In this document: positions 1 through 60,477 of the stretch, in pieces
Layout of the letters: the number at the start of each line of letters is the position of its first letter
Position numbering within the stretch: the stretch's first letter is position 1
Position numbers and translations under genes: made by a program
Notes under the pieces: generated by a model
Databases searched by the model: none
What the model was told of the DNA's origin: nothing
What the model saw: only the letters and a program-made list of their open reading frames with translations
Virus record (IMG/VR): IMGVR_UViG_3300043407_000092
Span: 1 to 60,477 of that record
Source: a virus
Taxonomy: Duplodnaviria; Caudoviricetes
Strand: one strand, 5' to 3'
Length of the DNA: 60,477 nt

Positions 1-127
1 TCGGCAGTTAGTTGGTCGTCAGACAATTTACTGACAACATCAGGCGTAACTTCTCCGCGAGCTAAAACGGCTGGTTGTCGCGTTGTTTGCGGTCTTTGCG
101 TTTCTGTTTGCTGGGCTTGAGCGGCTT
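1..127. repeat. 127-bp exact terminal overlap (identical to 60351-60477); circular assembly
   Basis: Bases 1-127 match 60351-60477 exactly. 127 is a typical assembler k-mer, and a reading frame runs through the join. Confidence 0.95.
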
Positions 128-1931
128 TAGCGGCATTAGCAACTTCCAATACGGTCATGGGTTTAGGAGCACGTCTAAATTTAGATGTAGACGCGGGAGG
201 AGCTGTCAGGTCGACAGATTGATCTGTAACCACGGGCGCAGCAGTTGTAACTACAGGAGCCGCAGTTGTAACTACAGGGGCAGCTGATTGACCGCTGGTA
301 TCTGGAAGAACACCAGCTTGTTGAACTGGGGCTCCAGTTCCGGGGGTAGTTCCACCAACTGTTCCTTGGACAGGAGTAGCTGATCCTGCAGCTCCCACAA
401 CTCCCGGAACGACAGCGCCCCCAGCTCCCACGCCTGCTGAAACTCCTGATCCAGTAGAAATTGGTGCGCTGACATTTGTAGCTCCTTGAGTAGCAGCACT
501 CATAGCGTTGATGATGTTCTGAACCGCAGCCTGTTTTATCAGTTTTTCCGCTTGTTTAAATTTATTTTGTGCAAGCGTTGTACGAACTGAATCTAGTTGT
601 TCTTGAGTTAGCTTAGCTTCCATCAACTTTGGTAGCAGCGTTAAGGTCTTGCCGGATGGGCTAATTCCCATCGAAAGCAGTTGTTCCTCATCTGCGCTAA
701 AAATTTTAGAAGCTGCGGGAGCAGTAGAACCAGCAGAAACAGGAGGCACAAGCGTAGCCCCCAGAGGAGCAGTTCCAGCAGGAGTAGTTCCAGCAGGAGT
801 AGTTAAATCAGTTTCCTGAGTTAGCAACGATGCCGTTGTTGGTTGAGCAGGATTACCAAACGCACTTAAACCAGCAGGATAAGTGCCGCCTAACAAATTA
901 GAATTAGCGTATGGGTTACCCATCAAAGCCGCAGGATCGGTTCCTGTAATGCTTTTGCCAAGAGGGGTTGGAGTATCCGGCTGAGTTAAATCAATAGCGC
1001 CTTCTTCTGGACGACTAGAGCGCAGGCCGCCTACACCACCAAAGACACCACCTAGGGCTGCACCACCAACGAACGAATCCAAGTAGCGCTTATTGGCAGC
1101 TTCATTAAACAGAGTTTCGTTGGGATCAACCGCCATACGACCGGCGTACTGGTTAATAATTTCTTGGCCAGTTTCGCTTAGACCTTCAGCCACAGCAGTA
1201 GTCGGTACAGCCACAGCGAGCCTACGAGCAAGACCGCCTTCACCTTGGATCAGAGGACGCATACCGCGGGCAAGCTGGCCCTCAATACCAAGGGCATTCA
1301 ACGCAGCGTACGGAACACCGCCAAGAGTAGCAGCACCTAGGTTTTCACCGCCGGCATCGCGTTGAGCAGACAAAATATCACCTACAGCACTTGGATAGCT
1401 AGCGCCTACAGCACCCGCAGTACTAGCGGCGGCACGAGTCAAACCCATACGGGCAGCAGTACCGCCAAGGGCTAAGCCACCTGTAAGACCGCCGACAACA
1501 GCTTCACCCAAGTATGGGAGGGACTGAGCAGCAAGACCGCCAATGTAATTTAAACCAGTGCCAATGCCGGTAACATCTCTAAAATCTTCAATACCGCCAA
1601 GGTCACGAGCGCGTTGGGCCGCGTAAGCAGCAGCACTTTCATTAGCCTCACGGCGAGCGTCAAACGCAGCAGCAGTATCAGTAGCACCGACTTTTCGAGC
1701 AACAGCACCGCCAAGGCCCAAAAGGTTTGCTTGATACTGGTCAATACCAGCAGAGACTCGACTACCGGCAAGGCCGCGCCCTGCACCGCTGTAACCTATT
1801 TCAGAAGCGTACGCATCAAGAGATGGGTAGTAACTTTTGTAATTTTGAAACGTACTCTGTAGAATGTCTTCATCAGTTAGATTTTCAAGACCACCGTTAG
1901 CTTTACGAATGTCTGCAATGGAACGTGGCAT
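1..1931 (-). CDS. N-terminal part of giant polyvalent internal virion/ejection protein (~2642 aa in total; continues at 60350-54353)
   Basis: Manual translation from ATG 1931 (MPRSIADIRKANGGLENLTDEDILQ...) is open to base 1 and ends ...KLSDDQLTAE, joining the track ORF MSDDQLTAE. It has Gly/Ala-rich hydrophobic segments and an AEGLSETGQE motif typical of large podophage internal proteins. Confidence 0.9.
   Translation of the reverse strand, partial: MPRSIADIRKANGGLENLTDEDILQSTFQNYKSYYPSLDAYASEIGYSGAGRGLAGSRVSAGIDQYQANLLGLGGAVARKVGATDTAAAFDARREANESAAAYAAQRARDLGGIEDFRDVTGIGTGLNYIGGLAAQSLPYLGEAVVGGLTGGLALGGTAARMGLTRAAASTAGAVGASYPSAVGDILSAQRDAGGENLGAATLGGVPYAALNALGIEGQLARGMRPLIQGEGGLARRLAVAVPTTAVAEGLSETGQEIINQYAGRMAVDPNETLFNEAANKRYLDSFVGGAALGGVFGGVGGLRSSRPEEGAIDLTQPDTPTPLGKSITGTDPAALMGNPYANSNLLGGTYPAGLSAFGNPAQPTTASLLTQETDLTTPAGTTPAGTAPLGATLVPPVSAGSTAPAASKIFSADEEQLLSMGISPSGKTLTLLPKLMEAKLTQEQLDSVRTTLAQNKFKQAEKLIKQAAVQNIINAMSAATQGATNVSAPISTGSGVSAGVGAGGAVVPGVVGAAGSATPVQGTVGGTTPGTGAPVQQAGVLPDTSGQSAAPVVTTAAPVVTTAAPVVTDQSVDLTAPPASTSKFRRAPKPMTVLEVANAAKAAQAQQTETQRPQTTRQPAVLARGEVTPDVVSKLSDDQLTA
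226..283 (-). repeat. 21-nt tandem repeat encoding APVVTTA (about 3 copies) in the giant protein linker
   Basis: gcagttgtaactacagg occurs at 241 and 262, with a degenerate third copy. Confidence 0.8.
272..475 (-). CDS. Nested +1-frame small protein A (67 aa, MSAHQFLLDQEFQQAWELGALSFRELWELQDQLLL...)
   Basis: AAGGAG (482-487) lies 6 nt before ATG 475. The product is helical and protein-like, while the host frame here is low-complexity G/A/V/P/T linker. Confidence 0.7.
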   Translation of the reverse strand: MSAHQFLLDQEFQQAWELGALSFRELWELQDQLLLSKEQLVELPPELEPQFNKLVFFQIPAVNQLPL

Positions 1932-1940
1932 AAAAGCACC

Positions 1941-3560
1941 TTACTGGTTCTGCAACTGGTTGTACTGTTCCGTTGTATAACGTTTTTTGGTCAGTGGATC
2001 AGTGTAGAAGTATTCTACGCCGCCAAACATTCCGCGTCGAGACTCTCGTAAAAAGTCTTCTAGAGGACCGCGAACAGCAGCTCCCGGAACTGTCATGCGA
2101 GATTCACCGGGTCGAACTTCAATTGGAGCAGTAGCTAGGCCAAGACCTTTTTTCTTATTGGCGGCTTGTAAGGCCGCGTCTTCGTTTCCTGCGGCAGGGC
2201 CGCGGCCATATAGTAAATCAGCTTCTATTTTAGCGGCTGGGTAAGACAAACCAGTATCAGTAAAACTTTTGATAGTGGCTGCGTAATCTTTAGGTGTGAA
2301 CTCAGGCTTTACTGCAGCGCCAAGAGACAACTGCCTACCGGGGCCAGCAGATGCCATGTTGTAGCTAGTTATCAGAGCTCGGCCTTTTGTGCCAATTTTT
2401 TCTTCGGGCGTAAGCGCGTCAAACTCTTCCTGAATTTTATCAAGCTTGGCTATCGTCGCAGAATCTCGTTTGAGTCCTCCAGCACGAACATTAGACAGAT
2501 TAGCCGCAGCGTTAGAAGCAACAATAGCCGCGCCCTGCGCATCAATAGCACTTTCTACTTTACGCAAGTTCATCATCCAAGAGCCTATGGTCTCAGGTTC
2601 AGTGGCTTGTTTATTTAAGTACTCAGTAGCTAGGGCTTCGTTTTTAAACGTCTGAGTGCCTGTAATGCGTTTACTTGCTTTGTCAATAAAGTTTAGAGTA
2701 ACTGCGCCGCCTTTACCGGGCACAATGGCTAAGTCAGTTTTGTCGTCAAAGTCTGGGTCAGAGTTGTAAAGCGAGCCAAGCTGAGTAAGGTTTTTGCCTT
2801 GTAGCTTCTTTTTAATATTGTTTTTAAAACTATCCATCTCAGCGTTTTCAATGCCCAAACGTGTAGTTACAGTCTCTTGCCACTGCTTTGGAGTAAATTT
2901 AAATTGTGTAAATGCAGCTTTTTTTAGTTCTTCTACTGTAGCGTCAGGACGTTCGGCAGCGAAGTTAGCAAAACCAGAAGCATTTTGCAATTCAGTTTCA
3001 GTACGATTAGCAGCTTTAATTTGAAGGCCGGTAAGGTCTCTCTGTTGAGCTTGGCCAGCAATTTGGCCTTTTACACTTTCTAATTGCAGAGGGCGATACT
3101 TAGCGTTGTAATCAATATCATCCGCTTGCTGCAAAAGCTGAGAAGCCCGAACAGGATCGCCGCTAGCACCAAGAACGCGGGCAGCTTCACGCATTTGTAA
3201 ACCGCGAATTTGGTCAGGCGAAAACTGGCCGGCTACTGTTTGACCGCCGTACCGCTGAACTTGTTGAGGGGCAAACTCTGTAGGAGGCGCAGGCATATCA
3301 CCCTGAAGGTCAAGCCCTTGTTTTGGGGTGTAACGAAGCGTAGGAGCTTGACCTGGGGCACCGGGCATAGCTTCAACGTCATAAGCTCCCGTTTCTTGCA
3401 ACCGTTGAATTTCTTTTGTTTGTTCTGGCGTGTAGTCAACATATGACTCAGGTTGAGCATAGGCTTTAGCCAAGCCACGTTTTAGCTCGTCTTCTTCGCG
3501 CATTTTAAGACCGCGCTCAACCGCTTGTGCGCCTACTTGGAATCCTGCTGCGAAACCCAT
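1941..3560 (-). CDS. Putative internal virion/DNA ejection protein
   Basis: Long helical Ala/Gln-rich ORF starting MGFAAGFQVG after GGAGG, located between the pilot-like protein and the giant protein. Confidence 0.7.
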   Translation of the reverse strand: MGFAAGFQVGAQAVERGLKMREEDELKRGLAKAYAQPESYVDYTPEQTKEIQRLQETGAYDVEAMPGAPGQAPTLRYTPKQGLDLQGDMPAPPTEFAPQQVQRYGGQTVAGQFSPDQIRGLQMREAARVLGASGDPVRASQLLQQADDIDYNAKYRPLQLESVKGQIAGQAQQRDLTGLQIKAANRTETELQNASGFANFAAERPDATVEELKKAAFTQFKFTPKQWQETVTTRLGIENAEMDSFKNNIKKKLQGKNLTQLGSLYNSDPDFDDKTDLAIVPGKGGAVTLNFIDKASKRITGTQTFKNEALATEYLNKQATEPETIGSWMMNLRKVESAIDAQGAAIVASNAAANLSNVRAGGLKRDSATIAKLDKIQEEFDALTPEEKIGTKGRALITSYNMASAGPGRQLSLGAAVKPEFTPKDYAATIKSFTDTGLSYPAAKIEADLLYGRGPAAGNEDAALQAANKKKGLGLATAPIEVRPGESRMTVPGAAVRGPLEDFLRESRRGMFGGVEYFYTDPLTKKRYTTEQYNQLQNQ

Positions 3561-3561
3561 A

Positions 3562-4512
3562 TTAAACCTCCAACATCTCAATGCCGAGACCGGCGTAATT
3601 CACTGCTTTGTAGCCGTCAGGCATTGTGTAGACCATGTCTGGGAAGCGTTTCTCAACATCATCCGCCATTACACCTAAGTAGCGCTGGCCTGATCCGCCG
3701 TTGTATTCAAACTCATAGAGCGGCAACATTGTGCGCTCATCGCGGCCAACTTCCTCAATATTGTTTTTGAGGCGACGATCGGAGAATTTAAATGCAGCAG
3801 TTGTAGCAGCTCCAGCCAATGCGCCGTAAACCTGACTTTCAGCATTAAGCCCTGTATTAAACTGGCTAGTCTGATTGTTAAGAACGTTGCCGTATGTTTG
3901 GCCTGATTGCTGCAGACCCTGTTGGTACTGTGAGCCGGGAGCCATAGATGTATTAATGCCAGCAGAGCCTGCGCCTGTCGCACCTTGGTACGCCGCAGTG
4001 GAAGCACCCGAAAGATTACGGCCAAGGCCGGTAACGTCAAGGCGGCGAGCAAATCCAATTTGTTCAGCTTGATTACGAGCGCCTGTCATAGCATTTGCAC
4101 GATTAGCAGCAAGACCTAGATTAGATTGATTAGCCATAGACATGGCTCGACCAGAGTTAGGGTTTACCCCCATAGACGCTTGAGCACGCTGAGAGGCTGC
4201 TTGAGTTATGCCAAAGGCCCGCCCGGCTGCAGCAGAAGCATCCCGAGCAAGATTTTCTCGATAGGCATCGGTATTAAATCGTTCAGCATCTCGAACAAGC
4301 CCCTGCTCTAGCGGTCGAAAGGTATTCTGCTGATAGCTAAAGTAATCCTGCGCTTGCTGCATTTGCTGATTTTGCGCAGCTATTTGCTGAGTAGCTACTT
4401 GTTGGGCAAGAGGAAGCAGGTCTTTGTATTGTTCTTTTGCAAAGGCCAACTGTTCAGCACCAAGCTCTTTCATTGGCCCATAGTCTGGTGCTGGTTGTGA
4501 TTTTCCGCCCAT
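3562..4512 (-). CDS. Putative DNA pilot/ejection protein with C-terminal intramolecular chaperone (peptidase S74/ICA) domain
   Basis: Starts MGGKSQPAPDY after AAGGAG. Gln/Ala/Gly-rich body; SDRRLKNNI...YEFEY...GVMADDVE...VNY is the S74 signature. Confidence 0.8.
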   Translation of the reverse strand: MGGKSQPAPDYGPMKELGAEQLAFAKEQYKDLLPLAQQVATQQIAAQNQQMQQAQDYFSYQQNTFRPLEQGLVRDAERFNTDAYRENLARDASAAAGRAFGITQAASQRAQASMGVNPNSGRAMSMANQSNLGLAANRANAMTGARNQAEQIGFARRLDVTGLGRNLSGASTAAYQGATGAGSAGINTSMAPGSQYQQGLQQSGQTYGNVLNNQTSQFNTGLNAESQVYGALAGAATTAAFKFSDRRLKNNIEEVGRDERTMLPLYEFEYNGGSGQRYLGVMADDVEKRFPDMVYTMPDGYKAVNYAGLGIEMLEV

Positions 4513-4514
4513 AT

Positions 4515-4931
4515 TTACTCCTTGCGCAGCCAACGACAATTGTCAGGCCGCATTACCAAAATCTGCATATCAGCGCCGGGTGCGCCGTCTTTCATTACAA
4601 ACTCTTCTTCAAATCCAAGATGCTTGTCAAATTCTATGATATGTGGCTCGTTTGTTGGTACCATACCGGTCAGTCTTTTTAGCTTGCAGTGGTTAAACGC
4701 GTAGTTGCACACATGTTCAAAGAGGGGGATAAGCTGTCTTGTCTGTCGTGCAATTGCAATATGACAGGTAGCATTCGCGCCATTGTAATTGTTTATGACT
4801 ACTCCAGCTAGGACTTCATCAGCTTGCATGACCCCAATTGCGTAGAAATTTCCCCAGTCTGCGTTCTGTCCAACACGCTCGGCAACCCAAGCACCAATTC
4901 GTTCCTTCTGGTCAAAGACAAGTTCCGCCAT
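4515..4931 (-). CDS. GNAT-family acetyltransferase-like virion assembly protein
   Basis: N...IEFDKHLGFEEE motif; position ahead of the ejection genes is as in other podophages. Confidence 0.7.
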   Translation of the reverse strand: MAELVFDQKERIGAWVAERVGQNADWGNFYAIGVMQADEVLAGVVINNYNGANATCHIAIARQTRQLIPLFEHVCNYAFNHCKLKRLTGMVPTNEPHIIEFDKHLGFEEEFVMKDGAPGADMQILVMRPDNCRWLRKE

Positions 4932-4945
4932 GTGTGTATTATGAC

Positions 4946-5272
4946 TTATTGTGCGGGTTTTGGATACTTAGCTTTAACAGCTTGGCAGGCTGCAATGTAA
5001 GCAGCAATCTGAGCTTGATCGCCTTTGACAATTCCATCTAGGTAGTCCGTCACGGGAGGGTACTCAGCTTCGCGTTGCACACGATAGTCAGAAATGCCGG
5101 TAACGGTCTTAACACACTTGCCGTCTACCATAGCAATGTCTACGTTAACACGAGAGTAGGGGTGTGTCAGGTTAAGGACTTCTACGTATTCTACATAACT
5201 ATCATCATGTTTGTAATTCATTGGGCCCAACAGAATTTGCCCATTTTCAACTTTAACCCATTGCGTTTCCAT
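4946..5272 (-). CDS. Tail fibre-associated (assembly chaperone-like) protein
   Basis: YRVQREAEYPPVTDYLDGIVK...VKAKYPK pattern, immediately downstream of a tail fibre. Confidence 0.6.
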   Translation of the reverse strand: METQWVKVENGQILLGPMNYKHDDSYVEYVEVLNLTHPYSRVNVDIAMVDGKCVKTVTGISDYRVQREAEYPPVTDYLDGIVKGDQAQIAAYIAACQAVKAKYPKPAQ

Positions 5273-8106
5273 TAGCGAACTCCCATTGCCATACCATCAA
5301 TGGTTTGGATTGTGTACTCAGCGTTATAACCGCCAACAAAAATCATAACTGGAACGGATGTAGCATAAGTGTTAGTTGTTACGCCGGTTGCGTTTGTAGC
5401 AATACCAAACGTTCCTGAATTTGTGTTGTATGCAATTTGCTCAGTGGCAGTTACATAATTTCCGCCGTAAAAGTAAGCATTAATCAATATCAAAACCGCT
5501 AAGTCTCGAGTTACGCTAACACCTAGTGCCTGTACGTTAACAGATACAAAAATTTTATGAGCAGCAGTTGCAGGAGCCGGCATGTAGTTGCTATAGACAA
5601 GGTACTGCGGAACGCTTGTATCTCCGTTAAGGTAGTACGGGCCGTTAGTTACAGAGATAGGGTAAGCACCACTAATTCGAACATACAAACCAACGTAAGA
5701 ATTAATCTTATAGACAGTCTGCAACGCGCCGGTAATTTGACCAGAGCGAACCGTAATATCGTTAAATTCAGCACTACCGCCTTTGTCAATCTTCCAGCCG
5801 GAATAACCGGGGTAGTAGTTTGTAGACTGGATAGCGCCGCCAATCTTGGCATTGGTTACTTCACCGTCTAGGATTTTGGCACCGGTAATAGCGGCGTCAG
5901 CAATGTACGCAGTGCCAATAGCTGTTCCTGCAATGTATGTACTAATATTAGCGCTCGTAATAGTACTCAAGAATGCAAAACCACCAAAACCGGGTACGTT
6001 ACTAATCTGCGTATTCCAGTTGACCGAACTTTGTGTAGCCAGCGTTCCAAGGCCGGAAACGTTTGAAGCAGAGACTGAGTTCTGAGTAGCTAGAGTTCCA
6101 AGGCCAGTGACGTTTGTGTAAGAGATGCTGCTTGCAGTAGCCAATGGGCCAAGAGTAGGAGTTCCTGAAATACTGGAATAAGTAATTGGGTAACCAGAAC
6201 CAAAAATGGGCGTGCCATTAGTGTCTCGAATTATCAAACCGTTGGTGTTGATCTGCCCAGCAGTTAGCTGTCCGCGAATAGAAGCCGCAGCAAATTCTGC
6301 TGTACCGTTGGCGTGAATTTTCCAGCCTTGGGTGCCGGGAATGTAAGCCGCGCTTTCAATAAAACTTGTAGCCTGTAGTGCTGCACCGGTAATTTTGTTA
6401 GCAGATACGTCGATCAGTTTAGTGCCAGTGATTGTTCCGCCAGTTATTTTAGAACCATCAATACTTCCGCCTTTGATATACGCGCCGTCAATGTAGACAC
6501 CAGCAGGGACATTCGTGCCATCAATAGTTTGGGGCGTAGTGGTAACAATAAACGGGGTTACTGGGCTAATGCCCGGGCCGTTTGGACTAGAGATAGAGAA
6601 GCGGTCAGCACGAATGACAAACGATGAAAAGGGCGTTCCGTTATTTGGTTCGCTGGCAAGGCCGAAACCGGAAACGTAGCCGTTGTTATCAATCTTTACT
6701 GTGTACTTTCCAGATATCCCGTTAATTGATTCCGTGTTGGCTTGAATAGAAGTTGTTTGCCCACCAACTGTAGTGGTCAAGCCACTGATTGATTGTGCTG
6801 TTGCAGTGTTAAGAGTAGTCTGCGCATTGGAAAAACTGGTAAGCGCCGCTTTTGTTGCAGCAAGACCGGTAGTTGGATTGTTGACTGTTGACTCAAGCGT
6901 AGTCAGTTGCTGCGCTGTAGAAGTGTTAATGCCCGCCTGCGTAGTTGTAAAGTTGGTCAAGGTTGCTTTTGTTGCAGCAAGACCGGTAGTTGGATTGTTG
7001 ACTGTTGACTCAAGCGTAGTTAGTTGCTGTGCTGTTGCTGTATCTGCCGCAGCACGAGTAGTGGCTTCAGAAACAATAGCGGCGTTAGTTGCCGCGAGTC
7101 CGGTTGTTGGATTATTGACCGTAGAGTTTAGAGTTGTAATCTGCGTTGCTAAAGCTGTATCCGCTGTAGTTCTAGTTGTAGCTTCAGTTGTAATCGCCGC
7201 TTGTGCTGCAGTCAAGCCGGTCTCTGCGTTGGTTACTCGAGCGGCAAGAGCTTGCCGTGCAGTGGCTTCTGCGCTGTCTGCGTCAGCTCGCGCTGTAGCT
7301 TCAGTTTGGATAGCCGCCGCGTTACTAGCTACAGAAGCAGTAACCGTTGTAATTTGGCTAGCCAGTGAAGAATCTGCGGTTTGTCGAGTAGTTGCTTCTG
7401 CCGTAATTGCTGCTCCTCGCGCAGTAGCTTCCGCAAGAATTGCCGTAGCCCGAGTATTACTTTCGGCCAGAATGGCGGCTGTGCGAGCGTCAGCTTCGGT
7501 TTTTATACGGGCTGCAACACTACCAGCCAACGAAGCAGGGCCATCGACAAGATTGATACGAGCGCCAAGGTCTTGATAAAGTTGAGACTCAGTAACAGCC
7601 CCAGTAAGCACTTCAAGCATGTGCTCAACTTCAATACCGGTCTGCCCGAGCGTGCCGCCAACAGCATTAAAAGGCCCTGCTGTACCTTCGGTGTTTTTAA
7701 AGCGAATCCAGTAGTAGCGAGACTGCTGAGGGCCGATCGTATCTACGTAATTAACACCGGGGGTAAACCCTAATAGAACTGCATCGCCAATGAGGTTTGT
7801 TCCGCCGCTGTATACCTCGGTGTAATCGTGGCCAAAGTAAGTCGGGTTATCCCACTCAAGAAAGATGGCGTTTACACTTCCCGTAGCGCTTAAATTTTGA
7901 GGTGCAGGGGGCGTTGCAATAACCCCTTTCTTGATGGGGATAAGTGTACCTGTAGTACCGACACTCGCAAGACCGCCGTTGATTAAATCTTGTGCAGTGA
8001 CAAAACGATCTGTTCCGCTACTAGATATTACTTCACGAAGACGATCAATAAAAGTTCGCAGGTCGCGAGGGATATCTGACGTTACTGATGGGAGTTTATT
8101 AGACAC
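5272..8106 (-). CDS. Tail fibre/tip protein (FN3-like N-terminal region, coiled coil, DUF1983-like region)
   Basis: PPAPQNLSA...YYWIRFKN (FN3-like), Ala/Thr coiled coil, YTVKIDNNGYVSGFGLAS...FVIRADRFSI (DUF1983-like), ITGAKI-type repeats. Confidence 0.8.
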   Translation of the reverse strand: MSNKLPSVTSDIPRDLRTFIDRLREVISSSGTDRFVTAQDLINGGLASVGTTGTLIPIKKGVIATPPAPQNLSATGSVNAIFLEWDNPTYFGHDYTEVYSGGTNLIGDAVLLGFTPGVNYVDTIGPQQSRYYWIRFKNTEGTAGPFNAVGGTLGQTGIEVEHMLEVLTGAVTESQLYQDLGARINLVDGPASLAGSVAARIKTEADARTAAILAESNTRATAILAEATARGAAITAEATTRQTADSSLASQITTVTASVASNAAAIQTEATARADADSAEATARQALAARVTNAETGLTAAQAAITTEATTRTTADTALATQITTLNSTVNNPTTGLAATNAAIVSEATTRAAADTATAQQLTTLESTVNNPTTGLAATKATLTNFTTTQAGINTSTAQQLTTLESTVNNPTTGLAATKAALTSFSNAQTTLNTATAQSISGLTTTVGGQTTSIQANTESINGISGKYTVKIDNNGYVSGFGLASEPNNGTPFSSFVIRADRFSISSPNGPGISPVTPFIVTTTPQTIDGTNVPAGVYIDGAYIKGGSIDGSKITGGTITGTKLIDVSANKITGAALQATSFIESAAYIPGTQGWKIHANGTAEFAAASIRGQLTAGQINTNGLIIRDTNGTPIFGSGYPITYSSISGTPTLGPLATASSISYTNVTGLGTLATQNSVSASNVSGLGTLATQSSVNWNTQISNVPGFGGFAFLSTITSANISTYIAGTAIGTAYIADAAITGAKILDGEVTNAKIGGAIQSTNYYPGYSGWKIDKGGSAEFNDITVRSGQITGALQTVYKINSYVGLYVRISGAYPISVTNGPYYLNGDTSVPQYLVYSNYMPAPATAAHKIFVSVNVQALGVSVTRDLAVLILINAYFYGGNYVTATEQIAYNTNSGTFGIATNATGVTTNTYATSVPVMIFVGGYNAEYTIQTIDGMAMGVR
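6848..7020. repeat. 56-nt identical direct repeat, 117-nt (39-aa) period, in the tail fibre coiled coil
   Basis: 6848-6903 = 6965-7020 (TTLESTVNNPTTGLAATKA); a degenerate third copy lies near 7080-7140. Confidence 0.9.
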
Positions 8107-10024
8107 CAGCTAACTCCTGCATAGACTGGGCAACGGAAAGTGAAAAAACTTCTGAAGCGCCTTCAAGTTGAATTTCCCAATCGCGACCCGGAAGTGAGGG
8201 CAAGCGAAATGGTAATCGGCTAGTAACAGTTTGTGTATGTACAAGTACGTTATCTGCGTAGAATTTAGCTGTCATTGGATAAGCCTCTGCTTGCAACTGA
8301 GCGCACGAAAATCCCAATACTTGCGGTAGCGTAAATTTCTTCGACTTCCAAACGTAACTTAAATTACCGCCTGCAAGCCATGGCTTGACTGTACGATCTG
8401 AAAACGCAAGAAACAACTTGTCTCGTTGGAGATCAGAGTAGCCTGCGGTAGCGTAGATGTTATGCAAAATAAACTGGCCGGAAGTCGGATCATAAATAAA
8501 GCCGCCAGTGGTAGTTCCATTGTCGTAAAAGCCAATGTACTTTAGGTCGTGGGAGTACCCATAAATAGAATCAGGCTTAAAGTAAGACTGCCACTGGGCG
8601 CGAGTAAAGTATTGCTCCGTCACGAGTTTAGAGCCGCTTGGAGAGAGCGTAACAAGCCCATCAGGGCTGGCGTAAATTACCGCGCCGTTGGTACTGACAA
8701 TACTACGTTTTGAAGCACAAGATTGTTCGAGGTCAGACTTAACTGACACCATAGAATCGGGGTGACTGCCCTGCATAAAGTATGGCGTGCCAGTCGTTAA
8801 AACAGCTAGCGTTGTGTCCATGCGGCCAAGGCCAACTATAGGAAAGTCAAGTGACTGGACATAGTTTTCAGGCCACGCATGGGGATGATAAGGATCACAG
8901 AAATACACGTCGCGACCAACAAAGCCCGCCATTCCGCCATTGGGTAAATTAGTCAAGCCTTGCAGGGTTGCGGGAGGAGGAGCCCACGTCAGCGACGGTA
9001 ATTCTTCGCTGAGGCTTTCTGCAAGGACGTCGTCCGTGTAAGTTGTCTGCGATACGGGCAGTTCATTTACAAACAAGTAAGTTCCAGATACCGAGCGGTA
9101 CAGCCGCCAGTGAGTAACTACATATCCCGATGGCACGGACGAACGGCCAGTAAGGGAAACTGTCTGGGAAGCATAAACTTCTAGTGGAGCAGAAGCGGGC
9201 GATGGGCCAGACTCAAACTCGTAACCAGATTCTTTGTTGACCCAAGTCCATGCGTAAACGCGTGTTTCAACAGATGACGGAGCTTCGGTGTATCCCTGAT
9301 TAAATAGCTCTGTGTACGTAGCATTTGTAGCGGTACGAAATCTTATGTAAAGTTTGGCATCCTCGCCTTTAGCGTCTGAAGTAATTACTACTGCACCAGA
9401 AGAGGCTACAGCACTCACATTAGGCAAAGCGTCAACTGCCGCCGCAACGGACGCTGCTGTAATAGGACTGGTTAAAGATACAGTAACGTAGTTCGCATCT
9501 ACCCCACCAACAATACTACCTTGAAGGCCATAGGTTGTAGTAAGCAATGCAATGTTAGCGGCGCTCAGCGTAACGACTGCGGCTCGGGTTGTCCCAGTAA
9601 CTACGTTAGCGGCCACAGTTAACGCCAGATCGGGGTTAGGTAAACCCAAAGGGCGAGATACGGCAGGGTAGTTTGTACCAGACAAAGCAAGTGCCGAGTA
9701 GGTGGCTTTTGGAGCACCGTCACCGGTAAAGAACGTCCACTCAGATGTGTCACCAGAAATCTGCCCACGGCAGACATTAACGTCGGTTGTCCAGTGAAAC
9801 CAGTATTGAGAGTCAGAAACAATATCCTGACCAAAACGATAGATAGTTTTAGGCGTACCAGACTTTGTTAACGTGGTAACAGTAGCGCCAACGTCCTGTA
9901 AAGGTGTCAACGCGCCGCTAAACACAACAGTATTAGTTGCTACTTGGGCTTGGTTATCTTGTAAGTAACGTGGGGGAACCTTGGGTGAAATCCCACCGAA
10001 TGATTTTATTTGGAGTACAGCCAT
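8099..10024 (-). CDS. Tail nozzle / tail tubular B-like stabilization protein
   Basis: FGGISPKVPPRYL N-terminus, beta-propeller-like FCDPYHPHAWP and CASKRSIV...YASPDGLV, C-terminal WKSKKF...FRLP. Confidence 0.7.
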   Translation of the reverse strand: MAVLQIKSFGGISPKVPPRYLQDNQAQVATNTVVFSGALTPLQDVGATVTTLTKSGTPKTIYRFGQDIVSDSQYWFHWTTDVNVCRGQISGDTSEWTFFTGDGAPKATYSALALSGTNYPAVSRPLGLPNPDLALTVAANVVTGTTRAAVVTLSAANIALLTTTYGLQGSIVGGVDANYVTVSLTSPITAASVAAAVDALPNVSAVASSGAVVITSDAKGEDAKLYIRFRTATNATYTELFNQGYTEAPSSVETRVYAWTWVNKESGYEFESGPSPASAPLEVYASQTVSLTGRSSVPSGYVVTHWRLYRSVSGTYLFVNELPVSQTTYTDDVLAESLSEELPSLTWAPPPATLQGLTNLPNGGMAGFVGRDVYFCDPYHPHAWPENYVQSLDFPIVGLGRMDTTLAVLTTGTPYFMQGSHPDSMVSVKSDLEQSCASKRSIVSTNGAVIYASPDGLVTLSPSGSKLVTEQYFTRAQWQSYFKPDSIYGYSHDLKYIGFYDNGTTTGGFIYDPTSGQFILHNIYATAGYSDLQRDKLFLAFSDRTVKPWLAGGNLSYVWKSKKFTLPQVLGFSCAQLQAEAYPMTAKFYADNVLVHTQTVTSRLPFRLPSLPGRDWEIQLEGASEVFSLSVAQSMQELAGV

Positions 10025-10058
10025 GTCGGGTTTCCTTACGTCTAGGCGTATTGTAGTG

Positions 10059-10673
10059 TTAACCGCCTAGCACAGCTAGAGCCTGATTGATATGTTTAAT
10101 ACGGTCATCAAGGCCAATAGTACCGCCATTGATTTTCTTTGTCATTGCCACAAAGTCGCGGCCATCCGCTGTTTGGTTGAGCTTGTGGGTCTGCCAAAAC
10201 CAGCCCGCCGTTTGAGCAGCGTATCTAGGCGTGCGAACCAGTTCAGGCTCCATCACAAAGTCAGCACCTAGCGCTTTACCGGCGTGGAAGAAGTTGCTAT
10301 GGCCAGTTAGCTGGAGGAAACCCGATCCGCGGAAACGCCAGCCATCCCCCGAAGCTTCATCTCGGTTTCCCATGCGGTTTGAGTAAATCCTATTGGCAAT
10401 CTTACGTGGCTGCTTTTCGTATTCCGCAGCAGACTCAGGTGTAAAACCCCACTGGCGTTTAGGCGTCTGGGGAAACAACTTAAGAAGCGTAGCCGCTCTA
10501 TAGTTCAAATTTTCTTCCATGATCTTAAAGTTGCCGCACTCGTGGCCGCACTGTCCAATCCAGCTTGCTTGCTGCAAAGGCGTCATGATCCCAAACCGCT
10601 CAAAGGTTTCGTTAAATGCATCCGCTAACGAGGGGTCGATATGCATTTGCTGAAGTTGTTGGCTATTGACCAT
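10059..10673 (-). CDS. Endolysin, glycoside hydrolase family 19
   Basis: QCGHECGNF, EENLNY, DGWRFRGSGFLQLTG, AGWFW and TKKINGGTIGLDDR are GH19 lysin motifs. Confidence 0.92.
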   Translation of the reverse strand: MVNSQQLQQMHIDPSLADAFNETFERFGIMTPLQQASWIGQCGHECGNFKIMEENLNYRAATLLKLFPQTPKRQWGFTPESAAEYEKQPRKIANRIYSNRMGNRDEASGDGWRFRGSGFLQLTGHSNFFHAGKALGADFVMEPELVRTPRYAAQTAGWFWQTHKLNQTADGRDFVAMTKKINGGTIGLDDRIKHINQALAVLGG

Positions 10674-11139
10674 TTATCAAATTCCTTACTTCGTTGTAAG
10701 CCCCGACGCAGGCGTTGAGTTGGGTGATAGCTTTATCCCCGTCGGCTGCGATGTCGATAAGAGCTCGTATAAGCGATTGCTCAGATTCGGTTGGAGAGGT
10801 ATCGACGGGTTGTATATCTGCAACGGCAACGGGGGCACTTGGGCTGGCTTGTGGACAACTGCGGGTGGGGAGGCGCAACCGACCAGTGCGAGCAAGCTCG
10901 TGCATAGCAGACTGCTTTTTAGTAATTTCATCCTGTGCCTTTCTGAGTTGAGTTTCGTTATCAGCCAATTTAGAAGCCATGGTTTTTTCTATTGCTCTAG
11001 CTTCTTCGTTTTTCTTTGCAATGGCAATCTTCATATCACCATCCCGCTCCAACCACCCATAGTGATGGCCAACACGGTAAGTACCAAACAAAGATACAAG
11101 AACACCAACAATTAACCAAGGGAGTGGGAGAGGTAACAT
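10663..11139 (-). CDS. Rz-like i-spanin
   Basis: N-terminal TM segment, coiled coil, GRLRL, C-terminal ADGDKAITQLNAC; contains an embedded lipoprotein gene. Confidence 0.85.
   Translation of the reverse strand: MLPLPLPWLIVGVLVSLFGTYRVGHHYGWLERDGDMKIAIAKKNEEARAIEKTMASKLADNETQLRKAQDEITKKQSAMHELARTGRLRLPTRSCPQASPSAPVAVADIQPVDTSPTESEQSLIRALIDIAADGDKAITQLNACVGAYNEVRNLINGQ
10686..10931 (-). CDS. Rz1-like o-spanin lipoprotein (embedded in Rz)
   Basis: Signal peptide with lipobox LVGC, Pro-rich mature part, fully nested in Rz in another frame. Confidence 0.85.
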   Translation of the reverse strand: MKLLKSSLLCTSLLALVGCASPPAVVHKPAQVPPLPLQIYNPSIPLQPNLSNRLYELLSTSQPTGIKLSPNSTPASGLTTK

Positions 11140-11657
11140 TATTCAGATTCCTTACGGGCTGCTGCGATTTCTTCGCGTTCGTCGTCGGGCTCCATGTGCT
11201 CAGGAGGTGTAGTTGGCGGAGGGCCGGGAGTCCATGACTCATCTAACTCAGGATTCTTCCAAACTGGCATAGCACCAAACGGTTGTGAGGGTAAGCCATA
11301 CGCAGATTGCGGAGACGCGTAGCTACTGTTAGCCATGCCGTACCCGCCCATCATAGGCTGACACATTGGTTGCATTGGAGGCTGCGGATTAAACATCTTA
11401 GAAGCCGCACCTGCCGCCCGTTTAGTCATTACACCGCCAATACCGCCAACAATCAAGAGAACAATGTCGTTCAGCATCTTGGTGTAGGCTTGGTCAATCG
11501 GAGCCATACTTTTGATTGGTTGTGTGACGAACGTCACAGAGTAGAGCAACGCAATAACAATAAAGCACAAAATGCATGTGACAACTATCACCACAAAGCC
11601 CCAAACTCGGACTTCAAACTCTTCAGTTGTTAGGTTTGGTTTCTGGTTGGATGTCAT
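11139..11657 (-). CDS. Two-TM membrane protein with Pro-rich acidic tail (holin/antiholin-like)
   Basis: Two hydrophobic helices (VWGFVVIVVTCILCFIVIALLY; IVLLIVGGIGGVM); lies in the lysis cassette. Confidence 0.6.
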   Translation of the reverse strand: MTSNQKPNLTTEEFEVRVWGFVVIVVTCILCFIVIALLYSVTFVTQPIKSMAPIDQAYTKMLNDIVLLIVGGIGGVMTKRAAGAASKMFNPQPPMQPMCQPMMGGYGMANSSYASPQSAYGLPSQPFGAMPVWKNPELDESWTPGPPPTTPPEHMEPDDEREEIAAARKESE

Positions 11658-11826
11658 TGATTTTCTTCTCCAAGATAGGGGCTACCAAGTATTCAGGGCA
11701 TTGTTGAGTAAATAAACACTTCGGTTTCTGGCACTGTTCCGCGTGAAAGTTATCAGGGTTCTGGCAAAAATACCTGTACCTGTCTTCACATCCTGTTAAC
11801 AGTAAAAGCAGTAATAGGTATCTCAT
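11623..11826 (-). CDS. Small Cys-rich lipoprotein
   Basis: MRYLLLLLLLTGC lipobox followed by four further Cys. Confidence 0.75.
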   Translation of the reverse strand: MRYLLLLLLLTGCEDRYRYFCQNPDNFHAEQCQKPKCLFTQQCPEYLVAPILEKKINDIQPETKPNN

Positions 11827-11993
11827 ACCCTGACGTCCACTGCTTTAGCCCACTGAGTCTTAATCTCTTGAGCTTTTTGTTGTTGGTCAGCCTGCCGACT
11901 TAGTTCAGCCAAGCGCTTCATATTCTGTTGATGGATCACTCGGTGAGCCTCTGACAACATTTTTGCGTTCTGTTGGTAAGTGGTAATTCTCAT
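11823..11993 (-). CDS. Hypothetical protein (56 aa, MRITTYQQNAKMLSEAHRVIHQQ...)
   Basis: Manually read ORF with ATGA overlaps to both neighbours. Confidence 0.7.
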   Translation of the reverse strand: MRITTYQQNAKMLSEAHRVIHQQNMKRLAELSRQADQQQKAQEIKTQWAKAVDVRV

Positions 11994-12145
11994 TTGCCCA
12001 AGCCAACCTTTCCAAGTAGGAGATTAACAATTCTGTCTGACAGATCATCAGGCAAGAACTTTAGAAAACCTAAGAAATACAAAGCCACGCACCCATACAC
12101 AAATATCTTGAGGCACATGTCAAAAGTCTTTTGGTACTCATTCAC
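11990..12145 (-). CDS. Small membrane protein (51 aa, MNEYQKTFDMCLKIFVYGCVALYFLGFL...)
   Basis: GTG start overlapping the upstream stop; one TM helix; its stop overlaps the next ATG. Confidence 0.7.
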   Translation of the reverse strand: MNEYQKTFDMCLKIFVYGCVALYFLGFLKFLPDDLSDRIVNLLLGKVGLGK

Positions 12146-12636
12146 CGACCACACCTTCTAGTAGTGTTGCAGAACTCCATTAACTCATAGATACCAATTG
12201 CCACCAAAAACAGAACAAACGCACAACCGCCGAGAATCACGGCCAACTCGTTTAACTCTGCTTCTTTTTCTTTGGCTTTCTTCTCTGCTCGTTCTAGGGC
12301 ACGAAGTTCTCTTGCGTCATCAATGTCCATCTGGTCTTGACGGGCTTTGATCTTGTTCCACACGTCAATCTTGCCTGTGGTCATAAAGAGCATTTTGAGC
12401 TCCTCTTCAAACGCACGGGCCTGCTCAAGCGCCATCTCTATCTGTAGCGCGGTTCCCATGTTGGAACCTTTATTCTTCTTTGTTTCAATCAGTGCTTTGG
12501 TAGCTGTGCTTTTTGCGTCAAATAACTTCCCAATCATTGGAGCAAGCGACCCAAGATCGTTGGCCACCGCACTGGCCTTTTTGACCATGCTAATAGCGGT
12601 TTGTATTCCCGCTAGGGCTGTCATCGGATCAATCAT
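12142..12636 (-). CDS. Coiled-coil protein with C-terminal TM helix (MIDPMTALAG...)
   Basis: ATG 12636 overlaps the upstream stop; C-terminal LAVILGGCAFVLFLVAIGIY. Confidence 0.75.
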   Translation of the reverse strand: MIDPMTALAGIQTAISMVKKASAVANDLGSLAPMIGKLFDAKSTATKALIETKKNKGSNMGTALQIEMALEQARAFEEELKMLFMTTGKIDVWNKIKARQDQMDIDDARELRALERAEKKAKEKEAELNELAVILGGCAFVLFLVAIGIYELMEFCNTTRRCGR

Positions 12637-12767
12637 TTCCGTTCTACCTTCTTCCATTCAAGGCAAACTACCTTGCGGTTGTACACATCTCCAGACCAAG
12701 CCCACCGAACACACCTGTACTCAGCAGTAGCGCTAAAAACTAAAAGCAGAGCCGCGACCCATTTCAT
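12633..12767 (-). CDS. Small secreted peptide (44 aa, MKWVAALLLVFSATA-EYRCVRWAWSGDVYNRKVVCLEWKK...)
   Basis: Signal-peptide-like N-terminus ending in ATA, a Cys pair, and a stop overlapping the next ATG. Confidence 0.65.
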   Translation of the reverse strand: MKWVAALLLVFSATAEYRCVRWAWSGDVYNRKVVCLEWKKVERK

Positions 12768-12781
12768 GGTCGGCTCTTAGA

Positions 12782-13021
12782 TTACGCAGAGTCTGCGTCA
12801 GAAGTTGTTGAAACTCGATCTCGCGCAAGCGCGAGGTGCTGATACTTAAACCAGATGTTGGCAATTAGGCCAACAAAAGCTATTACCACACCGGCAATTG
12901 CGGCAAATTCTGCCGCATTAAACCCAAAGAAAACTGCGCTGGCTGAGCCACCATAAGTAGCAGTTGTTGCAAGTTTTTCAGCAACTGTCGAAGCAACCGA
13001 CGTGGGATGGGAATCAGACAT
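12782..13021 (-). CDS. Holin (small, phage 21 S/HP1-like)
   Basis: 79 aa; TATYGGSASAVFFG...AAIAGVVIAFVGLIANIWFK pattern; first gene of the lysis cassette. Confidence 0.75.
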   Translation of the reverse strand: MSDSHPTSVASTVAEKLATTATYGGSASAVFFGFNAAEFAAIAGVVIAFVGLIANIWFKYQHLALARDRVSTTSDADSA

Positions 13022-13096
13022 ATTTGTACTACATGTTGGGATTAATACACTTCGGCCATTGCAGCCAGAATTTCTTGGTAGCAATCGAGCCACTCT

Positions 13097-13759
13097 TCAA
13101 ACATCTGGAAACAAGCATTTCTGAATGAAGTCATGCACTACCTCCGGTTCGAACCCTAAAGACGACATGACTCTAGGCGTGTGGGGATTCTGTTTTTGAT
13201 TGTAGCAATACTTGTTTTGTTTTGGGGAAAAATCTTCTACACCGCGTGTGCCTATGCAACGTAAATAATGCAAAAGATTTGCTTTTGCTGTATCAATTAG
13301 GATACTCAGTTCTTCTGGGTCTTGGATATTTCCGGCGGCAATCATGCTAGGACTAAAAATCTCTTTAGCCCACGGCGGCAGCGTTCGTTCTTTAGACCAT
13401 TCGAGTGGGGCTGTTTGTTCAGCAAACCACACATCTAGCGGGGTTCCGCCTTGTATTGGACTAAAGTCGTGAAACGCGCCCGTAACCTTGTTAGGCCCTG
13501 CTATAAGGTCAAACCCGAATACAGGAGAAGGATCGTTGGTATGTGGGAAGATGCACAAGTGCATCATGTACAGCTTGCTTGTAGCTCGTGCGTCGACTAT
13601 GTCAAGGTGCGCTCTACGAAATACGGGACTACGCCAAAGATGGTTTTCCCAAGGGAAGTTGTGTCCCTCGTCGTAGGCTTCGTACTTATTTAGGCGGCCA
13701 ATGATCCACGAAGAAAAATCTTCAAGCTGCGAAAGGATCGGGCTGGGCGACGAGTTCAT
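13097..13759 (-). CDS. pcyX: Ferredoxin-dependent bilin reductase, PcyX/PcyA family
   Basis: FRRAHLD, MMHLCIFP and FGFDLIAGPNKVTGAFHDFSP motifs. His and Asp lie 17 residues apart as for PcyA H88/D105, and Asp occupies the PcyA E76 position. YCYNQKQNPHTPRVM near the C-terminus. GGAG before ATG 13759. Confidence 0.88.
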   Translation of the reverse strand: MNSSPSPILSQLEDFSSWIIGRLNKYEAYDEGHNFPWENHLWRSPVFRRAHLDIVDARATSKLYMMHLCIFPHTNDPSPVFGFDLIAGPNKVTGAFHDFSPIQGGTPLDVWFAEQTAPLEWSKERTLPPWAKEIFSPSMIAAGNIQDPEELSILIDTAKANLLHYLRCIGTRGVEDFSPKQNKYCYNQKQNPHTPRVMSSLGFEPEVVHDFIQKCLFPDV

Positions 13760-14258
13760 CAAATAGCTCCAGCGTGTATCCAAACGCACGATTAGCCTCA
13801 TCAGCCAAGTCGTCTGTCAGGTGTTCTCGGATTTTGGCAATGAGGGCGGCGCGATTCTCGAAATCAAAACGCTTGCCGCTGCCGGGGATGTTCTTCTTAA
13901 TCATCTGACCGCCGTACATATCACCCATGTGATACAGGTAGCAGTACGCCATTAAGTCGTGGTCAGAGACTTCTTCGATACGGTCAAGACACTTCAAAGT
14001 TGACTGGTGAATCTTTACCACATCAAGATCAAGCTCTTCCAAGTCCTGCGCCATGATTTCAGCGCGGAACATCTCGGGAGTATCGTCAAACGTACCAAGC
14101 TGGCGCATCCGACTTTCCAATGCAGAGTAAGTCACTGTCATGTTATACAGAAACTCGCCGTACTTCTGAGCTGAGATGCCGCCAGATAGCAACAACGCCG
14201 TGAAGGGGTGAGCCTCCGCAGCGTCGTGTTTAGCCTTGATTGCTTCACGCAGCGACAT
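13722..14258 (-). CDS. hemO: Heme oxygenase (biliverdin-producing)
   Basis: LREAIKAKHDAAEAHPF (proximal His), YLYHMGDMYGGQMIKK (distal helix), EANRAF. Confidence 0.92.
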   Translation of the reverse strand: MSLREAIKAKHDAAEAHPFTALLLSGGISAQKYGEFLYNMTVTYSALESRMRQLGTFDDTPEMFRAEIMAQDLEELDLDVVKIHQSTLKCLDRIEEVSDHDLMAYCYLYHMGDMYGGQMIKKNIPGSGKRFDFENRAALIAKIREHLTDDLADEANRAFGYTLELFDELVAQPDPFAA

Positions 14259-14895
14259 CTGAAAACCCTATATTAAAGCTCACAATTACTCGATCTTCTG
14301 TTGAGTTATTTGGTAATGTTTTATGCGGCAGCCAAGAAGGAAACAAGATCATCAGGCCGTCCTCTGGCTTCTCGTTTTGTTTTGTCATAACTCCGGGAAA
14401 CACCGGCAGACTTTTGTGGAGGCACATGGTTTTTGCAATCCAAGCCGGGTCAGAGAAAACAATGTCCCCGCAGTTTTCTGGGGCCTTTGCATAAAACACA
14501 CCACTGAGCAAAGAGTTCGAGTGAGTGTGTTCCGGCACAAAGCAACCTGTTGGGTAGATGGTTGTCCACATATTGATGAGGTTGTGCTGAAGCGACCCAT
14601 CTGAAACACTGGCAATCATTGTCCCCGCAAACTCATGAATGAAACGAGTCACGTTATCCCACTCTGGCTTTTCTGTGAGGTCTTGCGTTGAGTTAAACGA
14701 AGTGACGCCGTGCTTTAGGTAGTCGGCCTTATCACTTGATTTAGTTCCACGATCCCATTCGCCAGAGACCAAGCTTCCGGTATCCAAACTTTCTCTTAAC
14801 CCATACGCCAAGCTTAGAACTTCATTGCAAATTTCTGAGCAGTCAGCCTTTCCGATTAAAAGCGGGACTTGGAATATGGGTTTTAGAAAATTCAT
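14245..14895 (-). CDS. 2OG-Fe(II) oxygenase (TIGR02466-like)
   Basis: HTHSNSLLSGVFY, LFPSWLPH and RVIVSFN motifs. Confidence 0.88.
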   Translation of the reverse strand: MNFLKPIFQVPLLIGKADCSEICNEVLSLAYGLRESLDTGSLVSGEWDRGTKSSDKADYLKHGVTSFNSTQDLTEKPEWDNVTRFIHEFAGTMIASVSDGSLQHNLINMWTTIYPTGCFVPEHTHSNSLLSGVFYAKAPENCGDIVFSDPAWIAKTMCLHKSLPVFPGVMTKQNEKPEDGLMILFPSWLPHKTLPNNSTEDRVIVSFNIGFSDVAA

Positions 14896-15362
14896 TTGGA
14901 TGGTTTGGTTGGCGGAACTACTTCGCCGGGGTCTTGGATGTTAGCGTAAAGAGTTGTCAAATCACGCAACTGCTGGCGATATGCCGCCCACTCTGCTTTT
15001 TTTTCTGCACTAAGCTGCGCGTCAGGCATTTGCGTCCAGTCGCTGGAAACCAAGTCAAAGTTTCTTGGAACTCGCACCCAGTTGTGAACCTTCTCTTCTT
15101 GCGTCATTTGCACAATTTGCAAAACGGGACGGGCCACCCCGTCAACTATCTCGATTTCAATATTGCTGCCGTCGATGACGTACTCACCTGTTTGAAGGGT
15201 GGGCTTTTCAAACTTGGCGTAGCCATGACTGAGGATGAACTCTTCAGTCACGCCCTCATAGTGAATTTCGTGATTGAGCATGCACTCTTGAATGACATTC
15301 TCATCCAGCATGGGGTAGCCAGAGACTTCACCATCGACCACTTTTACATAGAGCTTGTTCAT
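14892..15362 (-). CDS. Tail fibre assembly chaperone
   Basis: RN..LVSSDWTQMPDA...WAAYRQQLRDL...PPTKP signature. Confidence 0.85.
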   Translation of the reverse strand: MNKLYVKVVDGEVSGYPMLDENVIQECMLNHEIHYEGVTEEFILSHGYAKFEKPTLQTGEYVIDGSNIEIEIVDGVARPVLQIVQMTQEEKVHNWVRVPRNFDLVSSDWTQMPDAQLSAEKKAEWAAYRQQLRDLTTLYANIQDPGEVVPPTKPSK

Positions 15363-15371
15363 TTTTTTTCC

Positions 15372-18300
15372 TTAAGCGTCTGCTGCATTCATCGGGAAGG
15401 AGCGACCACCGCCCCATATGATTCGGACGCCGCCCTGACCACCTCGGCCACCAGGCCAACCGGATGAGCCGGGGCCACCACCGCCACCGCCGTAATTACC
15501 ACCGGGAGGGCCGTACTGACCGCTACTGCTAAATGGGTTTTCGCCGTAACCACCGTTCTCACCGCCAGAACCTCCAGCACCGCCGGAGCCGTAGCTGTAC
15601 GAATTGTTGTAGCCTTGGAACGGGTTGTACATGTAGTTGCCGCCAGAGCCTGTTCCGCCTCTGCCGTTCAAACCAACACCGCCGCCGCCACCAGAGCCAT
15701 AGGTGCTTGAGTAGTAACCGCCACCGCCACCAGCACCTGAATCAGTGGGATTTGGTTGATAGTCGCTGTATTGATTTCCGCCTCGACCTGTGTATCCACC
15801 AGCCCCGCCGCCACCCTGATAACTGCTGGCGTTACCGCCTTGACCTCCGCCTTCACCGACATAGCCGCCGCCATAACCATTTCGTGTGCCAATGGTTGCC
15901 TCGGAGGTTCCGAAACTAGCATGACTGCCCCCACCGCCAGCCACGGTATTAGTATCTATGAAGTATGAGTTACCACCATAGTTGTCGCCGTTGCTGTAAG
16001 CTGGCCCACGGCCCACACGCACCGTGTAAGACTGACCCGGAGTAACTGCAATGTTGTTTTTCCAACCCAGACCGCCGCCAGAACCGCCAGCGTAAGACCA
16101 AGAAGTTCCGCCGCTTGATCCGCCGCCGACTGCAACGACGCTTACCGAGGTCACGCCAGCAGGAGCAGTCCAGCTAAAGGTTCCTGTGCCAACGTTGGTG
16201 CCGAATAAGGCCTGACCCGGAGCCACAACAGACCAGTTCCAAGTAAATGCCTTGTCAATAGTGATGCTGTTTGAGACAGCCCGAATGGTGAAGGTCGCAG
16301 TACCAGAGCCACTCGATATGCTGCCTGTGATCAAACCTGAAGTTTGGAGAGAAAGGCCGGGTGGTAGGGTGCCACTTACGAATGTGTGCGTTACTGCACC
16401 ACCAGCATTGTTAACGGCTTGGAATGTGTTGATGCTTTGAGTGCCGCCATAGAAGCCGCTAGTCACAGTTGCTGCGGCGGAGAAGCTAGGAAAGTTGCGA
16501 GTGAAAATTGCATCAGCAGGGAACCAGCTTGTTGTACCAGCAGTGTCAACCAAGAAACCTTGACCTTCGCCTGCTGGATGGTTTGGCAACAACTGGATTG
16601 TTTGCCACGAAGCGGCTGTTCCGTTGGTTCCAAGATACTTACCAGAGTTGCCAGTTTGTGATGGAATAACTGCACCCGCTTTGCCATCGACATACGTTTT
16701 CACAGCGTACTCAGTGGGCACAGCCAAGTTGCTGTTGCCGCCCATGGTGCTGTCGCTGGAGAACTCGTTGATTTGCTCGCCGAGCTGAGCACCAATAGAG
16801 CCCAAACGCAGTGAGGACAGGCCAGACAAGTCAAACGCGGAAGCGTTCAGAGTAGCTTTACCTGTCGACTGGTCGATGCGGAAATACTCACCAACGCGGA
16901 AGTTACCGTCTTGGTCTGTAGACACGTAGAACACACGTCCGGGGAACTGCTCGTCAGTCTCGTTACCTTGGGCCGCAGGTTGCGTAGGTGTGCCGGGGTA
17001 GTTGGTAGTAGTAACACCGCCAGTGCCGATTGACAAGAAGTCGTGGCCAGTCAGACGAATCTGGGAGTACTTGTAGCGGATAGTGACCGCAGTTCCAGAA
17101 GCAGAGCCAGTAGGTTTCTCTTGGGCCAACAGCAAAACCATGTCGCTGCTGGAGTTCACCCAAGTGTTGGTTGTCGATTGGATAACGTATGCGTACGTAT
17201 CACCGGCCAGAGAAATACTGGCACCGGGCTTAGGCAACTGGCTGAAGCCGTTTGCCACGAGTACAAAACCACGTTGGTTTTCGGCGTTACCTAGCGCTGT
17301 GCCAATACCACCGCTGGTAAAGGTCAAGCTTTGTGTTGCGCCAAAGTTACCAGTGCGGTTTTTAATGTAGACCTTATCCGATGAGTATTGGACGTTTGTC
17401 ACAATAGCCGTAGCGCCTGCGCCGTTAGAGACAGTATCGCCGATGTTAATCAAGCCACCACCATACGTGAATGGAAGCTGCTCACCAACAATCGTACCGG
17501 TAAGAGCTGTCTCGGATGAGTCAAATCCGCGAGATGTTGCACCCCAAGTACCGTAGCTGTTATTACCGTTCAAAGCGCGGATAAAACCGCCGCCTGACGC
17601 TGTATAGCCGAAGTAAGTGTAGTAAGTAAAGCAAGAAACAATCTCAGATTTACCGCCATCTTTTACCCAGTAGCCAATACCGTTGTCGGAAATGACTGTG
17701 TAACCGTGGAAGATCATTGTCTTCGCGCCAGTTGTGTGGACTGAGCCATCAATCAAAGCGCCGATACCGCCCGTGCCAATGTACGAGCATTCGAGCACGT
17801 ATGGAGACTTGTGTGTAATAGGCGAGGCGGGGTTCAAGCGAACAACAACACCTTTGATGGTGGACGTCGTCACATCCGCTGGCGTTGTGCCGGGAACCCA
17901 TCCAGTCATTCCTCTGAACGTCATCTTGTTCAAGATAGAGGCATTGCTCATCAAGAACATAGAGGATTGTGCGTTAGGTGTTACGCCGTCATCGCTATTA
18001 CCGGTTTTAGGCTGAACAATAACAGTACGTTGATTATCGCCAACGATGGCTGTGTTGGCTGGGATGGTGATAGGCAGCTGCTCTTCGTACGTGCCAGTTT
18101 TTACAAAGATTGTCGCGCCTTCGCCACACACAGTAGTTGCATACTTAATCGAGGCAAACGGTGAAGATAGGTTCTTGCCTGATGTAGGGAGGTCCGAACC
18201 GTGCGGAGCAACGTAAAAAACTTTGTCTGACTGCGTCGCGCCAAGCCAGTCAAGGGCGGAGCCGTCAGATTTCACAGTCAGCGACTGACCAGCGTCAGAA

Positions 18301-19424
18301 GCTTGGACGGCGGGCAAAATGTCGGAGCCGCCAAGTACAAATACTGTCCACTTACCAGCAGTCGAGTCAGCGCCAAAAGCAGCGCCAGCTGTGTGGTCTT
18401 GTGTAGCAATATAGGCGGACCCTACAGCGTCCTTGATGATGTCGTCTTTTAAGTACGCAGTTCCGGTCGTCCAGAGGCCGCGCCAGCGAATGCCGGAGTT
18501 AAATTTTTGCCATTTGCCAGCATCGAGGTCAGTCTGAAAAGTGGTAGACGCGTGGGGCAACATAGCAATGTATGTATTGCCGCCGTAGGCAATGACATCG
18601 TCAGTAACATACTCTACTGAGGTTGCCCACGAGCCGCGGTTCTTAAACCCATAGGTCAATTTGTCCCAAGTCAGCGGGGTAGTCGCTGGGTTTACACCAC
18701 TGTTGTCGGCCTTGGCTTGGTAAGTAGAACCGCCGTACGTTACGACCTCGCCAATCTTGTACGCAGAGCCAGTCGACCACACGCCACGGTTAGAGAAACC
18801 GTATAGGAATGGAGCCCAGTAGGTTGCGTTTGTTGGCAAGTTGGCAGTGGTATTCTGAATGCAGCGGTAGATATTGGAGCCGTACGGCACCATGTCACCA
18901 ACCACATACGCCGTCGCACCGTTAAACACAGACTGGGGGGAAATGCCATCTACAAAGCGATCCCAGTAGGTAACGTTTGTTGGGTTGTTTCCGGTGGTGT
19001 CAACTTTGGCGATATAGACCGCGCCGCCCAAAGTGACAACGTCATTCTTCTGATACGCCCGGACGTTGGTGTACGCACCTTCGTACTGAATACCGTCAGC
19101 AAACTGAGACCAGTAGGTAGTGTTTGGTGGTGTTTGACCTGTGCTGTCGAGGACAGCCACGAACACTTTACCGCCGTGGGCTACACCGTCACCAACGCGG
19201 TATTGCACTGCTGTGTCGAACACACCCTTGAACTTAAAGCCTTCGACCATCAGCGCCCAGTAAGTGGTCGATGTAGGCAAATTACCAGAAGTCTTCAGGC
19301 CGTACGTGTATACATACACGTTACCGCCGTACTTGACAATGTCGTTAGATTCGTAGGTGGTGGAGCCGCTCCAGTCACCAGCGAAATGAAAGCGAAGTTT
19401 GCCTAAGTCAATTAATTGAGTCAT
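15372..19424 (-). CDS. Large tail fibre/receptor-binding protein (CBM5/12-like repeats, beta-helix, Ig-like, Gly-rich tip)
   Basis: About 7 repeats of W..T.Y..GD.V.YGG..Y; FYVAPHGSD...PFASIKYA...GTYEE beta-helix start; GTLPPGLSL..SGLITG Ig-like; WTAPAGVTSVSVVAVGGG Gly-rich C-terminus. Confidence 0.85.
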   Translation of the reverse strand: MTQLIDLGKLRFHFAGDWSGSTTYESNDIVKYGGNVYVYTYGLKTSGNLPTSTTYWALMVEGFKFKGVFDTAVQYRVGDGVAHGGKVFVAVLDSTGQTPPNTTYWSQFADGIQYEGAYTNVRAYQKNDVVTLGGAVYIAKVDTTGNNPTNVTYWDRFVDGISPQSVFNGATAYVVGDMVPYGSNIYRCIQNTTANLPTNATYWAPFLYGFSNRGVWSTGSAYKIGEVVTYGGSTYQAKADNSGVNPATTPLTWDKLTYGFKNRGSWATSVEYVTDDVIAYGGNTYIAMLPHASTTFQTDLDAGKWQKFNSGIRWRGLWTTGTAYLKDDIIKDAVGSAYIATQDHTAGAAFGADSTAGKWTVFVLGGSDILPAVQASDAGQSLTVKSDGSALDWLGATQSDKVFYVAPHGSDLPTSGKNLSSPFASIKYATTVCGEGATIFVKTGTYEEQLPITIPANTAIVGDNQRTVIVQPKTGNSDDGVTPNAQSSMFLMSNASILNKMTFRGMTGWVPGTTPADVTTSTIKGVVVRLNPASPITHKSPYVLECSYIGTGGIGALIDGSVHTTGAKTMIFHGYTVISDNGIGYWVKDGGKSEIVSCFTYYTYFGYTASGGGFIRALNGNNSYGTWGATSRGFDSSETALTGTIVGEQLPFTYGGGLINIGDTVSNGAGATAIVTNVQYSSDKVYIKNRTGNFGATQSLTFTSGGIGTALGNAENQRGFVLVANGFSQLPKPGASISLAGDTYAYVIQSTTNTWVNSSSDMVLLLAQEKPTGSASGTAVTIRYKYSQIRLTGHDFLSIGTGGVTTTNYPGTPTQPAAQGNETDEQFPGRVFYVSTDQDGNFRVGEYFRIDQSTGKATLNASAFDLSGLSSLRLGSIGAQLGEQINEFSSDSTMGGNSNLAVPTEYAVKTYVDGKAGAVIPSQTGNSGKYLGTNGTAASWQTIQLLPNHPAGEGQGFLVDTAGTTSWFPADAIFTRNFPSFSAAATVTSGFYGGTQSINTFQAVNNAGGAVTHTFVSGTLPPGLSLQTSGLITGSISSGSGTATFTIRAVSNSITIDKAFTWNWSVVAPGQALFGTNVGTGTFSWTAPAGVTSVSVVAVGGGSSGGTSWSYAGGSGGGLGWKNNIAVTPGQSYTVRVGRGPAYSNGDNYGGNSYFIDTNTVAGGGGSHASFGTSEATIGTRNGYGGGYVGEGGGQGGNASSYQGGGGAGGYTGRGGNQYSDYQPNPTDSGAGGGGGYYSSTYGSGGGGGVGLNGRGGTGSGGNYMYNPFQGYNNSYSYGSGGAGGSGGENGGYGENPFSSSGQYGPPGGNYGGGGGGPGSSGWPGGRGGQGGVRIIWGGGRSFPMNAADA

Positions 19425-19654
19425 ACTATTTTCACCTGTAAATGACCGTTGTTACCCCATTGGAACTGCAAGGTATCTTGAGTCCACACCCATTGCTTGT
19501 AGTCATACTTGTCGATAACGTTGTCTTGTGGCAAGGCAACAGGGGAACCATCATTGATTATTTCAATATTTAGATTCCCAGTATCTGGGTCAAGACGAAA
19601 GCCGTAAAAAGTTTTATTGGCAAGATCGGTGCCTTCGTAGAAACCAGCCATCAT
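19421..19654 (-). CDS. Hypothetical virion-associated protein
   Basis: 77-aa ORF coupled to its neighbours in the structural operon. Confidence 0.65.
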   Translation of the reverse strand: MMAGFYEGTDLANKTFYGFRLDPDTGNLNIEIINDGSPVALPQDNVIDKYDYKQWVWTQDTLQFQWGNNGHLQVKIV

Positions 19655-19974
19655 GCAACTCCTGTCAGAATTGAGGCTACAACGTCAAACCCGTTATTAA
19701 GCCCACAGGTCGCAACTATAGCATCCCCAGACAAAAGTACCAACTTATTTCCACGCATCAATTCTTCGTTCGCGCCGTTCTCAATTCGCTTGTCTTTGAC
19801 AACATACGTATCACCGCCGGAGCTACGCAAAATCAAACTAACCGGCAAAATACCACCGGTTTTGTTTGCAACATTGCAGCCTATCAAAATTGCTTTGACG
19901 CCGCTTGGGACTGTGTAGACAACGCTGTCCGCAGTTCCAACATTTGTTGCTTTTGCGTTAATAAAACTGGTCAT
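19651..19974 (-). CDS. Hypothetical structural protein
   Basis: VYTVPSG..AILIGCNVAN...KLVL..GD pattern, common in phage structural modules. Confidence 0.7.
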   Translation of the reverse strand: MTSFINAKATNVGTADSVVYTVPSGVKAILIGCNVANKTGGILPVSLILRSSGGDTYVVKDKRIENGANEELMRGNKLVLLSGDAIVATCGLNNGFDVVASILTGVA

Positions 19975-19977
19975 GCG

Positions 19978-20160
19978 TTACCCCAAAGCGATTGCTAAAA
20001 CTAACGCGTTGGCGTCAGCTTCTGTCAGTGTCTCTGCCTTGGCTTCTTCTACTCTATCACGAAGATTGATAAAGTTTGCGTCAACCTCTGCGTTTGTTAG
20101 CGGGCTACCCTTTGCAGTAGCGCCTGTCGTTCTAGTGACAATAGTCGCTGGTGTGGTCAT
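19978..20160 (-). CDS. Small virion protein (KGSPLTNAEVDANF motif)
   Basis: Motif typical of fibre N-termini; C-terminal ALVLAIALG. Confidence 0.7.
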   Translation of the reverse strand: MTTPATIVTRTTGATAKGSPLTNAEVDANFINLRDRVEEAKAETLTEADANALVLAIALG

Positions 20161-20176
20161 GGGTAGCCCCTACAAC

Positions 20177-20626
20177 TTAGTTAACTGTGACAGTCCAAGT
20201 AACAGTCATTGAGTCGCCAGACTGTTTGTTTACAACTGGGAACACTGTGCGGCAAAGCATTGTGCCGCTTGTACCGGCGTTAAAAATGCCGGACTCAGTA
20301 ACAGCACCAGTACCTACACCAGCAGCAAAAGATGCAATGTAAGTAACTTGATTAGCGGTAACTGTAGTGCTAGTAAGCGTTACGCGTGAGCCGGAAATTT
20401 CCGTACCCAATGTCGTATCGCCCAAAGCAGCAGCAGTTGTGCCGGTGCCCAGAGACATGTGAGACATCACAGTCGCTGTTGCTTCTTTCATGCGGCTTGC
20501 AATAAATGCCAAGCCAGTGCTAACCACAAGGTTTTTCAAGTCGCGTTCATCTTTAACTTGGCCGTCGGGGCCAGTCAAAACAACACGCAGTGCGCCTGTG
20601 ACGTTTAGGTTGTCATTCGTGTTCAT
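20177..20626 (-). CDS. Hypothetical structural protein
   Basis: KNLVVSTG...GTGTTAA..DTTL...TESGIFN...VNK..GD.MTVTW pattern. Confidence 0.75.
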   Translation of the reverse strand: MNTNDNLNVTGALRVVLTGPDGQVKDERDLKNLVVSTGLAFIASRMKEATATVMSHMSLGTGTTAAALGDTTLGTEISGSRVTLTSTTVTANQVTYIASFAAGVGTGAVTESGIFNAGTSGTMLCRTVFPVVNKQSGDSMTVTWTVTVN

Positions 20627-20635
20627 CTTAGTTCC

Positions 20636-22942
20636 TCATGTAAAAATACGCTCTTGCCCAACATACGGCTGACTGAAATAGGAAATATCGCAGTAGTCCG
20701 TTAAAAACAGGTACCCCGTGTCGGTAGCACTCTGTGTTTCCGATAGTGTACGCTGTAAATCAAATTTTTGCACCTCTAAAAGATTAACAGATTCAGAGAA
20801 TCGTTTGCTAACACTGGCTGTTTGATTATCTTCCGTTGTGAGAGTGCCGTCAAAGTCATCAGTTACTGCAACTATATCGCTAAATCTCTTCTGTAGACCT
20901 AAAGCTGTTGTATCCGTAGCATACTGGTCTTCGTATTGTGGTGGCACGCCGTTGGCGGCAATTCGAATAACGTCTACAACTTCAGAAGTTGTCAAGTTAT
21001 CTACTGCGGAAACCACAAAATGAACAAAGGTCGTTGTCGAGGTTGTGACTGAATCAGATAGCGTTTTGTTAAAGGTGTGGGCAAAAGACTCAGCTACAGC
21101 AACAGAATCTGCAGACACGCGGCTCAAGTCAAAAAGCTTGAGGTCGGACAAAGTTGCCGTGTCTGTTAGGGTTTTCCCTGATTTAAAAATCAATTGAGTC
21201 TCAGTAACAGCAGCACTATCTGTGGCAGAAAGGCCAAAACCAATGGCTACGGTATCGCTGGGCGACGTGGTATCTGCCAAGCTGCGAGCGTAAGCTAACA
21301 CATACGCCAGTTGATCGGCGGTACTTGCTGTGTCAGAAAGACGCTTAGCAAATTGTGCCGTAGTAGAGTCAAAAGAACTAGCAAAGTCCTGCCGAGCTTT
21401 TCCGAATTCGACTGCTGTATCTGTATTTGAAGTCGCGCTATCAGTAAGAGATTTACCTACAGACAAAGCTGCTTGCTCGGTCATTACAGCAGTATCCGCT
21501 GATACACGAGAAATGTCGTAGGACAAAACTGTCGCGAGTGTGGCTACATCCAAAATCCTCTTGTTTAGGAAAAAAACCTCACCGTCGTCTGTTACGGTAG
21601 CGGTGTTAATTTCGTCAGTAGCGTCCGCAACATCTGCAAAATTACGGAAGTAATCAAAGACGTAAATTAAGTTATCCGCCGTAGTAGCCGCATCTGTTGA
21701 ATTTTTACCGTACGCCGTTGTGGTGTTATCAATTGTTACAGCATTGTCTTGGCGCAGCTTACTAAACGCAACCCGCGTTAGAGTACTTGAGGCCGCCGTA
21801 TCCGCAGCAGCAAGATTAAAGTCCACAAAAGCCGAATCGCCAAACGCCACTGCGTCTGAAAACGGTTTAAACGCAGTAATTGCTGTTTGCGTCGCAGATG
21901 CTACAGCGTCAGCAAGAGCTTTTTCAAAGTAGGCGCTGCTGTCATCAGTCGTTGTGGCGGAGTCGCTAAGTGCTTTGCCGGTGTTGCGGACTTGGGTGTC
22001 CGACGAAGTCGTCGCATCAGAAGCAGCTTTTGAGGCTAGTAAAACTGTGTTGTCCGCAAAACTCGTCAGATCAGATAACGGTTTGTTGCTTGCCAGTGCG
22101 GTAGTCGTAGCGGTTGTAAACGCGTCCGCTCTTGCTTTTTGTGTAAATAAATCCGGCTGATCCAGCAACTGCGCAATATCCGCTGACACTCGGGCAATAT
22201 CGTAAGAAAGGGTGGTGTTAGTCGTAGCCGAGTCTAGGACTCGTTTATCTAGGAAAAACACCTCTCCATCATCCGTCAGAAATGCGGTATTGATCTCATC
22301 CGTACCATCAACAACATCGTCAAAGAACCTGACAAAAGACACAACACGAGAGAAGGTATCAACCGTAATAGCTGGGTCGTTTACCGCTTTACCGAATGTA
22401 GTAATGTTTGTCGTAGCCGTCCCAACCGGATCGCTTTTTGTAGTGTTAAAACCTTTGTCAGTAGCGGTAGAAGTAGTAGCAGCATCAACTAACGGCTTCC
22501 CAAAAACTTGAGTCAATTGGGTGGTTGTCGCGGCTGCGTCCGCTAAAACTCTGCCAGTGAAGAATGTTACTAGATCAGTTGTATCTGCTTTGTCTTGCAG
22601 GGCTTTAGACAAGCTAACCAATGCGGCGTCAACAGCGCGAATTTCATCTTCACGTAATTTAGAAAAGCTAAATGTAGCAAGCTCAGAAGTGGCAAAAGAA
22701 TCTGCCAACTCATACAACGTAAAGAAATACCCTGTAGCCGCGTCTGCTTTGAGTAATGAGGCTTTTACGGCAACAGATAGATTTTCTGTATTAGATAAAA
22801 CACTAAACACGGCTGCTCTTGCAAGCACCGTCATTACTTCTTCGGAAAGAGTCGCAGTCCCAACAACCGCCCGCGCTTTCGCAGCTAGCTTCGCGTACGT
22901 CGCTAGTGCCTTTATGCGGTGTCCGGAGACCTTAATAGGCAT
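20636..22942 (-). CDS. Repetitive Thr/Asp/Ala-rich structural (fibre/decoration) protein
   Basis: About 17-aa periodic K.L.D.A...D pattern and an internal ~50-aa duplication. Confidence 0.7.
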   Translation of the reverse strand: MPIKVSGHRIKALATYAKLAAKARAVVGTATLSEEVMTVLARAAVFSVLSNTENLSVAVKASLLKADAATGYFFTLYELADSFATSELATFSFSKLREDEIRAVDAALVSLSKALQDKADTTDLVTFFTGRVLADAAATTTQLTQVFGKPLVDAATTSTATDKGFNTTKSDPVGTATTNITTFGKAVNDPAITVDTFSRVVSFVRFFDDVVDGTDEINTAFLTDDGEVFFLDKRVLDSATTNTTLSYDIARVSADIAQLLDQPDLFTQKARADAFTTATTTALASNKPLSDLTSFADNTVLLASKAASDATTSSDTQVRNTGKALSDSATTTDDSSAYFEKALADAVASATQTAITAFKPFSDAVAFGDSAFVDFNLAAADTAASSTLTRVAFSKLRQDNAVTIDNTTTAYGKNSTDAATTADNLIYVFDYFRNFADVADATDEINTATVTDDGEVFFLNKRILDVATLATVLSYDISRVSADTAVMTEQAALSVGKSLTDSATSNTDTAVEFGKARQDFASSFDSTTAQFAKRLSDTASTADQLAYVLAYARSLADTTSPSDTVAIGFGLSATDSAAVTETQLIFKSGKTLTDTATLSDLKLFDLSRVSADSVAVAESFAHTFNKTLSDSVTTSTTTFVHFVVSAVDNLTTSEVVDVIRIAANGVPPQYEDQYATDTTALGLQKRFSDIVAVTDDFDGTLTTEDNQTASVSKRFSESVNLLEVQKFDLQRTLSETQSATDTGYLFLTDYCDISYFSQPYVGQERIFT

Positions 22943-22943
22943 C

Positions 22944-23333
22944 TCAGAATTGAGCCCTTAGTTGAAACTTCAAAGGTGTGTAAACGGTTTGCACGGTTGA
23001 ATCGGAGAATGTAACCTCGATCTCACCCTCATAACTACCGGGCTCAATACTCAAATTGCCTGCAGTAAATGCAAATGCAACGCGCCCACCAGAGCCGGGT
23101 AACGCGTACGCCTGACCAACTAAACCTTGCGTTACGACACCGTTTTCGTCTTCAATACCTGATTGAAGGTACCCAGTTAAAGTAAATAATGTGGCTGTAG
23201 TACCGGTAGCGCGAAAACGCATGCGGGCTGTGGAACCAGAGATATCTACGATATCTCCAGTCGTGTCATCGGTAATGACGGCCTTGATTTGTGGGCGTGT
23301 GTCGCCCTGAACAAGTTTAATTTTCTCGGCCAT
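22944..23333 (-). CDS. BppU N-terminal-like structural protein
   Basis: IKLVQGDTRP...DISG...G.YEGEIEVTF.D..VQT pattern. Confidence 0.7.
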   Translation of the reverse strand: MAEKIKLVQGDTRPQIKAVITDDTTGDIVDISGSTARMRFRATGTTATLFTLTGYLQSGIEDENGVVTQGLVGQAYALPGSGGRVAFAFTAGNLSIEPGSYEGEIEVTFSDSTVQTVYTPLKFQLRAQF

Positions 23334-23343
23334 GATTTACCTT

Positions 23344-24042
23344 TTAGCCAGCAGCCATTACCGCCGTGTTTGGATTGTTTACGGGGTTAGGTGCAACACT
23401 CATCGTAGACTTAATTTCAACACCCAACGCATTACCAAAAGCTTGGTAGTGAGCTTGAGCGCGAGCCGCGTTACCTGCGTATTCAGCATCTTTCGTGTAA
23501 GCACGATACATAATGTAGTCCAACACGACGTTACCGTAAATATCTGGCAAGCTAAGGTTGCCTGCTACAGCAGTATACAAAGCGCCATCGGCGGGCTCAA
23601 CAACATCAGTTGGGTATGCGGAGTACACAACATCAACTTGGGCTAGGACTGTCGCAGGCGGGTAAACATAAAACACTTTAGGATCGCGCACGTCGTACAT
23701 AAAATGCAAGATGTCAACCGATCCTGTAAGGCTATGCCAGTTAGGAGTTTGTGCATCTAAAATTTCACGATTAACCATGCGGATTGCTTTTTTAGCGCTT
23801 GTGGCTGCGGAGTTGCGAACAACTTCAATTAACTTTGCGCCGTTAGCAGGAAGTGATTGTTTTGTTCCTGCGACACACGTTACAGTCGAACTTGTAACCA
23901 TTGCATCGGGACGATACAAAACAACTTCGCGTTGCCCGTCGTTAAGGTAGCGAACCAGTTCGTTAATGGGCCAGCGGATTGACGTGCTGTCTTGAAGCGT
24001 CTCAACGGCGCGGCGAATAATTGATTGTGCTGTAAGAGCCAT
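23344..24042 (-). CDS. Head-tail adaptor protein
   Basis: LQD....RW...ELVRYLNDGQRE, FYVYPPA and DYIMYRAYTKDAE motifs; downstream of the capsid gene. Confidence 0.75.
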   Translation of the reverse strand: MALTAQSIIRRAVETLQDSTSIRWPINELVRYLNDGQREVVLYRPDAMVTSSTVTCVAGTKQSLPANGAKLIEVVRNSAATSAKKAIRMVNREILDAQTPNWHSLTGSVDILHFMYDVRDPKVFYVYPPATVLAQVDVVYSAYPTDVVEPADGALYTAVAGNLSLPDIYGNVVLDYIMYRAYTKDAEYAGNAARAQAHYQAFGNALGVEIKSTMSVAPNPVNNPNTAVMAAG

Positions 24043-24051
24043 GGTTTTACC

Positions 24052-24684
24052 TCATGCAAAAGGACGATAACGAACGCGCATAGACCCGCGTACAAGGCCA
24101 TAGTTACTTTCAATTCTAGAGCTATTGGTTTGTCTAGCTGCAGAGTTTAACAATACTTGCGCTTGCGCGGGATTGCTAAAAGGTTGACCCGGAATCTGCA
24201 TTGCTTGAGCAATGGCGCTAGACACGATCGGGTTAATCCAAGTGTTATACAAATCATCATCAAGTTGCGTCGCTGTACGAGCAGGCGCTAAGGCAACATT
24301 GACAACAACGTCATACGCCCCATCAGGGGGAGGCGATAACATTAACGTTAAAACAGAGTCAGTTCTGTCTGTGTAAAAACCTCGAGGCTTAGCGACCGCA
24401 GTTGGCAAGTCGCCTCGTATAGCTTCCGCCATACCAGCGGTAAGTTCTTTATAGTCCAACGTAACGCCCATCACACGACTAATAGTGTGCTGGGTACTAG
24501 GCGGGTCAAGGTCGTACTGAATCTGCCCTTTAAACGTTTTAAACTCGTCAAGGTTTTGTCGCAGAACTAATGATGTGTCGCAAAACTCAATAGCCGCGTT
24601 TACAAGTACCTGCGCAGCCAGAGGCTCAGAGCACCCGGGTAAATACGGCAGGATACGAGAGAAAAACGCGCTTAGAGGCTTCAT
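24052..24684 (-). CDS. Putative tail tubular A / adaptor protein
   Basis: ILPYLPGCSEP...AAIEFC...QPFSNP pattern; synteny. Confidence 0.65.
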   Translation of the reverse strand: MKPLSAFFSRILPYLPGCSEPLAAQVLVNAAIEFCDTSLVLRQNLDEFKTFKGQIQYDLDPPSTQHTISRVMGVTLDYKELTAGMAEAIRGDLPTAVAKPRGFYTDRTDSVLTLMLSPPPDGAYDVVVNVALAPARTATQLDDDLYNTWINPIVSSAIAQAMQIPGQPFSNPAQAQVLLNSAARQTNSSRIESNYGLVRGSMRVRYRPFA

Positions 24685-24692
24685 AGATTACC

Positions 24693-24974
24693 TTACTTTT
24701 CAGGCGTAGGCTCGATTTCGATTGCGATTTCGTCCTGTGATTGCACAGATTCTACTACTACGGCTTCTTTTTTGCGAGTTTTTGTTGATACCGCTGCAGC
24801 TTCTGCTACGGCTAAATTCGAGTGTTCGTTAGCCAACAAAATACCGCGCTCGGTCAAAACCCAATCGTGGCCTTCCAAACGAGCAACAATAACAATTGCA
24901 CCATCAATATGTGCACGCACTTTGTTGTTTAAAATTTCGCCGCCAAGGCGAGCCATTAGGTCGAGAGCGTTCAT
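24693..24974 (-). CDS. Hypothetical protein
   Basis: 93-aa ORF with GGAG SD, directly after the capsid terminator. Confidence 0.7.
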   Translation of the reverse strand: MNALDLMARLGGEILNNKVRAHIDGAIVIVARLEGHDWVLTERGILLANEHSNLAVAEAAAVSTKTRKKEAVVVESVQSQDEIAIEIEPTPEK

Positions 24975-24990
24975 TTTTTTCTCCAGATGT

Positions 24991-25019
24991 GAAAAAGGGG
25001 GCCCGAAGGCCCCCTCTTT
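24991..25019 (-). terminator. Intrinsic terminator after the major capsid gene
   Basis: Minus strand GAGGGGGCC-TTCG-GGCCCCCTTTT. Confidence 0.85.
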
Positions 25020-25028
25020 ATACCACTA

Positions 25029-26036
25029 TCAAGTGGCTGAGCCAACAACAGCAGTAACCATAGCTTCAGGCTTAACAACCTTACGGCCATACACAGCCAA
25101 ACCACGGACGATATCGCCGAAGTCAGTCTGGTTACGCAGGGGTTCTGTCTTGTTAATAGTCATGGCGAAGGATGTAGCACCCTTTGTACCAGCAACCATA
25201 ATACGACGAGCCTTAGCGTTAGTCACAGCGCCACCAGTGGAGGTAGCAGACAAACCAGCAACCAATGCCTTACCTGCTTCGCCGCGTGGCAGCAAGTTAG
25301 ACACATAAACGCTGAAACGATCCAACATGCCGATTTTGCCTGTGCGAATAACGCTAGACTGGTCGCCTGTAAAGTACGCTTGAGCGATGCTAGATTGCAT
25401 GAGCAACTGGCGGTCAAAAGGACTAATAATCAAGAAACGGCCATCTTCAGGAACGTTCTGCTCGTCCAAGACTGTAGACATGCGAAGGATAGCCTTCAAC
25501 ACGTTTTCAGGAGTAGCTTGGTCGATAGGAGCGATGTCTGTACCCAAGTTATAGGCAGCAGAAATCCTACCGGCAGTAGCGCCTTCGTTGGCAGCAGCAG
25601 GGCCTTCGGTCACGAAGCTGTTGAAGAACACTTCGTTTTCGATGGCGATTTTCAACTGCTTGGCAGCGTCTTCTGTGAACATGTTCATCAAGTTCATGTC
25701 GGACTGATAAGACAGCACGTCGTTGACTTGCACGCCAAAGTACTTGCCCTTAGTCACTTGCATATCTTGGAAGATAGGAGTGGGGACTTCGTACGACAAA
25801 GTCTGACCAACAGTGTAGTCAGAAATGCTGATGGAAGGAGCCAAACGGATACGGACTGTATCGCCTTGGTTCTTCAATTCGCCTTCGTAGTCAGTGTTAG
25901 TGACTTCAGACAACATGGTGTTCTGGTAGAACTTAGCCAAGAGTTTGCCTGACCACAGCGTGGGGATAAAGGCACCGGAGTATGAGGGGTTGGTGTCAAA
26001 TGCACCAGAGCCCGTGACGGGATAAACAGCAGCCAT
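25029..26036 (-). CDS. Major capsid protein (P22 coat-like, HK97 fold)
   Basis: FIPTLWSGKLL, NTDYEGELKNQGDTVRI, LDEQNVPEDGR and FGDIVRGLAVYGRKVV motifs; strong AGGAGG SD; follows the scaffold gene. Confidence 0.9.
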   Translation of the reverse strand: MAAVYPVTGSGAFDTNPSYSGAFIPTLWSGKLLAKFYQNTMLSEVTNTDYEGELKNQGDTVRIRLAPSISISDYTVGQTLSYEVPTPIFQDMQVTKGKYFGVQVNDVLSYQSDMNLMNMFTEDAAKQLKIAIENEVFFNSFVTEGPAAANEGATAGRISAAYNLGTDIAPIDQATPENVLKAILRMSTVLDEQNVPEDGRFLIISPFDRQLLMQSSIAQAYFTGDQSSVIRTGKIGMLDRFSVYVSNLLPRGEAGKALVAGLSATSTGGAVTNAKARRIMVAGTKGATSFAMTINKTEPLRNQTDFGDIVRGLAVYGRKVVKPEAMVTAVVGSAT

Positions 26037-26086
26037 TTTGGCCTCCTAAAATAAAAACAGGTTGGGTAAATGCTGCATGCAGGGAG

Positions 26087-27055
26087 TTACGCTCTTACGC
26101 GTCCATCTCTGTAAGCCGCATCAATTTCAGCTTCAAGTTTCATTGCTTCTTCGCGCTGGCCCCTAGAACTCAGTTCGACAGACTTTTGAAACATTTTCTG
26201 GATTTGTGAATCCGTGTATGTTTTAGCCTGCTGTGAAACTGGTACGTTAGACGTAGAACGTTTCGGCTGGATTTGTTTTTCAAGCTCGGAGGCTTTGTCG
26301 TTGACGGGTTCTACGGGGGTAATGCTCGATTTGAACATTCCAACATAGTGGGCAACGGCTTCGGCATCAGCTCGGTTAAACGCATCTTGTGCAACAGATT
26401 TTCTTGGTGCTCGGAGCAGAGGATCAACCTCATTCAACCAGTTAACCCAACGGGGGTCGGCGTTAATGTCTTGAAAGTCTGGAACCATTCGGTACAGACG
26501 TTGCTCAAAGGATGCCTCTGATACTTGACTGCCGGTAGTGTTTAACTGCTCACGCAATTTATCATTTTCGACTCTCATAGCATCGAGCTCATCTCGAAAC
26601 TCTGCTGCCACTTCGCGGGCAACCTTGCGTTGGACTTCAATTAAGTCCTCACCAAATGCTTGAATATCAGCATCCGTAACCAATTTCTCAGCAACTGCAG
26701 GCTTCTTCGTCTCGACGGGCTTGGTTTCTGCGGCTTTTCGGAGACTATCCAATTGGGCCTTAAATTCCCGCAAGTCGGCGTGTAAGCGTGGCACTTCCGC
26801 GTCATATTTGCCTTTTAGCGCAATATAGCGACTCTGCCATGTCTCATCAGCTATAGCTGGTTCAATTGGTTCTGGCTTTGTTTCAACAGGTTTTTGCTCG
26901 ATGGCGGGAGGCTCAGGTGTCGAAAGGTCGGCTGGAGGGTCTTCCGTAGATTGCGATTCCGGGTTAGCGGTCGCTGGGTTTTGACTCTCAGCTATTTGTT
27001 TTTCGATCTGTTCCAGTTCACGTAATTGAGCTTCTACTTGCTTGGGCAATGCCAT
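26087..27055 (-). CDS. Capsid scaffolding protein
   Basis: Acidic, Pro-rich coiled coil; LKGKYDAEVPRL; C-terminal EIDAAYRDGRV; lies between portal and capsid. Confidence 0.8.
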   Translation of the reverse strand: MALPKQVEAQLRELEQIEKQIAESQNPATANPESQSTEDPPADLSTPEPPAIEQKPVETKPEPIEPAIADETWQSRYIALKGKYDAEVPRLHADLREFKAQLDSLRKAAETKPVETKKPAVAEKLVTDADIQAFGEDLIEVQRKVAREVAAEFRDELDAMRVENDKLREQLNTTGSQVSEASFEQRLYRMVPDFQDINADPRWVNWLNEVDPLLRAPRKSVAQDAFNRADAEAVAHYVGMFKSSITPVEPVNDKASELEKQIQPKRSTSNVPVSQQAKTYTDSQIQKMFQKSVELSSRGQREEAMKLEAEIDAAYRDGRVRA

Positions 27056-27151
27056 TTTAATTTCCTTTAAAGCGCCAACTCTGCATTTCAGGCGTCGGAT
27101 ATACCGGTGTGCCGTCTAACATAATGGTTTGCTAGGACTACAAAAATCGGG

Positions 27152-27391
27152 TCATTTGACCCGGTCAAAAATCTCGGGCGACTTTTCAACCGCTTCGAGA
27201 AAATCGGATAAGACCTCAGCGCGACCTTGAAGACGGTGTATTCGGACTAGATCATCGGCAAGAATCAAGGAGTCTTTGGTCTCCTCAAGCCTTTTGCGGA
27301 ATAAATCTATCAGAGCACTGTTTTCCAGCTTGCAGCGTTGAAGCGCTTGCATTTGCTGTCGGTCTGGCTTTTGGCCAACAAAAATTTTCAT
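27152..27391 (-). CDS. Small head-assembly protein (Bbp19-like)
   Basis: RLQGRAEVL motif; position between portal and scaffold. Confidence 0.6.
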   Translation of the reverse strand: MKIFVGQKPDRQQMQALQRCKLENSALIDLFRKRLEETKDSLILADDLVRIHRLQGRAEVLSDFLEAVEKSPEIFDRVK

Positions 27392-27399
27392 CTGTATAT

Positions 27400-27428
27400 T
27401 TTATACCACTGACTATTTGCACAGTCAA
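27400..27428 (-). promoter_or_regulatory. Sigma70-like promoter TTGACT-N17-TATAAA (extended -10)
   Basis: Read directly on the minus strand; the -10 ends 8 nt upstream of ATG 27391. Confidence 0.75.
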
Positions 27429-27434
27429 GTGTTT

Positions 27435-29522
27435 TTAAATTCCATTGGGTCGGGGCGAGATCATATTGCTTTCACGACCCCCGACTTGACTGCCGTCAGG
27501 GAGCATATTTTTTGGAGCAGCACCTTGGGTCATACCGGTTGCAGTTCCTGCATTTTGCATCTCACCCATAATCATAGTTAGCTGTTCTTGCAATTGCGCA
27601 ATCTGTTGCTGTTGTTGTTCAACCACCGATAACTGTTTACGGCTAGGAACAATTCTATCTACGTTACCGCTAAGATTTTTAGCTTGATCGCGCAATAGTT
27701 CGGCAGTGCCGTCCATACCAACAATCTGTTGAGCCACGGGGCTATTCAAAACCACTTGCAAGAATTCATTGCGGCGTACAGCTTCAGCCTCTTTAATTAC
27801 AAGGCTAGACGCGCCGGTAGCAACAATGTTTACGTCGCCAATCAAATCGGGATCATCGCTGTAGCGTAGATTGTCTTGGTACAAACGCTCGATGGCTGGC
27901 GTAATAACGTTTTTATCAATGTTGCTGATAACTTGCTTAATACCTTTGCCGGCATTAGAAATTAACATTGACAAGCCAGATGATGTGCGGCCAGCGCCCG
28001 GTGTGTTTTCACCAGTCATGTAACGCGGAATCATCGTGTCTTCGTCAGCGCGAGCAGAGAATTTTTCAAACACGGCCATCAGCTCATTGGCGTTGCTACC
28101 GGGCTGAAAAAAGCTAATAGGGGGCGAGTTATCACCGTAGTCAGAAGCTTGGAATTGCCAAATCTTCCATGGGTGCATGTCGGTAATATCTTCGCCGGGT
28201 GGCAGACGTGAAATGTTCACACCAACTTGCGGGCCCGAAGAAATACCCATGTTATTTGCCAGCGAACGCGCAGAAGCATTAACCATAGCTTGGGAGTCGC
28301 GGCACAAATCAGTTACGCCTTTACCGTCAACGGAGCCGGGAAGATTCTCATAGCTTGTGAGGTAGTAGGGTTTGCGACCCAACGGGTCGTAGTTTAGCAC
28401 TGCACGAATCACAACGCTACCGATCAACCAAACTTCGCAAGGATAATTCAAAGCAGGATCAGGAATTTCTTTTTCTGTTAAGCCCCACTCAATGAGTAAG
28501 CTACCTTTCACAGAGTCCCACAACTGAATAGCGTCAATCAAATCGCCGGAGATAATCGATTCGGTAACGTACTTACCTTCGGCTTGTGCTTTTGATGCGT
28601 CAGTCCACAGCCACTCTTTCATACCCGATGTAGAAAAGTCATTCAGCACCGTGCGTATAGCATCGTTGTTATATCCGGGCACATCAATTAGCGCTTGCAG
28701 ATCATCCGCTGTCATGCGGTGACGCTCAATGACATAACCGTCGCCCAGCTCCCATGACCACGGAGCCCAATACAACATAAATGGATCAACACGCTCCCAC
28801 TCGTTACGAATTTCTTCAACGGGAACAAGTTTGTTGTCTTGCCACTGGAGAGTTTTTCTCCGACGTTTAATTGGGCCTTTTATTACGGCGTACGGAAACG
28901 TAACAACATCATCCAAAAATTCGTTAAACGCTTTGTGCCAGCCGCCTTCTTGCAGCTGATCTTCCATCTTGCGTTCCATGCGCGCAATGCGTTGCGCAGA
29001 TTCTTCCCGCATCTCACGATCAGCCTCGTCTTTCATTGTCGCCGCCATTGTGCGGAGTTCGGACTCTGTGGGTTGTTGCCCGCCTTGCTGCATGTGCACC
29101 ATTAACTCGTTAGCAAGCCTAGCTTGTAACTCTTGTAAAATTTCCGGAGGCATTGTGGGGTTTGGTGTGCCCGTAATTGCCCATGGCTTATCCATGCCCG
29201 TACCCAACAACGTATCCCGCAGCCAGCTAGTTGCAGCGCGGCACTTAACCGATGTCAAGTTAATGTAAATGCTAGAGCCGCCCTGCTCTTTTAACTCTTG
29301 CAATTTATCCGGATCGTACTCGCCGTTACGTTGGCGCTGGCACTGCAGCATGCGATCCTCGAGGTCTCGCTTAGCTGTGCGTGCGCTATCCCAACGAGTG
29401 CGGACGTGCGCAGCCAAACCCTGAATAACGGGTGTGTTCTGCATAGCATCGCTACGCTTTTTTGATTCCGCCTCAAGGTCACTTGCGCGGGCAACTGGGA
29501 TGAGAGCAATACCTGTAGCCAT
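27435..29522 (-). CDS. Portal protein
   Basis: 695 aa directly after TerL; P22-like portal features (NLTSVKCRAA, RTSSGLSML, KQVISNID). Confidence 0.88.
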   Translation of the reverse strand: MATGIALIPVARASDLEAESKKRSDAMQNTPVIQGLAAHVRTRWDSARTAKRDLEDRMLQCQRQRNGEYDPDKLQELKEQGGSSIYINLTSVKCRAATSWLRDTLLGTGMDKPWAITGTPNPTMPPEILQELQARLANELMVHMQQGGQQPTESELRTMAATMKDEADREMREESAQRIARMERKMEDQLQEGGWHKAFNEFLDDVVTFPYAVIKGPIKRRRKTLQWQDNKLVPVEEIRNEWERVDPFMLYWAPWSWELGDGYVIERHRMTADDLQALIDVPGYNNDAIRTVLNDFSTSGMKEWLWTDASKAQAEGKYVTESIISGDLIDAIQLWDSVKGSLLIEWGLTEKEIPDPALNYPCEVWLIGSVVIRAVLNYDPLGRKPYYLTSYENLPGSVDGKGVTDLCRDSQAMVNASARSLANNMGISSGPQVGVNISRLPPGEDITDMHPWKIWQFQASDYGDNSPPISFFQPGSNANELMAVFEKFSARADEDTMIPRYMTGENTPGAGRTSSGLSMLISNAGKGIKQVISNIDKNVITPAIERLYQDNLRYSDDPDLIGDVNIVATGASSLVIKEAEAVRRNEFLQVVLNSPVAQQIVGMDGTAELLRDQAKNLSGNVDRIVPSRKQLSVVEQQQQQIAQLQEQLTMIMGEMQNAGTATGMTQGAAPKNMLPDGSQVGGRESNMISPRPNGI

Positions 29523-29546
29523 CAGTCGTCCTTAAATAGTTACCGC

Positions 29547-29574
29547 ATTGTACGCCGCCGTGTCAAGTGGTCAA
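29547..29574 (-). promoter_or_regulatory. Sigma70-like promoter TTGACC-N16-TACAAT upstream of the portal gene
   Basis: Read on the minus strand; an AAGGA SD follows. Confidence 0.55.
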
Positions 29575-31043
29575 GTGTACGCATACTTAACTTTTCTAAT
29601 TTCTTTTTTACCAGAGGCCATATTTGCCCCCCGCAAATTCATGTCCATCACCGAGTCGGCGTACTGGTTTGCGTCGTGAACGTGCGAGAACTCGTTTTTG
29701 TCTGGCTTGTCTTCCATTTCCCCGTTTTTCTTAATTTTGTACCGATACCCATATCGAAATCCCTTAATTAACGAGGTGCATGCTGGGTCTATCAAATACA
29801 GTGCTTTGCCCTCAAGCTGCTGCATGAGTAGGCGCTCGACGGCCTGAATTCGTAGCTCCGGCTTGTTTGTGGGTGGTTTGACGCATTTAAATCCTGCCTC
29901 TTTCAGCACATCGACTAGCGACATTTCGTTTTGCTGTTGCTTGGCATACCCGGCTGGGTCAGGCGCAACAAGAAACGTACACCCTTGCAGGTGGTTAGCA
30001 ATGTATGGATTCAGTTTAGTTCGGACAAACGTCTCAATGCCCATGTTCTCCGAGACCAGCTCGCCTAGCGTGACAATACGCCCGCGAGGATCACGCTGCT
30101 TAAACACGGCTGCGGGTGTCCGCCCAAAGTCAAGCCCAATAATGATAGGGTAATCCCCACCCCTGATAGGCTTAATTGAATCTTTTGCTACGTGGAAATC
30201 AGCAGTGAACGTTTTCTCGTAGACCGGGGTTCCGGATAACGACCTACCATACTCAGACCTAAGGTAAACCCTAAGCCAGTCTTCCGTTTTACCAGGAATC
30301 AAGTTGGGGTAGTACTGTTTGGGGAGGTGGGTGTAGTTGTCGCACTCTGGATTAACACACCATTCTTGGCCGTCTTTGTCCAGCAAAACTTCCTCGGGCT
30401 CTTCGCTGAAACGCTCTGTGTATGCAAGGGGTTTGAGAATCGCTGCCGGCTGTTTGTAGATAGACCAGTTGCTTGGCGGCTCTTCCATCTTGTTATGCCA
30501 CCACGTATCTTCGTCCGGCATGTTGGTATCAAACAAGGCGCATGACCGTGTGGGCCCACCGTCCTTCATTGACGGATACCGGTTCAGACGACCGAGTAGG
30601 CCATCCACAACGTCTTGGTGAAGTTCTCGAGACTCATTTCCCCAGATGAACGTTGTCTCCAAAGACAGCGCTTTTCGTACGTCATCCGGTGTATCTAGCG
30701 CAATGAATAGCCACTCCGATTCGACCGTGGTGCCGTCGGCTAATTTAGCCATGAGGATAAAGGTTTTCTCAACGGCCTTCCAAATTCCGGCTTCCCCGGG
30801 CGGTAGCCAGTCAAAGACTGTTTTACGTGTTGTAAGCGCCAGCTGATCCGCTGTGTTACGAACAATAACCGCCCGGGTCTTCCTGATGTTTTTCGCATTT
30901 GGGGCCTGCCCCATCGCTAGGCGTACAAGCTCATGTACACACGTCACGGATTTACCGCCACCTACCGGCCCCGCCAAAACTCGAACGTAGTTTTCGTCCA
31001 GCATAAACTCACGCTGCGTCGCCGTCGGTTTGTAAACGCTCAT
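29571..31043 (-). CDS. terL: Terminase large subunit
   Basis: Walker A GPVGGGKS, coupling motif DTN, RNase H-like GLDFGRTPA and HVHDANQY. Confidence 0.93.
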   Translation of the reverse strand: MSVYKPTATQREFMLDENYVRVLAGPVGGGKSVTCVHELVRLAMGQAPNAKNIRKTRAVIVRNTADQLALTTRKTVFDWLPPGEAGIWKAVEKTFILMAKLADGTTVESEWLFIALDTPDDVRKALSLETTFIWGNESRELHQDVVDGLLGRLNRYPSMKDGGPTRSCALFDTNMPDEDTWWHNKMEEPPSNWSIYKQPAAILKPLAYTERFSEEPEEVLLDKDGQEWCVNPECDNYTHLPKQYYPNLIPGKTEDWLRVYLRSEYGRSLSGTPVYEKTFTADFHVAKDSIKPIRGGDYPIIIGLDFGRTPAAVFKQRDPRGRIVTLGELVSENMGIETFVRTKLNPYIANHLQGCTFLVAPDPAGYAKQQQNEMSLVDVLKEAGFKCVKPPTNKPELRIQAVERLLMQQLEGKALYLIDPACTSLIKGFRYGYRYKIKKNGEMEDKPDKNEFSHVHDANQYADSVMDMNLRGANMASGKKEIRKVKYAYT

Positions 31044-31552
31044 TTAACTTCCTTGGTTTCTACGTCCAATGTAACAGGTTGCATCACTGGCTGGTTGCTC
31101 AAGCTCATGGTCTGCCCACCACCCAAATCAATAGACAACACAAACGATGGGCCGGTATTCTGCACCTTTTCTTCTTTGGGCTCCAGTCCACCAGCCTTAA
31201 TGAGCGTTTTTAGAACTTCATGTTTCTGCCCAAGGGACGCTTCTTGGCTTGCCGCACTTAGGTACACCTGATCTAGCAGGTCTGCCGCCATCCAAGTGGC
31301 TTTTGCCTTAAAAGTAACGCCATTTTTCTCAAACTCTGAGCGTTTCATGGCTATTTGTAGCTGAAACCACTTCTGAGAAGCCAGACTTTCGTACTGTTCG
31401 ATGCTAAAACCGTGGCGAGAGGCCACTATGAGCTCATCTTCCATGCCAAGAGCTATGGATGCCACCATTTCATCACTGATTGTGGGGAAAGAAACCGATT
31501 TTTGGCCAAATTCTAGGGGTTGGTCGTTGATTTCGGGGTCAAGCTGTGACAT
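31040..31552 (-). CDS. Terminase small subunit (putative)
   Basis: 170-aa helical ORF overlapping the start of terL. Confidence 0.65.
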   Translation of the reverse strand: MSQLDPEINDQPLEFGQKSVSFPTISDEMVASIALGMEDELIVASRHGFSIEQYESLASQKWFQLQIAMKRSEFEKNGVTFKAKATWMAADLLDQVYLSAASQEASLGQKHEVLKTLIKAGGLEPKEEKVQNTGPSFVLSIDLGGGQTMSLSNQPVMQPVTLDVETKEVK

Positions 31553-31724
31553 TTTGCGCCTCCGCCAGTGCTTTTTCGTGCTTTTCTACTGCCTGATGGT
31601 ACTTTTCTACGGCAATTCTGACTACATCTGCCGACGAAACACCCCGTTTTTTAGCTAATTTTTGTGTTTTTTCTAACAAATCGACGGGTAAAAACAGGTT
31701 CCAACGCTTCATTTCTGTGCTCAT
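31539..31724 (-). CDS. Ribbon-helix-helix (CopG/Arc-like) regulator
   Basis: MKRWNLFLP (beta ribbon)..LAKKRGVSSADVVRIAVEKY; AGGAG SD. Confidence 0.8.
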   Translation of the reverse strand: MSTEMKRWNLFLPVDLLEKTQKLAKKRGVSSADVVRIAVEKYHQAVEKHEKALAEAQNVTA

Positions 31725-31738
31725 TTGGGGCTCCTAAG

Positions 31739-31786
31739 GTGTGTATACGCACAGTATATCCTATTTTTTCTGGTATGTATACATAC
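31739..31786. promoter_or_regulatory. Two 14-bp palindromic operator-like sites GTRTGTATACAYAC flanking a TATACT -10-like box
   Basis: gtgtgtatacgcac at 31739-31752 and perfect gtatgtatacatac at 31773-31786, immediately upstream of the RHH gene. Confidence 0.65.
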
Positions 31787-31837
31787 AACGTGTGTATGTG
31801 CTTTATTTTTTGGCCCGCTACAAGAGCTAGACGTAAG

Positions 31838-31932
31838 CTGGCGGCGGGCGGGGTGGGGGCGGTGGGGGTCCTGTGGGGGGTGGTAGCGGTTAGACCTTAG
31901 GTGTAGGGATGGTCAGAGTAGCGGTCAGACCT
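31838..31932 (+). other. G-tract cluster plus 15-bp direct repeat at the divergence point
   Basis: Several GGG-GGGGGG runs; gtagcggtYagacct at 31883-31897 and 31918-31932. Confidence 0.6.
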
Positions 31933-31939
31933 ACATTGG

Positions 31940-32290
31940 AAGGACTCGCATCCTGTGTGCAATAACGCAAACAGCGAGGTACTGGGTAGGTGTAATCTCA
32001 CAAGCCGTAAGGTCGAGGGGTGTAGCTGAAGGTACGTGGATAGTCACACGCCAACGAGTAATGTCGGGCTGGGTGTCATGCCATAACCGCCACAGGCGGA
32101 GTAAATGTAGGGGTTTTCCCTACGCCAAAGGGTTCAGTCCCAAGGTGCATAACGGGGTGTTTTGAGGTGTCCCCGTCAAAAGGCATTGTCTTTTGATAAT
32201 CACTGAGCGCCAACAGTCGGGGGCGCTAATACCCGAAAGCCCCCCAAGGGGCTTGAATGTGGGTTCACTCTGAGTCCACATCAAAGCTCA
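31940..32290 (+). ncRNA. Candidate structured RNA / hairpin-rich 5' leader of the first early gene
   Basis: ORF-free region with at least 7 adjacent stem-loops, several containing G-U pairs on the plus strand. Confidence 0.45.
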
Positions 32291-32317
32291 ATCATCCAAC
32301 ATCAAAGGAAATTTATC

Positions 32318-32830
32318 ATGGAAAAAGCACAAGTTCTCAAGAATATCGGTTCCATCGGTCGTGCGTCAGCCAAGCTGACTAAGGACATTCAAGCCACTGC
32401 TGTGGGTTGTGTGGAACACGCTGTCAAGCATGGTGATGTAACTCTCGCTGACCAACTTGTCGATGCACTCGGCAAAGGTTTGCGTAAAGCATCATTGCGT
32501 GCATGGTTTGAGAAAAACGCACCGATGTTCATTGCCAAGGGCAAGGACAAGTTCTCATTCGATCCAACTCGCAAGGGTGAATGGAATCAGGATCGTGAAG
32601 ATACGTTATTGGCTACGCCTTGGGAAGAAGCCAAACCCGAAGAAAAGATTGTCTCGATTTTCGACGTGTCCGAGTCATTCGACAAGTTCATGAAGCGTGT
32701 CGAGTCAATGTCCAAAGACGCACAGGTCACACTTCGCAATCGTGAAATGATTGACTTCCTTGTACACGCAAGTGCTACATACCACGATGCCATTGCAAGC
32801 AAGGCACGTATCGATACGCCAGCCGCCTAA
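32318..32830 (+). CDS. First early protein, function unknown
   Basis: 170 aa, AAAGGA SD. Confidence 0.85.
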   Translation: MEKAQVLKNIGSIGRASAKLTKDIQATAVGCVEHAVKHGDVTLADQLVDALGKGLRKASLRAWFEKNAPMFIAKGKDKFSFDPTRKGEWNQDREDTLLATPWEEAKPEEKIVSIFDVSESFDKFMKRVESMSKDAQVTLRNREMIDFLVHASATYHDAIASKARIDTPAA

Positions 32831-32892
32831 GGTCAGGTCGTAACCTGAAGCCCGCCAATGTGTGGGCTTTGGATTATCACTTGGAGGTAATC

Positions 32893-33147
32893 ATGAAAGT
32901 TCATCTAGTTCACTCAGGGTCGGTGTCGGCTTTACACACCACACGATCAGCACCTAAGCCAGTGGCTCTTTACACGCCCAAGCGTTCGGGTGTAATCAAT
33001 CGCACCCCTACAAAGAATCCCATGCACCGAGTGTGTGAGACATTCAAAGTGTATGGTGTCAATGCCAATCCGTTCAAAACTGGCACGACTTCAGGTCATG
33101 GAGACATTGTTTCCAGACGCAACACTTGTGTGTATACACACGCTTGA
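32893..33147 (+). CDS. Hypothetical early protein
   Basis: GGAGG SD before ATG 32893, preceded by a long hairpin. Confidence 0.6.
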   Translation: MKVHLVHSGSVSALHTTRSAPKPVALYTPKRSGVINRTPTKNPMHRVCETFKVYGVNANPFKTGTTSGHGDIVSRRNTCVYTHA

Positions 33148-33151
33148 TTGC

Positions 33152-33480
33152 AATTATCCAAGATTAAATTTGGATAATTCGTTGGATAAATAGATTTCCC
33201 ATATAAATCAATGGGTTGTCTTTGTAATTATCCAATTATCCAATTATCCAAGATTTTATAGGTACGCGTGTACTATGAAATGTTTTGTGAGACATTGTGT
33301 GTAAAGCGCACATAATCACGACACTCCAAAAACTGCCACCCCCTTTTCGGCACTTGGATAATTCGAGCAGGGTTAACCCTATACGCACGTCACAGCACAG
33401 TGTTCATGCGGGTTACGAGACATACACACGCAAATTCTAATTATCCAGCTTGGATAATTCACCCCCCATTTTGGATAATT
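33152..33480. repeat. Cluster of about 10 AATTATCCAA/TTGGATAATT repeats (iteron/operator-like; candidate origin)
   Basis: Copies at 33152, 33170, 33182, 33226, 33234, 33242, 33354, 33439, 33450 and 33471, in both orientations, in AT-rich intergenic DNA. Confidence 0.8.
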
Positions 33481-33507
33481 CAACATACACACGTAGGAGA
33501 TACGCAC

Positions 33508-33666
33508 ATGACTTCAGTTCTATACGCTATCGGGTTTACCCTAGCATTCTGCGCTTCGTTGTTCTATGGCATCAACGATGTATCCACATACGCACAACAA
33601 CTAGCACTCATAGTCTCAGGGTTCTGCCTTGGCGGTGTAGTCGTAATTCTATTGGAGGAACTATGA
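33508..33666 (+). CDS. Small two-TM membrane protein
   Basis: AGGAG SD; two hydrophobic helices. Confidence 0.65.
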   Translation: MTSVLYAIGFTLAFCASLFYGINDVSTYAQQLALIVSGFCLGGVVVILLEEL

Positions 33667-33899
33667 TCGATCCCCGCATTACTGATAGAGCCCCCTATGG
33701 CGGACACATTTTATTAGTGTGTGTAAATCACCCCGATCTAAATTGGTCAACCAAGAACATTGGTGCATCAACATCAGATGGCAGAGTTGGGCTAATGAGA
33801 TCAATCTTCTTTGCCTCAAGTGGGTGCGAATGTGATTGCCCCGCATCGTTGCTGAGATTACACCCAATGTATTCAGAGCAGGAGGCTGTCCATGAATGA
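33663..33899 (+). CDS. Hypothetical Cys/His protein
   Basis: GGAGG SD; CxxH...CxC. Confidence 0.65.
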   Translation: MIDPRITDRAPYGGHILLVCVNHPDLNWSTKNIGASTSDGRVGLMRSIFFASSGCECDCPASLLRLHPMYSEQEAVHE

Positions 33900-34116
33900 C
33901 TGGAAAGAATGTATCGATTGTGGCGATGACGTAGCAGTCCAAAGACACCAAGCATTCTGTGTCCACTGCGAACGTGCCCGAGAACGTAGCGCACAAGTCG
34001 TTAGATCATCATGGTGTGTCGTACAAGAGTATGGTAAGGGTAACTACCAACTGGTTACACCCGAAAGCGCCATGACCACATTGAAGCAGACAAATCAGAA
34101 AGAACTACGCACATGA
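33892..34116 (+). CDS. C4 zinc-finger protein (DksA/TraR-finger-like)
   Basis: CIDCGDDVAVQR....CVHC; AGGAGG SD. Confidence 0.6.
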   Translation: MNDWKECIDCGDDVAVQRHQAFCVHCERARERSAQVVRSSWCVVQEYGKGNYQLVTPESAMTTLKQTNQKELRT

Positions 34117-34233
34117 GCGGGTTACTTCAAGATGAAGCTGAAGGCTATGAATGCCAACGGCTGAGTAAATGGTTTGCGAGCAGGATAGATGCTCGCGTTG
34201 TTGTTCGTAAATATCACGAAAGGACACAAACAA

Positions 34234-34470
34234 ATGACCCGCTCAAGGATCAAAGTAGACGGCAAGTTCTACAAAGTCATGCCTTGGATAAATCACCAAG
34301 AATGTGACGGCTGTCACTTTTGGCAAAACGAACAACACATTCCTGAATGCCCCAATCAAACAAGAAAAGAAGAATTCTGCGATGAAGGCGGAGAGTTCTA
34401 TGGGTATGTGTTTGTAGAAACTGGCAAAGAAGGCTTGGCTAAGTACATAGCCGCAAAACTGGAGGGCTAG
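34234..34470 (+). CDS. Hypothetical Cys-containing early protein
   Basis: AAAGGA SD before ATG 34234; CDGC..C..C. Confidence 0.65.
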   Translation: MTRSRIKVDGKFYKVMPWINHQECDGCHFWQNEQHIPECPNQTRKEEFCDEGGEFYGYVFVETGKEGLAKYIAAKLEG

Positions 34471-34472
34471 CA

Positions 34473-34736
34473 ATGACCTATCGTCATCAGATACACCTAC
34501 ACCACATAGTAGATGAGTACAAAGCTGAGTCAGCTACGTGGGAATACGTAGAGGACACCGAACACGTAACTAGAAGCGTGATGCACTGGGTAGTAACCCT
34601 ATACAAAGCAACTTCTCCCAAGTGGGAAAGCCCATCATTTTGGAGATCAACTCACGTGATGGCGATATCCACTGGCTGTCACTTAAATACAGATGAGTAT
34701 GTCGCTCGTCTTGTCATTCAAAAACTGGAGGGCTAA
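34473..34736 (+). CDS. Hypothetical early protein
   Basis: GGAGG SD; tightly packed in the operon. Confidence 0.65.
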   Translation: MTYRHQIHLHHIVDEYKAESATWEYVEDTEHVTRSVMHWVVTLYKATSPKWESPSFWRSTHVMAISTGCHLNTDEYVARLVIQKLEG

Positions 34737-34738
34737 TC

Positions 34739-35005
34739 ATGAAAACAACTTGGAAAGAATTCAAACGCATGCATTCGTCGGACAACTTTTACGGGTGCAT
34801 TGACCCCGATGGAGACTGGTTCGACTCATCAGTTATGTACACAACAGCAGTGCATTGGTGCTGTATGAATGCGGGTGCATCGAGCGCAACTGGTAGCTGT
34901 GAATCCGAAGCCCAATGGATGAACACCGAAGGTATGCGTCTTGGCTACTCGATTGTGCACTCATCAATGCTAGAAAAGATGTACGAGAAAGGGCTACTCA
35001 AATGA
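34739..35005 (+). CDS. Hypothetical early protein
   Basis: GGAGG SD. Confidence 0.65.
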   Translation: MKTTWKEFKRMHSSDNFYGCIDPDGDWFDSSVMYTTAVHWCCMNAGASSATGSCESEAQWMNTEGMRLGYSIVHSSMLEKMYEKGLLK

Positions 35006-35178
35006 AACGATACCGCGCAACCTTGTCCGTGACATACACGCAAAACCTTGAAGCCGATGCATTGACTGAAGAAGATGCCATCGATTGGATGAAAGATGCG
35101 TTCGATCCAACACGTTGTTGGAATACAGCAGATGTTAGCGTATACGATATTGTGGAGGTATCCCATGAAAGTACGTGA
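35002..35178 (+). CDS. Small hypothetical protein (MKRYRATLSVTYTQNLEAD...)
   Basis: ATGA overlap with the upstream gene. Confidence 0.6.
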   Translation: MKRYRATLSVTYTQNLEADALTEEDAIDWMKDAFDPTRCWNTADVSVYDIVEVSHEST

Positions 35179-35407
35179 CATACGCAAACGTGCCAAAAGC
35201 AAATACGTAGTTGACAGTGGGTTTAAGTTTCTAAGAGACAGTCAAACCAAACGATGCAAATCCTACGTAGCAGGGTGCGTTACCTGCGACACATGGCGGT
35301 TCTACGATAAAAACGGCAGGTTCTGCCGTAACTACGAGGAACTGTGTAAGTTTATGGAATGGACAGAACAGGAGGCATCATGTTCACATGGAACTATCGC
35401 ATCGTAA
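35165..35407 (+). CDS. Hypothetical basic Cys-containing protein
   Basis: GGAGG SD before ATG 35165. Confidence 0.6.
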   Translation: MKVRDIRKRAKSKYVVDSGFKFLRDSQTKRCKSYVAGCVTCDTWRFYDKNGRFCRNYEELCKFMEWTEQEASCSHGTIAS

Positions 35408-35598
35408 ATACTAAGTCAGAAAATGCAGGTGAAGATTGGTACTGCTTGCAAGAGGTTTGCTATAACAAGAAGGGTAAGCCCACTGGCTATGGCAGACCAT
35501 GCACAGGCTCAGAAGATATGAAGTCTTTGAAGTCTGTGTTCAAGATGATGAACGAAGCCATGAAGCTACCGCCATTACAAGAGGAGGACTTCAAATGA
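35380..35598 (+). CDS. Hypothetical protein (WNYRIV family)
   Basis: AGGAGG SD; TWNYRIV...EVCYN..GKP pattern common in phages. Confidence 0.7.
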   Translation: MFTWNYRIVNTKSENAGEDWYCLQEVCYNKKGKPTGYGRPCTGSEDMKSLKSVFKMMNEAMKLPPLQEEDFK

Positions 35599-35792
35599 AA
35601 TACAACCGAAGCGTATTCAATGCATGGCTCTACATTGTAGAGGCGTATATCTATGACTACAAAAATGCAAGGAAAGATAAAGCCTTTCAAACCTTTATCG
35701 GCAACTTGGGGTACTACTACCCCGATGAATGGGAAAAAGTTGCAGGGATACTAGAGAAGCAAGCTAAGAAAGCAAGAAAGGGCAAGCGATGA
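35595..35792 (+). CDS. Hypothetical protein
   Basis: GAGGAGG SD; ATGA overlap. Confidence 0.6.
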   Translation: MKYNRSVFNAWLYIVEAYIYDYKNARKDKAFQTFIGNLGYYYPDEWEKVAGILEKQAKKARKGKR

Positions 35793-35875
35793 CTAAATGG
35801 GAAAAGACAGAGCGCATTGTGTTCCTTGTAGGAATCATCATCGTCATGCTAGACGTACTTGTATGGAGGCCGTGA
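35789..35875 (+). CDS. 28-aa single-TM peptide (MTKWEKTERIVFLVGIIIVMLDVLVWRP)
   Basis: Start and stop overlap both neighbours; hydrophobic core. Confidence 0.6.
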   Translation: MTKWEKTERIVFLVGIIIVMLDVLVWRP

Positions 35876-36081
35876 TGACAGACCTAGAGATAGTCTTGGC
35901 AATCGCATTCGTAATCATTCTATGGATGTATCGCAGGGAAAATGCAAGGGGCGACTATTACAAAGCTACGCTTATTGCTGTAGGTCTTGGCGTAGTAAGC
36001 ATCGAAGTAGATGCGGATACACACACTTATAAACTGGAGGTATGCGATGAAATTAAACGTCACATGGAAACCAAAAGCTAA
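35875..36081 (+). CDS. Small membrane protein
   Basis: GGAGG SD; N-terminal TM helix. Confidence 0.6.
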   Translation: MTDLEIVLAIAFVIILWMYRRENARGDYYKATLIAVGLGVVSIEVDADTHTYKLEVCDEIKRHMETKS

Positions 36082-36340
36082 CAACTTTTGGCTTGGCACA
36101 TTGAACATACCATTGACAATAGCGCTCAAAACTTTCGATGGTACTTACCACGATGACGACATACGTGACATAGGTTATGTATGCAAGCTAGACGACAAGT
36201 TCGTTGTCAGGCTATACGGCTCTGTGTACAGCGGAGTACATCCAGTCGAGCAATGTCGCTTCGATACCAAAGAAGATGCAATGGACTGCGCAGAGAGTTT
36301 TGCCATTGCAGCACTCATAGCCAAGAAGCTGTCGCACTAG
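36047..36340 (+). CDS. Hypothetical protein
   Basis: GGAGG SD before ATG 36047. Confidence 0.65.
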   Translation: MKLNVTWKPKANNFWLGTLNIPLTIALKTFDGTYHDDDIRDIGYVCKLDDKFVVRLYGSVYSGVHPVEQCRFDTKEDAMDCAESFAIAALIAKKLSH

Positions 36341-36455
36341 TGACAGGGCTATACATACACACGTTCTAAAATTCACTGGCTACCCAATCGTTAATGCGTA
36401 CACGCATTGGGGCAAGCATCGAGTACGCGAAACCTTTTCAACCACAAGGAAAATC

Positions 36456-37454
36456 ATGCGTTATAGCAATATCAAAACATCAATCCTAGAGCAGTTCAGA
36501 GCACCAAATGGCAACAAAGTTGTGCCGTTCATACTCGGTGCGCCTGGAGGTGGCAAGTCAGCTTGTGCCCGCGAGATCATGCAAGAGCTAAATCTTGAGC
36601 ATGTCGTGGAGTTCACTGCGTCACTTCGTGATCCAGTAGATGTACTCGGTACACCTAACAACACTGGCGAGTACACACGCTGGGTTCCTCCTGAAGAGTT
36701 CTACATGTTGCGTCAAGGCGTTGGTCGTGTAGGTCTGATCTTGGAAGAGTTATCAGATGCACCCGTACCCATGCAGAATGCGCTATGCGGTGTAGTCTAT
36801 GACTTTCGTGCAGCCAACTTACAGCTATCAGATAAATTGCACATCATCGCCACAGGCAATCGCACTGAGGACAAGTCAGGTGCTAATCGCATCACGTCTA
36901 AGCTAGCCAATCGTACTAGACGCTTTGACTTCCAAGAGAACGTCGACGACTGGACTGAGTGGGCGTTGGACAACGACATCGATCCTGTATTGATTCAGTT
37001 CATTAGGTTCAGACCTGCGTTGCTGTCTGACTTCGATCCCAATCGATTCGCCAACCCTACGCCTAGATCGTGGGAGCGTGTCAACATGATCCCTGCATCG
37101 TTAGAGAACGCACTGTTCTTTGACAACTGTGCCGGTGAGGTGGGTGAAGGCGCTGCTGCTGAGTACACAGGCTTCAGACGTATCTACTTAGCACTGCCTA
37201 ACATCGAGAGTATCTTGCTCGATCCTACTGGTGCTGACTTACCTGCTGACCCAGCGACTCTGTATGCACTGACTGGTGCATTGGCTCGCAAGTCTACCAA
37301 GGACAACTTCGATCGTGTATCCAAGTATCTGTCTCGTATGAGCCCCGAGTTCAATGTGATGGCAACTAAGGATGCTATCAAGTTGTGCCCTGCCATCAAG
37401 TCGACTCGTTCATTCACCGAGTGGGCTAGCAAAAATGCTGAGGTGTTAATGTGA
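36456..37454 (+). CDS. MoxR-like AAA+ ATPase
   Basis: Walker A GAPGGGKS, Walker B LILEEL, ATGNR, LANR, PTPRSWE. Confidence 0.88.
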   Translation: MRYSNIKTSILEQFRAPNGNKVVPFILGAPGGGKSACAREIMQELNLEHVVEFTASLRDPVDVLGTPNNTGEYTRWVPPEEFYMLRQGVGRVGLILEELSDAPVPMQNALCGVVYDFRAANLQLSDKLHIIATGNRTEDKSGANRITSKLANRTRRFDFQENVDDWTEWALDNDIDPVLIQFIRFRPALLSDFDPNRFANPTPRSWERVNMIPASLENALFFDNCAGEVGEGAAAEYTGFRRIYLALPNIESILLDPTGADLPADPATLYALTGALARKSTKDNFDRVSKYLSRMSPEFNVMATKDAIKLCPAIKSTRSFTEWASKNAEVLM

Positions 37455-37678
37455 AACTAGTGTGGGTGGCTAGCACCGACTACACGCACACACTGTACAA
37501 GCAACACCCTGATGAAAAGAGGCCACGCAAGATGGCATGGGTGGCTTGTATCTTTGCATCGGATAAAAATCCACAAAGATGGAGAGCGCAGATCGTATCA
37601 ACAGGCGATCCATGCGTAACCGATACCTTGCAACAAGCCAAAGACTGGGCTCAAGCAGTCGTTCTTCTCAACCAATGA
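37451..37678 (+). CDS. Hypothetical protein
   Basis: GTGA overlap; GAGG SD. Confidence 0.6.
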   Translation: MKLVWVASTDYTHTLYKQHPDEKRPRKMAWVACIFASDKNPQRWRAQIVSTGDPCVTDTLQQAKDWAQAVVLLNQ

Positions 37679-37687
37679 AAGACCTAT

Positions 37688-38563
37688 ATGCAACCAACCA
37701 AATTGGCAGACAAAGTAATACTTGTCAAGCTAACAATGCGTCGTGCCTCACTGACTAAACGTGATGCATATCTATCAGACAAGATACAACGGCAAGAGGG
37801 TGATACATCGCTCACTGTGCTGACTAAGTTGTTCAAGTCTAAGGACAATCCGATTGCGCAGATCATGTCTAAGTACACAGATGTGTATGCGTATCACAAG
37901 AAGCACACGCTACCCTATGTGGATGCAGGGCCTCGCATCTTGCCCAATGACTTGTACTTTGAGTACACGCAAGAGACTAAGCATCGCATTGCCATGATGG
38001 ACAATCTCAAGCGTAACTACATGCCACACTACGATCAGTTAGTGCTAGAAGATGTAGCCTTTCGTAACAGTGGACACGCGGCAGGTCGTGCTTGTGTAGG
38101 TGACTACCCGACAGCAAGTCAGTTCGATCAGTCTATGTCGATTGATATCAAGTTCCAACCAATGCCTGACTCACGACACTTTCTCTTTGACCTAAGTGAA
38201 GATGATCTGAAGTCGTTTCAACAGTCAGAGCATGAAGCAGCAGAAGCTATGAACATGGACACCATCGCTCGTATGCTCAAGCCACTCTCAGCACTCACTC
38301 AGCGCCTACAAGAGTATCAGGGTCAGAAGGGTGAACGCTTCCACAACAGTCTTGTTGAGAACGTCATCGAAGGTTGTGACATAGCCCTTAAATTGGCAAT
38401 CAATCCAACGCAAGAGTTGATCGATGAGATCAACATTCTCAAAGCAACAGCGACTGGCTGTCTCAATACAGTCGAAGTCATCAAAGGTTCAGCTAACGCA
38501 AGGCACGACGCCAAGGCGAAGCTTGAAGCAGTAGCCGCTCGCATGGCGGCATTTAACATCTAA
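37688..38563 (+). CDS. Hypothetical protein (DUF3150-like) of the ATPase-vWA module
   Basis: HTLPY...GPRILP, DYPT and FHNSLVEN motifs; synteny. Confidence 0.6.
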   Translation: MQPTKLADKVILVKLTMRRASLTKRDAYLSDKIQRQEGDTSLTVLTKLFKSKDNPIAQIMSKYTDVYAYHKKHTLPYVDAGPRILPNDLYFEYTQETKHRIAMMDNLKRNYMPHYDQLVLEDVAFRNSGHAAGRACVGDYPTASQFDQSMSIDIKFQPMPDSRHFLFDLSEDDLKSFQQSEHEAAEAMNMDTIARMLKPLSALTQRLQEYQGQKGERFHNSLVENVIEGCDIALKLAINPTQELIDEINILKATATGCLNTVEVIKGSANARHDAKAKLEAVAARMAAFNI

Positions 38564-38572
38564 GGAAAGGTT

Positions 38573-39121
38573 ATGACAATGCGACCAACACTATACGAAG
38601 CATCTAGGATGCTAACAACTGCAGGTGTATCGGCAGAAATTAAGTTCGACCCAACGCAGATCACAAATCGTTTGCGTAAGTCTATTCAACGGCAAGTAGC
38701 AAGCGGTGTGATTACTGGTGGCTATTCATCGCATGCATCACGTCTTGCCAAGTATCTGTGCAAACAGTTTGACTTGAGATACTCAGACACTAGTTGGTAC
38801 GGCCTACGAGTTCCAGCTATGGAGAAGAAACATCACGCTGGCTTTGTTGAGCTTATTCACGCAGACTTAGCGGCGTTTCTACTAGACGCTGATGATCGAG
38901 ACCCCACATGGCATAAGAACAATGCCGCAAATGCAATCAATAGAATCAGATCAGGTACTCCTACTGATATACGAACGCACAGCACTATCTTTCAGAAGAA
39001 GTTGCAAGCGCTCATTGTGTCAACACGTACCGAAGAAGAGGTGCAGAAAGCCAGTCAAGTATCGGCAATGCTTGACGCAAGCAACCCAATCATCATTAAC
39101 CAATACAACTCAAAGGACTAA
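38573..39121 (+). CDS. Hypothetical protein
   Basis: 182-aa ORF with AAGGA SD. Confidence 0.7.
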   Translation: MTMRPTLYEASRMLTTAGVSAEIKFDPTQITNRLRKSIQRQVASGVITGGYSSHASRLAKYLCKQFDLRYSDTSWYGLRVPAMEKKHHAGFVELIHADLAAFLLDADDRDPTWHKNNAANAINRIRSGTPTDIRTHSTIFQKKLQALIVSTRTEEEVQKASQVSAMLDASNPIIINQYNSKD

Positions 39122-39123
39122 TC

Positions 39124-40230
39124 ATGAAAGTAACTACCCTAGACAAGGCAAAGGTATCGCTAGTAACACAGCATCCTTTCTTTGCCTCTATCCTTATGAA
39201 GCGACAGCTTATCGAGGATGAAACTATTCCAACAGCAGCAGTAGATCAGCGCAATCAAATCTACATCAACCCTACATGGTTCAACACACTATCGGTTGAC
39301 GAAGTTGTGTTCGTACTAGCACACGAGATCGGCCATGTGATCGGTCAGCATGCGACTCGTCGAGGTGCGCGTCAGCCTAAAAAGTGGAACATTGCAGGCG
39401 ATGCTTGGATTAACGACATGCTCAAGGCAGCAAACATTGGCACGCCCATCAAGGGATGCGTACAGATGGATGGCTCTAAGGATGAGACAGTTGATGAGAT
39501 TTACAACAAGCTCCCCGATAATCCTACAGGTGATGGGCCCGGAGGTACAGGCGACGACATCATCGAGCGTGGCTCACCACTGACCCCAGAAGAAGCTACG
39601 CGCATCGATGCTGAGACTCGTGTCGAGATTGCACAAGCAGCGCAAGCAGCTAAGGCTCAAGGCAAGATGCCCCCTGCATTGGCTAAGATCATTGCTGACT
39701 TGATCGATCCTGGAACACCATGGCACGAGATTCTCGAGCGTTACATGACAAGCTATGTACGTGGAGACTATTCATGGTCACGCCCTAACCGCAGATTCGC
39801 TGACATTGCGTACCTCCCAAGCACAGGCAAGGTAGCTGAAATGGGCGAGGTTGTTATCCAAGTCGACGTATCAGGCTCTATCAGCAAGACAGAGTTGGCT
39901 TATTACAACGGTCACATGGCTCGTATCATTGAGCAGTGCAACCCCGAGCGAGTACACGTCTTGTATGTTGACACTGGTGTATGCAAGCATGAGGTATTCG
40001 AGCAAGGCGAAGAAGTAGCACTAGAGTTTTACTCAGGCGGAGGCACTGACATGGAAGCAGGCTTTGAGTTCCTTGCCAAGGAGGGCATTGAGCCCGAGGT
40101 ATTCGTCTGTCTGACAGATGGTTACACAGACTTTAATGTGGATAAAGCACCTAACTACCCTGTTTTGTGGTGTATTTCTAGTGACATTAACGCTCCTTAC
40201 GGTGAAAATATCCATTTTTCACTGGAGTAA
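39124..40230 (+). CDS. DUF2201-type metallopeptidase + vWA domain protein
   Basis: HEIGH zincin motif, WNIAGD, WSRPNRR, MIDAS DVSGS, GGGTD, LTDGY. Confidence 0.88.
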   Translation: MKVTTLDKAKVSLVTQHPFFASILMKRQLIEDETIPTAAVDQRNQIYINPTWFNTLSVDEVVFVLAHEIGHVIGQHATRRGARQPKKWNIAGDAWINDMLKAANIGTPIKGCVQMDGSKDETVDEIYNKLPDNPTGDGPGGTGDDIIERGSPLTPEEATRIDAETRVEIAQAAQAAKAQGKMPPALAKIIADLIDPGTPWHEILERYMTSYVRGDYSWSRPNRRFADIAYLPSTGKVAEMGEVVIQVDVSGSISKTELAYYNGHMARIIEQCNPERVHVLYVDTGVCKHEVFEQGEEVALEFYSGGGTDMEAGFEFLAKEGIEPEVFVCLTDGYTDFNVDKAPNYPVLWCISSDINAPYGENIHFSLE

Positions 40231-40232
40231 TT

Positions 40233-40385
40233 ATGGATGCAATGGATCAACTGAACAGTTTGCTTGACTCGTATCAAAACATTCTCAAGCTATGCTACGA
40301 CGCCCTCGATGCAGGTGCAACACAGGAACAACGTGATGCACTTAGAAAATCAATAGAGGCTTTCGTATCAGAGAGCAACAATTAA
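40233..40385 (+). CDS. Hypothetical protein (50 aa)
   Basis: Manually read; GGAG SD; followed by hairpin ggggc-gtaa-gcccc. Confidence 0.6.
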   Translation: MDAMDQLNSLLDSYQNILKLCYDALDAGATQEQRDALRKSIEAFVSESNN

Positions 40386-40429
40386 CCAACGGGGCGTAAG
40401 CCCCATTCTTTTCAACCACGGAGATTATT

Positions 40430-41098
40430 ATGGCTACAGTAAACATTACAAAAGAGTTTAAAGAGCGCGTCGAAAGTCGCATTCGCAGTATGCACCGCAA
40501 AGAGTTAGAGGCTGAGTTGCCTCATCTCAATAAGCCACAGCAGTTAGATGCAAATTATTTGTATCACTTTGGATGCTGGGGTAAGGATCACATGCACCTT
40601 GTGCATGAACTACCTAAGGATTGGTTAGGTAAGATTGATGATGTACAGATTGCCATCAAAGGTCAAACCGATGAAGGTAAGAAAACTGCATGCACCATTA
40701 GGTTCACTGGTGTCAATGCGTATAAACGCCCTCGCGACAGTTATTATAGTAAGGCAGAATCTGAGATTGCTTACGATGATTTAGTTGCATTACCTGATAC
40801 AGTGCTTGGCAAAGCTGAGGCTATGCAGGCATGGGAAGAGAACAAGCAAGTTGTTGTACTCGATGCAAAATGGAAGAAGGTAGAGAGCGACATTCTTGAG
40901 TTCCTTGGCAAGTGCAAGACTCTCAATGAAGCAGTTAGATTGTTCCCTACTGTTAGGTTGTATATTGACCGCGACGATCTTGAGCGTTTAGATCGTAAGG
41001 TCGAGCGCTTTACTGAGCGTAAGAAGATCGTGGAAGAGATGGCAACCGATGAACTAACCGCAGCCGCCATCGCTGCGAGACTTGCAGGAGCAATATGA
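40430..41098 (+). CDS. Nmad5-like (nucleotide-modification-associated) protein
   Basis: C-terminal FLGKCKTLNEAVRLFP resembles the Nmad5 family. Confidence 0.5.
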   Translation: MATVNITKEFKERVESRIRSMHRKELEAELPHLNKPQQLDANYLYHFGCWGKDHMHLVHELPKDWLGKIDDVQIAIKGQTDEGKKTACTIRFTGVNAYKRPRDSYYSKAESEIAYDDLVALPDTVLGKAEAMQAWEENKQVVVLDAKWKKVESDILEFLGKCKTLNEAVRLFPTVRLYIDRDDLERLDRKVERFTERKKIVEEMATDELTAAAIAARLAGAI

Positions 41099-41283
41099 AA
41101 TACATGTCTAAAGCATTACCGTCAATTCCAGTCGGGCATCCCGATTACAAATGGAAATCACACGGCGACGTACAAGCAGTATGGCGTAGGTTTGGATGGG
41201 TTCCGCCCTCTGAATCTATGACACCGCCACCACCTGAAAAGAAGGTGTGGGAGTTTGAATTTCCTATCAAACGTATCAAGTAA
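41095..41283 (+). CDS. Hypothetical protein
   Basis: AGGAG SD; DVQAVWRRFGWVPPSE motif. Confidence 0.65.
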   Translation: MKYMSKALPSIPVGHPDYKWKSHGDVQAVWRRFGWVPPSESMTPPPPEKKVWEFEFPIKRIK

Positions 41284-41312
41284 TTAGCACTCATCAACCA
41301 AGGAGCAACCAA

Positions 41313-41834
41313 GTGCCTACACTTCAACTAGAACTTAAGAAACTAGAAAACATTTCGTTTGACGACGAAGAATCAACCACAAAAAACGGAAGAACTATGC
41401 TACCCCATGCATTCAAACCAACCAACAACGTAAGTCGCGAGACTTTCAACTACATCAAAGCTAACCCCGGCCTTACACGATCACAAATTGGCAAGGCTAT
41501 GGAGGACAAAGGCTTTAAGAAAGGCTCAGTCATTTCATTAGCAGCACAGTTCTTAAGACAGAACATGGTGCGTAGTGCAAATGGCGGATTGTTTGTAACG
41601 CAAGACGAGTACACACCGCTCAAAGCTCCTACTAAGACCTTCAAGCATAAGAAACCTAAAAAGGATGTGCTCCCCCCACCGCAGAAGAAAGTCGCGAAGG
41701 TGACAGCCTCTCCAGCGCAAACGATTTATATTAGTGGCGTGAACACACAATCAGCACAAGAACTGTTGGCAAGTATGTCTATTGTTCAAGCACGCAGTGT
41801 GTACGACGAACTGAAGAAAATCTTTGGCTCTTAA
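41313..41834 (+). CDS. Winged-helix-like DNA-binding protein
   Basis: FNYIKANPGLTRSQI...GSVISL; AAGGAG before GTG; alternative ATG at 41397. Confidence 0.6.
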   Translation: MPTLQLELKKLENISFDDEESTTKNGRTMLPHAFKPTNNVSRETFNYIKANPGLTRSQIGKAMEDKGFKKGSVISLAAQFLRQNMVRSANGGLFVTQDEYTPLKAPTKTFKHKKPKKDVLPPPQKKVAKVTASPAQTIYISGVNTQSAQELLASMSIVQARSVYDELKKIFGS

Positions 41835-41836
41835 AC

Positions 41837-42025
41837 ATGAACACGTTTAAGGTATACGTACTGTTAGCGCTGTGTCTTGCAGGGTTTTGGACGTCCATTT
41901 TTTGGATAGCAACAACAGACCCATCGTCAAAGGCAAGACGCGACTGCTCAATAGCAGAGATTAGTCCGGATTTCACACCTGAAATGCGTCAACAATGTAG
42001 AGAACTACTAAGGCATAAACTATGA
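41837..42025 (+). CDS. Small membrane-anchored protein
   Basis: N-terminal TM helix; DCSIAEISPD motif. Confidence 0.65.
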   Translation: MNTFKVYVLLALCLAGFWTSIFWIATTDPSSKARRDCSIAEISPDFTPEMRQQCRELLRHKL

Positions 42026-42291
42026 AACTACACGATGCACCCAACAACTGTAGAGTAGTACTTGACAGCGGGATAGAGCTTAACTTTCATTCCATGGATG
42101 GAATCTTTTCAAAGTGCACTGACGACGACGGCAACGTGTATTACATACCAGCAGATACAGAAATCACTGTGAAGCTTGTACAACGCAACGATGTACTAGA
42201 AGAAGTTGCTCGAGAGTTTGACAGCATGCGTATCGCGTTTGGTGATACAGCTGATAGTTTTGCAAGATACGTTAGGGATATGAAACGATGA
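42022..42291 (+). CDS. Hypothetical protein
   Basis: ATGA overlap; RNDVLEEVA motif. Confidence 0.65.
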   Translation: MKLHDAPNNCRVVLDSGIELNFHSMDGIFSKCTDDDGNVYYIPADTEITVKLVQRNDVLEEVAREFDSMRIAFGDTADSFARYVRDMKR

Positions 42292-42479
42292 ATGGGTTTG
42301 TAAACCGACAACTTGCACTTGGAAGCAAGCAACCCGTGCACAAGTACAGGCTGTGCAATAAATGCGAAGAACTCAAACCTCCTGAAGGGGGAGTTGAATT
42401 GTCTCCACAAAGATGGTCATGTGCTAGATGCTGGGCTAACAGAGTAATAGCAAGGAGTTTATTAAATGCCAAGACCTAA
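42288..42479 (+). CDS. Small zinc-finger protein
   Basis: CNKC...CARC. Confidence 0.65.
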   Translation: MNGFVNRQLALGSKQPVHKYRLCNKCEELKPPEGGVELSPQRWSCARCWANRVIARSLLNAKT

Positions 42480-42648
42480 ACCGCCTGAGCCTTTAATCGG
42501 GAGACAGATACGAATGTCTGACAGGCAGTGGATTATGTTTAATCAAATTGGGGGTGCTGATTGGCTGCGCAAGCTTGTTGAGAAGAAAGCCCCGATGCCC
42601 AAGCAGTACTACGACGCCTTGTTAAAAAAACAGAATGAAGGAGTTTAA
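42466..42648 (+). CDS. Small DNA-binding protein (RHH-like)
   Basis: MPRPKP..RQIRMSDRQW...GGADWLRKLVE; AAGGAG SD. Confidence 0.65.
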   Translation: MPRPKPPEPLIGRQIRMSDRQWIMFNQIGGADWLRKLVEKKAPMPKQYYDALLKKQNEGV

Positions 42649-42651
42649 ATT

Positions 42652-42927
42652 ATGGGCGTACTAAGCAGCATGCTTCATGCAATTACCACGGTAACTAATC
42701 CTGCTCAACAATCAAGTGTGATGCGTGACTACATGGAAAAGCCACGCATGAAAAACAAAACAATCTTTAGTGGCAGGATTGAAGTACAGCAAGTGTGCAA
42801 CGGCTATATCGTTCACATTGCATCCCGAGAGGGCTACGAGTTTGATTCGCACATCGCAGCTACGGTCAAAGATGTCAACGAGTTAATTGCAACAGCCATC
42901 GTTGCGTTTCAGTTGGAGGGTAAATGA
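42652..42927 (+). CDS. Hypothetical protein
   Basis: AAGGAG SD; IEVQQVCNGYIV. Confidence 0.7.
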   Translation: MGVLSSMLHAITTVTNPAQQSSVMRDYMEKPRMKNKTIFSGRIEVQQVCNGYIVHIASREGYEFDSHIAATVKDVNELIATAIVAFQLEGK

Positions 42928-44879
42928 AACCAATTTATCTGGACTTTGAGACGTATTGGGATACAGCCCATACGCTCTCACGCATGTCCCCAACAGAGTA
43001 CATACAGCACCCTGACACTGAGATCATCTCGGTATCCATCAAGGAAGGCGACGAGCCAACCTATGTGTTGTTTGGCGAGGACAAAATACGCAAGCACATG
43101 CAAGCAATGGACTGGTCTGATGCCATGGCTATCGGTCACAACATGTCAGGCTTTGACTCAATGATTCTTGCTTGGCGGTTAGGGGTAAACCCTAAGATGT
43201 ACGGATGTACAGCAGCAATGGCAAGGTCGCAATACTCTAAGACGTCGGTATTCTTTGGCGGTAAATCCCTTACAGGAGTGTCGTTGAAGAAGCTATCGTA
43301 TGAGTTAGATGTAGGCGCTAAGCTAGACCTCGAAGCTACAAATACTAAGGGTAAACACTTAGTAAACTTTAGCGAAGATGAGATCGCTTCGATGGAAGAG
43401 TACAACAAGATGGACACAGATTTGTGTGCTAAGTTGTTTAAGAAGCTCATCAAAGGATTCCCTAAACAGGAGTTGGTGTTGATAGACATGACTACACGCA
43501 TGCTTGTCGAGCCACAACTGGTACTCAACGCTCCCAAGGTGCAGTTAGCCCTGCGTCAGGTCAAAGAAGAGAAGCGTGAATCGCTCATTAAGCTAGCCCA
43601 TGCGTTAGGTATTGCAACGTTTACGGCTAATACTCTTGAGACAGGTACAAGTGTTGAGGAACAAGTACGAACTGAATTGGCATCAGCCGCTAAGTTTGGT
43701 GCATTGCTGACTAACCTTGGTGTTCCAGTACCCATGAAGGTGTCGCCTACCAACCCAGCCAAGATGACTCCGGCACTGGCGAAGACAGACGAGGCATTCA
43801 TAGCCCTACAAACGCATAAGAACCCCCTTGTAGCCTCCGCAGCTATGGCTAGGCTAGAAGTTAAGTCTACGCTGTTAGAAACGCGCCTAGAGGCTTTCTT
43901 GAAGACGGCAGCCGTATGCAAGGGCAGGATACCTGTGCCACTCAAGTACGCCGGTGCAGACACAACCGGCCGGTGGTCAGGCGAGCAGTACAACATGCAG
44001 AACTTACCTCGCATTGGTGCGTCACCTAAGCCCTCGGATGCCTTGCGTATGTCGTTGCTCGCTCCTCCCGGGCACAAGGTGATCGTATCTGACTTATCCG
44101 GGATTGAGTTGCGTGTGAACATGTTCCTATGGAAAGTCCCTTACGCCATGGAGTTGTTCAAGGCAAGCCCCGACAAGGCAGACTTGTATAGGTACTTTGC
44201 CGCCCATGATCTGTACAACATTGACGAGATACAGGTAACGAAGACTCAGCGTCAGGTAGGTAAGGTTGCTCACCTCGGCTTAGGCTTTGGAGCTGGTGGG
44301 GCTACGTTCCAAAAAGTTGCCAAGTTAATGGGCGGTGTAGACATGAGCCTTGAGGAAGCTACAAAAGTAGTAGATACATATCGTGCAGCACACTCAGAGA
44401 TTAAAGATGGATGGAAAGCGTTTCAGAATAGCCTGACTCACATTAAACAGGGCACAGAGATTCCAATTGACTCTTGGGGTATGTGCATGGTTGAGCAAAA
44501 CGCCATACGTCTGCCCTCGGGTCGTCGCATTTACTATCCTGATCTTAAACAAGAACAAGACAGCAACGGTAAAATTGAATGGTGGTACGGCAATGGGCGT
44601 ACACGAGCCCGCATCTATGCAGGGAAAGGTGTAGAGAACTTAGTTCAAGCCCTTGCACGCGACGTCATTGCAGAGCATGCGGTCAAGTTCTTTAAGGCTA
44701 CTGGTATGCGGCCAGCACTCACGGTGCATGACGAGCTTGTCTATGTAGTTCCAGAAGATTCCGCAGAGGAGCAGTTAGATACATTGCAGACCATAATGCG
44801 TCAAGGCGTGTCATGGTGGCCTGAGTTAATTACATGGTCAGAAGGTGATATTGCAAGCTGTTATGGCGAAGCAAAATAG
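42924..44879 (+). CDS. polA: Family A DNA polymerase with 3'-5' exonuclease
   Basis: ExoI LDFET, ExoII HNMSGFD, ExoIII YNKMD; TGRWS, NMQNLP, motif A DLSGIELR, motif B RQVGKVAHLGLGFG, motif C VHDE. Confidence 0.93.
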   Translation: MKPIYLDFETYWDTAHTLSRMSPTEYIQHPDTEIISVSIKEGDEPTYVLFGEDKIRKHMQAMDWSDAMAIGHNMSGFDSMILAWRLGVNPKMYGCTAAMARSQYSKTSVFFGGKSLTGVSLKKLSYELDVGAKLDLEATNTKGKHLVNFSEDEIASMEEYNKMDTDLCAKLFKKLIKGFPKQELVLIDMTTRMLVEPQLVLNAPKVQLALRQVKEEKRESLIKLAHALGIATFTANTLETGTSVEEQVRTELASAAKFGALLTNLGVPVPMKVSPTNPAKMTPALAKTDEAFIALQTHKNPLVASAAMARLEVKSTLLETRLEAFLKTAAVCKGRIPVPLKYAGADTTGRWSGEQYNMQNLPRIGASPKPSDALRMSLLAPPGHKVIVSDLSGIELRVNMFLWKVPYAMELFKASPDKADLYRYFAAHDLYNIDEIQVTKTQRQVGKVAHLGLGFGAGGATFQKVAKLMGGVDMSLEEATKVVDTYRAAHSEIKDGWKAFQNSLTHIKQGTEIPIDSWGMCMVEQNAIRLPSGRRIYYPDLKQEQDSNGKIEWWYGNGRTRARIYAGKGVENLVQALARDVIAEHAVKFFKATGMRPALTVHDELVYVVPEDSAEEQLDTLQTIMRQGVSWWPELITWSEGDIASCYGEAK

Positions 44880-44977
44880 TGTTGACTAGTCGTAGAAACC
44901 TGCTAAAGTTGTGTCTCACAACCACGGGCCTCCAAGCAACAAATGTCGCTATGGGGGCAAAAACCTATGGAGCAGGC

Positions 44978-45631
44978 ATGGCTAACCCAGCATGGACTTA
45001 TTCGCAGCTGGACACGTTTGAGACGTGCCCGAAGAAGTTCTATCACCTTAAAGTAATTCGCGATACTGTAGACCCCCCGACTGTGTACACCGAATGGGGA
45101 AGCAAAGTACACACAGCATTTGAGAACTTCATTTTGCATGGGGAACTCCTGCCTGACGGCATGACGCAATGGCAACCGCTAGCAGATAAATTAGCCGCTC
45201 TCAAAGGAGCAAAGTTTCCTGAGCGCCAATACGCCGTTGACAAAAACTTTCAGCCATGTGATTGGGACAATGCATGGACACGAGGCATCGCAGACCTTGT
45301 TGTTATTCAAGGTAGTAGTGCAGCTGTCCTAGACTACAAGACAGGCAAACGCAAACCAACCGAGCAGCTTGATTTATACGCCACGTATGTGTTTCATCAT
45401 CACCCCGAAGTTCAGAAAGTAACGACTGGGTTTGTGTGGCTAAAAGAAAAAAAGATTGACTGGCAAGTGCGTGAACGTGATGACCTTGCAACGATATGGC
45501 AGAACCTATTGCCACGAGTACACAAACTTGAATCAGCATATGAGCGTGGCTCATGGCCAGCTAAAACATCAGGGCTGTGCAAAGCTTGGTGTCCTGTAAC
45601 TTCATGCAAGTTCAATGGGAGAAGAACATGA
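44978..45631 (+). CDS. PD-(D/E)xK Cas4-like exonuclease
   Basis: WTYSQLDTFETCP, GIAD, DYKTG, QLDLYA, C-terminal CxxxCxxxxC; GGAG before ATG 44978. Confidence 0.85.
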   Translation: MANPAWTYSQLDTFETCPKKFYHLKVIRDTVDPPTVYTEWGSKVHTAFENFILHGELLPDGMTQWQPLADKLAALKGAKFPERQYAVDKNFQPCDWDNAWTRGIADLVVIQGSSAAVLDYKTGKRKPTEQLDLYATYVFHHHPEVQKVTTGFVWLKEKKIDWQVRERDDLATIWQNLLPRVHKLESAYERGSWPAKTSGLCKAWCPVTSCKFNGRRT

Positions 45632-45939
45632 CTCCCGAAGGCAAGGTCAAAGACGCAGTACGCAAGCTATTAAAAGTACGTACCATTTGGTACTATCAAC
45701 CGATGCAAAACGGTATGGGGCAAGTAGGCATACCAGATTTCATCTGCTGCTGGGATGGAATGTTTTTAGGTATAGAAACTAAAGCTCCCGGCAAACGCAA
45801 AGACACGACAGCTAATCAAGACAGAGTACTAGCCGAGATTGTTAGCCATGGTGGTAAAACAATTGTGGTTGACGACGTAGAACAGTTGCGTAAATTTTTA
45901 GATGACATAGATGGAGATCATGATGGCCACATCAACTAA
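45628..45939 (+). CDS. VRR-NUC nuclease (resolvase-like)
   Basis: TPEGKVK...GIPD...IETKAPG...TANQ. Confidence 0.88.
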   Translation: MTPEGKVKDAVRKLLKVRTIWYYQPMQNGMGQVGIPDFICCWDGMFLGIETKAPGKRKDTTANQDRVLAEIVSHGGKTIVVDDVEQLRKFLDDIDGDHDGHIN

Positions 45940-46189
45940 ACAAAAGCTAGCATACCAAAAAGCATACAACGCTCGCCCCGAAGAAGTAGCCAAGCGTGTA
46001 AAGAATAACGCTGCACGTCGTGACGCAATCAAAGACGGCAGAGCGCGTGTCGGCGATGGCAAAGACGTAGCGCACAAGAAGTCATTAGAGAACGGTGGCG
46101 GCAATGGCAAAGGCAACACCGCTGTGCAAGATCGAGCAACTAACAGAGGATGGAGGAAGGGAAGCGGCTCTTACAACCCTGATAAGTAA
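45923..46189 (+). CDS. HNH-like small protein
   Basis: GDGKDVAHKK...GG.N...NR pattern. Confidence 0.65.
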   Translation: MATSTKQKLAYQKAYNARPEEVAKRVKNNAARRDAIKDGRARVGDGKDVAHKKSLENGGGNGKGNTAVQDRATNRGWRKGSGSYNPDK

Positions 46190-47769
46190 TGCAAATTAAT
46201 AAAGAAAAAAAGGCAGTAATCCTACGCCTAAAAAACCCAAGTCGGGTAACAACAGTTATACCAACAGCTATCGAAGTAGACCACAAAGGACAACGGCTTG
46301 TAGCCGTTCCACACCGCCCCGACGAAACTCGGGTGTTACGCAACTTAGGCTTTGATGTTCCTGACCCAATGCCTATGCACTACGACTGGCCAAAAGCTAG
46401 CGGACGATATTTACCATTTGCAGCGCAGATTGAAACTGCATCTTTCTTATCCATGCACAGTAGGGCGTTTTGCTTGAACGGTATGGGCACTGGTAAGACT
46501 TATAGCGCACTGTGGGCGTATGACTATTTACGTCGTACAAAGCAAGTTAAGAAGATGCTTGTTGTGTGCCCGCTGTCTACAATGGAACGCACATGGGCTG
46601 ACTCTGTATTCAATACATTTCCGCACCTCGATGCAGTTGTGCTACACGGCTCACGCGAGCGTCGGCGAAAGTTATTAGAAGTTGACATTGACCAAGACGT
46701 TCACATCTACATCATCAATATTGACGGCCTTGCCACGATACAACACCAGCTTGCCAAGAGACCCGACATAGATTTAATTGTTGTTGACGAGCTAGCCCTC
46801 GCACGCAACTCAAGTACCGAGCGATGGAAAACATTGAACACGGTATGCAACAAACAAATGTCACGCCGAGTATGGGGTATGACTGGATCACCTACGCCTA
46901 ACGCGCCAACAGATGCATGGGCACAGTGCAAACTAATTACACCCGACAACACCAGCGTACCAAAATACTTTAGTGCGTTTCGTGATCGTGTAATGCGACA
47001 GCTTACACAGTTTAAATGGGCAGCACGACCCGAAGCAAATGATGTAGTGCATCAAATGATGCAGCCTGCAATTAGATTTTCTCTTGACGATTGCACTGAC
47101 TTGCCTGAACAAATATTCATGACTCGCGAAGTTGAAATGACAGTCGAGCAGAAGAAAGCATACAAGGACATGCTGTCCAAGTTAGCAGCCGAGTACGCTG
47201 GCGGACAGATTCTTGCCGTAAACGAAGCTGTAAAAGCAAACAAATTAATTCAAATTGCCTGCGGTGTCGCCTATGGGACAGACGGAACTGAGGTAGTCAT
47301 ACCATCTAAGCCTAGAATGGATGTTCTCAAAGAAATTATTGAAGAATCTGAAGGCAAAGTAATTGTGTTTGTGCCTCTGACTGGCGCTCTTGAACACGTA
47401 GCCGCAGAGCTACGCAAAGACTGGTCTGTGGAAATTGTCCATGGCGAAACCAGTAAAAACGCACGAGATCAGATTTTTTCTAACTTTCAACGAGGGTTAG
47501 ACCCTAGGGTTTTAGTGGCAAATGCAGCTACCATGTCTCATGGTTTAACGCTGACAGCCGCAACGACAATTGTTTGGTACGCACCAGTGCATAGTAATGA
47601 AATCTACGAACAGGCTTGCGCTAGGGTCAGGCGACCCGGCCAAACCAAAACTACTGTGATTGTGCATGTTGCAAGCTCAGACGTCGAACGACGTGTGTAC
47701 AAAAGGTTAGAAGATAAACAATCCATGCAGGGCATATTGCTTGACCTGATGCGAGAACAACCAGAATAG
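46189..47769 (+). CDS. SNF2-family helicase
   Basis: MGTGKT, VVDE, MTGSP, GLTLTAA and QACARVRRPGQ motifs. Confidence 0.9.
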   Translation: MQINKEKKAVILRLKNPSRVTTVIPTAIEVDHKGQRLVAVPHRPDETRVLRNLGFDVPDPMPMHYDWPKASGRYLPFAAQIETASFLSMHSRAFCLNGMGTGKTYSALWAYDYLRRTKQVKKMLVVCPLSTMERTWADSVFNTFPHLDAVVLHGSRERRRKLLEVDIDQDVHIYIINIDGLATIQHQLAKRPDIDLIVVDELALARNSSTERWKTLNTVCNKQMSRRVWGMTGSPTPNAPTDAWAQCKLITPDNTSVPKYFSAFRDRVMRQLTQFKWAARPEANDVVHQMMQPAIRFSLDDCTDLPEQIFMTREVEMTVEQKKAYKDMLSKLAAEYAGGQILAVNEAVKANKLIQIACGVAYGTDGTEVVIPSKPRMDVLKEIIEESEGKVIVFVPLTGALEHVAAELRKDWSVEIVHGETSKNARDQIFSNFQRGLDPRVLVANAATMSHGLTLTAATTIVWYAPVHSNEIYEQACARVRRPGQTKTTVIVHVASSDVERRVYKRLEDKQSMQGILLDLMREQPE

Positions 47770-47826
47770 GAGGCGCTATCGAATACGCAATACATAAACC
47801 ATTCAACCACAAACAAGGATACCTAA

Positions 47827-48210
47827 ATGAAACTCTCAGAAGCTGTCAGCATCTACATAAAGATGCGTGACAAAAAAGCGCAAATGAAAGCAGAGTTTGA
47901 TGCAAGCGTTGCTCCTCTCAACGAGAAGATGGAAAAGCTAGAAGCCAAGCTACTAGACGTTTTCAACAAGACTGGCATTGATTCTGTAAAGACGGAATTT
48001 GGAACAGCGTATACCACAAATCGCGTAACTGCTAGCGTGGCCGATCGGGAAATTTTCATGAACCACATCAAAGAAAATGACGATTGGGGTCTTTTAGAAG
48101 TACGTGCCTCCAAAACAGCGGTAGAACAATACCGCGAAACCAATGACGACTTACCCCCGGGTATATCTATCCGTGAAGAACGTGTAGTAAATGTTCGCCG
48201 TTCGTCGTAA
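47827..48210 (+). CDS. Conserved coiled-coil replication-module protein
   Basis: YIKMRD...SVKTEFGTAY...LPPG pattern, typically found upstream of the SSB. Confidence 0.7.
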   Translation: MKLSEAVSIYIKMRDKKAQMKAEFDASVAPLNEKMEKLEAKLLDVFNKTGIDSVKTEFGTAYTTNRVTASVADREIFMNHIKENDDWGLLEVRASKTAVEQYRETNDDLPPGISIREERVVNVRRSS

Positions 48211-48237
48211 ACTCTCTCCCCCAACCACTGAAAAATT

Positions 48238-49131
48238 ATGAACATCATTCCATTTGACTCCGGCTCCAACCTGCCATCATTCTTGAAAAAGGTTGACATC
48301 GCAGCCCTGAACTCTGACTTGACTGCACATGCAGGCGGTGGGTTTCCGGTGATTTCTATCAAGGGTAAAGTCTTTGCAGTTGTACGCGATGGCGAACGTG
48401 AACTGCAGATGAATCCAAAAGACCCTGACAGCGCGGCTACTAGCTTGAACGTAGTGTTGCTAAAAGCCAACAAGGGCACAAGCAAAGTGTTTTACCTCAA
48501 GGGCTACGACAAAGACACAAGCGAAGGTCAGAAGCCTGACTGCTACTCAAGCGATGGCATTGAGCCGGCAGCAGATGCACAGAACAAGCAGGCTAAGAAG
48601 TGCGCAACCTGTGCTCACAACCAATGGGGCTCTCGCATCAGCGAGCGTGGTGCAACCAAGGGTAAGGCTTGCTCTGACACCGTTCGCATGGCCGTAGCGC
48701 CAGCCGGTCAGATTAATGACGCAATGCTGTTGCGTGTACCTCCTGCTTCTATCAAGGCGCTTGGTGAGTACGGTCAGATGTTGGCTAAGCGCGGTGTAGG
48801 CTACAACATGGTTGTTACCAAGGTAGGCTTTGACTTGCAAGCAGAATCGCCCAAGTTGACATTCAGCCCTGTTGGTTTGCTAGACGACGAAGGCTTTGCT
48901 GAAGTCCAAGAGATAGCTAAATCAGATGTTGTTGCAACAATCTTAGGCGCTAACCCAGTCGCAGTAGAGTTTGTCGCAGAAGCAATTGAAACACCTCCAG
49001 TTGTAGAAACTAAGGCAGCAGCTCCTGAGCCAAAGCCTGAAGCCAAAGCTAAACCAGCCGCCAAAGCCAAACCCGCCCCCGTTGAAGAAGAGCTAGAGCT
49101 CGACCTCGATGGCATAAGTTTTGACGACTAA
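48238..49131 (+). CDS. Putative single-stranded DNA-binding protein
   Basis: ISIKGKVF, PDCYS, CATC..NQWGS, GKAC, acidic C-terminus ending FDD. Confidence 0.7.
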   Translation: MNIIPFDSGSNLPSFLKKVDIAALNSDLTAHAGGGFPVISIKGKVFAVVRDGERELQMNPKDPDSAATSLNVVLLKANKGTSKVFYLKGYDKDTSEGQKPDCYSSDGIEPAADAQNKQAKKCATCAHNQWGSRISERGATKGKACSDTVRMAVAPAGQINDAMLLRVPPASIKALGEYGQMLAKRGVGYNMVVTKVGFDLQAESPKLTFSPVGLLDDEGFAEVQEIAKSDVVATILGANPVAVEFVAEAIETPPVVETKAAAPEPKPEAKAKPAAKAKPAPVEEELELDLDGISFDD

Positions 49132-49149
49132 ATAGCTCCACCCCCAAGG

Positions 49150-49170
49150 AAGCCCCTTCGGGGGCTTTTT
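49150..49170 (+). terminator. Intrinsic terminator after the SSB gene
   Basis: aagcccc-ttcg-ggggctttt. Confidence 0.8.
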
Positions 49171-49221
49171 CCGCTTTACTGGAGTATTTATGATGCAAAA
49201 AAACAACAACCGGAGATAGCT

Positions 49222-52200
49222 ATGGATGCTCTTGAGTTTCTCCGCACAATTTTGCCCGAGCATGGCATACATTACTTGACGCTTTTTACCAAAGAGCTCA
49301 ACCCCAAAACAAACAAGCCGTATACCTATCACAAGCACTATTTAAGCTTGGAAGATATGGCGGACGCAATTCCATACTGGGAAAACAACCCCAAGTTTGT
49401 GGCAACCTACCATGCATGTGCGTCGTATCTAAAGCCATACATTGAAGTTGAGAAAAACGGAGAGACCCGCAAGAAATACCGCGTTGAAGAGAACTGGGAT
49501 CGTGCCAAGTCTTTTTGGATTGACATTGATTGCGGTCAGAAGAAACACGATGCAGGTCAAGGCTATCTTACAAAGACAGACGGCGTTGTAGCCATTGCAA
49601 CATTTGCCAAGAGGGTAGGCTTACCCCGCCCTATGATTGTGGACTCAGGTAACGGTATCCATGCTTACTGGCCACTGACTAAAGACATCAGCCACACCAA
49701 ATGGATTACGGTTGCCAAGTGGTTAAAGTCTTGCCTAGCGCACGAGAGTGTCTTAGCAGATTCGTCACGCACTGCTGACTTTGCAAGTATCTTGCGTCCT
49801 GTCGGATCGGCTAATCGTAAGGGTGATGCCAAAGACGTTAAGGTTAAAGCAGCGTGCGAGCCTATCGAGCCCGAGGCATTTGCACTAGCACTTCAAACAT
49901 TTGTATCTGACAACAACGTCAAGCTCATCAAAGAATCCGTTAAGAAGGCGTACAACACTGACTTAAACTCTGACTTAACTTGTCACCTTACACAGTACCC
50001 TGATGTACCTGTAGATGCTAACGAGCTGGCCAGTAAATGCCTTCAGGCAGGTGCGATGCGAGATTCTAAGGGTGATGTAGGGTATGAGCCTTGGCGCGGC
50101 GTTATCGGCCTTTTAAAGCACTGCGAAGATGGCGAGAAGTTCTCTGAGGAGTGGAGCGCTGACCGAGAAGCAACAGGCCACGACCAACTAGATTGGCAGA
50201 ACAAATACAACACATGGGAAGCCGGCCCTACAACCTGCGCATTTTTTGAGCAACACAACAGCGCCGGCTGTGTAGGCTGTGAGTTCAAAGGCAAGATTAA
50301 TACACCACTAGTCCTTGGTAGGGTAATCCCTATAGTCGAAGAATCTACCGCTGAGATCGTTACGGACGAAGGCGTTGTTGAGGAAGCTGCTGTACCTGCT
50401 TTGCCTTACGGATACATGTGGGATGGTAAATTGCTTAGCCGCTTGCTCCCGGATAAGGAGGGCGTGTTACAGCCATTGTCTTTCTGTGAGAACTTGTTTT
50501 ACCCAACAAGCCGTATCCGCAGTGAAGATGGCACGTTTAAATACGGTATTCGGTTTCATCTACCCGACAAACGCATTCGGGATTTTGATATCTTAGGCGA
50601 GTCAGTGGCATCATCCACCGATTTGTTACGCGCACTAGCGCGGTACGAACTGACAAAGAGTAACCACAAAAATGCAGGGGATCACATGTCTGCTTATTTG
50701 CTAGACCAATTGCAGGCGCTCAAGCGAAGAATCACTGAGACAAATACGTTGACAGCGTTTGGTTGGCGTGATGAACACAAAGCCTTTTTGCTTGGTGACA
50801 AGCTGTACACCAAGGGTGCAGAACCTAGCGAAGTTTTGATTGGCGGCAATGCCAAAGAACGTGCTAGTACGTTTACGTCTAACAAAGGCTCACTGGAAGG
50901 CTACGCTGAAGCCCTTAACTTCTTGTACAACCGAGAGGGTGCTGTTCACTGGCAGTACACCATCTGTGCGGGCTGGGGTTCTTTACTGGCGCACCACTGC
51001 GAGGACTTATACAAAGGACTTATCTTGGCACTACAGGGCGGTGATACGGCTCGAGGTAAGACAACAGTCTGCCATGCGGCGCTTGCTGCTTTTGGTAACC
51101 CTGCCAAGCTAACCTTAAACTCTAAAGACGGCTTTACGACAAACGCTTTGTGGGCGACCCTTGGCGTGTTTAACAACATACCTGTGTTGGTGGATGAACT
51201 TACTGGTATAGACCCTGCAACTTTTAGTGATGTAGCGTATGGCGTATCGAATGGCCAAGACAAAATTCGCATGACTTCCAAAGGTGGCAATGTAGTTTTT
51301 GCCAAGTCATCTGAATGGCGTCTTAATGTTTACATTACCGGCAATAAAGACTTCCACGGGCTACTTGCTGCTAATCAAGCTAATTCCCAAGCGGAAGCTG
51401 TTCGTTTAATCCAAGTCAACATTGATCGCTATCAACCCCTTGTACTAACTGATCGCGCTAAATATCCTACGGGTAAAGACGGTGACGACGCTTGGAACGC
51501 AGCATCAGCTATTGTGGCAGCAGAGCATATTAAACAGATGACGCAGAACAGTGGTCATGCGGGTGCAGCCATTATTAAGTACATGTTAGAGAACGAAGCG
51601 TCGGTAGCCAAAGCTATGGAGGACATGCTGACACGCTTTACTAAACTGTTGCCAAGTCCCAAGTATCGTTTTTACCGTGCTCACAGTGCATGCACCATGG
51701 TTGTTGCTCAGATAGCAAAGAAGTTGGGCATCATTCAATTTGATCTGCAAGAACTGTATGCATTTACAGGTACTCTAATCACTGAACTTGCCGACTCTGT
51801 GATGGAAACAAATGCCATATCGTCTGACGATGCGTTTTCACGCATGATTAGTCACCTCAATCCAAGAATTGTTGTCACTAGCGAGTACCGTGATAAGCGC
51901 GATGGCAGGGGCCCCGAGACGCCACGCAACCGTGTGTTTGGGGATGTAGCAGGTCGTTTTGTGCTCGGCACTCTTAACCATAAAGAACATGCTGGGCATT
52001 TGATGTTGTCGCAGAAAGAAGTACGCGACTGGTGCATGAAGAACCGTATTGACTTCCATGCCATGCTAAGCAGCTTACAGCAGGAGGGCGCACTACTGAA
52101 GCAGGGTGAGAAGTTTACGTTGACTCGAGGAACCGATTACCCAGTCATTCAGCAACGCTGTATCTTTGTAGATACAAACAAGCTAGACAAGGATGCAGTA

Positions 52201-52260
52201 GCCCCTGCGCTAACATTGGTTTCAAATCAATTTGACGGCGAGGCCGTAGGAGATGTATGA
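49222..52260 (+). CDS. Primase-helicase (AEP/RepB-type primase, PriCT-2, DUF927 helicase)
   Basis: WIDID, VDSGNGIHAYW, ILRPVGS, Cys cluster, FGW, ARGKTT, LVDE. Confidence 0.88.
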   Translation: MDALEFLRTILPEHGIHYLTLFTKELNPKTNKPYTYHKHYLSLEDMADAIPYWENNPKFVATYHACASYLKPYIEVEKNGETRKKYRVEENWDRAKSFWIDIDCGQKKHDAGQGYLTKTDGVVAIATFAKRVGLPRPMIVDSGNGIHAYWPLTKDISHTKWITVAKWLKSCLAHESVLADSSRTADFASILRPVGSANRKGDAKDVKVKAACEPIEPEAFALALQTFVSDNNVKLIKESVKKAYNTDLNSDLTCHLTQYPDVPVDANELASKCLQAGAMRDSKGDVGYEPWRGVIGLLKHCEDGEKFSEEWSADREATGHDQLDWQNKYNTWEAGPTTCAFFEQHNSAGCVGCEFKGKINTPLVLGRVIPIVEESTAEIVTDEGVVEEAAVPALPYGYMWDGKLLSRLLPDKEGVLQPLSFCENLFYPTSRIRSEDGTFKYGIRFHLPDKRIRDFDILGESVASSTDLLRALARYELTKSNHKNAGDHMSAYLLDQLQALKRRITETNTLTAFGWRDEHKAFLLGDKLYTKGAEPSEVLIGGNAKERASTFTSNKGSLEGYAEALNFLYNREGAVHWQYTICAGWGSLLAHHCEDLYKGLILALQGGDTARGKTTVCHAALAAFGNPAKLTLNSKDGFTTNALWATLGVFNNIPVLVDELTGIDPATFSDVAYGVSNGQDKIRMTSKGGNVVFAKSSEWRLNVYITGNKDFHGLLAANQANSQAEAVRLIQVNIDRYQPLVLTDRAKYPTGKDGDDAWNAASAIVAAEHIKQMTQNSGHAGAAIIKYMLENEASVAKAMEDMLTRFTKLLPSPKYRFYRAHSACTMVVAQIAKKLGIIQFDLQELYAFTGTLITELADSVMETNAISSDDAFSRMISHLNPRIVVTSEYRDKRDGRGPETPRNRVFGDVAGRFVLGTLNHKEHAGHLMLSQKEVRDWCMKNRIDFHAMLSSLQQEGALLKQGEKFTLTRGTDYPVIQQRCIFVDTNKLDKDAVAPALTLVSNQFDGEAVGDV

Positions 52261-52261
52261 T
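52232..52261 (+). promoter_or_regulatory. Sigma70-like promoter TTGACG-N18-TATGAT overlapping the primase stop
   Basis: TTGACG at 52232-52237 and TATGAT at 52256-52261. Confidence 0.65.
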
Positions 52262-52267
52262 TGCCCT

Positions 52268-52340
52268 GCTGGTTGCCATGACTAGCTCCTTTTCGTGGTT
52301 GAAAAGACCAACCCCCGGCGTAAAAACCGGGGGTTTTTTT
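52268..52340 (+). ncRNA. Candidate trans-acting anti-RBS small RNA
   Basis: ORF-free on the plus strand between a promoter and a terminator; contains CUCCUUUUCGUGGUUGAAAAGA, complementary to several early-gene leaders. Confidence 0.6.
52310..52340 (+). terminator. Intrinsic terminator
   Basis: aacccccgg-cgtaaaaa-ccggggg-ttttttt. Confidence 0.88.
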
Positions 52341-52406
52341 GTTGTCATAAATTTATACTACGATGTGTTTGCAGCCGCTGTGGTTGCACTAACCTAGGGG
52401 CACATC

Positions 52407-52637
52407 ATGAAATTTGAAATGGATTTTGGCGTTTATGGCAACAGCAAATTAATTATCGAGACTCACGATTTTGACGTGATTGATATCTTTCAAAAGTTTG
52501 TAGAGTTTCAAGACCACTACGGTTGGGCTGTTGAGTACGAAGCCACGGCTGTGCTTGGCGATGAGCTTGAAGATGACACCGACGAAGAGTTAGATGGCGC
52601 TGAGACTGAAGCTGCAGCAGAGGCCGCTAAAGAGTAA
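52407..52637 (+). CDS. Small acidic protein
   Basis: 76 aa with a strongly acidic C-terminus. Confidence 0.7.
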   Translation: MKFEMDFGVYGNSKLIIETHDFDVIDIFQKFVEFQDHYGWAVEYEATAVLGDELEDDTDEELDGAETEAAAEAAKE

Positions 52638-52660
52638 ATGTATACACACTGTGTATACAC

Positions 52661-53041
52661 TCAGGGGGCTTCGGCCCCTTTTTTCTTTTTGGCTTTTTTA
52701 GCCATACGTTCATCGTGGTGATGTATGCGGTGGCAGTTGGCGCAGAGCACAACGCACTTCTTGACTTCTTCCATGGCACGTTTAAATGCGCGATTTTTAA
52801 TTAGCTTGTTGACAGACTCTTCTTTAGTACTGCTATCTACGTGGTGAAAGTCAAAGGTAGCCGGATGATTCTGTCCGCACTGCACACACGATAATGTAGC
52901 TTTAAAGCTACGCCACTGATCTTTGTATGCCTTGGCCGATGCCCTACTGGCGGCAATTACAATTTCTTTATTGTTGGCGTAGTACGTACTTGCGTACGTT
53001 TTTTGTTTAGTTTGCTTAACAATTTTATCTTTATACGGCAT
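52661..53041 (-). CDS. HNH endonuclease
   Basis: CVQCG...FDFHH...CVVLCANCHRIHH; likely start MPYKD at 53041. Confidence 0.85.
   Translation of the reverse strand: MPYKDKIVKQTKQKTYASTYYANNKEIVIAASRASAKAYKDQWRSFKATLSCVQCGQNHPATFDFHHVDSSTKEESVNKLIKNRAFKRAMEEVKKCVVLCANCHRIHHHDERMAKKAKKKKGAEAP
52663..52690 (+). terminator. Intrinsic terminator at the convergence point of the two arms
   Basis: ggggc-ttcg-gcccc followed by a T tract. Confidence 0.75.
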
Positions 53042-53471
53042 GTTTGATTCGGTACTTCCAGTACAGCGCCGTTTTGAAACCCCAAGGTTGAGATGGCTCA
53101 AACATTTTGAAACCTACAGCTATCAAACTGTTAGCAGATGCAGGGTTTTGGTGGGTATCAGAGATGACCCAATTCATGCCTAATCTCTTGGCCACTTTAA
53201 TACGCTGTCGGATAAGCCGCTTCTGGAGTCCCTGTCCTTGATGAGCTCGTGTAATGCCTGAGCGACATAAGTACATAGTGTCAGACCAACGAGTAGAGGG
53301 GACAATACCACCAAAGCCAACGGCTTCACCGTCTTGCGAGTAAACAACATGCCAGTATCCTTGAGTAATTGGGTAAACTTTGTCTGCAGGAAGACACGCT
53401 TTCTGCAACCAAACGAGTAGTTGTACCACCTCAGGCTGGCGAGTATCGACAGGGACAACGCGGTAGTTCAT
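53031..53471 (-). CDS. GNAT acetyltransferase
   Basis: HQGQGLQKRLI (acetyl-CoA motif A), NPASANSLIAVGF. Confidence 0.88.
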   Translation of the reverse strand: MNYRVVPVDTRQPEVVQLLVWLQKACLPADKVYPITQGYWHVVYSQDGEAVGFGGIVPSTRWSDTMYLCRSGITRAHQGQGLQKRLIRQRIKVAKRLGMNWVISDTHQNPASANSLIAVGFKMFEPSQPWGFKTALYWKYRIKHAV

Positions 53472-53526
53472 ACCTCATCATGCCCTACTTTTGTGACAAA
53501 TAAATGGAAGCCGAAGCTTCCGAAGT

Positions 53527-53658
53527 TTATTTAGCTTTCATGCATTTGCCCATAGCGCTGCATTTAGCTTTGTTAGGACAACCAGCACATGGTTTAAAAG
53601 GTGCAGCTTTTTTACCAGCAGTTTTTTTGGCAGGGGCCATCATCATTTTTCCGTACAT
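53527..53658 (-). CDS. Small basic Cys-rich protein (43 aa, MYGKMMMAPAKK...CAGCPNKAKCSAMGKC)
   Basis: GGAG SD; manually read. Confidence 0.65.
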   Translation of the reverse strand: MYGKMMMAPAKKTAGKKAAPFKPCAGCPNKAKCSAMGKCMKAK

Positions 53659-53676
53659 AGTAATCTCCAATTAAAG

Positions 53677-53910
53677 TTAACGATAGTTTGCAGTTTTTGC
53701 AGCGATCTTTTTGGGTTGGGCTACGAATTGTTTCCCTTTAGCTTTGCCAGCACGTTTTGCACGCGTTGTCGCAGCATACTCACTTGGACTGAGACTTTTA
53801 ATCGCAGCACTTGGAAGGTATCTTTCACCTGTGTCAGAAGATTTTTTACCACTTTTGGTTCTCCATTTTTGATTTCCCCAATCTTTCAGGGATTGTTGAG
53901 GGGCTTTCAA
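53677..53910 (-). CDS. Small basic protein
   Basis: QSLKDWGNQKWRTKSGK...GERYLP motif, a common phage family. Confidence 0.8.
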   Translation of the reverse strand: MKAPQQSLKDWGNQKWRTKSGKKSSDTGERYLPSAAIKSLSPSEYAATTRAKRAGKAKGKQFVAQPKKIAAKTANYR

Positions 53911-54095
53911 TCTCTGTACCCCCCGCCTGCGGCTTTGTATTTCTTGGCTACAAGTTGTGCTTTACGAGCCGACCATTGGCCTGCACCAGTGCCTTGCGTT
54001 GCTGCAGACTTTACCTGAGACACAATCCGCTTGCGCAGTTCGGGCTTCGTGTAATTGCCAGCAGCATTAACAGTAGATTTATTTTTGGTAGCCAT
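53907..54095 (-). CDS. Small basic protein (DUF5872-like)
   Basis: NYTKPELRKRI...GQWSARKAQL..KKYKAAGGGY. Confidence 0.8.
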   Translation of the reverse strand: MATKNKSTVNAAGNYTKPELRKRIVSQVKSAATQGTGAGQWSARKAQLVAKKYKAAGGGYRD

Positions 54096-54096
54096 G

Positions 54097-54351
54097 TCAA
54101 CATTTCCAAGCGCGTAATGATTTGTTGATGCGACTGTTAGGGTCGTTAGCAGTTTTTGCGCTGGTCAGCTTCTCTTTCATGCCTTCCATGCGAGCGCAGA
54201 ATGAGTCACGTCGTGGGCCACCCTCAGGTTGAGGAGCCTTGAGTCCCGGCTTTCCGGGATTGGCTTTATTATAAGAGGCTCGCCCCTTGGCATTCAAGCC
54301 CCCCTTTTCCGACTTACCTTCTTTACGTTGCCATGCTGGTGTCTTAGCCAT
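54097..54351 (-). CDS. Small basic protein (DUF6321-like)
   Basis: PAWQRKEGK..KGGLNAKGR...RRDSFCARM...SRINKSLRAWKC. Confidence 0.82.
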   Translation of the reverse strand: MAKTPAWQRKEGKSEKGGLNAKGRASYNKANPGKPGLKAPQPEGGPRRDSFCARMEGMKEKLTSAKTANDPNSRINKSLRAWKC

Positions 54352-54352
54352 A

Positions 54353-57300
54353 TTAATCTCCTGCGATTTCTTCAGCTAGTTTACGGGTTCCTTTGGTGTA
54401 CTGCACACCGCCAACCGTCATACGCTCGCGTTTAGCTTGCTCTTGCGGTGCTTTTAGTAAGTCAGAAAACGGCTGCAACTTAAGACCATTTTCTTGTCGA
54501 GCTTTTTGAAGTTTCGTCCACGCCTCACGAGCTGACTGTTTAGCAGCAGCATCGTTGTTCTTAACAGCCTTAACATAGTCGTTTTTAACACGAGTCGTGC
54601 GCTCTTGGAAGTTTTCAGTAACATCACGCATGCGATTTTGTCGCTCATAAGTTACAGTTTCTTTAACAGACGGAACACCAAGACCGGTCAAAATGGCAGA
54701 AATTGCACTAATCTCTTCTGCGGGTAACACTACATCACCGTTACGGCGAGTCATACCTTCAGCAGCTTGGCGTCCAGCTTTGAGCGCGTCGGATACACCC
54801 TTGGGCATAGTGCGCTCAATACCTTTGTAGTAATCGCCACTGAGAATCAACCCCATGCCATCGGCTACACGAGATACCATACCTAACGATGCGCCCCCTA
54901 CTAGAGTGCCAAATGCTTCTGCACGGCCAGCCGTTGTGCTGAGATCGGCGTCACTAAATGGCATGATAGAAAGCATATTGCCGGAGCCAATCTTACCTGA
55001 CAGATCAACGCCTACTAATGTAGGAGCGCCGCGCATAATAAGATCAGACCACTCAGGACCAAGAGCCTTCCGCATATCTGCTGTCAAATCATAAGGGTCG
55101 TCTTCGTCACTGAACGCTTTAAGTAGAAAAGCAACAGCCGCATAACCAGGCAATCCCATCATGCCAGCAAAAACTGCGGAATGACCTAATGAAAAAGCCA
55201 GTGTGCGCATGGCAGCAGCCCGCTCGGCGGGATTTGTAAACGCATCGCGCAACAGTTTGGCGTAGAACGCAATCTGAATTAATTGGAACTTGCGGAACTG
55301 CAGTGCAACCTTACCCCACTGGCTGTTAAAAACGCGAGGTGCATTCATAGCAGTGTAGTCACCATGGGTATCAGTCAGGATATCAGCAGCGTACTGCGTA
55401 GCCTTTTCAGCATCCTTAGTTCGTGCAAACTCCAAACGGTATGCAGCAATGGCCGTAGACAGACGATTGGTAGCTTCCACTTTCTGGACAGCCAGTCGCA
55501 TGCTCTTGTTTAAACGTTGTGCAAACTTACCTAGCTTGCTATCAGCATCAACCTTGTACTCGTTAATTTCAGTGGCTAAGCCAATGTCAATCTGCCCTTG
55601 GTTAACGAGTTTGGTAATTGCTGCGCGTACATCAGCAGGAACTTTTGAAAAGTCAAACTGTTGGTCAAACAACTTAATGTCTTTAAACAGTGGGCCAAGT
55701 TCAGCGTACGCATCAAACAAAGCTTTGCCTGCCTTAGTGTAGTCATGGCGGCCAGCCAGTGCAGGCAGAGACATCATGAATGGCTGTGTCAAATTCTGCA
55801 TGTAATACGCAGGACTAGAAGCCAAGAAGTACTTAGAAGCCGTGTTAGTCAGGCCAGTAATAAAACCATTGCCCTTGGTTTCTAAAGACTCCACATAACG
55901 CTTGGTTAGTTCGTCAAAGATTTCTGATTTGCGTTCGCGGTTTCCGCCTCGGCGATCATTACGCATTTGCTGCAATGCATCTTGGATCAACGGCTCAAAC
56001 TCTACGTTAGCAAGGAAGTTGGCATCAGCGCGACCCTGACGAGTAAACGACTGCAGCATATCCACTTCACCAGCTACCCCACGACGACGCATCTCAGACT
56101 TGCGAGCACTACCCTCTGCCAACGCCTCCAAGTACAACTGGTTAACGATGTTTAACAGCTTGCTGCGACTAGAATCATCGCGTTTGTCAACCGCAGCACG
56201 AATTTTGGTCAACGCTGGCAAAAGCGCCTCACCGCTAAAGGCTTCTTCAAATGCCGTAGCTCGCTTAACAATATCTGGCTTGGTAAATACACCTTGGTCA
56301 GTTAGGTTGTCGCTAAGGGTACGTGCCGCCCACTTGGTATCAACAAAGCTAACATGGTAGTGGTCTGGGTCGGACTCAAGTTGTTTGATACGTTTTGTAT
56401 CTTTAGCAATTTCGGCAGCTTTGTACTCTGCAGATTTACCAATGACAACGTACGCACCGTCACGCTTAATAGGTGCATAGGGTTTACCCTCACGAATAGC
56501 AAACAATGTTTGGAATCGTTTAAGCGTGGCAACTTTTTCAGCTTTAAGCGCTGCTAGTTCCCCTTCAGCTTTTTGTTTTTCCTTGGCATCTGTTGCCGTG
56601 TTAACCATGTTCTGAGCTGCCTGAATCATGGCATCGTACTCAGAGTTTGCAGACTTCAAGACACTTTGTTTCTTTTGAGACAAAATCTTGTCACCATGAG
56701 CAAACACGTTCTTAACAAACTTTTGAGCTTTGGGGCCTAGCTTGTCAAATGCATCACCCATTTTGTCATCGCGGTACTTGCCGTAACCCCACTTCAGAGT
56801 ACGAGTAGACTCAAACAAGAAGTCGTTAACACTACCGCGGCCAGCACCCTTGAACTCTGGTTCAATATCAGCGTAGCCATCTGCAATGCTTTCAATTTCA
56901 CGTTCAAACTCACTGACACGCGCTCTGCGTTGCGACAAAGCATCGGCAAAACTTTGAGCAGAAGTTAGCCCAGCGTCTACGGCACGTTTAATTAAGTCGC
57001 TTGTAAATACAACGTAGTCTAGGCCAGCGCCTGTTACGTCACCTAAAGCAAGAACAATATTGCGTACAGGAGACCGAGAAGCTTTAGGCAGCTTGGCAAT
57101 GTTGTTTTGGATTACCCCTTGGCTCGGCCTTGCCATTCTTAAAATTGCTGGCTGAAACGCCGTCGCCGACACTAAATCAATCTTTGCGCCGTCCCAATTG
57201 CGCCGTGCACGCTCCAAAGCGTGGCTGACATTTAAACCGCGCATACCATCTGTAAAAGGCGCATCGCCCGGGAATGTTACCTTGACGGTAATTTCTTTTT

Positions 57301-60300
57301 TGTACTTTGATTCTTCGTAGGATTTGGGGGCTTTCCCCATGCCCATTAACGAGTCTGGGGCGTTTCCATACGGAACGGCTGAAGTGATCCTTTGGGTTCC
57401 ACGATAGGCTTGAACTTGCGAGGATTCTGCTGTAGTTGCTGCGCCCGTTTGAGCATCTGCGCCACCTTTGTTTTGTTTTGCGGTTTCATCACTAGCCTCC
57501 ATAAAATCATAAGTAGCCGGTAGGTTATCTGCCAAATAGGCATTGCCTTCACGGGTGTTGTAAAAAGCCCAAAGCTGCGCAAAGACTTCCATGCGAGTCT
57601 CGTCAGCACTCATATTCTTAGTGTCGTTTCGGCTGTGGTCGAGAGGGTAGCCCATAGACCTTGTAAAGTCTGAATCTGGATTTTCAGCCATGTGAGTCAT
57701 AATTTCAGACACCACAGAACCCATAGGTTTAACAACACCTTTTTGAATAGTCAGATTAAACTCAGGCAGGCCAGAAAAAATACCACCTGTTGTAAACGCA
57801 GCATCTGCAATGTGGCCCAGCTCGTGATGAATAGCCCAGTTAGCTGCATCAGAATTAACCAGCATGCCAGAACGTACTGCCAAAGTCTGTTTACCGTCCA
57901 CCATCATAATGGCAGCGTCAAAGTCAACAGTGTCTGGGGCAACCATCCACAACTCAACGTCATCAATTACTTGACGAAGATCGTTATTTTCATAATGACT
58001 TAGCGCACTTTCAACGCCGGGAAATCTGCGCAGGCTAGCCTCGTCAGTAATTTGGCCATCAAACTTTAATGTTCCGGCAGTAACTTCAACCGTGTCGCCT
58101 TTAGTAAGACGTAAAACGCGGTTAACCGCTACATCAATAGTTTCTTCTTTACCCACTACATCAGCAGCTGCAACGCCTTTAGCGCCTTGGCCATCTTCAG
58201 TACGGGTCTCTGTGCGGGTCTCGGCAGCAAACATCTGAGCTGCTTGTTCTTGTGCATCAGGCACGACAAAAACCATACCGCCATCAAGATTGGCAATGTT
58301 GGGAGCAATCTCGTTAATAAAGGTGTCATGCTTGGTATTGATACAGCCATAGCTAACACGGTTGTCTGCTGCTGTAGGAGTATCTAATCGACCTAAACGA
58401 TTCTCAGACGGTGTGCTAGTGTCTGCAGCGTGGATGGCAATGTAGCCCGTGTAGTCTTTAGACTCAACCAAGATTAACTCTTGGCCACCAGCGTACGTAG
58501 ATGGTCTAGCTTTAAGAGTAAATTTACCAGCAGGGGTAACTTTTGCGCCGCCTTCCAAAGAAGACACAGCTTCCATCACGTCACCAGTATCTTTGCCGTA
58601 CAGCGTAGGGTCAGACAAAGCGTGTGAGCCATCTTCTTTAAAGATATGCAGCATGCCGTTTGGCTTGTCGGCAACCATAAACCATTTACCAGACTTCATT
58701 GCCACAGGAGCCATGGCTTCATACACGCTTTGAGCAGTCGGTGACATTTGAGCTTTAGCTACAGCAGGTACGGCTTGCGTTACTTCAATGGTCTGTTCAA
58801 ATGTTTTAGCAACGTTAAGAGCAAACGCATCTTTGGTAATGTTCGGGTTGAACACAATACCCATGGCAAGTACGCCTTCGGCCATTGATTTGATGATGCT
58901 ACGAATAGCACCTGCAACAGCTTCTGCACCTTGAGTAACATACTTGGTAATGTCCTCTTGTACTTTGCGTAAGAACTCAGCGCTGTCACGCTTCTCACCA
59001 TAGTGCTTTTCAAGACGATCAATCTGAGGCGCTGGTAGCGCGGCAACCTGTTGGGTAACCTGCTCATCAATGATGCGAGTTTCACCTTCAATGGTGACTG
59101 GCTCTTTAGTCAGCAACTGCTGCAAGCCCATCTCTTTGGCAACTGAGGGTTTACCATTAGTACGGACAGCTAAGTCAGTCAGGTAACCTTGCTCAAGCTT
59201 GTTTAACTGCTCGTACGGAACTAAGCCGGGTGTCTTAGCAGAAAGGTTTTCCCACAGGGCTTTGCCTCTATCTATTTGCTCTTCGGCTTGGCCTTGGGTT
59301 TGACCTTTGCTGGCAGGTTTTTCGGCACGCCGTACTTGGCCGCCCACTCTTTTGCCACCTTTGGTTTCTGACTGAACAGGTACGAGCGCTGTGCTTGTGA
59401 CTTGAACGGCATTTGTTTTCTCCAGTTTAGCCATCTGGACAGACAGCTCTTTTGTTTGACCGCTTTGAAAATCTACGGTTACGGTAGTTGCATCTCCGTC
59501 GCCAGAAAAACTTCTAACAATCCCAGTACCCAACTTGGGGTTTACTACAGTGTCGCCAACTTCAAAACCTTTGCGGTCAGCAGCGCGTTTAGCAGCGGCC
59601 TTAGCACGAAGTTTTTCAGCTTCAGCTTTTTTGGCGTCATCAGCATTGTTAACAGAAATTGATTCTGGCTCGGCCTCTTTAGCTGCTGCAACTAAATCAA
59701 CTTCACCATCCGTGTCTCCCAAACCAGCAGTTTCTTTAACTGCTGCTTGAGCGCGTTTTTCAACGGCGCGAACTTTGACAAGTTGTTCTGCCAATTTAGC
59801 ATTGAGCTCTTTTAGTTTGGCTTCATCAGTCTCAGCAGCCAAGGCTTCTAGTGTGGCATCAATTTCTTTTTGGAGCTTAGTAAAGCCTTCAACTTCAGAA
59901 GTACCAGCACCAGCAGTGTTTACAATATTTTCTAAGCCGCCCTCAATAGCTTCACTTTCACTAATTGCTGACGGTTGATTTTGCCCAAAAATCTCACGCT
60001 CAACGGCTGAACCTGTTACATCTTGTTCAAGTGGCGTAAATGCGTTTTTAATCTGCTCATCTGTTAGACCCAATTCGGTTCTGGCTTGCGCAACGCGAGC
60101 GGCACGAGCTTCAGCACCTGTAGCCCCTGCAATCTTCTGTATGGAAGAGCGAGTCAAACCATACTTGGCAGCAGCATTAGGCTCAGACATACCCATGCCA
60201 ATAACATCAAAGATAATATCGCCGTTGCGCTCACCAAAAATACGTTGTAACAAAACTTGACGTTCGTCCACAACAGGTGGATTACTGCGTTTAGTCTGTT

Positions 60301-60477
60301 CATCCTGCAACAACTTATATTCAGCGTCGCTAATGTTGATGTTTGTTAATTCGGCAGTTAGTTGGTCGTCAGACAATTTACTGACAACATCAGGCGTAAC
60401 TTCTCCGCGAGCTAAAACGGCTGGTTGTCGCGTTGTTTGCGGTCTTTGCGTTTCTGTTTGCTGGGCTTGAGCGGCTT
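54353..60477 (-). CDS. C-terminal part of giant polyvalent protein (HTH-like, Tudor, L,D-transpeptidase-like, zincin and PLxRFG domains)
   Basis: 2007-aa track ORF whose frame stays open through the junction to ATG 1931. Motifs: GDTVVNPKLGTG, IAIH...SYGCIN, HELGH, PYAPIKRDG. Confidence 0.9.
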   Translation of the reverse strand, partial: AAQAQQTETQRPQTTRQPAVLARGEVTPDVVSKLSDDQLTAELTNINISDAEYKLLQDEQTKRSNPPVVDERQVLLQRIFGERNGDIIFDVIGMGMSEPNAAAKYGLTRSSIQKIAGATGAEARAARVAQARTELGLTDEQIKNAFTPLEQDVTGSAVEREIFGQNQPSAISESEAIEGGLENIVNTAGAGTSEVEGFTKLQKEIDATLEALAAETDEAKLKELNAKLAEQLVKVRAVEKRAQAAVKETAGLGDTDGEVDLVAAAKEAEPESISVNNADDAKKAEAEKLRAKAAAKRAADRKGFEVGDTVVNPKLGTGIVRSFSGDGDATTVTVDFQSGQTKELSVQMAKLEKTNAVQVTSTALVPVQSETKGGKRVGGQVRRAEKPASKGQTQGQAEEQIDRGKALWENLSAKTPGLVPYEQLNKLEQGYLTDLAVRTNGKPSVAKEMGLQQLLTKEPVTIEGETRIIDEQVTQQVAALPAPQIDRLEKHYGEKRDSAEFLRKVQEDITKYVTQGAEAVAGAIRSIIKSMAEGVLAMGIVFNPNITKDAFALNVAKTFEQTIEVTQAVPAVAKAQMSPTAQSVYEAMAPVAMKSGKWFMVADKPNGMLHIFKEDGSHALSDPTLYGKDTGDVMEAVSSLEGGAKVTPAGKFTLKARPSTYAGGQELILVESKDYTGYIAIHAADTSTPSENRLGRLDTPTAADNRVSYGCINTKHDTFINEIAPNIANLDGGMVFVVPDAQEQAAQMFAAETRTETRTEDGQGAKGVAAADVVGKEETIDVAVNRVLRLTKGDTVEVTAGTLKFDGQITDEASLRRFPGVESALSHYENNDLRQVIDDVELWMVAPDTVDFDAAIMMVDGKQTLAVRSGMLVNSDAANWAIHHELGHIADAAFTTGGIFSGLPEFNLTIQKGVVKPMGSVVSEIMTHMAENPDSDFTRSMGYPLDHSRNDTKNMSADETRMEVFAQLWAFYNTREGNAYLADNLPATYDFMEASDETAKQNKGGADAQTGAATTAESSQVQAYRGTQRITSAVPYGNAPDSLMGMGKAPKSYEESKYKKEITVKVTFPGDAPFTDGMRGLNVSHALERARRNWDGAKIDLVSATAFQPAILRMARPSQGVIQNNIAKLPKASRSPVRNIVLALGDVTGAGLDYVVFTSDLIKRAVDAGLTSAQSFADALSQRRARVSEFEREIESIADGYADIEPEFKGAGRGSVNDFLFESTRTLKWGYGKYRDDKMGDAFDKLGPKAQKFVKNVFAHGDKILSQKKQSVLKSANSEYDAMIQAAQNMVNTATDAKEKQKAEGELAALKAEKVATLKRFQTLFAIREGKPYAPIKRDGAYVVIGKSAEYKAAEIAKDTKRIKQLESDPDHYHVSFVDTKWAARTLSDNLTDQGVFTKPDIVKRATAFEEAFSGEALLPALTKIRAAVDKRDDSSRSKLLNIVNQLYLEALAEGSARKSEMRRRGVAGEVDMLQSFTRQGRADANFLANVEFEPLIQDALQQMRNDRRGGNRERKSEIFDELTKRYVESLETKGNGFITGLTNTASKYFLASSPAYYMQNLTQPFMMSLPALAGRHDYTKAGKALFDAYAELGPLFKDIKLFDQQFDFSKVPADVRAAITKLVNQGQIDIGLATEINEYKVDADSKLGKFAQRLNKSMRLAVQKVEATNRLSTAIAAYRLEFARTKDAEKATQYAADILTDTHGDYTAMNAPRVFNSQWGKVALQFRKFQLIQIAFYAKLLRDAFTNPAERAAAMRTLAFSLGHSAVFAGMMGLPGYAAVAFLLKAFSDEDDPYDLTADMRKALGPEWSDLIMRGAPTLVGVDLSGKIGSGNMLSIMPFSDADLSTTAGRAEAFGTLVGGASLGMVSRVADGMGLILSGDYYKGIERTMPKGVSDALKAGRQAAEGMTRRNGDVVLPAEEISAISAILTGLGVPSVKETVTYERQNRMRDVTENFQERTTRVKNDYVKAVKNNDAAAKQSAREAWTKLQKARQENGLKLQPFSDLLKAPQEQAKRERMTVGGVQYTKGTRKLAEEIAGD
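57346..57489 (-). CDS. Nested +1-frame small protein C (47 aa, MKPQNKTKVAQMLKRAQQLQQNPRKFKP...)
   Basis: GGAGG (57496-57500) lies 6 nt before ATG 57489, right after the zincin domain. Confidence 0.55.
   Translation of the reverse strand: MKPQNKTKVAQMLKRAQQLQQNPRKFKPIVEPKGSLQPFRMETPQTR
59272..59412 (-). CDS. Nested +1-frame small basic protein B (46 aa, MPFKSQAQRSYLFSQKPKVAKEWAAKYG...)
   Basis: GGAG (59420-59423) lies 7 nt before ATG 59412. The sequence resembles free-standing small phage proteins beginning MPFKS.AQR..L...P.VAK.W. Confidence 0.75.
   Translation of the reverse strand: MPFKSQAQRSYLFSQKPKVAKEWAAKYGVPKNLPAKVKPKAKPKSK
60351..60477. repeat. 127-bp terminal overlap (copy of 1-127)
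   Basis: Exact identity with the window start. Confidence 0.95.

What the first reader, a model, noticed from the sequence alone, without database searches (positions are those of the whole stretch)
272..487. Nested gene A: 67-aa acidic helical protein in the +1 frame of the giant gene
Seen: AAGGAG-6nt-ATG at 475 opens MSAHQFLLDQEFQQAWELGALSFRELWELQDQLLLSKEQLVELPPELEPQFNKLVFFQIPAVNQLPL. It reads like a folded helical protein, while the main frame over the same bases is a featureless G/A/V/P/T linker (QGATNVSAPISTGSGVSAGVGAGG...). Inference: the linker sequence is shaped by selection on the overlapping gene.
Basis: partly seen in the sequence, partly recalled or inferred. Interest (0 to 1): 0.75.

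Follow-up and report, generated by a model that had tools for sequence, protein, structure and literature searches.

The report
Conserved hidden gene inside giant phage gene
A 67-residue protein is encoded in a shifted reading frame inside a giant phage virion gene, and related phages preserve this hidden gene better than the giant protein's own sequence there, so it is very probably a real, unannotated gene.

Summary
AAGGAG (487-482), a 6-nt spacer and ATG (475) open a 67-codon ORF ending at TAG 274-272. It lies on the minus strand, in the +1 frame of a 2642-aa giant gene (a PLxRFG-domain protein) that runs across the junction of this circular 60.35-kb phage genome.

ORF length alone means nothing: 24% of synonymous shuffles give an open stretch this long here. 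The comparative evidence is decisive.
- 80 of 81 related loci keep a 65-68-codon +1 ORF at the same place. Starts are ATG 47, GTG 31, TTG 2.
- A Shine-Dalgarno motif lies 5-7 nt upstream in 75 of 80, against 2.8% at control sites.
- The usual C-terminus is NxLP[L/A/V].
- Inside the ORF the giant gene's third codon position becomes the least variable and its first the most variable. That is +1-frame periodicity, and its edges are sharp.
- pN/pS is 0.39 in the nested frame and 1.49 in the main frame.

A profile search found 58 clusters, 49 of them 64-69 aa. AlphaFold2 gives a three-helix model (pLDDT 78.8). No known family or fold matches, so function is inferred only. A second nested +1 gene (46 aa, basic) lies at 59412-59272.

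The parts
482..487 (-). Shine-Dalgarno site AAGGAG of the nested gene, 6 nt upstream of its ATG
   Evidence: Read directly. An SD-like motif lies 5-7 nt before the homologous start in 75 of 80 related loci, against 2.8% of 8784 control ATG/GTG sites. It is kept even where the main-frame amino acids differ (QG, KE, QE, KG) or a 6-nt main-frame deletion has occurred.
272..475 (-). Nested gene A: ATG 475-473, 67 codons, stop TAG 274-272. It lies in the +1 frame of the giant gene (main-frame residues 486-553) and encodes an acidic protein (pI 4.2) predicted to form three helices.
   Evidence: for the sequence. for conservation. for +1-frame codon periodicity and pN/pS 0.39. for 58 family clusters. 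for the AF2 model.
128..1931 (-). 5' part of the giant host gene (start ATG 1931; residues 1 to about 601). Bases 1-127 repeat 60351-60477.
54353..60477 (-). 3' part of the giant host gene, continuing across the circular junction (2642 aa in all). The C-terminal part is a PLxRFG domain.
   Evidence: One search shows a single 7929-nt ORF after joining the ends. One search matches NF032893 at 286.9 bits against a cut-off of 100. One search matches phrog_10089, 'DarB-like antirestriction', at 1.4e-57.
59272..59412 (-). Nested gene B, the second +1-frame gene in the same giant gene. It has 46 codons (MPFKSQAQRSYLFSQKPK...), pI 10.6, and covers main-frame residues 957-1004.
   Evidence: One search shows the same switch of codon-position variability. 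One search shows the conserved +1 peptide. One search gives coordinates and the GGAG SD. One search shows A and B are the only two sustained switches along the whole gene in 5 full-length genes; three isolated windows elsewhere had first and third positions about equal. One search finds B in 36 of 40 loci L003-L042 and in 0 of 40 loci L043-L082.

Best explanation
Window 475->272 (minus strand) is a genuine protein-coding gene nested in the +1 frame of a 2642-aa PLxRFG-domain giant gene of an uncultured freshwater tailed phage.

Shown by comparison:
- the ORF, its start codon, its Shine-Dalgarno site, its length (65-68 codons) and its stop are kept across a broad set of related phages;
- over the shared bases, purifying selection acts mainly on the nested frame. 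The Gly/Ala/Val/Pro/Thr 'linker' of the giant protein is largely the passive read-out of the nested gene's Leu/Glu/Gln/Trp codons.

Inferred mechanism of expression: ribosomes start independently at the internal SD+ATG on the late mRNA of the giant gene, so the small protein is made when and where the giant protein is made.

Inferred product: a soluble, acidic, roughly 8-kDa three-helix protein. Its core is conserved (L..AW/V..GALS..EAW.LQD) and its extended C-terminal tail ends in N-x-L-P-[L/A/V].

Function is guessed, not shown. My best guess (about 35%) is an accessory partner of the giant virion or ejection protein: a chaperone, packaging factor or activity-gating factor that docks through the tail. 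The next guess (about 30%) is a small inhibitor of a host protein.
For: Conservation of the ORF and its signals
1. Homologues of the giant gene found with the main-frame protein (8 loci, 30-39% identity) carry the +1 ORF in 7 of 8. The stop position is the same (..LPL*) and an SD plus ATG or GTG sits at the same place.
2. Searches with alignments of the nested peptides found 32 + 21 + 21 more viral-contig loci. An HMM of the family hits 80 of 81 loci held. Starts are ATG 47, GTG 31, TTG 2, and lengths are 65-68 codons.
3. An SD lies 5-7 nt upstream in 75 of 80; 52 of 80 have a motif of 5 nt or more. At 8784 control ATG/GTG sites in the same loci the figures are 2.8% and 0.8%.
4. All 34 divergent loci examined lie in the +1 frame of an ORF open for 675-1730 codons, a length limited by the size of the locus.

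Pattern of substitution
5. On 34 distinct sequences with 20-codon windows, main-frame position 3 is the most variable (about 0.6-0.7) everywhere outside the ORF. In alignment columns 686-753, which are the ORF, it falls to 0.11-0.23 and position 1 becomes the most variable at 0.26-0.35. Five full-length genes give the same result.
6. pN/pS is 0.39 in the nested frame (561 of 561 pairs with pN<pS), 1.49 in the main frame (33 of 561) and 1.16 in the +2 frame.
7. At columns with identical main-frame residues, codons are identical in 81% inside the ORF and 50% outside.

Breadth and fold
8. A profile search of 1.84 billion representatives found 58 clusters at E<=1e-3, 49 of them 64-69 aa long. Of the 55 retrieved, most begin MSA and many end N.LP[L/A/V].
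9. AF2 with 55 sequences gives pLDDT 78.8 and pTM 0.54, with helices at 10-17, 23-35 and 45-58.

Independent initiation
10. In 3 of 80 loci a +1-frame stop lies directly before the start, and in 15 of 80 within 8 codons.
Against: There is no direct evidence of translation: no ribosome profiling and no mass spectrometry. RNA contigs laid on the region covered only its flanks (128-265 and 506-680) and cannot show translation in any case.

ORF length and openness are expected by chance in this composition.

The sequences are related, so the pair counts (561 pairs) are not independent events. In the more divergent, GC-richer set the contrast is weaker: nested pN/pS 0.72 (416 of 435 pairs), main 1.25 (39 of 435), and the +2 frame also 0.78 (389 of 435). 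Only the nested frame shows the canonical order of diversity, position 2 < 1 < 3 (0.335, 0.443, 0.454).

One giant-gene homologue (L008, a 3.5-kb contig) lacks both the linker and the ORF.

Nothing supports any particular function:
- no Pfam, PHROG or NCBIfam family;
- no PDB sequence match below E 0.76;
- no Foldseek match at E<=0.001 in PDB or BFVD;
- the family was not found in GenBank phages or in the giant genes of two cultured phages.
Confidence: 0.9

Rival explanations
1. Chance ORF. A Gly/Ala/Val/Pro-rich linker seldom produces stop codons in the other frames, so the +1 frame is open by composition. On this reading the Leu/Glu/Gln-rich 'helical' peptide is only the shifted reading of GGA/GCT/GTG codons, and the SD-ATG is a coincidence.
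For: Synonymous shuffles give an open +1 stretch of 75 or more codons here in 23.7% of 2000 trials. Five other +1 stretches of 75 or more codons exist in the same gene, and the +2 frame is open for 124 codons over the same bases.
Against: Chance does not explain the following.
- The same start, SD, length and stop in 80 of 81 loci.
- SD frequency of 94% against 2.8% at control sites.
- The switch of codon-position variability exactly at the ORF borders.
- pN/pS of 0.39 against 1.49.
- The third frame being interrupted in many divergent loci: by my count of the rows, its open stretch is under 67 codons in 22 of 34, while the +1 frame stays open.
Confidence: 0.02
2. A trans-frame product. On this reading ribosomes translating the giant gene shift to +1 near the internal SD-like site. 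They would make a truncated protein of about 485 residues that ends in the 67-residue domain, rather than a free small protein.
For: SD-like sequences inside genes can stimulate programmed frameshifting (prfB and dnaX; recalled, not checked here). In many loci the +1 frame is open well upstream of the start: 24 or more codons in 56 of 80 by my count.
Against: - The start codon is kept as ATG, GTG or TTG in 80 of 80 loci with the ORF, with an SD at initiation-type spacing of 5-7 nt.
- In 3 of 80 loci a +1 stop lies immediately before the start, and in 15 of 80 within 8 codons.
- The +1 sequence upstream of the start is not conserved.
- The family is nearly always MSA... at its first residues.
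- I did not search formally for a conserved slippery site.
Confidence: 0.04
3. The constraint is on the nucleic acid, not on a second protein. The stretch would be an RNA or DNA element, for example a structure controlling translation of the giant gene or a recombination or packaging signal. Its conservation would make every frame look conserved.
For: Overall nucleotide diversity drops at all three codon positions inside the stretch. Synonymous codons of the main frame are unusually conserved, 81% identical against 50% outside.
Against: - The remaining variation has three-base periodicity in the +1 register, with position 2 < 1 < 3.
- Across 55 clusters the protein has diverged to 33% mean column identity while keeping its length, hydrophobic pattern, start and C-terminal motif.
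- The deeper alignment raised AF2 confidence from 61.7 to 78.8.
- I did not test for RNA structure or covariation.
Confidence: 0.03

Closest known systems
Lambda Rz1 (o-spanin) embedded in Rz (i-spanin)
   Same: A small gene lies wholly inside a larger phage gene, on the same strand in the +1 frame, with its own start. This 'embedded' architecture is described for two-component spanins (PMC6139136 and PMC5295617; I saw only the search listing and the first lines of the abstracts; the +1-frame detail is recalled).
   Different: Nested gene A has no signal peptide or lipobox. The window's protein has no Cys and an acidic, polar N-terminus. Its host gene is a 2642-aa PLxRFG virion-type protein, not an i-spanin of about 150 aa. 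Here the nested frame is the more constrained of the two.
Classical overprinted phage genes: phiX174 E in D and B in A; T7 19.2 and 19.3 inside gene 19 (recalled, not checked here). General review of viral overprinting: PMC8227390 (search listing and abstract start only).
   Same: A second protein is read from an alternative frame of an existing gene. The overprinted stretch of the older protein tends to be tolerant or disordered.
   Different: These cases are in small, compact genomes or are poorly conserved ORFs of unknown reality. This one is in a 60-kb genome and is kept across at least 58 clusters at 50% identity. It also has a second nested gene in the same host gene.
Giant PLxRFG / 'DarB-like antirestriction' proteins of roughly 60-kb podophages (Serratia phage Parlo, Erwinia phage PEp14, Klebsiella phage LASTA, Rhizobium phage RHph_TM3_14A)
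   Same: The host gene's C-terminal 600 residues match NF032893. They are 26-28% identical to these annotated giant proteins. Genome size and the gene's position after the structural genes are alike.
   Different: No member of the nested family was detected in the giant genes of RHph_TM3_14A or Parlo: best hit 7.0 bits, E 0.043, on a tiny database. tblastn of three family members against 50,697 GenBank phage records also found nothing.
Small accessory proteins needed to load giant injected proteins into capsids (P1 Ulx for DarB; recalled, not checked here)
   Same: This is a functional analogy only: a small protein made together with a giant injected protein.
   Different: There is no sequence or fold link, and Ulx is a separate upstream gene. 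This is a lead, not a test.

Membership tests
Same-strand nested (overprinted) protein-coding gene | The alternative-frame ORF is kept open, with the same ends, in diverged homologues | tested here: met
   80 of 81 loci, at 65-68 codons. There are 34 distinct nucleotide sequences in the window's clade and 30 in the divergent set.
Same-strand nested (overprinted) protein-coding gene | Own translation start signals (start codon plus SD), conserved independently of the host frame | tested here: met
   ATG 47, GTG 31, TTG 2. An SD lies 5-7 nt upstream in 75 of 80, against 2.8% at control sites. The SD is kept through different main-frame residues and through an indel.
Same-strand nested (overprinted) protein-coding gene | Purifying selection on the alternative frame: codon periodicity, and loss of synonymous variation in the host frame | tested here: met
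   The signal is weaker but in the same direction in the divergent set.
Same-strand nested (overprinted) protein-coding gene | The product is actually made (ribosome footprints or peptides) | not testable with these tools
   Only contigs of metagenomic and metatranscriptomic runs were available.
Embedded o-spanin (Rz1 type) | N-terminal lipoprotein signal with a lipobox Cys, and a host gene that is an i-spanin | tested here: not met
   P0001 has no Cys and an acidic N-terminus, MSAHQFLLDQEF. The host gene is a 2642-aa PLxRFG protein.
Programmed-frameshift (trans-frame) product | The +1 frame is entered from the host frame, so no independent start is needed | tested here: not met
   Start and SD are conserved. 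A +1 stop lies directly before the start in 3 of 80 loci and within 8 codons in 15 of 80. I did not search formally for slippery sites.
Any curated protein family or solved fold, for the nested protein | A significant match in Pfam, PHROGs, NCBIfam, PDB sequences or PDB/BFVD structures | tested here: not met
   No family. Best PDB sequence match E 0.76. Best Foldseek PDB match E 3.5. Best BFVD match is A8HNW3, at E 0.11, TM 0.75 by query, with no name available.
PLxRFG domain-containing giant phage protein (the host gene) | A match to NF032893 above its curated cut-off | tested here: met
   286.9 bits against a cut-off of 100, residues 1418-2018 of the 2040-aa piece. phrog_10089 matches at 1.4e-57.

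The most novel reading that the evidence does not exclude
This stretch of DNA exists mainly for the nested gene. On this reading the giant virion protein's 'linker' is a carrier whose sequence is dictated by a roughly 67-aa three-helix protein. That protein would be a dedicated partner of the giant PLxRFG ejection protein, acting as a chaperone, a capsid-loading factor or a gate on its activity, and docking through its conserved C-terminal N-x-L-P-[L/A/V] tail. The same giant gene carries a second such passenger (B). If so, giant phage genes would be a general hiding place for conserved small genes that gene callers cannot see.
Probability: 0.25. Interest if true: 0.75.

Novelty: new member of a known kind. 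Interest (0 to 1): 0.66.

Why it matters
Gene callers forbid a gene wholly inside another, so proteins like this are missing from phage annotations. Here the evidence is unusually clean.
- The family is broad: 58 clusters at 50% identity.
- It is always nested in the same giant gene.
- It is more strongly constrained than the host frame.
- A second nested gene lies 1.4 kb downstream in the same host gene.

The case gives a textbook-quality example of overprinting in a large double-stranded DNA phage. It shows that a 'featureless linker' of a giant virion protein can be the shadow of another gene. It adds two unannotated proteins to a widespread group of freshwater phages.

It also offers a simple recipe for finding more such genes in metagenomes: look for a local switch in codon-position variability. 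The function is unknown, so the biological pay-off depends on experiments.

Tried and rejected
Searches that found nothing
- DNA search of 1-2000 against GenBank phages: no match.
- tblastn against GenBank phages with the nested protein and two divergent relatives: no match. With the giant protein's N-terminal 643 aa: no match.
- ESM Atlas: it holds the sequence letter for letter. There was no usable hit by features, and the structure rows were all 'under the bar'.
- Longer proteins carrying the domain, i.e. fusions: none among 8000 scored candidates, which the tool itself calls weak evidence.
- HMM scan of the giant genes of Rhizobium phage RHph_TM3_14A and Serratia phage Parlo: nothing significant.
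- Papers: four searches listed nothing on a nested gene in PLxRFG or giant phage genes. I read only listings and the first lines of abstracts. Supplements were closed and may hold relevant small-ORF lists.

Tests that gave no answer
- Complex prediction, nested protein against the giant protein's N-terminal 340 residues: 'no answer' (score 0.00, mark 0.32). This is neither for nor against binding.
- Reads: the runs are freshwater and lake metagenomes. Laid contigs of X4 and X5 match long pieces with 0 other letters. RNA contigs of X18 lie on 128-265 and 506-680 only. Nothing can be said about expression of the ORF, and the variants shown did not fall in 272-475.

Ideas rejected
- An obligate A-B pair (acidic with basic). 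B is found in 36 of 40 loci L003-L042 but in 0 of 40 loci L043-L082 within 3 kb downstream.
- Finding the module that travels with A by correlating segment similarity. All segments correlate (rho 0.41-0.73), so this is uninformative.
- The C-terminal tail as a beta-clamp-binding motif. By recall the consensus needs Q-L at its start; the family has an invariant N instead. Not tested.

Other
- The first AF2 run with 8 sequences was poor (pLDDT 61.7) and is superseded.
- Host hint only: one 60,447-bp contig binned in a Phycisphaerales MAG carries the gene. It may be a mis-binned phage contig.
Full report
**What is there**

The window is a viral record with a 127-bp direct terminal repeat (1-127 = 60351-60477), so it is a circular or circularly permuted genome of 60,350 bp. 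On the minus strand an ORF starts at ATG 1931, runs off base 1 and continues from 60477 to 54353. With the ends joined it is one 7929-nt gene of 2642 aa.

The C-terminal 600 residues of this gene are a PLxRFG domain: NF032893 at 286.9 bits against a cut-off of 100, and phrog_10089 'DarB-like antirestriction' at 1.4e-57. They are 26-28% identical to the giant proteins of roughly 60-kb podophages such as Serratia phage Parlo, Erwinia phage PEp14, Klebsiella phage LASTA and Rhizobium phage RHph_TM3_14A. The gene follows tail-fibre and internal-virion-protein genes. The nearest cultured capsid protein is that of the Rhizobium phages, at 42%.

**The observation**

The minus strand reads ACT CAA GGA GCT ACA AAT GTC AGC. 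This gives AAGGAG at 487-482, a 6-nt spacer and ATG at 475. It is in the +1 frame of the giant gene and overlies main-frame residues 486-553. The protein has pI 4.22.

**Chance**

Length and openness carry no weight.
- The giant gene has six +1 stretches of 75 or more codons, and the +2 frame is open for 124 codons over the same bases.
- In 2000 shuffles that keep the giant protein and its codon usage, a +1 stretch of 75 or more codons overlapped this place in 23.7% of trials.
- The Leu/Glu/Gln-rich look of the peptide is what GGA, GCT, GTG and GCA codons give when read one base later.

The start context is less common. AAGGAG-N4-9-ATG occurs six times in the genome, and real genes here use AAGGA-type sites. 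For a reader scanning a whole genome that is still only suggestive.

**Relatives: the first eight loci**

The giant protein's first 643 residues found 2 viral and 6 metagenomic loci at 30-39% identity. In 7 of these 8 the +1 frame is open over the homologous stretch and ends at the same place (..LPL*). It encodes a recognisably related peptide, 47-70% identical to the window's.

Each of the 7 has an SD and an ATG or GTG at the same position, giving 66-67 codons. The SD is kept although the main-frame residues across it differ (QG, KE, QE, KG). In one lineage a 6-nt main-frame deletion is present and AAGGAG is re-formed from other codons. The eighth locus (L008, a 3.5-kb contig) lacks the linker and the ORF altogether.

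**Relatives: the wider set**

Alignments of the nested peptides then found 32, 21 and 21 further viral-contig loci. Nine of these are second fetches of contigs already held.

A family HMM hits 80 of the 81 loci held.
- Starts are ATG 47, GTG 31, TTG 2.
- Lengths are 65-68 codons.
- There are 49 distinct combinations of upstream sequence and length.
- An SD-like motif lies 5-7 nt upstream in 75 of 80, and in 52 of 80 it is 5 nt or longer. At 8784 other ATG/GTG sites in the same loci the figures are 2.8% and 0.8%.
- All 34 divergent loci examined lie in the +1 frame of a giant ORF that is open through the whole locus.

**Which frame is selected**

On 34 distinct sequences of the window's clade I measured nucleotide diversity by main-frame codon position in 20-codon windows.
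- Everywhere outside the ORF, position 3 is the most variable, at about 0.6-0.7.
- In alignment columns 686-753, which are the ORF, position 3 drops to 0.11-0.23 and position 1 becomes the most variable at 0.26-0.35.
- The edges are sharp.

Main-frame position 1 is the nested frame's wobble position, so this is +1-frame periodicity.

Nei-Gojobori counts over the shared bases:

| Frame | pN | pS | pN/pS | pairs with pN<pS |
|---|---|---|---|---|
| Nested (+1) | 0.161 | 0.416 | 0.39 | 561 of 561 |
| Main | 0.239 | 0.161 | 1.49 | 33 of 561 |
| +2 | 0.225 | 0.193 | 1.16 | 188 of 561 |

Mean amino-acid identity is 74% in the nested frame and 59% in the main frame. In five well-separated lineages, codons at identical main-frame residues are identical in 81% of cases inside the ORF and 50% outside.

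The pairs are not independent, because the sequences are related. In the more divergent, GC-richer set the contrast is weaker:
- nested frame 0.72 (416 of 435 pairs with pN<pS);
- main frame 1.25 (39 of 435);
- +2 frame 0.78 (389 of 435).

Only the nested frame shows the canonical order of diversity there: position 2 at 0.335, position 1 at 0.443, position 3 at 0.454.

**How the protein is made**

This part is inferred. Independent initiation is favoured over a frameshift from the giant frame for four reasons.
- The start codon and an SD at initiation spacing are conserved.
- The +1 sequence upstream of the start is not conserved.
- A +1 stop lies directly before the start in 3 of 80 loci and within 8 codons in 15 of 80.
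- The family nearly always begins MSA.

**The family and the fold**

A profile of 30 sequences searched against 1.84 billion representative proteins found 58 clusters at E<=1e-3 and 7 at E<=1e-10. Of the 58, 49 are 64-69 aa long.

The consensus is MSA....L...L..AV..GALS..EAW.LQD..LL........P..L.P...RL.L......N.LP..

With this 55-sequence alignment AlphaFold2 gives pLDDT 78.8 and pTM 0.54, with helices at 10-17, 23-35 and 45-58 and an extended C-terminal tail. With 8 sequences the pLDDT was 61.7.

Nothing known matches.
- No Pfam, PHROG or NCBIfam family.
- Best PDB sequence match E 0.76.
- Best Foldseek PDB match E 3.5.
- Best BFVD match is an unnamed 110-aa viral protein, A8HNW3, at E 0.11 and TM 0.75.

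**Function**

Function is not shown. The protein is small, acidic and helical, has no signal peptide or membrane segment, and has a conserved C-terminal N-x-L-P-[L/A/V] tail. It is made from the late mRNA of a giant virion-type protein.

I rank the possibilities as follows:
- an accessory partner of the giant protein (chaperone, loading factor or gate), about 35%;
- an inhibitor of a host protein, about 30%;
- something else, the remainder.

It is not an Rz1-type spanin: it has no lipobox Cys and its host gene is not an i-spanin. A complex prediction against the giant protein's N-terminal 340 residues gave no answer and counts neither way.

**A second nested gene and other context**

The same codon-position switch appears once more along the giant gene, at main-frame residues about 950-1005. 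There the +1 frame encodes a conserved, basic 46-aa protein (MPFKSQAQRSYLFSQKPK..., pI 10.6) with its own GGAG-ATG, at window 59412-59272.

In five full-length genes these two stretches are the only sustained switches. Three isolated windows in highly diverged parts had the first and third positions about equal.

B occurs in 36 of 40 loci of the window's clade but in 0 of 40 divergent loci within 3 kb downstream. A is therefore the more widespread gene, and the two are not an obligate pair.

The giant gene is mosaic. Relatives with the most similar N-terminal domain are not those with the most similar nested gene: L034 is 77% in the N-terminal domain and 59% in A, while L011 is 44% and 82%.

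Near-identical DNA occurs in freshwater and lake metagenomes. One 60,447-bp contig with the gene is binned in a Phycisphaerales MAG, which is a weak hint of host.

**Novelty**

Nested same-strand genes in phages are a known kind. Examples are Rz1 in Rz, phiX174 E in D, and T7 19.2 and 19.3 (the last two recalled). This protein family and its place inside PLxRFG giant genes appear in no family library searched. They also appear in none of the four paper searches (listings and abstract starts only; supplements closed).

I file it as a new member of a known kind. Its unusual traits are that the nested frame is the dominant target of selection, and that one giant gene carries two such passengers.

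The search of earlier findings, the listing of cluster members and the pdb_via_wide library were not available.

Noticed in passing
window 59272-59412 (minus strand): A second nested +1-frame gene, 'B', lies in the same giant gene. It has 46 codons (MPFKSQAQRSYLFSQKPKVAKEWAAKYGVPKNLPAKVKPK...), pI 10.6, and GGAG 8 nt before its ATG. It shows the same codon-position switch and a conserved peptide in 36 of 40 loci of the window's clade. It has no Pfam or NCBIfam family and only a weak match to phrog_1375 (E 0.047).
   Followed up: partly
window 1-127 and 60351-60477: A 127-bp direct terminal repeat. The record is a complete circular or permuted genome of 60,350 bp, and the giant gene spans the junction, so it appears as two open-ended ORFs in the window.
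   Followed up: yes
giant gene; loci L011, L034, L020, L067 and others: The giant gene is mosaic. Similarity of the N-terminal domain and of the nested gene disagree between relatives: L034 is 77% in the N-terminal domain and 59% in A, L011 is 44% and 82%. The C-terminal PLxRFG part is 59-80% identical in genomes whose N-terminal part is about 30-50% identical.
   Followed up: partly
window about 59400-59620 (minus strand; residues 274-353 of the 2040-aa piece): Weak, sub-threshold matches to the C-terminal Tudor-like domain of the UvrD and PcrA helicases: Pfam PF21196 at E 0.009, and NCBIfam UvrD and PcrA models at E 4.5e-06 to 4.8e-05, far under their full-length cut-offs. There is also a weak YkuD L,D-transpeptidase match at residues 600-728 of the same piece: E 0.0011, 20 bits against a cut-off of 23.4.
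   Followed up: no
window 184-555 (minus strand; gene nt 1376-1748): The +2 frame is also open for 124 codons over the same linker (a Cys/Arg/Ser-rich read-out). In relatives it is often interrupted and shows no coding periodicity, so it is a by-product of composition.
   Followed up: yes
L008 (3.5-kb metagenome contig): This giant-gene homologue has a much shorter linker and no nested gene A. The linker is therefore dispensable for the giant protein in at least one lineage.
   Followed up: partly
L042 and L026: L042 carries a 13-codon deletion inside the nested gene that keeps both frames open. L026 has the gene with a Thr in place of the conserved Ser of GALS, which my first regular expression missed.
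   Followed up: partly
L090 (contig of 60,447 bp): A phage-genome-sized contig carrying the nested gene (71% identical) is binned in a MAG labelled Phycisphaerales. It is either a host hint or a binning artefact.
   Followed up: no

Follow-up and report, generated by a model that had tools for sequence, protein, structure and literature searches.

Does the stretch of ~75 nt that directly follows the primase gene in this phage genome form a gene of its own, and, if so, on what does its product act? The genome (hereafter the window) is a sequence of 60,477 nt from a member of the Caudoviricetes. The interpretation favored here, at a probability of about 0.6, is a plus-strand small RNA (sRNA) of ~75 nt that would be transcribed from its own promoter and would pair in trans with the initiation regions of the phage's own early genes, blocking their translation. 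A sequence-only reading of the window had placed a promoter-like site, a unit of ~75 nt and a terminator at this locus; all three are present, as is the RNA string that it quoted, which lies at positions 52271 to 52307.

The significance of the feature stems from comparative data rather than from the window alone. The comparison drew on 54 related phage sequences (50 unique) and covered 53 of 60 related loci, leaving out near-duplicates (L043, L044, L047, L048, L049, and L072) and one truncated locus (L098). The RNA family spans phages whose primase C termini are 42 to 99% identical. GenBank phage records contained no DNA match to the primase region and no protein match to the primase C-terminal protein, no Rfam family reached its gathering score anywhere in the window, and a literature search found no description of this RNA family. 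A contig search returned a single 60-kb contig, binned into a Phycisphaerales metagenome-assembled genome that was not treated as the host. Comparative sequence analysis delineates a predicted promoter, a 5' hairpin, an anti-Shine-Dalgarno (anti-SD) motif, a clade-specific seed, and a terminator.

Promoter at the primase stop codon

The putative −35 box, TTGACG (positions 52232 to 52237, plus strand), lies within the final codons of the primase gene, and the −10 box, TATGAT (positions 52256 to 52261, plus strand), overlaps the primase(-helicase) stop codon, TGA (positions 52258 to 52260). With their 18-nt spacer, the boxes (positions 52232 to 52261) match the consensus of sigma-70-type promoters at 10 of 12 positions, on the assumption that the host recognizes promoters of this type. 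In the window sequence alone, promoter-like sites of this kind show no excess over chance (1 in 2.5 kb, versus 3.5 in shuffles).

In all 50 unique relatives, the −10 box and the primase stop codon overlap, whichever stop codon is present, and the box persists through changes among three different stop codons (TATGAT, TATAGT, and CATAAT). It agrees with TATAAT at five of six positions in 49 of the 50, and A2 and T6 are retained in every one. The −35 box, which matches TTGACA at at least four of six positions with identical 18-nt spacing in 40 of 50 unique relatives, is retained although the C-terminal peptide of the primase varies (QFDG, RLDG, EVDR, and VVDD). The last sense codon of the primase gene ends in A in 50 of 50 relatives, compared with 22% A at third positions gene-wide. 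Among close relatives, the 7-nt linker from the −10 box to the hairpin varies freely, the RNA body is nearly invariant, and the onset of conservation falls exactly at the predicted +1. The predicted promoter of the RNA is conserved beyond coding constraint.

The element could instead act in cis only, as the 3' untranslated end of a long early mRNA that folds back on its internal ribosome sites, with no separate sRNA. It directly follows the final early gene, whose strand it shares and from which no terminator separates it, the targets discussed below are upstream on that strand, and icaR provides a precedent in which a 3' untranslated region (3' UTR) pairs through an anti-SD motif with the SD of its own mRNA. 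This possibility is improbable in view of the −10 and −35 boxes, which are maintained beyond coding needs, and of conservation that starts precisely at the predicted +1 after a freely varying linker. The cis-acting and separate forms could coexist.

RNA body and coding capacity

The favored sRNA is predicted to occupy positions 52268 to 52342 of the plus strand, with its start inferred 7 nt past the −10 box and its end taken as the T-run. In the 50 unique relatives, the 5' hairpin (H1) begins ~7 nt downstream of the −10 box, and RNA lengths in relatives range from 55 to 77 nt (median, 71 nt). The predicted fold comprises three hairpins (−31.1 kcal/mol; z = −3.95). H1 (positions 52268 to 52286) has a GCCAU loop whose anticodon-like CAU is complementary to start codon regions. 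It is followed by the anti-SD motif CUCCUU (positions 52286 to 52291), CTCC or TTCC being found after H1 in 49 of 50 unique relatives and TCCTT in 40 of 50, and by the seed with a weak hairpin (H2; CUUUUCG/UGAAAAG; positions 52289 to 52307), which includes a 14-mer complementary to positions 40407 to 40420. The intrinsic terminator (positions 52310 to 52342, plus strand, like all of these features) consists of a GC-rich stem of 9 to 10 bp (positions 52310 to 52335) and T7, and a terminator with a T-run is present in all 54 sequences examined.

Loop length differences misalign the hairpin in MAFFT, and a covariance model (R1) was therefore built from 29 well-aligned sequences. R1 found the RNA at an E value of ≤0.01 in 45 of 50 sources, each time directly past the primase stop codon and on the plus strand; RNAalifold, applied to the plain MAFFT alignment of all 50 sequences, returned only four terminator pairs. 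Covariation in H1 was counted on the model-fitted alignment, which leans toward structure: changes on both sides occurred in all five modelled pairs, 96.2% of cells were paired, none of 500 shuffles equaled this value, and slid controls were far below it. In 40 of 50 relatives, H1 is more stable as plus-strand than as minus-strand RNA, and 68 of its 365 pairs are G-U, which become A-C mismatches on the minus strand and so fit the plus strand only. H2 is clade specific, with no common register across clades, and no covariation is claimed for it for that reason; in one clade it is retained through paired 1-nt deletions. In the window RNA, H2 takes up much of the seed, a point against the favored interpretation. 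The conserved promoter and the covarying H1, with its G-U pairs possible on the plus strand only, support the prediction of a discrete plus-strand sRNA gene, in agreement with the sequence-only reading.

That reading had offered as an alternative that the same bases are the leader of a 44-amino-acid (aa) open reading frame (ORF) on the minus strand (positions 52145 to 52279). The ORF exists and, antisense to the 3' end of the primase gene, it could be the functional product behind a true ribosome site; in a variant of this idea, the site would be a decoy for ribosomes on late transcripts that read through. An SD, a 6-nt spacer, and ATG are found on the minus strand in 37 of 50 relatives, and several relatives have a terminator without a minus-strand T-run, so late transcripts could read through it. 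Nevertheless, a function of the minus strand is extremely unlikely: the ORF varies from 0 to 72 aa across the 50 relatives (5 codons in one full-genome relative), its SD and start codon were not found in 6 of 50, the promoter and T-run lie on the plus strand, and the H1 pairs mismatch as described above. The 44-aa ORF is a mirror-image by-product rather than a conserved gene. On the plus strand, an ORF starting at the ATGA overlap ranges from 0 to 125 aa, and relatives with TAA or TAG as the stop codon lack it. A small protein-coding gene on either strand was rejected, as neither the presence nor the length of an ORF is conserved in the 50 relatives.

Transcript data came from a freshwater metatranscriptome (run X1; 8% of sampled words), in which five contigs of 152 to 266 nt mapped to positions 44000 to 53000 (45142 to 45407, 48097 to 48264, 48352 to 48501, 48888 to 49139, and 51973 to 52186). 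All lie outside positions 52268 to 52342 and cannot show transcript ends or strand, and they are no evidence either way on the RNA. Two further RNA runs (X6 and X7) yielded no contigs, and run X2 is of an undefined kind.

Predicted targets and co-variation

The best predicted duplex genome-wide covers the leader, SD, and start of a 222-aa gene (start, 40430; positions 40407 to 40435, plus strand). At −43.1 kcal/mol it is the most negative of 8,017 genome windows, and this start ranks first among 115 start sites. The 14/14 complementarity reported for positions 40407 to 40420 is exact (the same 14-mer occurs at 40407 to 40420 on the plus strand and at 52294 to 52307 on the minus strand). It had also been described as continuing with the same spacing, which holds for GAG-N6-ATGGC, but the mirror image of the RNA has five extra nucleotides (AAAAG) between the 14-mer and GAG. 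The 14-mer family (≤3 mismatches) is only weakly enriched: there are 11 matches where 6.6 would be expected, a count that 3 of 100 shuffles attain.

A second predicted target (positions 44953 to 44991, plus strand), which the sequence-only reading had missed, includes the leader, SD, start, and codons 2 to 5 of a PD-(D/E)XK exonuclease gene (start, 44978; PF12705), with a duplex energy of −39.5 kcal/mol (0.22% quantile of the 8,017 genome windows). This site ranks first in two relatives (among 111 and 110 sites, respectively); with full-length RNA, it ranks 14 of 117 (genome G4), 9 of 103 (G10), 52 of 97 (G11), and 25 of 113 (G13). The third is the start site of a 332-aa ATPase gene (phrog_1297; start, 36456; positions 36434 to 36458, plus strand), where the earlier claim of a 12/12 match at 36434 to 36445 plus AAGGA proved correct: CTTTTCAACCAC and then AAGGA run from 36434 onward, giving a 12-nt contiguous complement plus the SD; the duplex at this site has −35.5 kcal/mol (1.1% quantile). 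The fourth, the start site of a 127-aa Gam/Sipho_Gp157-like gene (start, 47827; positions 47802 to 47829, plus strand), is weak in the window (9 + 5 nt; 25% quantile of genome windows). It had been listed as a short 9/9 match only (47802 to 47810, plus AAGGA), and that match is there, as TTCAACCAC followed by AAGGA from 47802 onward. This exact 9-mer occurs five times versus 0.46 expected, and four of the five copies are directly upstream of an SD and start codon. Pairing proposed for the primase ribosome binding site is at background level (64th percentile of genome windows), and no SSB, whose leader had also been proposed as a partner, was identified.

All predicted targets are on the same strand as the RNA, 4 to 16 kb upstream of it. 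The 222-aa protein and a 173-aa protein had no match in PDB, NCBIfam, Pfam, or PHROG. The same orthologs are again the top partners in genomes that have diverged, the starts of the exonuclease and 127-aa genes being the most widely conserved partners, and the comparative evidence supports the proposals that the RNA mirrors translation initiation regions and has multiple candidate targets among early genes.

Compensatory change between seed and leader in related phages had been suggested as a check, and the RNA does co-vary with the sites of its own phage. The 127-aa gene is the partner that co-varies most consistently across clades. At its start site, comparison of cognate with noncognate RNAs in 24 unique pairs (L166 and L167, with unresolved start codons, were dropped) gave a summed longest complement of 210 versus 161 expected, equaled by 0 of 20,000 permutations. 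Across clades, comparison of the RNA with the sites of its own phage in 10 representatives gave 93 versus 61.8 expected (0 of 50,000 permutations); the exonuclease site gave −747 versus −690 kcal/mol expected (P = 0.00035), and, the sequences being related and not independent, these permutation P values overstate the number of independent events. The H1 loop base (C or U) is in Watson-Crick complementarity with base +4 (G or A; codon 2, for example GCA or ACA) of the exonuclease gene in 13 of 13 unique pairs (3 U:A and 10 C:G), and the switches occur inside two separate clades. That comparison was made without G10, G11 (L202), and G13, whose loops lack the TG[CT]CAT motif and which have no evident RNA complement at the exonuclease start. 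Predicted duplexes contain 27 to 32 pairs, including 4 to 5 G-U pairs in one clade. A seed-only energy matrix (11 RNAs by 11 genomes) was noisy and favored cognate pairs only in part, the cognate genome not being the best for the G8, G9, G10, and G13 RNAs. Among these related sequences, then, the predicted seed is complementary to SD and start regions of distant mRNAs and co-varies with its putative targets.

Co-variation with the phage's own genes also bears on a possible host target. The RNA could be a general anti-SD inhibitor of translation (host shutoff) or a regulator of specific host genes, with secondary matches to phage leaders, as its anti-SD motif is generic and the sRNA of lambda acts on host genes. 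The best weak Rfam matches, to Burkholderia anti-hemB (RF02837; 23.7 bits; gathering threshold, 49.5) and Betaproteobacteria toxic sRNA (RF02278; 18.1 bits; gathering threshold, 50), share a common architecture only (hairpins, CU-rich anti-SD, and terminator) and score far below the thresholds for membership. A host-directed function is quite unlikely, since start sites of the phage itself are the partners in the extended, clade-specific complementarity and in the co-variation. Equally little room is left for a structure serving only stability or termination at the 3' end of the primase mRNA, its complementarity to A/C-rich leaders with an SD being incidental. Hairpins immediately ahead of a terminator, and a lone promoter-like match not above chance in the window, would suit such a structure, which is very improbable in that it fails to explain the invariant anti-SD, the promoter conservation, the top duplex rank, and the cognate-specific co-variation.

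Possible role and known systems

The sequence of the favored sRNA mirrors the sites at which ribosomes land on several of the phage's own replication and recombination genes, and base pairing would thus most likely switch these genes off. Its transcription would start from a sigma-70-type promoter that has the primase stop codon within its −10 box, and the RNA would act in trans, pairing across the leader, SD, and start codon of several early mRNAs for replication and recombination, which here may be those of the 222-aa gene, the exonuclease, the ATPase, and, more weakly, the Gam-like protein. First contact may be made by the hairpin loop (anti-AUG) and seed. By analogy with antisense RNAs that occlude ribosome binding sites, ribosome binding would be blocked and translation reduced, and the mRNA may be open to decay. 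The RNA gene closes the replication module and is part of a replicating template, which makes feedback or temporal shutoff of the module plausible, and the RNA might act as the early-to-late switch or have the immunity role suggested earlier.

A more elaborate function, as a dose-counting governor and an RNA-based determinant of incompatibility (heteroimmunity), is unlikely. Constitutive transcription from every genome copy would allow the RNA to measure phage DNA copy number and, after enough replication, to shut down the exonuclease, Gam-like, ATPase, and 222-aa functions. From clade to clade, seeds and their target sites have changed in concert and would thus define heteroimmunity groups; if so, a resident or coinfecting phage would silence the early genes of relatives with the same seed and of no others.

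We read the candidate as a phage sRNA family that is new but whose mechanism is of a known type; its expression and its repressing effect are predictions. The predicted promoter is fused to a stop codon, the RNA body mirrors entire translation initiation regions, and the natural co-variation offers ready seed and compensatory variants for reporter assays. Few phage-encoded sRNAs are known to regulate genes of their own phage in trans. In P1 and P7, the c4 antisense RNA functions in lysogenic immunity; it has one target (icd/ant) and arises by processing of a transcript of the operon in which it precedes that target. The RNA described here, in contrast to c4, has a predicted promoter of its own where the replication module ends, and it lies downstream of its predicted targets, of which there are several. 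Ten small early ORFs had no Pfam match, hence no repressor, integrase, or other lysogeny gene was seen in this part of the genome. Rfam holds a c4-like model, and none appeared among the matches at the locus up to an E value of 10. A review names essentially c4 as a phage sRNA that regulates its own phage's genes in trans. As described there, c4 resembles the RNA here as a phage-encoded, structured RNA of ~75 nt that is not transcribed opposite its target and whose exposed sequences pair around a ribosome binding site in an mRNA of the same phage, blocking translation, as is predicted in the present case.

In icaR of Staphylococcus aureus, a pyrimidine-rich anti-SD motif in the 3' UTR pairs with the SD in the 5' UTR, blocks initiation, and creates an RNase III substrate; the motif is placed after the coding region, as here. 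The icaR interaction takes place within one monocistronic mRNA, whereas the phage locus has a conserved dedicated promoter and several predicted targets 4 to 16 kb upstream. Lambda PreS/LPR1 is described as a base-pairing phage sRNA that is active in the lytic cycle, linked to replication, and directed at host genes, enhancing translation of dnaN. The RNA here differs in that its predicted targets are the phage's own genes and its predicted effect is repression.

Plasmid copy number RNAs of the type of CopA of R1 are constitutive hairpin-loop antisense RNAs whose dose follows template copy number and which block translation of a replication function; they are cis encoded and fully complementary to a single target, unlike the RNA here, which is predicted to be trans encoded, with interrupted pairing to several genes. 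RegA of T4 is a protein that occupies the initiation regions of many early mRNAs and so shuts off their translation. The repressor proposed here, unlike RegA, would be an RNA with its specificity in base pairs, and uncultured phages may commonly use RNA, where T4 uses a protein, to shut off replication and recombination genes.

Layout and conservation of the candidate RNA gene

The candidate RNA gene (predicted RNA at 52268-52342, ~75 nt) lies directly after the stop codon (52258-52260) of the primase-helicase gene. A promoter-like TTGACG-18 nt-TATGAT (52232-52261) and a terminator followed by a T-run (52310-52335) lie on the plus strand, and all of the matches quoted in the sequence-only reading, which had proposed a multi-target RNA repressor at this position, are present in the window. 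Judged from the window by itself, the promoter match does not stand out (one site versus 3.5 expected).

A primase search of IMG/VR returned 12 related loci, and a profile of the C-terminal 299 residues of the primase returned 60 (42-99% identity), of which 53 were examined together with the window (54 sequences, 50 unique). Ten further family genomes, complete or nearly so (CheckV 95-100%), were taken for target tests. Nothing similar was found among GenBank phage records for either the primase DNA region or the C-terminal primase protein. One relative, a 60,447-bp contig (JBIKJV010000379.1) with a primase C terminus 84% identical, is binned into a Phycisphaerales MAG; its size suggests an entire phage genome of the family, not a prophage.

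The -10 box overlaps the primase stop codon in all 50 unique sequences, matches TATAAT at five of six positions in 49 and retains A2 and T6 in every case. It is kept despite changes of stop codon (TATGAT in 44, CATAAT in 3, TATAGT in 2 and CATGAT in 1). The last primase sense codon ends in A in all 50; in the window's primase, A occupies 22% of third positions and GTA accounts for 33% of Val codons. A -35 box with at least four of six matches is found exactly 18 nt upstream in 40 of the 50, and the peptide encoded there differs among relatives (QFDG, RLDG, EVDR, VVDD and others). By a reading of single-sequence folds, the hairpin begins ~7 nt past the -10 box in roughly 46 of 50, a layout that fits a putative primary transcript with a protective 5' hairpin at its start. 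Among close relatives the 39-nt block at 52268-52306 is almost invariant, and variation in these relatives falls at third codon positions near the 3' end of the primase gene, in the 7-nt gap between stop codon and hairpin and at the few nucleotides before the terminator.

The record is complete (60,477 bp, with direct terminal repeats) and carries an early block on the plus strand (~32318 to 52637), the remaining genome being on the minus strand. Products of the early block are an ATPase, a DUF2201 metallopeptidase/VWA protein, a family-A DNA polymerase, a PD-(D/E)XK exonuclease, a SNF2 helicase, a Gam/Sipho_Gp157-like protein and the DUF927 primase-helicase (1012 aa). The 332-aa ATPase (phrog_1297), whose start site is a predicted target of the candidate RNA, and the DUF2201/VWA protein sit close together at 36456-40230, resembling a MoxR/VWA-like pairing. 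In the region ~33227-33460, ATTATCCA is repeated three times in tandem ahead of 33297, and the start at 33450 falls within the palindrome AATTATCCAGCTTGGATAATT; such elements might serve the early region as an operator or as iterons. The RNA terminator is directly adjoined, in most relatives, by a minus-strand gene encoding a small protein rich in Lys and Cys. The window carries extra genes inserted at that junction (52343-53471): an acidic 76-aa ORF (52407-52637) that has a terminator of its own (52663-52680), a Cys/His-rich 146-aa ORF (52661-53101) and a GNAT acetyltransferase (53031-53471). A contig from one sequencing run (X2, kind of run not specified) joins 51926 to 52310, skipping the primase 3' end and RNA body (51927-52309) and keeping the terminator; it may come from a relative that ends differently here, or may be an artefact of assembly. 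A minus-strand ORF open at both window ends (54353-60475 and 3-1931) probably represents a single giant gene, at least ~2,600 aa long, that crosses the junction of the terminal repeats.

Structure, strand and coding potential

RNAalifold on a plain MAFFT alignment did not find the hairpin. A covariance model (R1), built from 29 well-aligned sequences, recovers the element in 45 of 50 sources (E <= 0.01), in every case on the plus strand directly downstream of the primase stop, and finds one copy per genome at the same position and strand in eight of ten further whole records. In the model-fitted alignment, which leans toward the structure, each of the five hairpin pairs has substitutions in both partners and the paired fraction of cells is 96.2%; none of 500 shuffles reaches the observed values, and slid controls are 32-67% paired. 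The stems are likewise evident in raw sequence. Unaligned folds contain G-U at 68 of 365 hairpin pairs, and of the 50 sequences 40 fold more stably as the plus strand than as its complement (9 less stably), which together indicate that the structured molecule is the plus-strand RNA. The hairpin is followed by CUCC or UUCC in 49 of 50, and predicted RNA lengths range from 55 to 77 nt. Three hairpins are predicted in the window's RNA (z = -3.95), the second being clade specific.

No ORF is conserved on either strand of the locus in the 50 unique sequences: minus-strand ORFs range from 0 to 72 aa, and the plus-strand ORF from the ATGA overlap ranges from 0 to 125 aa and is absent where the stop is TAA or TAG. 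Rfam gave no match at threshold; anti-hemB came closest (23.7 bits versus 49.5 needed). The existence of a conserved plus-strand RNA gene is regarded as very likely.

Predicted targets and their co-variation with the RNA

The 5' part of the RNA (49 nt) was folded against 75-nt windows on both genome strands (8017 windows; mean -23.1, standard deviation 4.7 kcal/mol). Throughout, duplex energies take no account of accessibility, and gene starts come from a simple purpose-made heuristic. The best duplex of all 8017 falls at the start of a 222-aa gene (40430; -43.1 kcal/mol), bearing out the leader that the sequence-only reading had named as main target. Second of the six start sites tabulated, and missed by that reading, is the exonuclease (44978; -39.5 kcal/mol, 0.22% of genome windows), where the predicted duplex covers the whole length of the RNA and, on the mRNA side, the leader G-run, SD, AUG and codons 2-5. 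The starts of the ATPase (36456; -35.5 kcal/mol, 1.1%), a 291-aa gene (37688; -30.5 kcal/mol, 6.9%) and the Gam-like gene (47827; -26.2 kcal/mol, 25%) follow. The pairing earlier proposed for the primase start (49222) is unsupported, at -21.1 kcal/mol and 64% of genome windows.

The exact 9-mer TTCAACCAC occurs five times in the window versus 0.46 expected; three copies closely precede start codons on the plus strand, and a fourth is a mirror image within the candidate RNA. Hairpins (40390-40403 and 36398-36432) precede leaders sharing this motif, with a GC-rich terminator-like stem, GGGGCGTAAGCCCC, before 40407 and a GCGTAC...GTACGC stem before 36434, so the targeted genes may start new translational or processing units in the operon.

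Across the family, each genome's RNA finds its best partners in a recurring set of orthologous genes, via different sequences. The start-site complement of the 127-aa Gam-like gene is 15 nt (AACCACAAAGGAACC), 11 nt (AGGAGCTAACA), 11 nt (CAAGGAAACAA) and 9 nt (ACTCAAGGA) in four clades, and predicted duplexes in one clade have 27-32 pairs, 4-5 of them G-U. The exonuclease site ranks 1/111, 1/110, 2/115, 2/96, 4/92 and 6/92 in six genomes and lower in four others (14/117, 9/103, 52/97 and 25/113).

Cognate and non-cognate RNA/leader pairs were compared by permutation, in tests that count sequences rather than independent events because the sequences are related. The 127-aa gene, for which 32 leader/RNA pairs reduce to 24 unique ones, has a summed longest complement of 210 versus 161 expected and a summed energy of -529 versus -394 kcal/mol, with none of 20,000 permutations as extreme. 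When each of the 10 RNA types is represented once, the summed complement is 93 versus 61.8 (0/50,000 as extreme), and the cognate RNA ranks first by longest complement, ties included, for seven of ten leaders. The effect at the exonuclease site is smaller (-747 versus -690 kcal/mol, p = 0.00035; 21 unique pairs). A seed-only duplex matrix gave a mixed result. A single-position test is cleaner than these summed tests: in all 13 unique pairs, the loop base (C or U in UUGNCAUG) makes a Watson-Crick match with position 1 of exonuclease codon 2 (GCA or ACA), three genomes without the loop motif being omitted, and both loop states occur inside two separate clades.

A weak second R1 match (22.4 bits) in one relative (G007, 16096-16165, minus strand) falls on the exonuclease leader and start, read as their reverse complement, and recurs in loci L142/L143 (2930-2999) and L192/L197. 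In the G007 clade the RNA nearly mirrors the exonuclease start site along ~55 nt, a hint that the RNA gene originated from a start site copied in inverted orientation.

Proposed mechanism and comparison with known systems

The comparison shows a predicted promoter, structured plus-strand RNA, anti-SD, terminator and start-site complementarity changing together with the phage's own start sites. The RNA would be made as a discrete species and would block initiation by binding the regions of the leader, SD and AUG, with contact probably beginning at the loop and seed. The c4 RNA acting on the P1/P7 ant operon and the icaR 3'UTR acting on its own SD offer parallels for this proposed block. Because the replication module ends with this gene and the template is itself replicated, RNA dose should rise with genome copy number, which would give feedback or temporal shut-off. 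In a cis version, the 3' end of the long early mRNA may itself fold back, and this could coexist with a trans-acting RNA. The full trans-repressor reading is given a probability of roughly 0.6.

Antisense small RNAs that occlude ribosome binding sites are a well-known mechanistic kind. The present RNA family is absent from Rfam, no counterpart was found in the GenBank phage collection, and full-text literature searches turned up no description of it. It is distinguished by a promoter fused to a stop codon, by an RNA that mirrors a whole initiation region and displays an anti-AUG in its hairpin loop, by multiple predicted targets that belong to the replication and recombination module of the same phage, and by clade-specific co-variation of RNA and start sites.

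What the first reader, a model, noticed from the sequence alone, without database searches (positions are those of the whole stretch)
57346..59423. System-level pattern: three SD-led genes, all in the +1 frame, each in a linker of the polyvalent gene
Seen: nested ORFs at 475-272, 59412-59272 and 57489-57346 share strand, relative frame (+1), a GGAG-type SD 6-7 nt upstream and a length of 46-67 aa. Each lies in linker sequence: A in the N-terminal low-complexity region, B after the Tudor domain, C after the zincin. Inference: the linkers of the ejected polyprotein double as genes. These may encode stoichiometric chaperones or inhibitors of the neighbouring toxic domains during assembly, or be relics of gene capture in which the giant ORF grew by reading through small genes out of frame. 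Standard gene callers would miss all three.
Basis: partly seen in the sequence, partly recalled or inferred. Interest (0 to 1): 0.85.

Follow-up and report, generated by a model that had tools for sequence, protein, structure and literature searches.

The report
Three hidden genes inside phage gene
Three small genes lie hidden, in a shifted reading frame, inside the spacer regions of one giant phage gene; related phages keep them intact, so routine annotation is missing real proteins, one of which may switch off the protease domain next to it.

Summary

- **Setting:** the window is a circular 60,350-bp phage genome. Its 2,642-aa polyvalent virion gene carries three SD-led +1-frame ORFs: A 475-272, B 59412-59272 and C 57489-57346.
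- **Not chance:** synonymous shuffles give 0.46 such ORFs against 4 seen (0 of 2000 shuffles reach 4). A fourth ORF is chance.
- **Selection is on the +1 frame:** in relatives fetched with the main-frame protein, pN/pS is 0.38-0.42 in +1 and 1.3-1.6 in the host frame. Flanking domains show the reverse.
- **Signals are conserved:** SD, start and stop are kept. A uses ATG, GTG or TTG at one site in 31 of 31 loci.
- **B is a captured gene:** it belongs to a large unnamed family (MPFKSKAQ..., 4,476 cluster representatives). The family is free-standing in many phages and nested in +1 in others, including an unannotated copy in a cultured Flavobacterium phage.
- **C travels with the zincin domain:** a complex model places its conserved motif in the HExxH cleft (0.74; best control 0.02).

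Functions are inferred. Translation is not shown.

The parts
1..1931 (-). 5' part of the giant host gene (ATG at 1931). It continues across the circle junction.
   Evidence: the joined 7,929-nt ORF gives 2,642 aa.
54353..60477 (-). 3' part of the giant host gene. Positions 60351-60477 duplicate 1-127 (assembly overlap of a circular genome).
   Evidence: The C-terminal region matches DarB-like/PLxRFG proteins of cultured phages.
272..475 (-). Embedded gene A, +1 frame: 67 aa, acidic (pI 4.2).
   Evidence: Nested in 31 of 31 IMG/VR loci. pN/pS is 0.34-0.42 in +1 against 1.47-1.62 in the host frame.
482..487 (-). SD (AAGGAG) of gene A, 6 nt before the ATG.
   Evidence: An AGGAGG-type 4-mer stands before the start in all 31 loci, read by eye.
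59272..59412 (-). Embedded gene B, +1 frame: 46 aa, basic (pI 10.6). Member of the MPFKSKAQ family.
59420..59423 (-). SD (GGAG) of gene B, 7 nt before the ATG.
   Evidence: It is kept in relatives whose host-frame residues differ.
57346..57489 (-). Embedded gene C, +1 frame: 47 aa, basic (pI 11.6).
57496..57500 (-). SD (GGAGG) of gene C.
   Evidence: GGAG is conserved in L009, L010, L128 and L130.
59417..59560 (-). Tudor-like domain of the host protein. It ends one codon before B's ATG.
   Evidence: PcrA_UvrD_tudor, E 9.7e-5, 22.6 bits against a cut-off of 23.9, so just under threshold.
58292..58678 (-). YkuD-like L,D-transpeptidase domain of the host protein.
   Evidence: E 0.0011, 20 bits against a cut-off of 23.4, under threshold.
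57482..58114 (-). Zincin (HExxH) domain of the host protein. HELGH lies at 57826-57812. C starts at its 3' edge.
   Evidence: Weak likeness to the lethal-factor (ATLF) peptidase family: Pfam E 0.013, under cut-off; PDB profile E 0.004.
54404..56749 (-). C-terminal DarB-like / PLxRFG region of the host protein.
   Evidence: 33 phage records match, 23-29% identity, E down to 4e-43.

Best explanation
A, B and C are real protein-coding genes embedded in the +1 frame of the giant virion (polyvalent, DarB/PLxRFG-like) gene. Each occupies a stretch where the host protein needs only a spacer.

**Shown**
- In these three segments purifying selection acts on the +1 peptides.
- The host frame there carries no amino-acid constraint, but it is kept free of stops.
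- SD, start codon and stop codon of each small ORF are conserved.

**Inferred**
- The peptides are made by internal initiation on the late mRNA of the giant gene, so they appear together with it.
- B is an older, independent gene of the head-morphogenesis module. The giant ORF, and in another phage group a roughly 410-aa gene at the scaffold position, came to read through it. I put B's role as a small basic head or virion-associated protein at about 0.4.
- C is a cognate pseudo-substrate inhibitor of the adjacent zincin domain. It would work like an immunity gene kept beside an internal effector domain. I put this at about 0.45.
- A is an acidic helical partner of unknown role, always paired with B in this clade.
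For: **1. Not chance.** There are 4 SD-led ORFs against 0.46 expected, and 0 of 2000 shuffles reach 4.

**2. Unbiased relatives.** The 11 loci were fetched with the main-frame protein. B is found in 7 of them, A in 6 and C in 2.
- Divergence by host codon position flips inside the ORFs. For host positions 1/2/3 it is 0.32/0.20/0.15 in A, 0.28/0.16/0.14 in B and 0.47/0.34/0.23 in C. In the flanks position 3 is highest, at 0.43-0.56.
- On the same unbiased set, pN/pS in +1 against host is 0.42 vs 1.62 (A), 0.38 vs 1.41 (B) and 0.38 vs 1.31 (C).
- Control domains give host 0.21-0.43 and +1 1.0-1.4.

**3. Whole-gene scan.** With 30-codon windows, a position-3 share below 0.33 occurs only in windows starting at aa 490-530 and 950-970. 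These are A and B.

**4. Blind clustering.** I clustered all SD-led alternative-frame ORFs of 35 aa or more from 12 giant ORFs. The three largest cross-locus clusters are A, B and C.

**5. Gene A.**
- It is nested in the giant frame in 31 of 31 IMG/VR loci.
- The start is GTG in 24, ATG in 4 and TTG in 3, at one homologous site after an SD.
- The stop follows the final LPL or LPV.
- B follows in the same frame in 29 of 31. The other two loci end too early to tell.

**6. Gene B.**
- 10 called homologues of 42-80 aa were found.
- At least 287 stretches in IMG/VR encode a relative.
- 4,476 cluster representatives match at E<=1e-3 and 990 at E<=1e-10. The match starts at residue 1-3 in 138 of the 150 listed.
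- Of 85 distinct loci, all 85 begin at residue 1 (84 ATG). In 24 the ORF lies in an open host frame of 1000 aa or more. In 11 it lies in ORFs of 400-450 aa. In 39 the host-equivalent frame is closed.
- Free-standing copies carry about 3 stops in that frame. The Phe3 codon is TTC in 35 of 35 nested copies, against 23 TTT, 15 TTC and 1 CTA in 39 free ones.
- In locus L074 the roughly 410-aa host lies between the portal gene and a virion structural gene.
- A cultured example exists. Flavobacterium phage elemoA_1-9A has an unannotated 42-aa MPFKSKAQ ORF in +1 of its 11-kb 'structural protein' gene.

**7. Gene C.**
- It is present in every relative that has the zincin domain: L009, L010, L128, and L127/L129/L130 as near-copies.
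- It is absent from 4 of 4 relatives whose giant ORF carries other domains there: L001, L003, L004 and L005.
- Complex model: score 0.74, best of 3 controls 0.02. That mark was reached by 58 of 80 solved complexes and 2 of 110 mismatched pairs. The three runs scored 0.74, 0.83 and 0.01. They agree in at least 36% of contacts, and the partner's pLDDT is at least 38. My own alignments were used, so the counts hold only roughly.
- The interface is C residues 26-40, which is the conserved IVE..GSL.PF motif. It meets zincin residues 63-71 and 92-101, which include HELGH.

**8. Linker character.** The host-frame segments over A, B and C have 3-8% large hydrophobic residues, against 20% for the whole protein.
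Against: - No direct evidence of translation. There is no Ribo-seq and no peptide data.
- RNA-library contigs show only that related DNA or RNA is present.
- The pN/pS values are pooled over non-independent pairs, use the simple Nei-Gojobori method, and are not corrected for the overlap.
- The large A and B sets were fetched with the +1 peptides, so they favour +1 conservation. Only the set is unbiased.
- C rests on 4 distinct sequences in about 3 lineages.
- One of the three complex runs scored 0.01, and C's own fold is uncertain.
- A folds poorly alone (pLDDT 61.6) and has no relatives outside the nested context.
- B has no fold match in the PDB, no Pfam family at E<=10, and only a weak match to phrog_1375 of unknown function. 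Its function is therefore a guess from context.
- mRNA around the starts is only mildly less structured than background: 26th, 9th and 35th percentile.
- SD-like 4-mers precede only 12 of 24 giant-nested B copies and 0 of 11 in the roughly 410-aa hosts. Those hosts may not use SD.
Confidence: 0.8

Rival explanations
1. The three ORFs are chance open frames in a stop-poor +1 frame, with SD-like words that the host-frame residues happen to encode.
For: - The +1 frame is stop-poor (0.045 per codon), and 15 ORFs of 35 aa or more occur in it.
- A fourth SD-led ORF (56478-56302) is indeed chance.
Against: - 0 of 2000 shuffles reach the observed count.
- Selection is specific to the +1 frame in all three.
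- Starts and stops are conserved.
- B has thousands of homologues.
Confidence: 0.02
2. The conservation reflects a nucleic-acid element, not peptides. Candidates are an RNA structure, an internal promoter, or a packaging or regulatory site inside the giant gene.
For: Host-frame synonymous sites are strongly conserved in the three segments: position-3 divergence is 0.14-0.23 against about 0.5 in the flanks. Any overlapping function would produce this.
Against: - Variation has a 3-nt period phased to +1, with position 2 below position 1 below position 3 in that frame. The pN/pS is 0.38-0.42.
- Start codons interchange only among ATG, GTG and TTG.
- B homologues are free-standing ORFs at protein N-termini.
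- No structure test was run.
Confidence: 0.03
3. The +1 segments are reached by programmed +1 ribosomal frameshifting from the giant ORF. This would give truncated isoforms with alternative C-termini, rather than separately initiated peptides.
For: - The strand and mRNA are the same.
- The +1 frame is open for 20 codons upstream of B's ATG and 40 upstream of C's in the window.
Against: - In relatives the upstream +1 window shrinks to 3-6 codons for B (L003, L004, L010, L016) and to 0-4 in several loci.
- The initiator Met and the SD are conserved.
- The family always begins with M-P-F-K-S at protein N-termini.
- A's first codon is always a legitimate start.
- No slippery site was sought.
Confidence: 0.03
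4. The ORFs are real captured genes, but they are now silent relics. The giant ORF grew across them and they are no longer expressed.
For: - B clearly predates its nested position, since it has free-standing homologues.
- There is no expression evidence.
Against: - Purifying selection in +1 persists across lineages with pS of about 0.4-0.66.
- Start, SD and stop are maintained in 31 of 31 A loci.
- Relics would accumulate stops and frameshifts.
Confidence: 0.07

Closest known systems
Rz/Rz1 embedded spanin genes of phage lambda (recalled, not from a call)
   Same: A small gene lies wholly inside a larger one, on the same strand and in the +1 frame. It has its own ribosome-binding site, and both products are used.
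   Different: - Rz1 is a lipoprotein with a signal peptide and a lipobox Cys. A, B and C have no Cys and no signal-like N-terminus.
- Here there are three embedded genes in one host.
- The host is a giant virion protein, not a lysis gene.
- The host frame over them appears unconstrained.
Overprinted genes of small viruses, such as phiX174 B in A, E in D, and K (recalled; general reviews were only listed)
   Same: Two frames of one DNA stretch both code, and one frame is compositionally odd or disordered.
   Different: - In classic overprinting the embedded frame is the novel one.
- For B the embedded gene is the old one, since it has free-standing homologues. The host linker is the newcomer.
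- The genome is 60 kb, so it is not under the size pressure usually invoked.
Toxin/effector domain with an adjacent immunity or inhibitor gene: polymorphic toxin cassettes, and metalloprotease inhibitors or pro-peptides that occupy the cleft (recalled)
   Same: - C is encoded directly 3' of the zincin domain.
- C is inherited only with that domain.
- A model places C in the catalytic cleft with an invariant Glu near HELGH.
   Different: - The inhibitor candidate is embedded out of frame inside the same ORF, not placed downstream of it.
- No inhibition has been measured.
- C shows no sequence relation to any known inhibitor family.
Polyvalent proteins of phages and conjugative elements (Iyer et al. 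2017, PMC5512222; passages searched)
   Same: - The host is a giant multidomain protein with Tudor-like, YkuD-like, zincin and DarB/PLxRFG-like parts.
- It sits at the end of the virion and ejection-protein module.
   Different: That paper's main text has 0 occurrences of 'overlapping' or 'frameshift'. Embedded genes are not part of the described architecture.
phrog_1375 (unknown function) and Pfam DUF3008
   Same: - B and 8 of 8 tested family members match phrog_1375 over the N-terminal helices (E 0.047 for B; 7e-6 to 7e-4 for the others).
- The Atlas search's nearest cluster that carries a Pfam family is labelled DUF3008 (score 0.84, 37% of members).
   Different: - The matches are weak.
- Pfam reports no DUF3008 hit for B at E<=10.
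- Neither family has a known function, and a search for 'DUF3008' found 0 papers.

Membership tests
Embedded same-strand overlapping gene (Rz1-type arrangement) | The ORF lies wholly inside a longer ORF of the same strand, out of frame. | tested here: met
   all three lie at offset +1 of the 2,642-aa ORF.
Embedded same-strand overlapping gene (Rz1-type arrangement) | Its own translation signals are conserved in relatives. | tested here: met
   - A: SD plus ATG, GTG or TTG in 31 of 31 loci.
- B: ATG in 84 of 85 loci and GTG in 1.
- C: GGAG plus ATG in 4 of 4 further loci.
Embedded same-strand overlapping gene (Rz1-type arrangement) | Purifying selection acts on the embedded frame. | tested here: met
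   +1 pN/pS is 0.38-0.42 against 1.31-1.62 for the host frame on the unbiased set. The control regions show the reverse.
Embedded same-strand overlapping gene (Rz1-type arrangement) | The embedded product is made. | not testable with these tools
   Only RNA-library contigs of relatives were available. They do not show translation.
Rz1 / o-spanin | Signal peptide with a lipobox cysteine. | tested here: not met
   A, B and C contain no Cys.
MPFKSKAQ small-protein family (unnamed; related to phrog_1375) | N-terminal M-P-F-K-S-x-x-Q, two helices with a conserved P and A-K, an L-P motif, and a basic tail. | tested here: met
   - The alignments show M1, P2, F3, S5, Q8, P17 and A20 invariant in 67 sequences.
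- The profile finds 4,476 representatives.
- The AF2 model has helices at 6-15 and 17-27, pLDDT 82.
MPFKSKAQ small-protein family (unnamed; related to phrog_1375) | Significant match to the phrog_1375 profile. | tested here: inconclusive
   B scores E 0.047. Eight family members score 7e-6 to 7e-4.
Pfam DUF3008 | Match to PF11450. | tested here: not met
   No Pfam family for B at E<=10. There is only an Atlas lead at 0.84.
Effector domain with cognate inhibitor/immunity gene (for C and the zincin) | Adjacent encoding and strict co-inheritance. | tested here: met
   C is present with the zincin in L009, L010 and L128 (plus near-copies). It is absent in L001, L003, L004 and L005, which lack the zincin. 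The sample is small.
Effector domain with cognate inhibitor/immunity gene (for C and the zincin) | Physical binding at the active site. | tested here: inconclusive
   The model supports binding. Score 0.74, best of 3 controls 0.02. The mark was reached by 58 of 80 solved complexes and 2 of 110 mismatched pairs. One of 3 runs scored 0.01. The runs agree in at least 36% of contacts, and the partner's pLDDT is at least 38. A model is not a measurement.
Effector domain with cognate inhibitor/immunity gene (for C and the zincin) | Inhibition of activity, or protection of the producer. | not testable with these tools
   Needs a protease assay or a co-expression test.
Polyvalent protein (Iyer et al. 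2017) | One giant polypeptide with several unrelated effector-type domains, encoded in a phage virion or ejection module. | tested here: met
   - Tudor-like, YkuD-like, HExxH and DarB/PLxRFG-like parts are present. The Pfam scores are just under their cut-offs.
- The neighbours are internal virion and ejection proteins.
Programmed ribosomal frameshift site | Slippery sequence and an open alternative frame upstream of the new C-terminus. | tested here: inconclusive
   The upstream +1 window is only 3-6 codons in several relatives. No slippery motif was searched.

The most novel reading that the evidence does not exclude
Giant polyvalent virion genes are composite loci. Their inter-domain linkers systematically hide small genes in the +1 frame, and these genes service the polyprotein.
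- One kind would be cognate inhibitors that keep internal effector domains, here the zincin, silent until ejection. This is the only way to keep an immunity gene next to a domain that lies in the middle of an ORF.
- Another kind would be captured head-module proteins such as B, which are made in step with the polyprotein.

If this is general, scanning linkers of polyvalent and polymorphic effector genes for +1-frame constraint would yield inhibitors of many uncharacterised effector domains. It would also show that giant phage genes grow by reading through small genes without killing them.
Probability: 0.3. Interest if true: 0.9.

Novelty: new variant of a known kind. Interest (0 to 1): 0.8.

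Why it matters
**Annotation.** Gene callers forbid embedded ORFs. All three genes would be missed, and B is unannotated even in a deposited cultured phage genome. The B family has thousands of cluster representatives and no name or function.

**Evolution.** For B the embedded gene is the older one and the host linker is the newcomer. This reverses classic overprinting. It suggests that giant polyvalent genes grow by fusing across small genes that stay alive.

**Function.** If C inhibits its zincin, embedded linker genes become a route to inhibitors or immunity partners of effector domains buried inside polyproteins. Gene-neighbourhood methods cannot see such partners.

**Method.** Codon-phase flips of substitution along an alignment located all three segments without prior knowledge. 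The method could be run on every giant phage gene.

Tried and rejected
**Searches and tests that gave little or nothing**
- Pfam gave nothing for A or B at E<=10, and only a meaningless DUF865 match for C.
- PHROGs gave only weak matches.
- A Foldseek search of the PDB with the B model found nothing at E<=0.001.
- The Atlas search for A gave no usable feature hit. Its structure rows rest on a poor model, so I disregard them.
- The idea that C-terminal parts of long B-family proteins match the N-terminal Gly/Ala-rich part of the giant protein failed. The best BLASTP E-values were 0.42 and 1.2.
- The roughly 410-aa host proteins and a 125-aa one matched no PHROG, and no Pfam family of note.
- tblastn of B itself against the phage collection found nothing at E<=0.01. 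A longer family member was needed (E 0.04). I confirmed that hit by reading the ORF.
- Further scans for C or the zincin in IMG/VR returned only the same two contigs.
- mRNA folding energy at the starts was not distinctive.

**RNA libraries**
- Only small shares of the sampled words were held.
- When laid, short contigs of relatives from 3 of 4 runs covered B. None covered 57300-58113, which contains C.
- This shows neither transcription nor its absence.

**Literature**
- 'polyvalent protein' + 'overlapping gene' + phage found 1 paper. I saw the listing only, and it looked unrelated.
- 'PLxRFG' found 5 papers, of which 4 were listed. I saw the listing only.
- The general overlapping-gene literature was seen as a listing only.
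- A search on small genes in phage genomes was seen as a listing only.
- 'DUF3008' found 0 papers.
- In PMC5512222 I searched passages for six terms.
- I found no report of genes embedded in polyvalent protein genes in these searches. Supplements were not opened.
Full report
**What is there**

The window's two ends repeat 127 bp, so it is a circular phage genome of 60,350 bp. IMG/VR classes it as complete with direct terminal repeats.

On the minus strand one ORF runs from 1931 through the junction to 54353 and encodes 2,642 aa. It closes a structural operon that contains terminase, portal-like, major head, tail-fibre, internal-virion and ejection-protein genes.

The ORF carries these parts:
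- a Tudor-like match and a YkuD-like match, both just under Pfam cut-offs;
- an HExxH domain with weak likeness to the lethal-factor peptidase family;
- a C-terminal region that matches DarB-like/PLxRFG proteins of 33 cultured-phage records at 23-29% identity.

This fits the polyvalent-protein class of PMC5512222.

**The observation**

All three are at offset +1 of the host frame.

I shuffled synonymous codons 2000 times and counted SD-led ATG ORFs of 46 aa or more in the +1 and +2 frames. The shuffles gave 0.46 on average, against 4 observed, and none reached 4. The fourth ORF (56478-56302) behaves like ordinary out-of-frame sequence in relatives, so it is chance.

The common +1 frame is partly a matter of stop density: 0.045 in +1 against 0.106 in +2.

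**Comparative test on an unbiased set**

I fetched relatives with the host-frame protein. The patterns used lay outside the small ORFs. This returned 11 IMG/VR loci at 55-90% identity. B is present in 7, A in 6 and C in 2. Four relatives share only a downstream domain and have none of the three.

I aligned the sequences by the host protein and measured divergence by host codon position.
- In flanking domains it peaks at position 3 (0.43-0.56).
- Inside A, B and C it peaks at host position 1 and is lowest at host position 3.
- That is the pattern expected if the +1 frame is the one being read.

Nei-Gojobori proportions on the same set:

| Segment | +1 pN/pS | Host-frame pN/pS |
|---|---|---|
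| A | 0.42 | 1.62 |
| B | 0.38 | 1.41 |
| C | 0.38 | 1.31 |
| Control domains | 1.0-1.4 | 0.21-0.43 |

A sliding scan of the whole gene flags only the A and B segments. C shows up when only the three sequences that share it are compared.

A blind clustering of all SD-led alternative-frame ORFs from 12 giant ORFs returns A, B and C as the three largest cross-locus clusters.

These statistics are simple, pooled over non-independent pairs, and not corrected for the overlap. The direction is the same in every comparison.

**Translation signals**

*Gene A.* It was found in 31 IMG/VR loci and is nested in the giant frame in all 31.
- The first codon is GTG in 24, ATG in 4 and TTG in 3, at one homologous site preceded by an AGGAGG-type word.
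- The stop follows the same final LPL or LPV.
- Interchange among the three bacterial start codons is hard to explain except as a start.

*Gene B.* GGAG or GGGG persists before the ATG even where the host-frame residues differ: KLEKTN, PVGEPD, EEGDEN.

*Gene C.* GGAG, ATG and the frame are kept in four further contigs.

**B is a captured, widespread gene**

Size of the family:
- Ten called proteins of 42-80 aa match B.
- A pattern scan of IMG/VR found at least 287 encoding stretches, of which the best 80 were kept.
- A profile search of 1.84 billion cluster representatives found 4,476 at E<=1e-3 and 990 at E<=1e-10.
- The match begins at residue 1-3 in 138 of the 150 listed, in proteins of 48-980 aa.
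- No Pfam family covers it. phrog_1375, of unknown function, matches weakly.

Arrangement in 85 distinct loci:
- All 85 begin at family residue 1 (84 ATG, 1 GTG).
- 24 lie inside open frames of 1000 aa or more.
- 11 lie inside ORFs of 400-450 aa.
- 39 are free-standing, with the equivalent frame closed.
- Every nested copy is in the +1 frame of its host.

Evidence that the host frame is actively kept open:
- Free copies carry about three stops in that frame.
- Phe3 is TTC in 35 of 35 nested copies, against 23 TTT, 15 TTC and 1 CTA in 39 free ones.

Context and structure:
- In locus L074 the roughly 410-aa host lies between the portal gene and a virion structural protein gene, which is the scaffold position.
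- In two other loci the free gene follows a portal-like gene.
- A cultured example is Flavobacterium phage elemoA_1-9A. Its 11-kb 'structural protein' gene holds an unannotated 42-aa MPFKSKAQ ORF in +1.
- AlphaFold2 gives B a two-helix hairpin and an extended basic tail (pLDDT 82). The model has no PDB match.
- My inference is a small basic protein of the head module. This rests on context only.

**A**

A is acidic (pI 4.2) and predicted to be three helices at low confidence (pLDDT 61.6). It is known only in the nested state. B follows it 0.95-1.6 kb downstream in the same frame in 29 of 31 loci, and the other two loci end too early to tell. Its role is open.

**C and the zincin**

C occurs only where the zincin domain occurs. 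It is absent from the four relatives whose giant ORF carries other domains at that place.

The complex model supports binding but does not show it.
- The score is 0.74, and the best of 3 controls is 0.02.
- That mark was reached by 58 of 80 solved complexes and 2 of 110 mismatched pairs.
- The three runs scored 0.74, 0.83 and 0.01, and they agree in at least 36% of contacts.
- The partner's pLDDT is at least 38.
- My own shallow alignments were used, so the counts hold only roughly.
- The confident interface is C residues 26-40, the invariant IVE..GSL.PF motif. It lies against zincin residues 63-71 and 92-101, which include HELGH.

That is how a substrate or a pseudo-substrate inhibitor would lie. 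This last reading rests on my recalled knowledge of zincins, not on a call.

**Mechanism proposed**

The late mRNA of the giant gene is read in two ways. Ribosomes that start at 1931 make the polyprotein. Ribosomes that start at the three internal SD-led starts make A, B and C.

The host protein uses these stretches only as spacers. They have 3-8% large hydrophobic residues against 20% overall, and their host-frame pN/pS is above 1. The DNA is therefore free to serve the small genes.

- **Shown:** the selection pattern, the conserved signals, and the family relations.
- **Inferred:** internal initiation, co-expression, and all functions.

**Comparison and novelty**

The arrangement works like Rz/Rz1, and like overprinted genes in general. 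It differs in three ways:
- there are three embedded genes in one host;
- they sit in the linkers of a polyvalent protein;
- at least for B, the embedded gene is the older partner.

PMC5512222 has no occurrence of 'overlapping' or 'frameshift' in its main text. My other searches turned up no description of such embedded genes. I class it as a new variant of a known kind.

Noticed in passing
window 1-127 and 60351-60477: The two ends of the window are identical over 127 bp. This is an assembly overlap of a circular or terminally redundant genome, and the true length is 60,350 bp. The giant gene spans the junction, so linear gene calling splits it into two open-ended ORFs in apparently different frames.
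   Followed up: yes
window 56302-56478 (minus strand): A fourth SD-led ATG ORF lies in the +1 frame (58 aa), inside the DarB/PLxRFG-like region. Relatives show normal host-frame constraint there (host pN/pS 0.34, +1 1.25), so it is a chance ORF.
   Followed up: yes
L126 (Flavobacterium phage elemoA_1-9A, MT497075.1) 3186-3218 and 3582-3710: Besides the full 42-aa MPFKSKAQ ORF, the same giant gene holds a second, truncated copy of the start (MPFKSKKLMK then stop) 396 bp upstream, in the same +1 frame. It may be the remnant of a duplicated module.
   Followed up: partly
window 272-520 (minus strand): Over gene A all three forward frames are open. The +2 frame has an open run of over 100 codons, but no ATG, GTG or TTG ORF of 35 aa or more was listed in +2 anywhere in the giant gene. 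This is probably a by-product of the Gly/Ala/Val-rich composition.
   Followed up: partly
Proteins P0024, P0053, P0122 (database relatives of B): In many longer family members the MPFKSKAQ module is the N-terminal 45 residues. Gly/Ala-rich, glycine-zipper-like stretches follow it. In 2 of 10 tested, DUF5661 follows it (E 8.4e-8 above the Pfam cut-off; E 2.7e-4 below it). The module may act as an N-terminal targeting or docking piece.
   Followed up: partly
L006, L007, L008, L011 (relatives): These giant ORFs share only the region equivalent to host residues about 1057-1383. They lack A, B and C, although they extend about 975 aa upstream. The A-B module therefore belongs to a swappable N-terminal half. 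An SD-led +1 ORF near the start of three of these open frames clusters across them, but they may simply be close relatives.
   Followed up: no
window 57300-59500: Near-identical DNA is held by several freshwater metagenome runs. Four of them may be the source of this DNA. In RNA-library contigs of relatives, 3 of the 4 listed differences inside B fall on B's third codon positions.
   Followed up: partly
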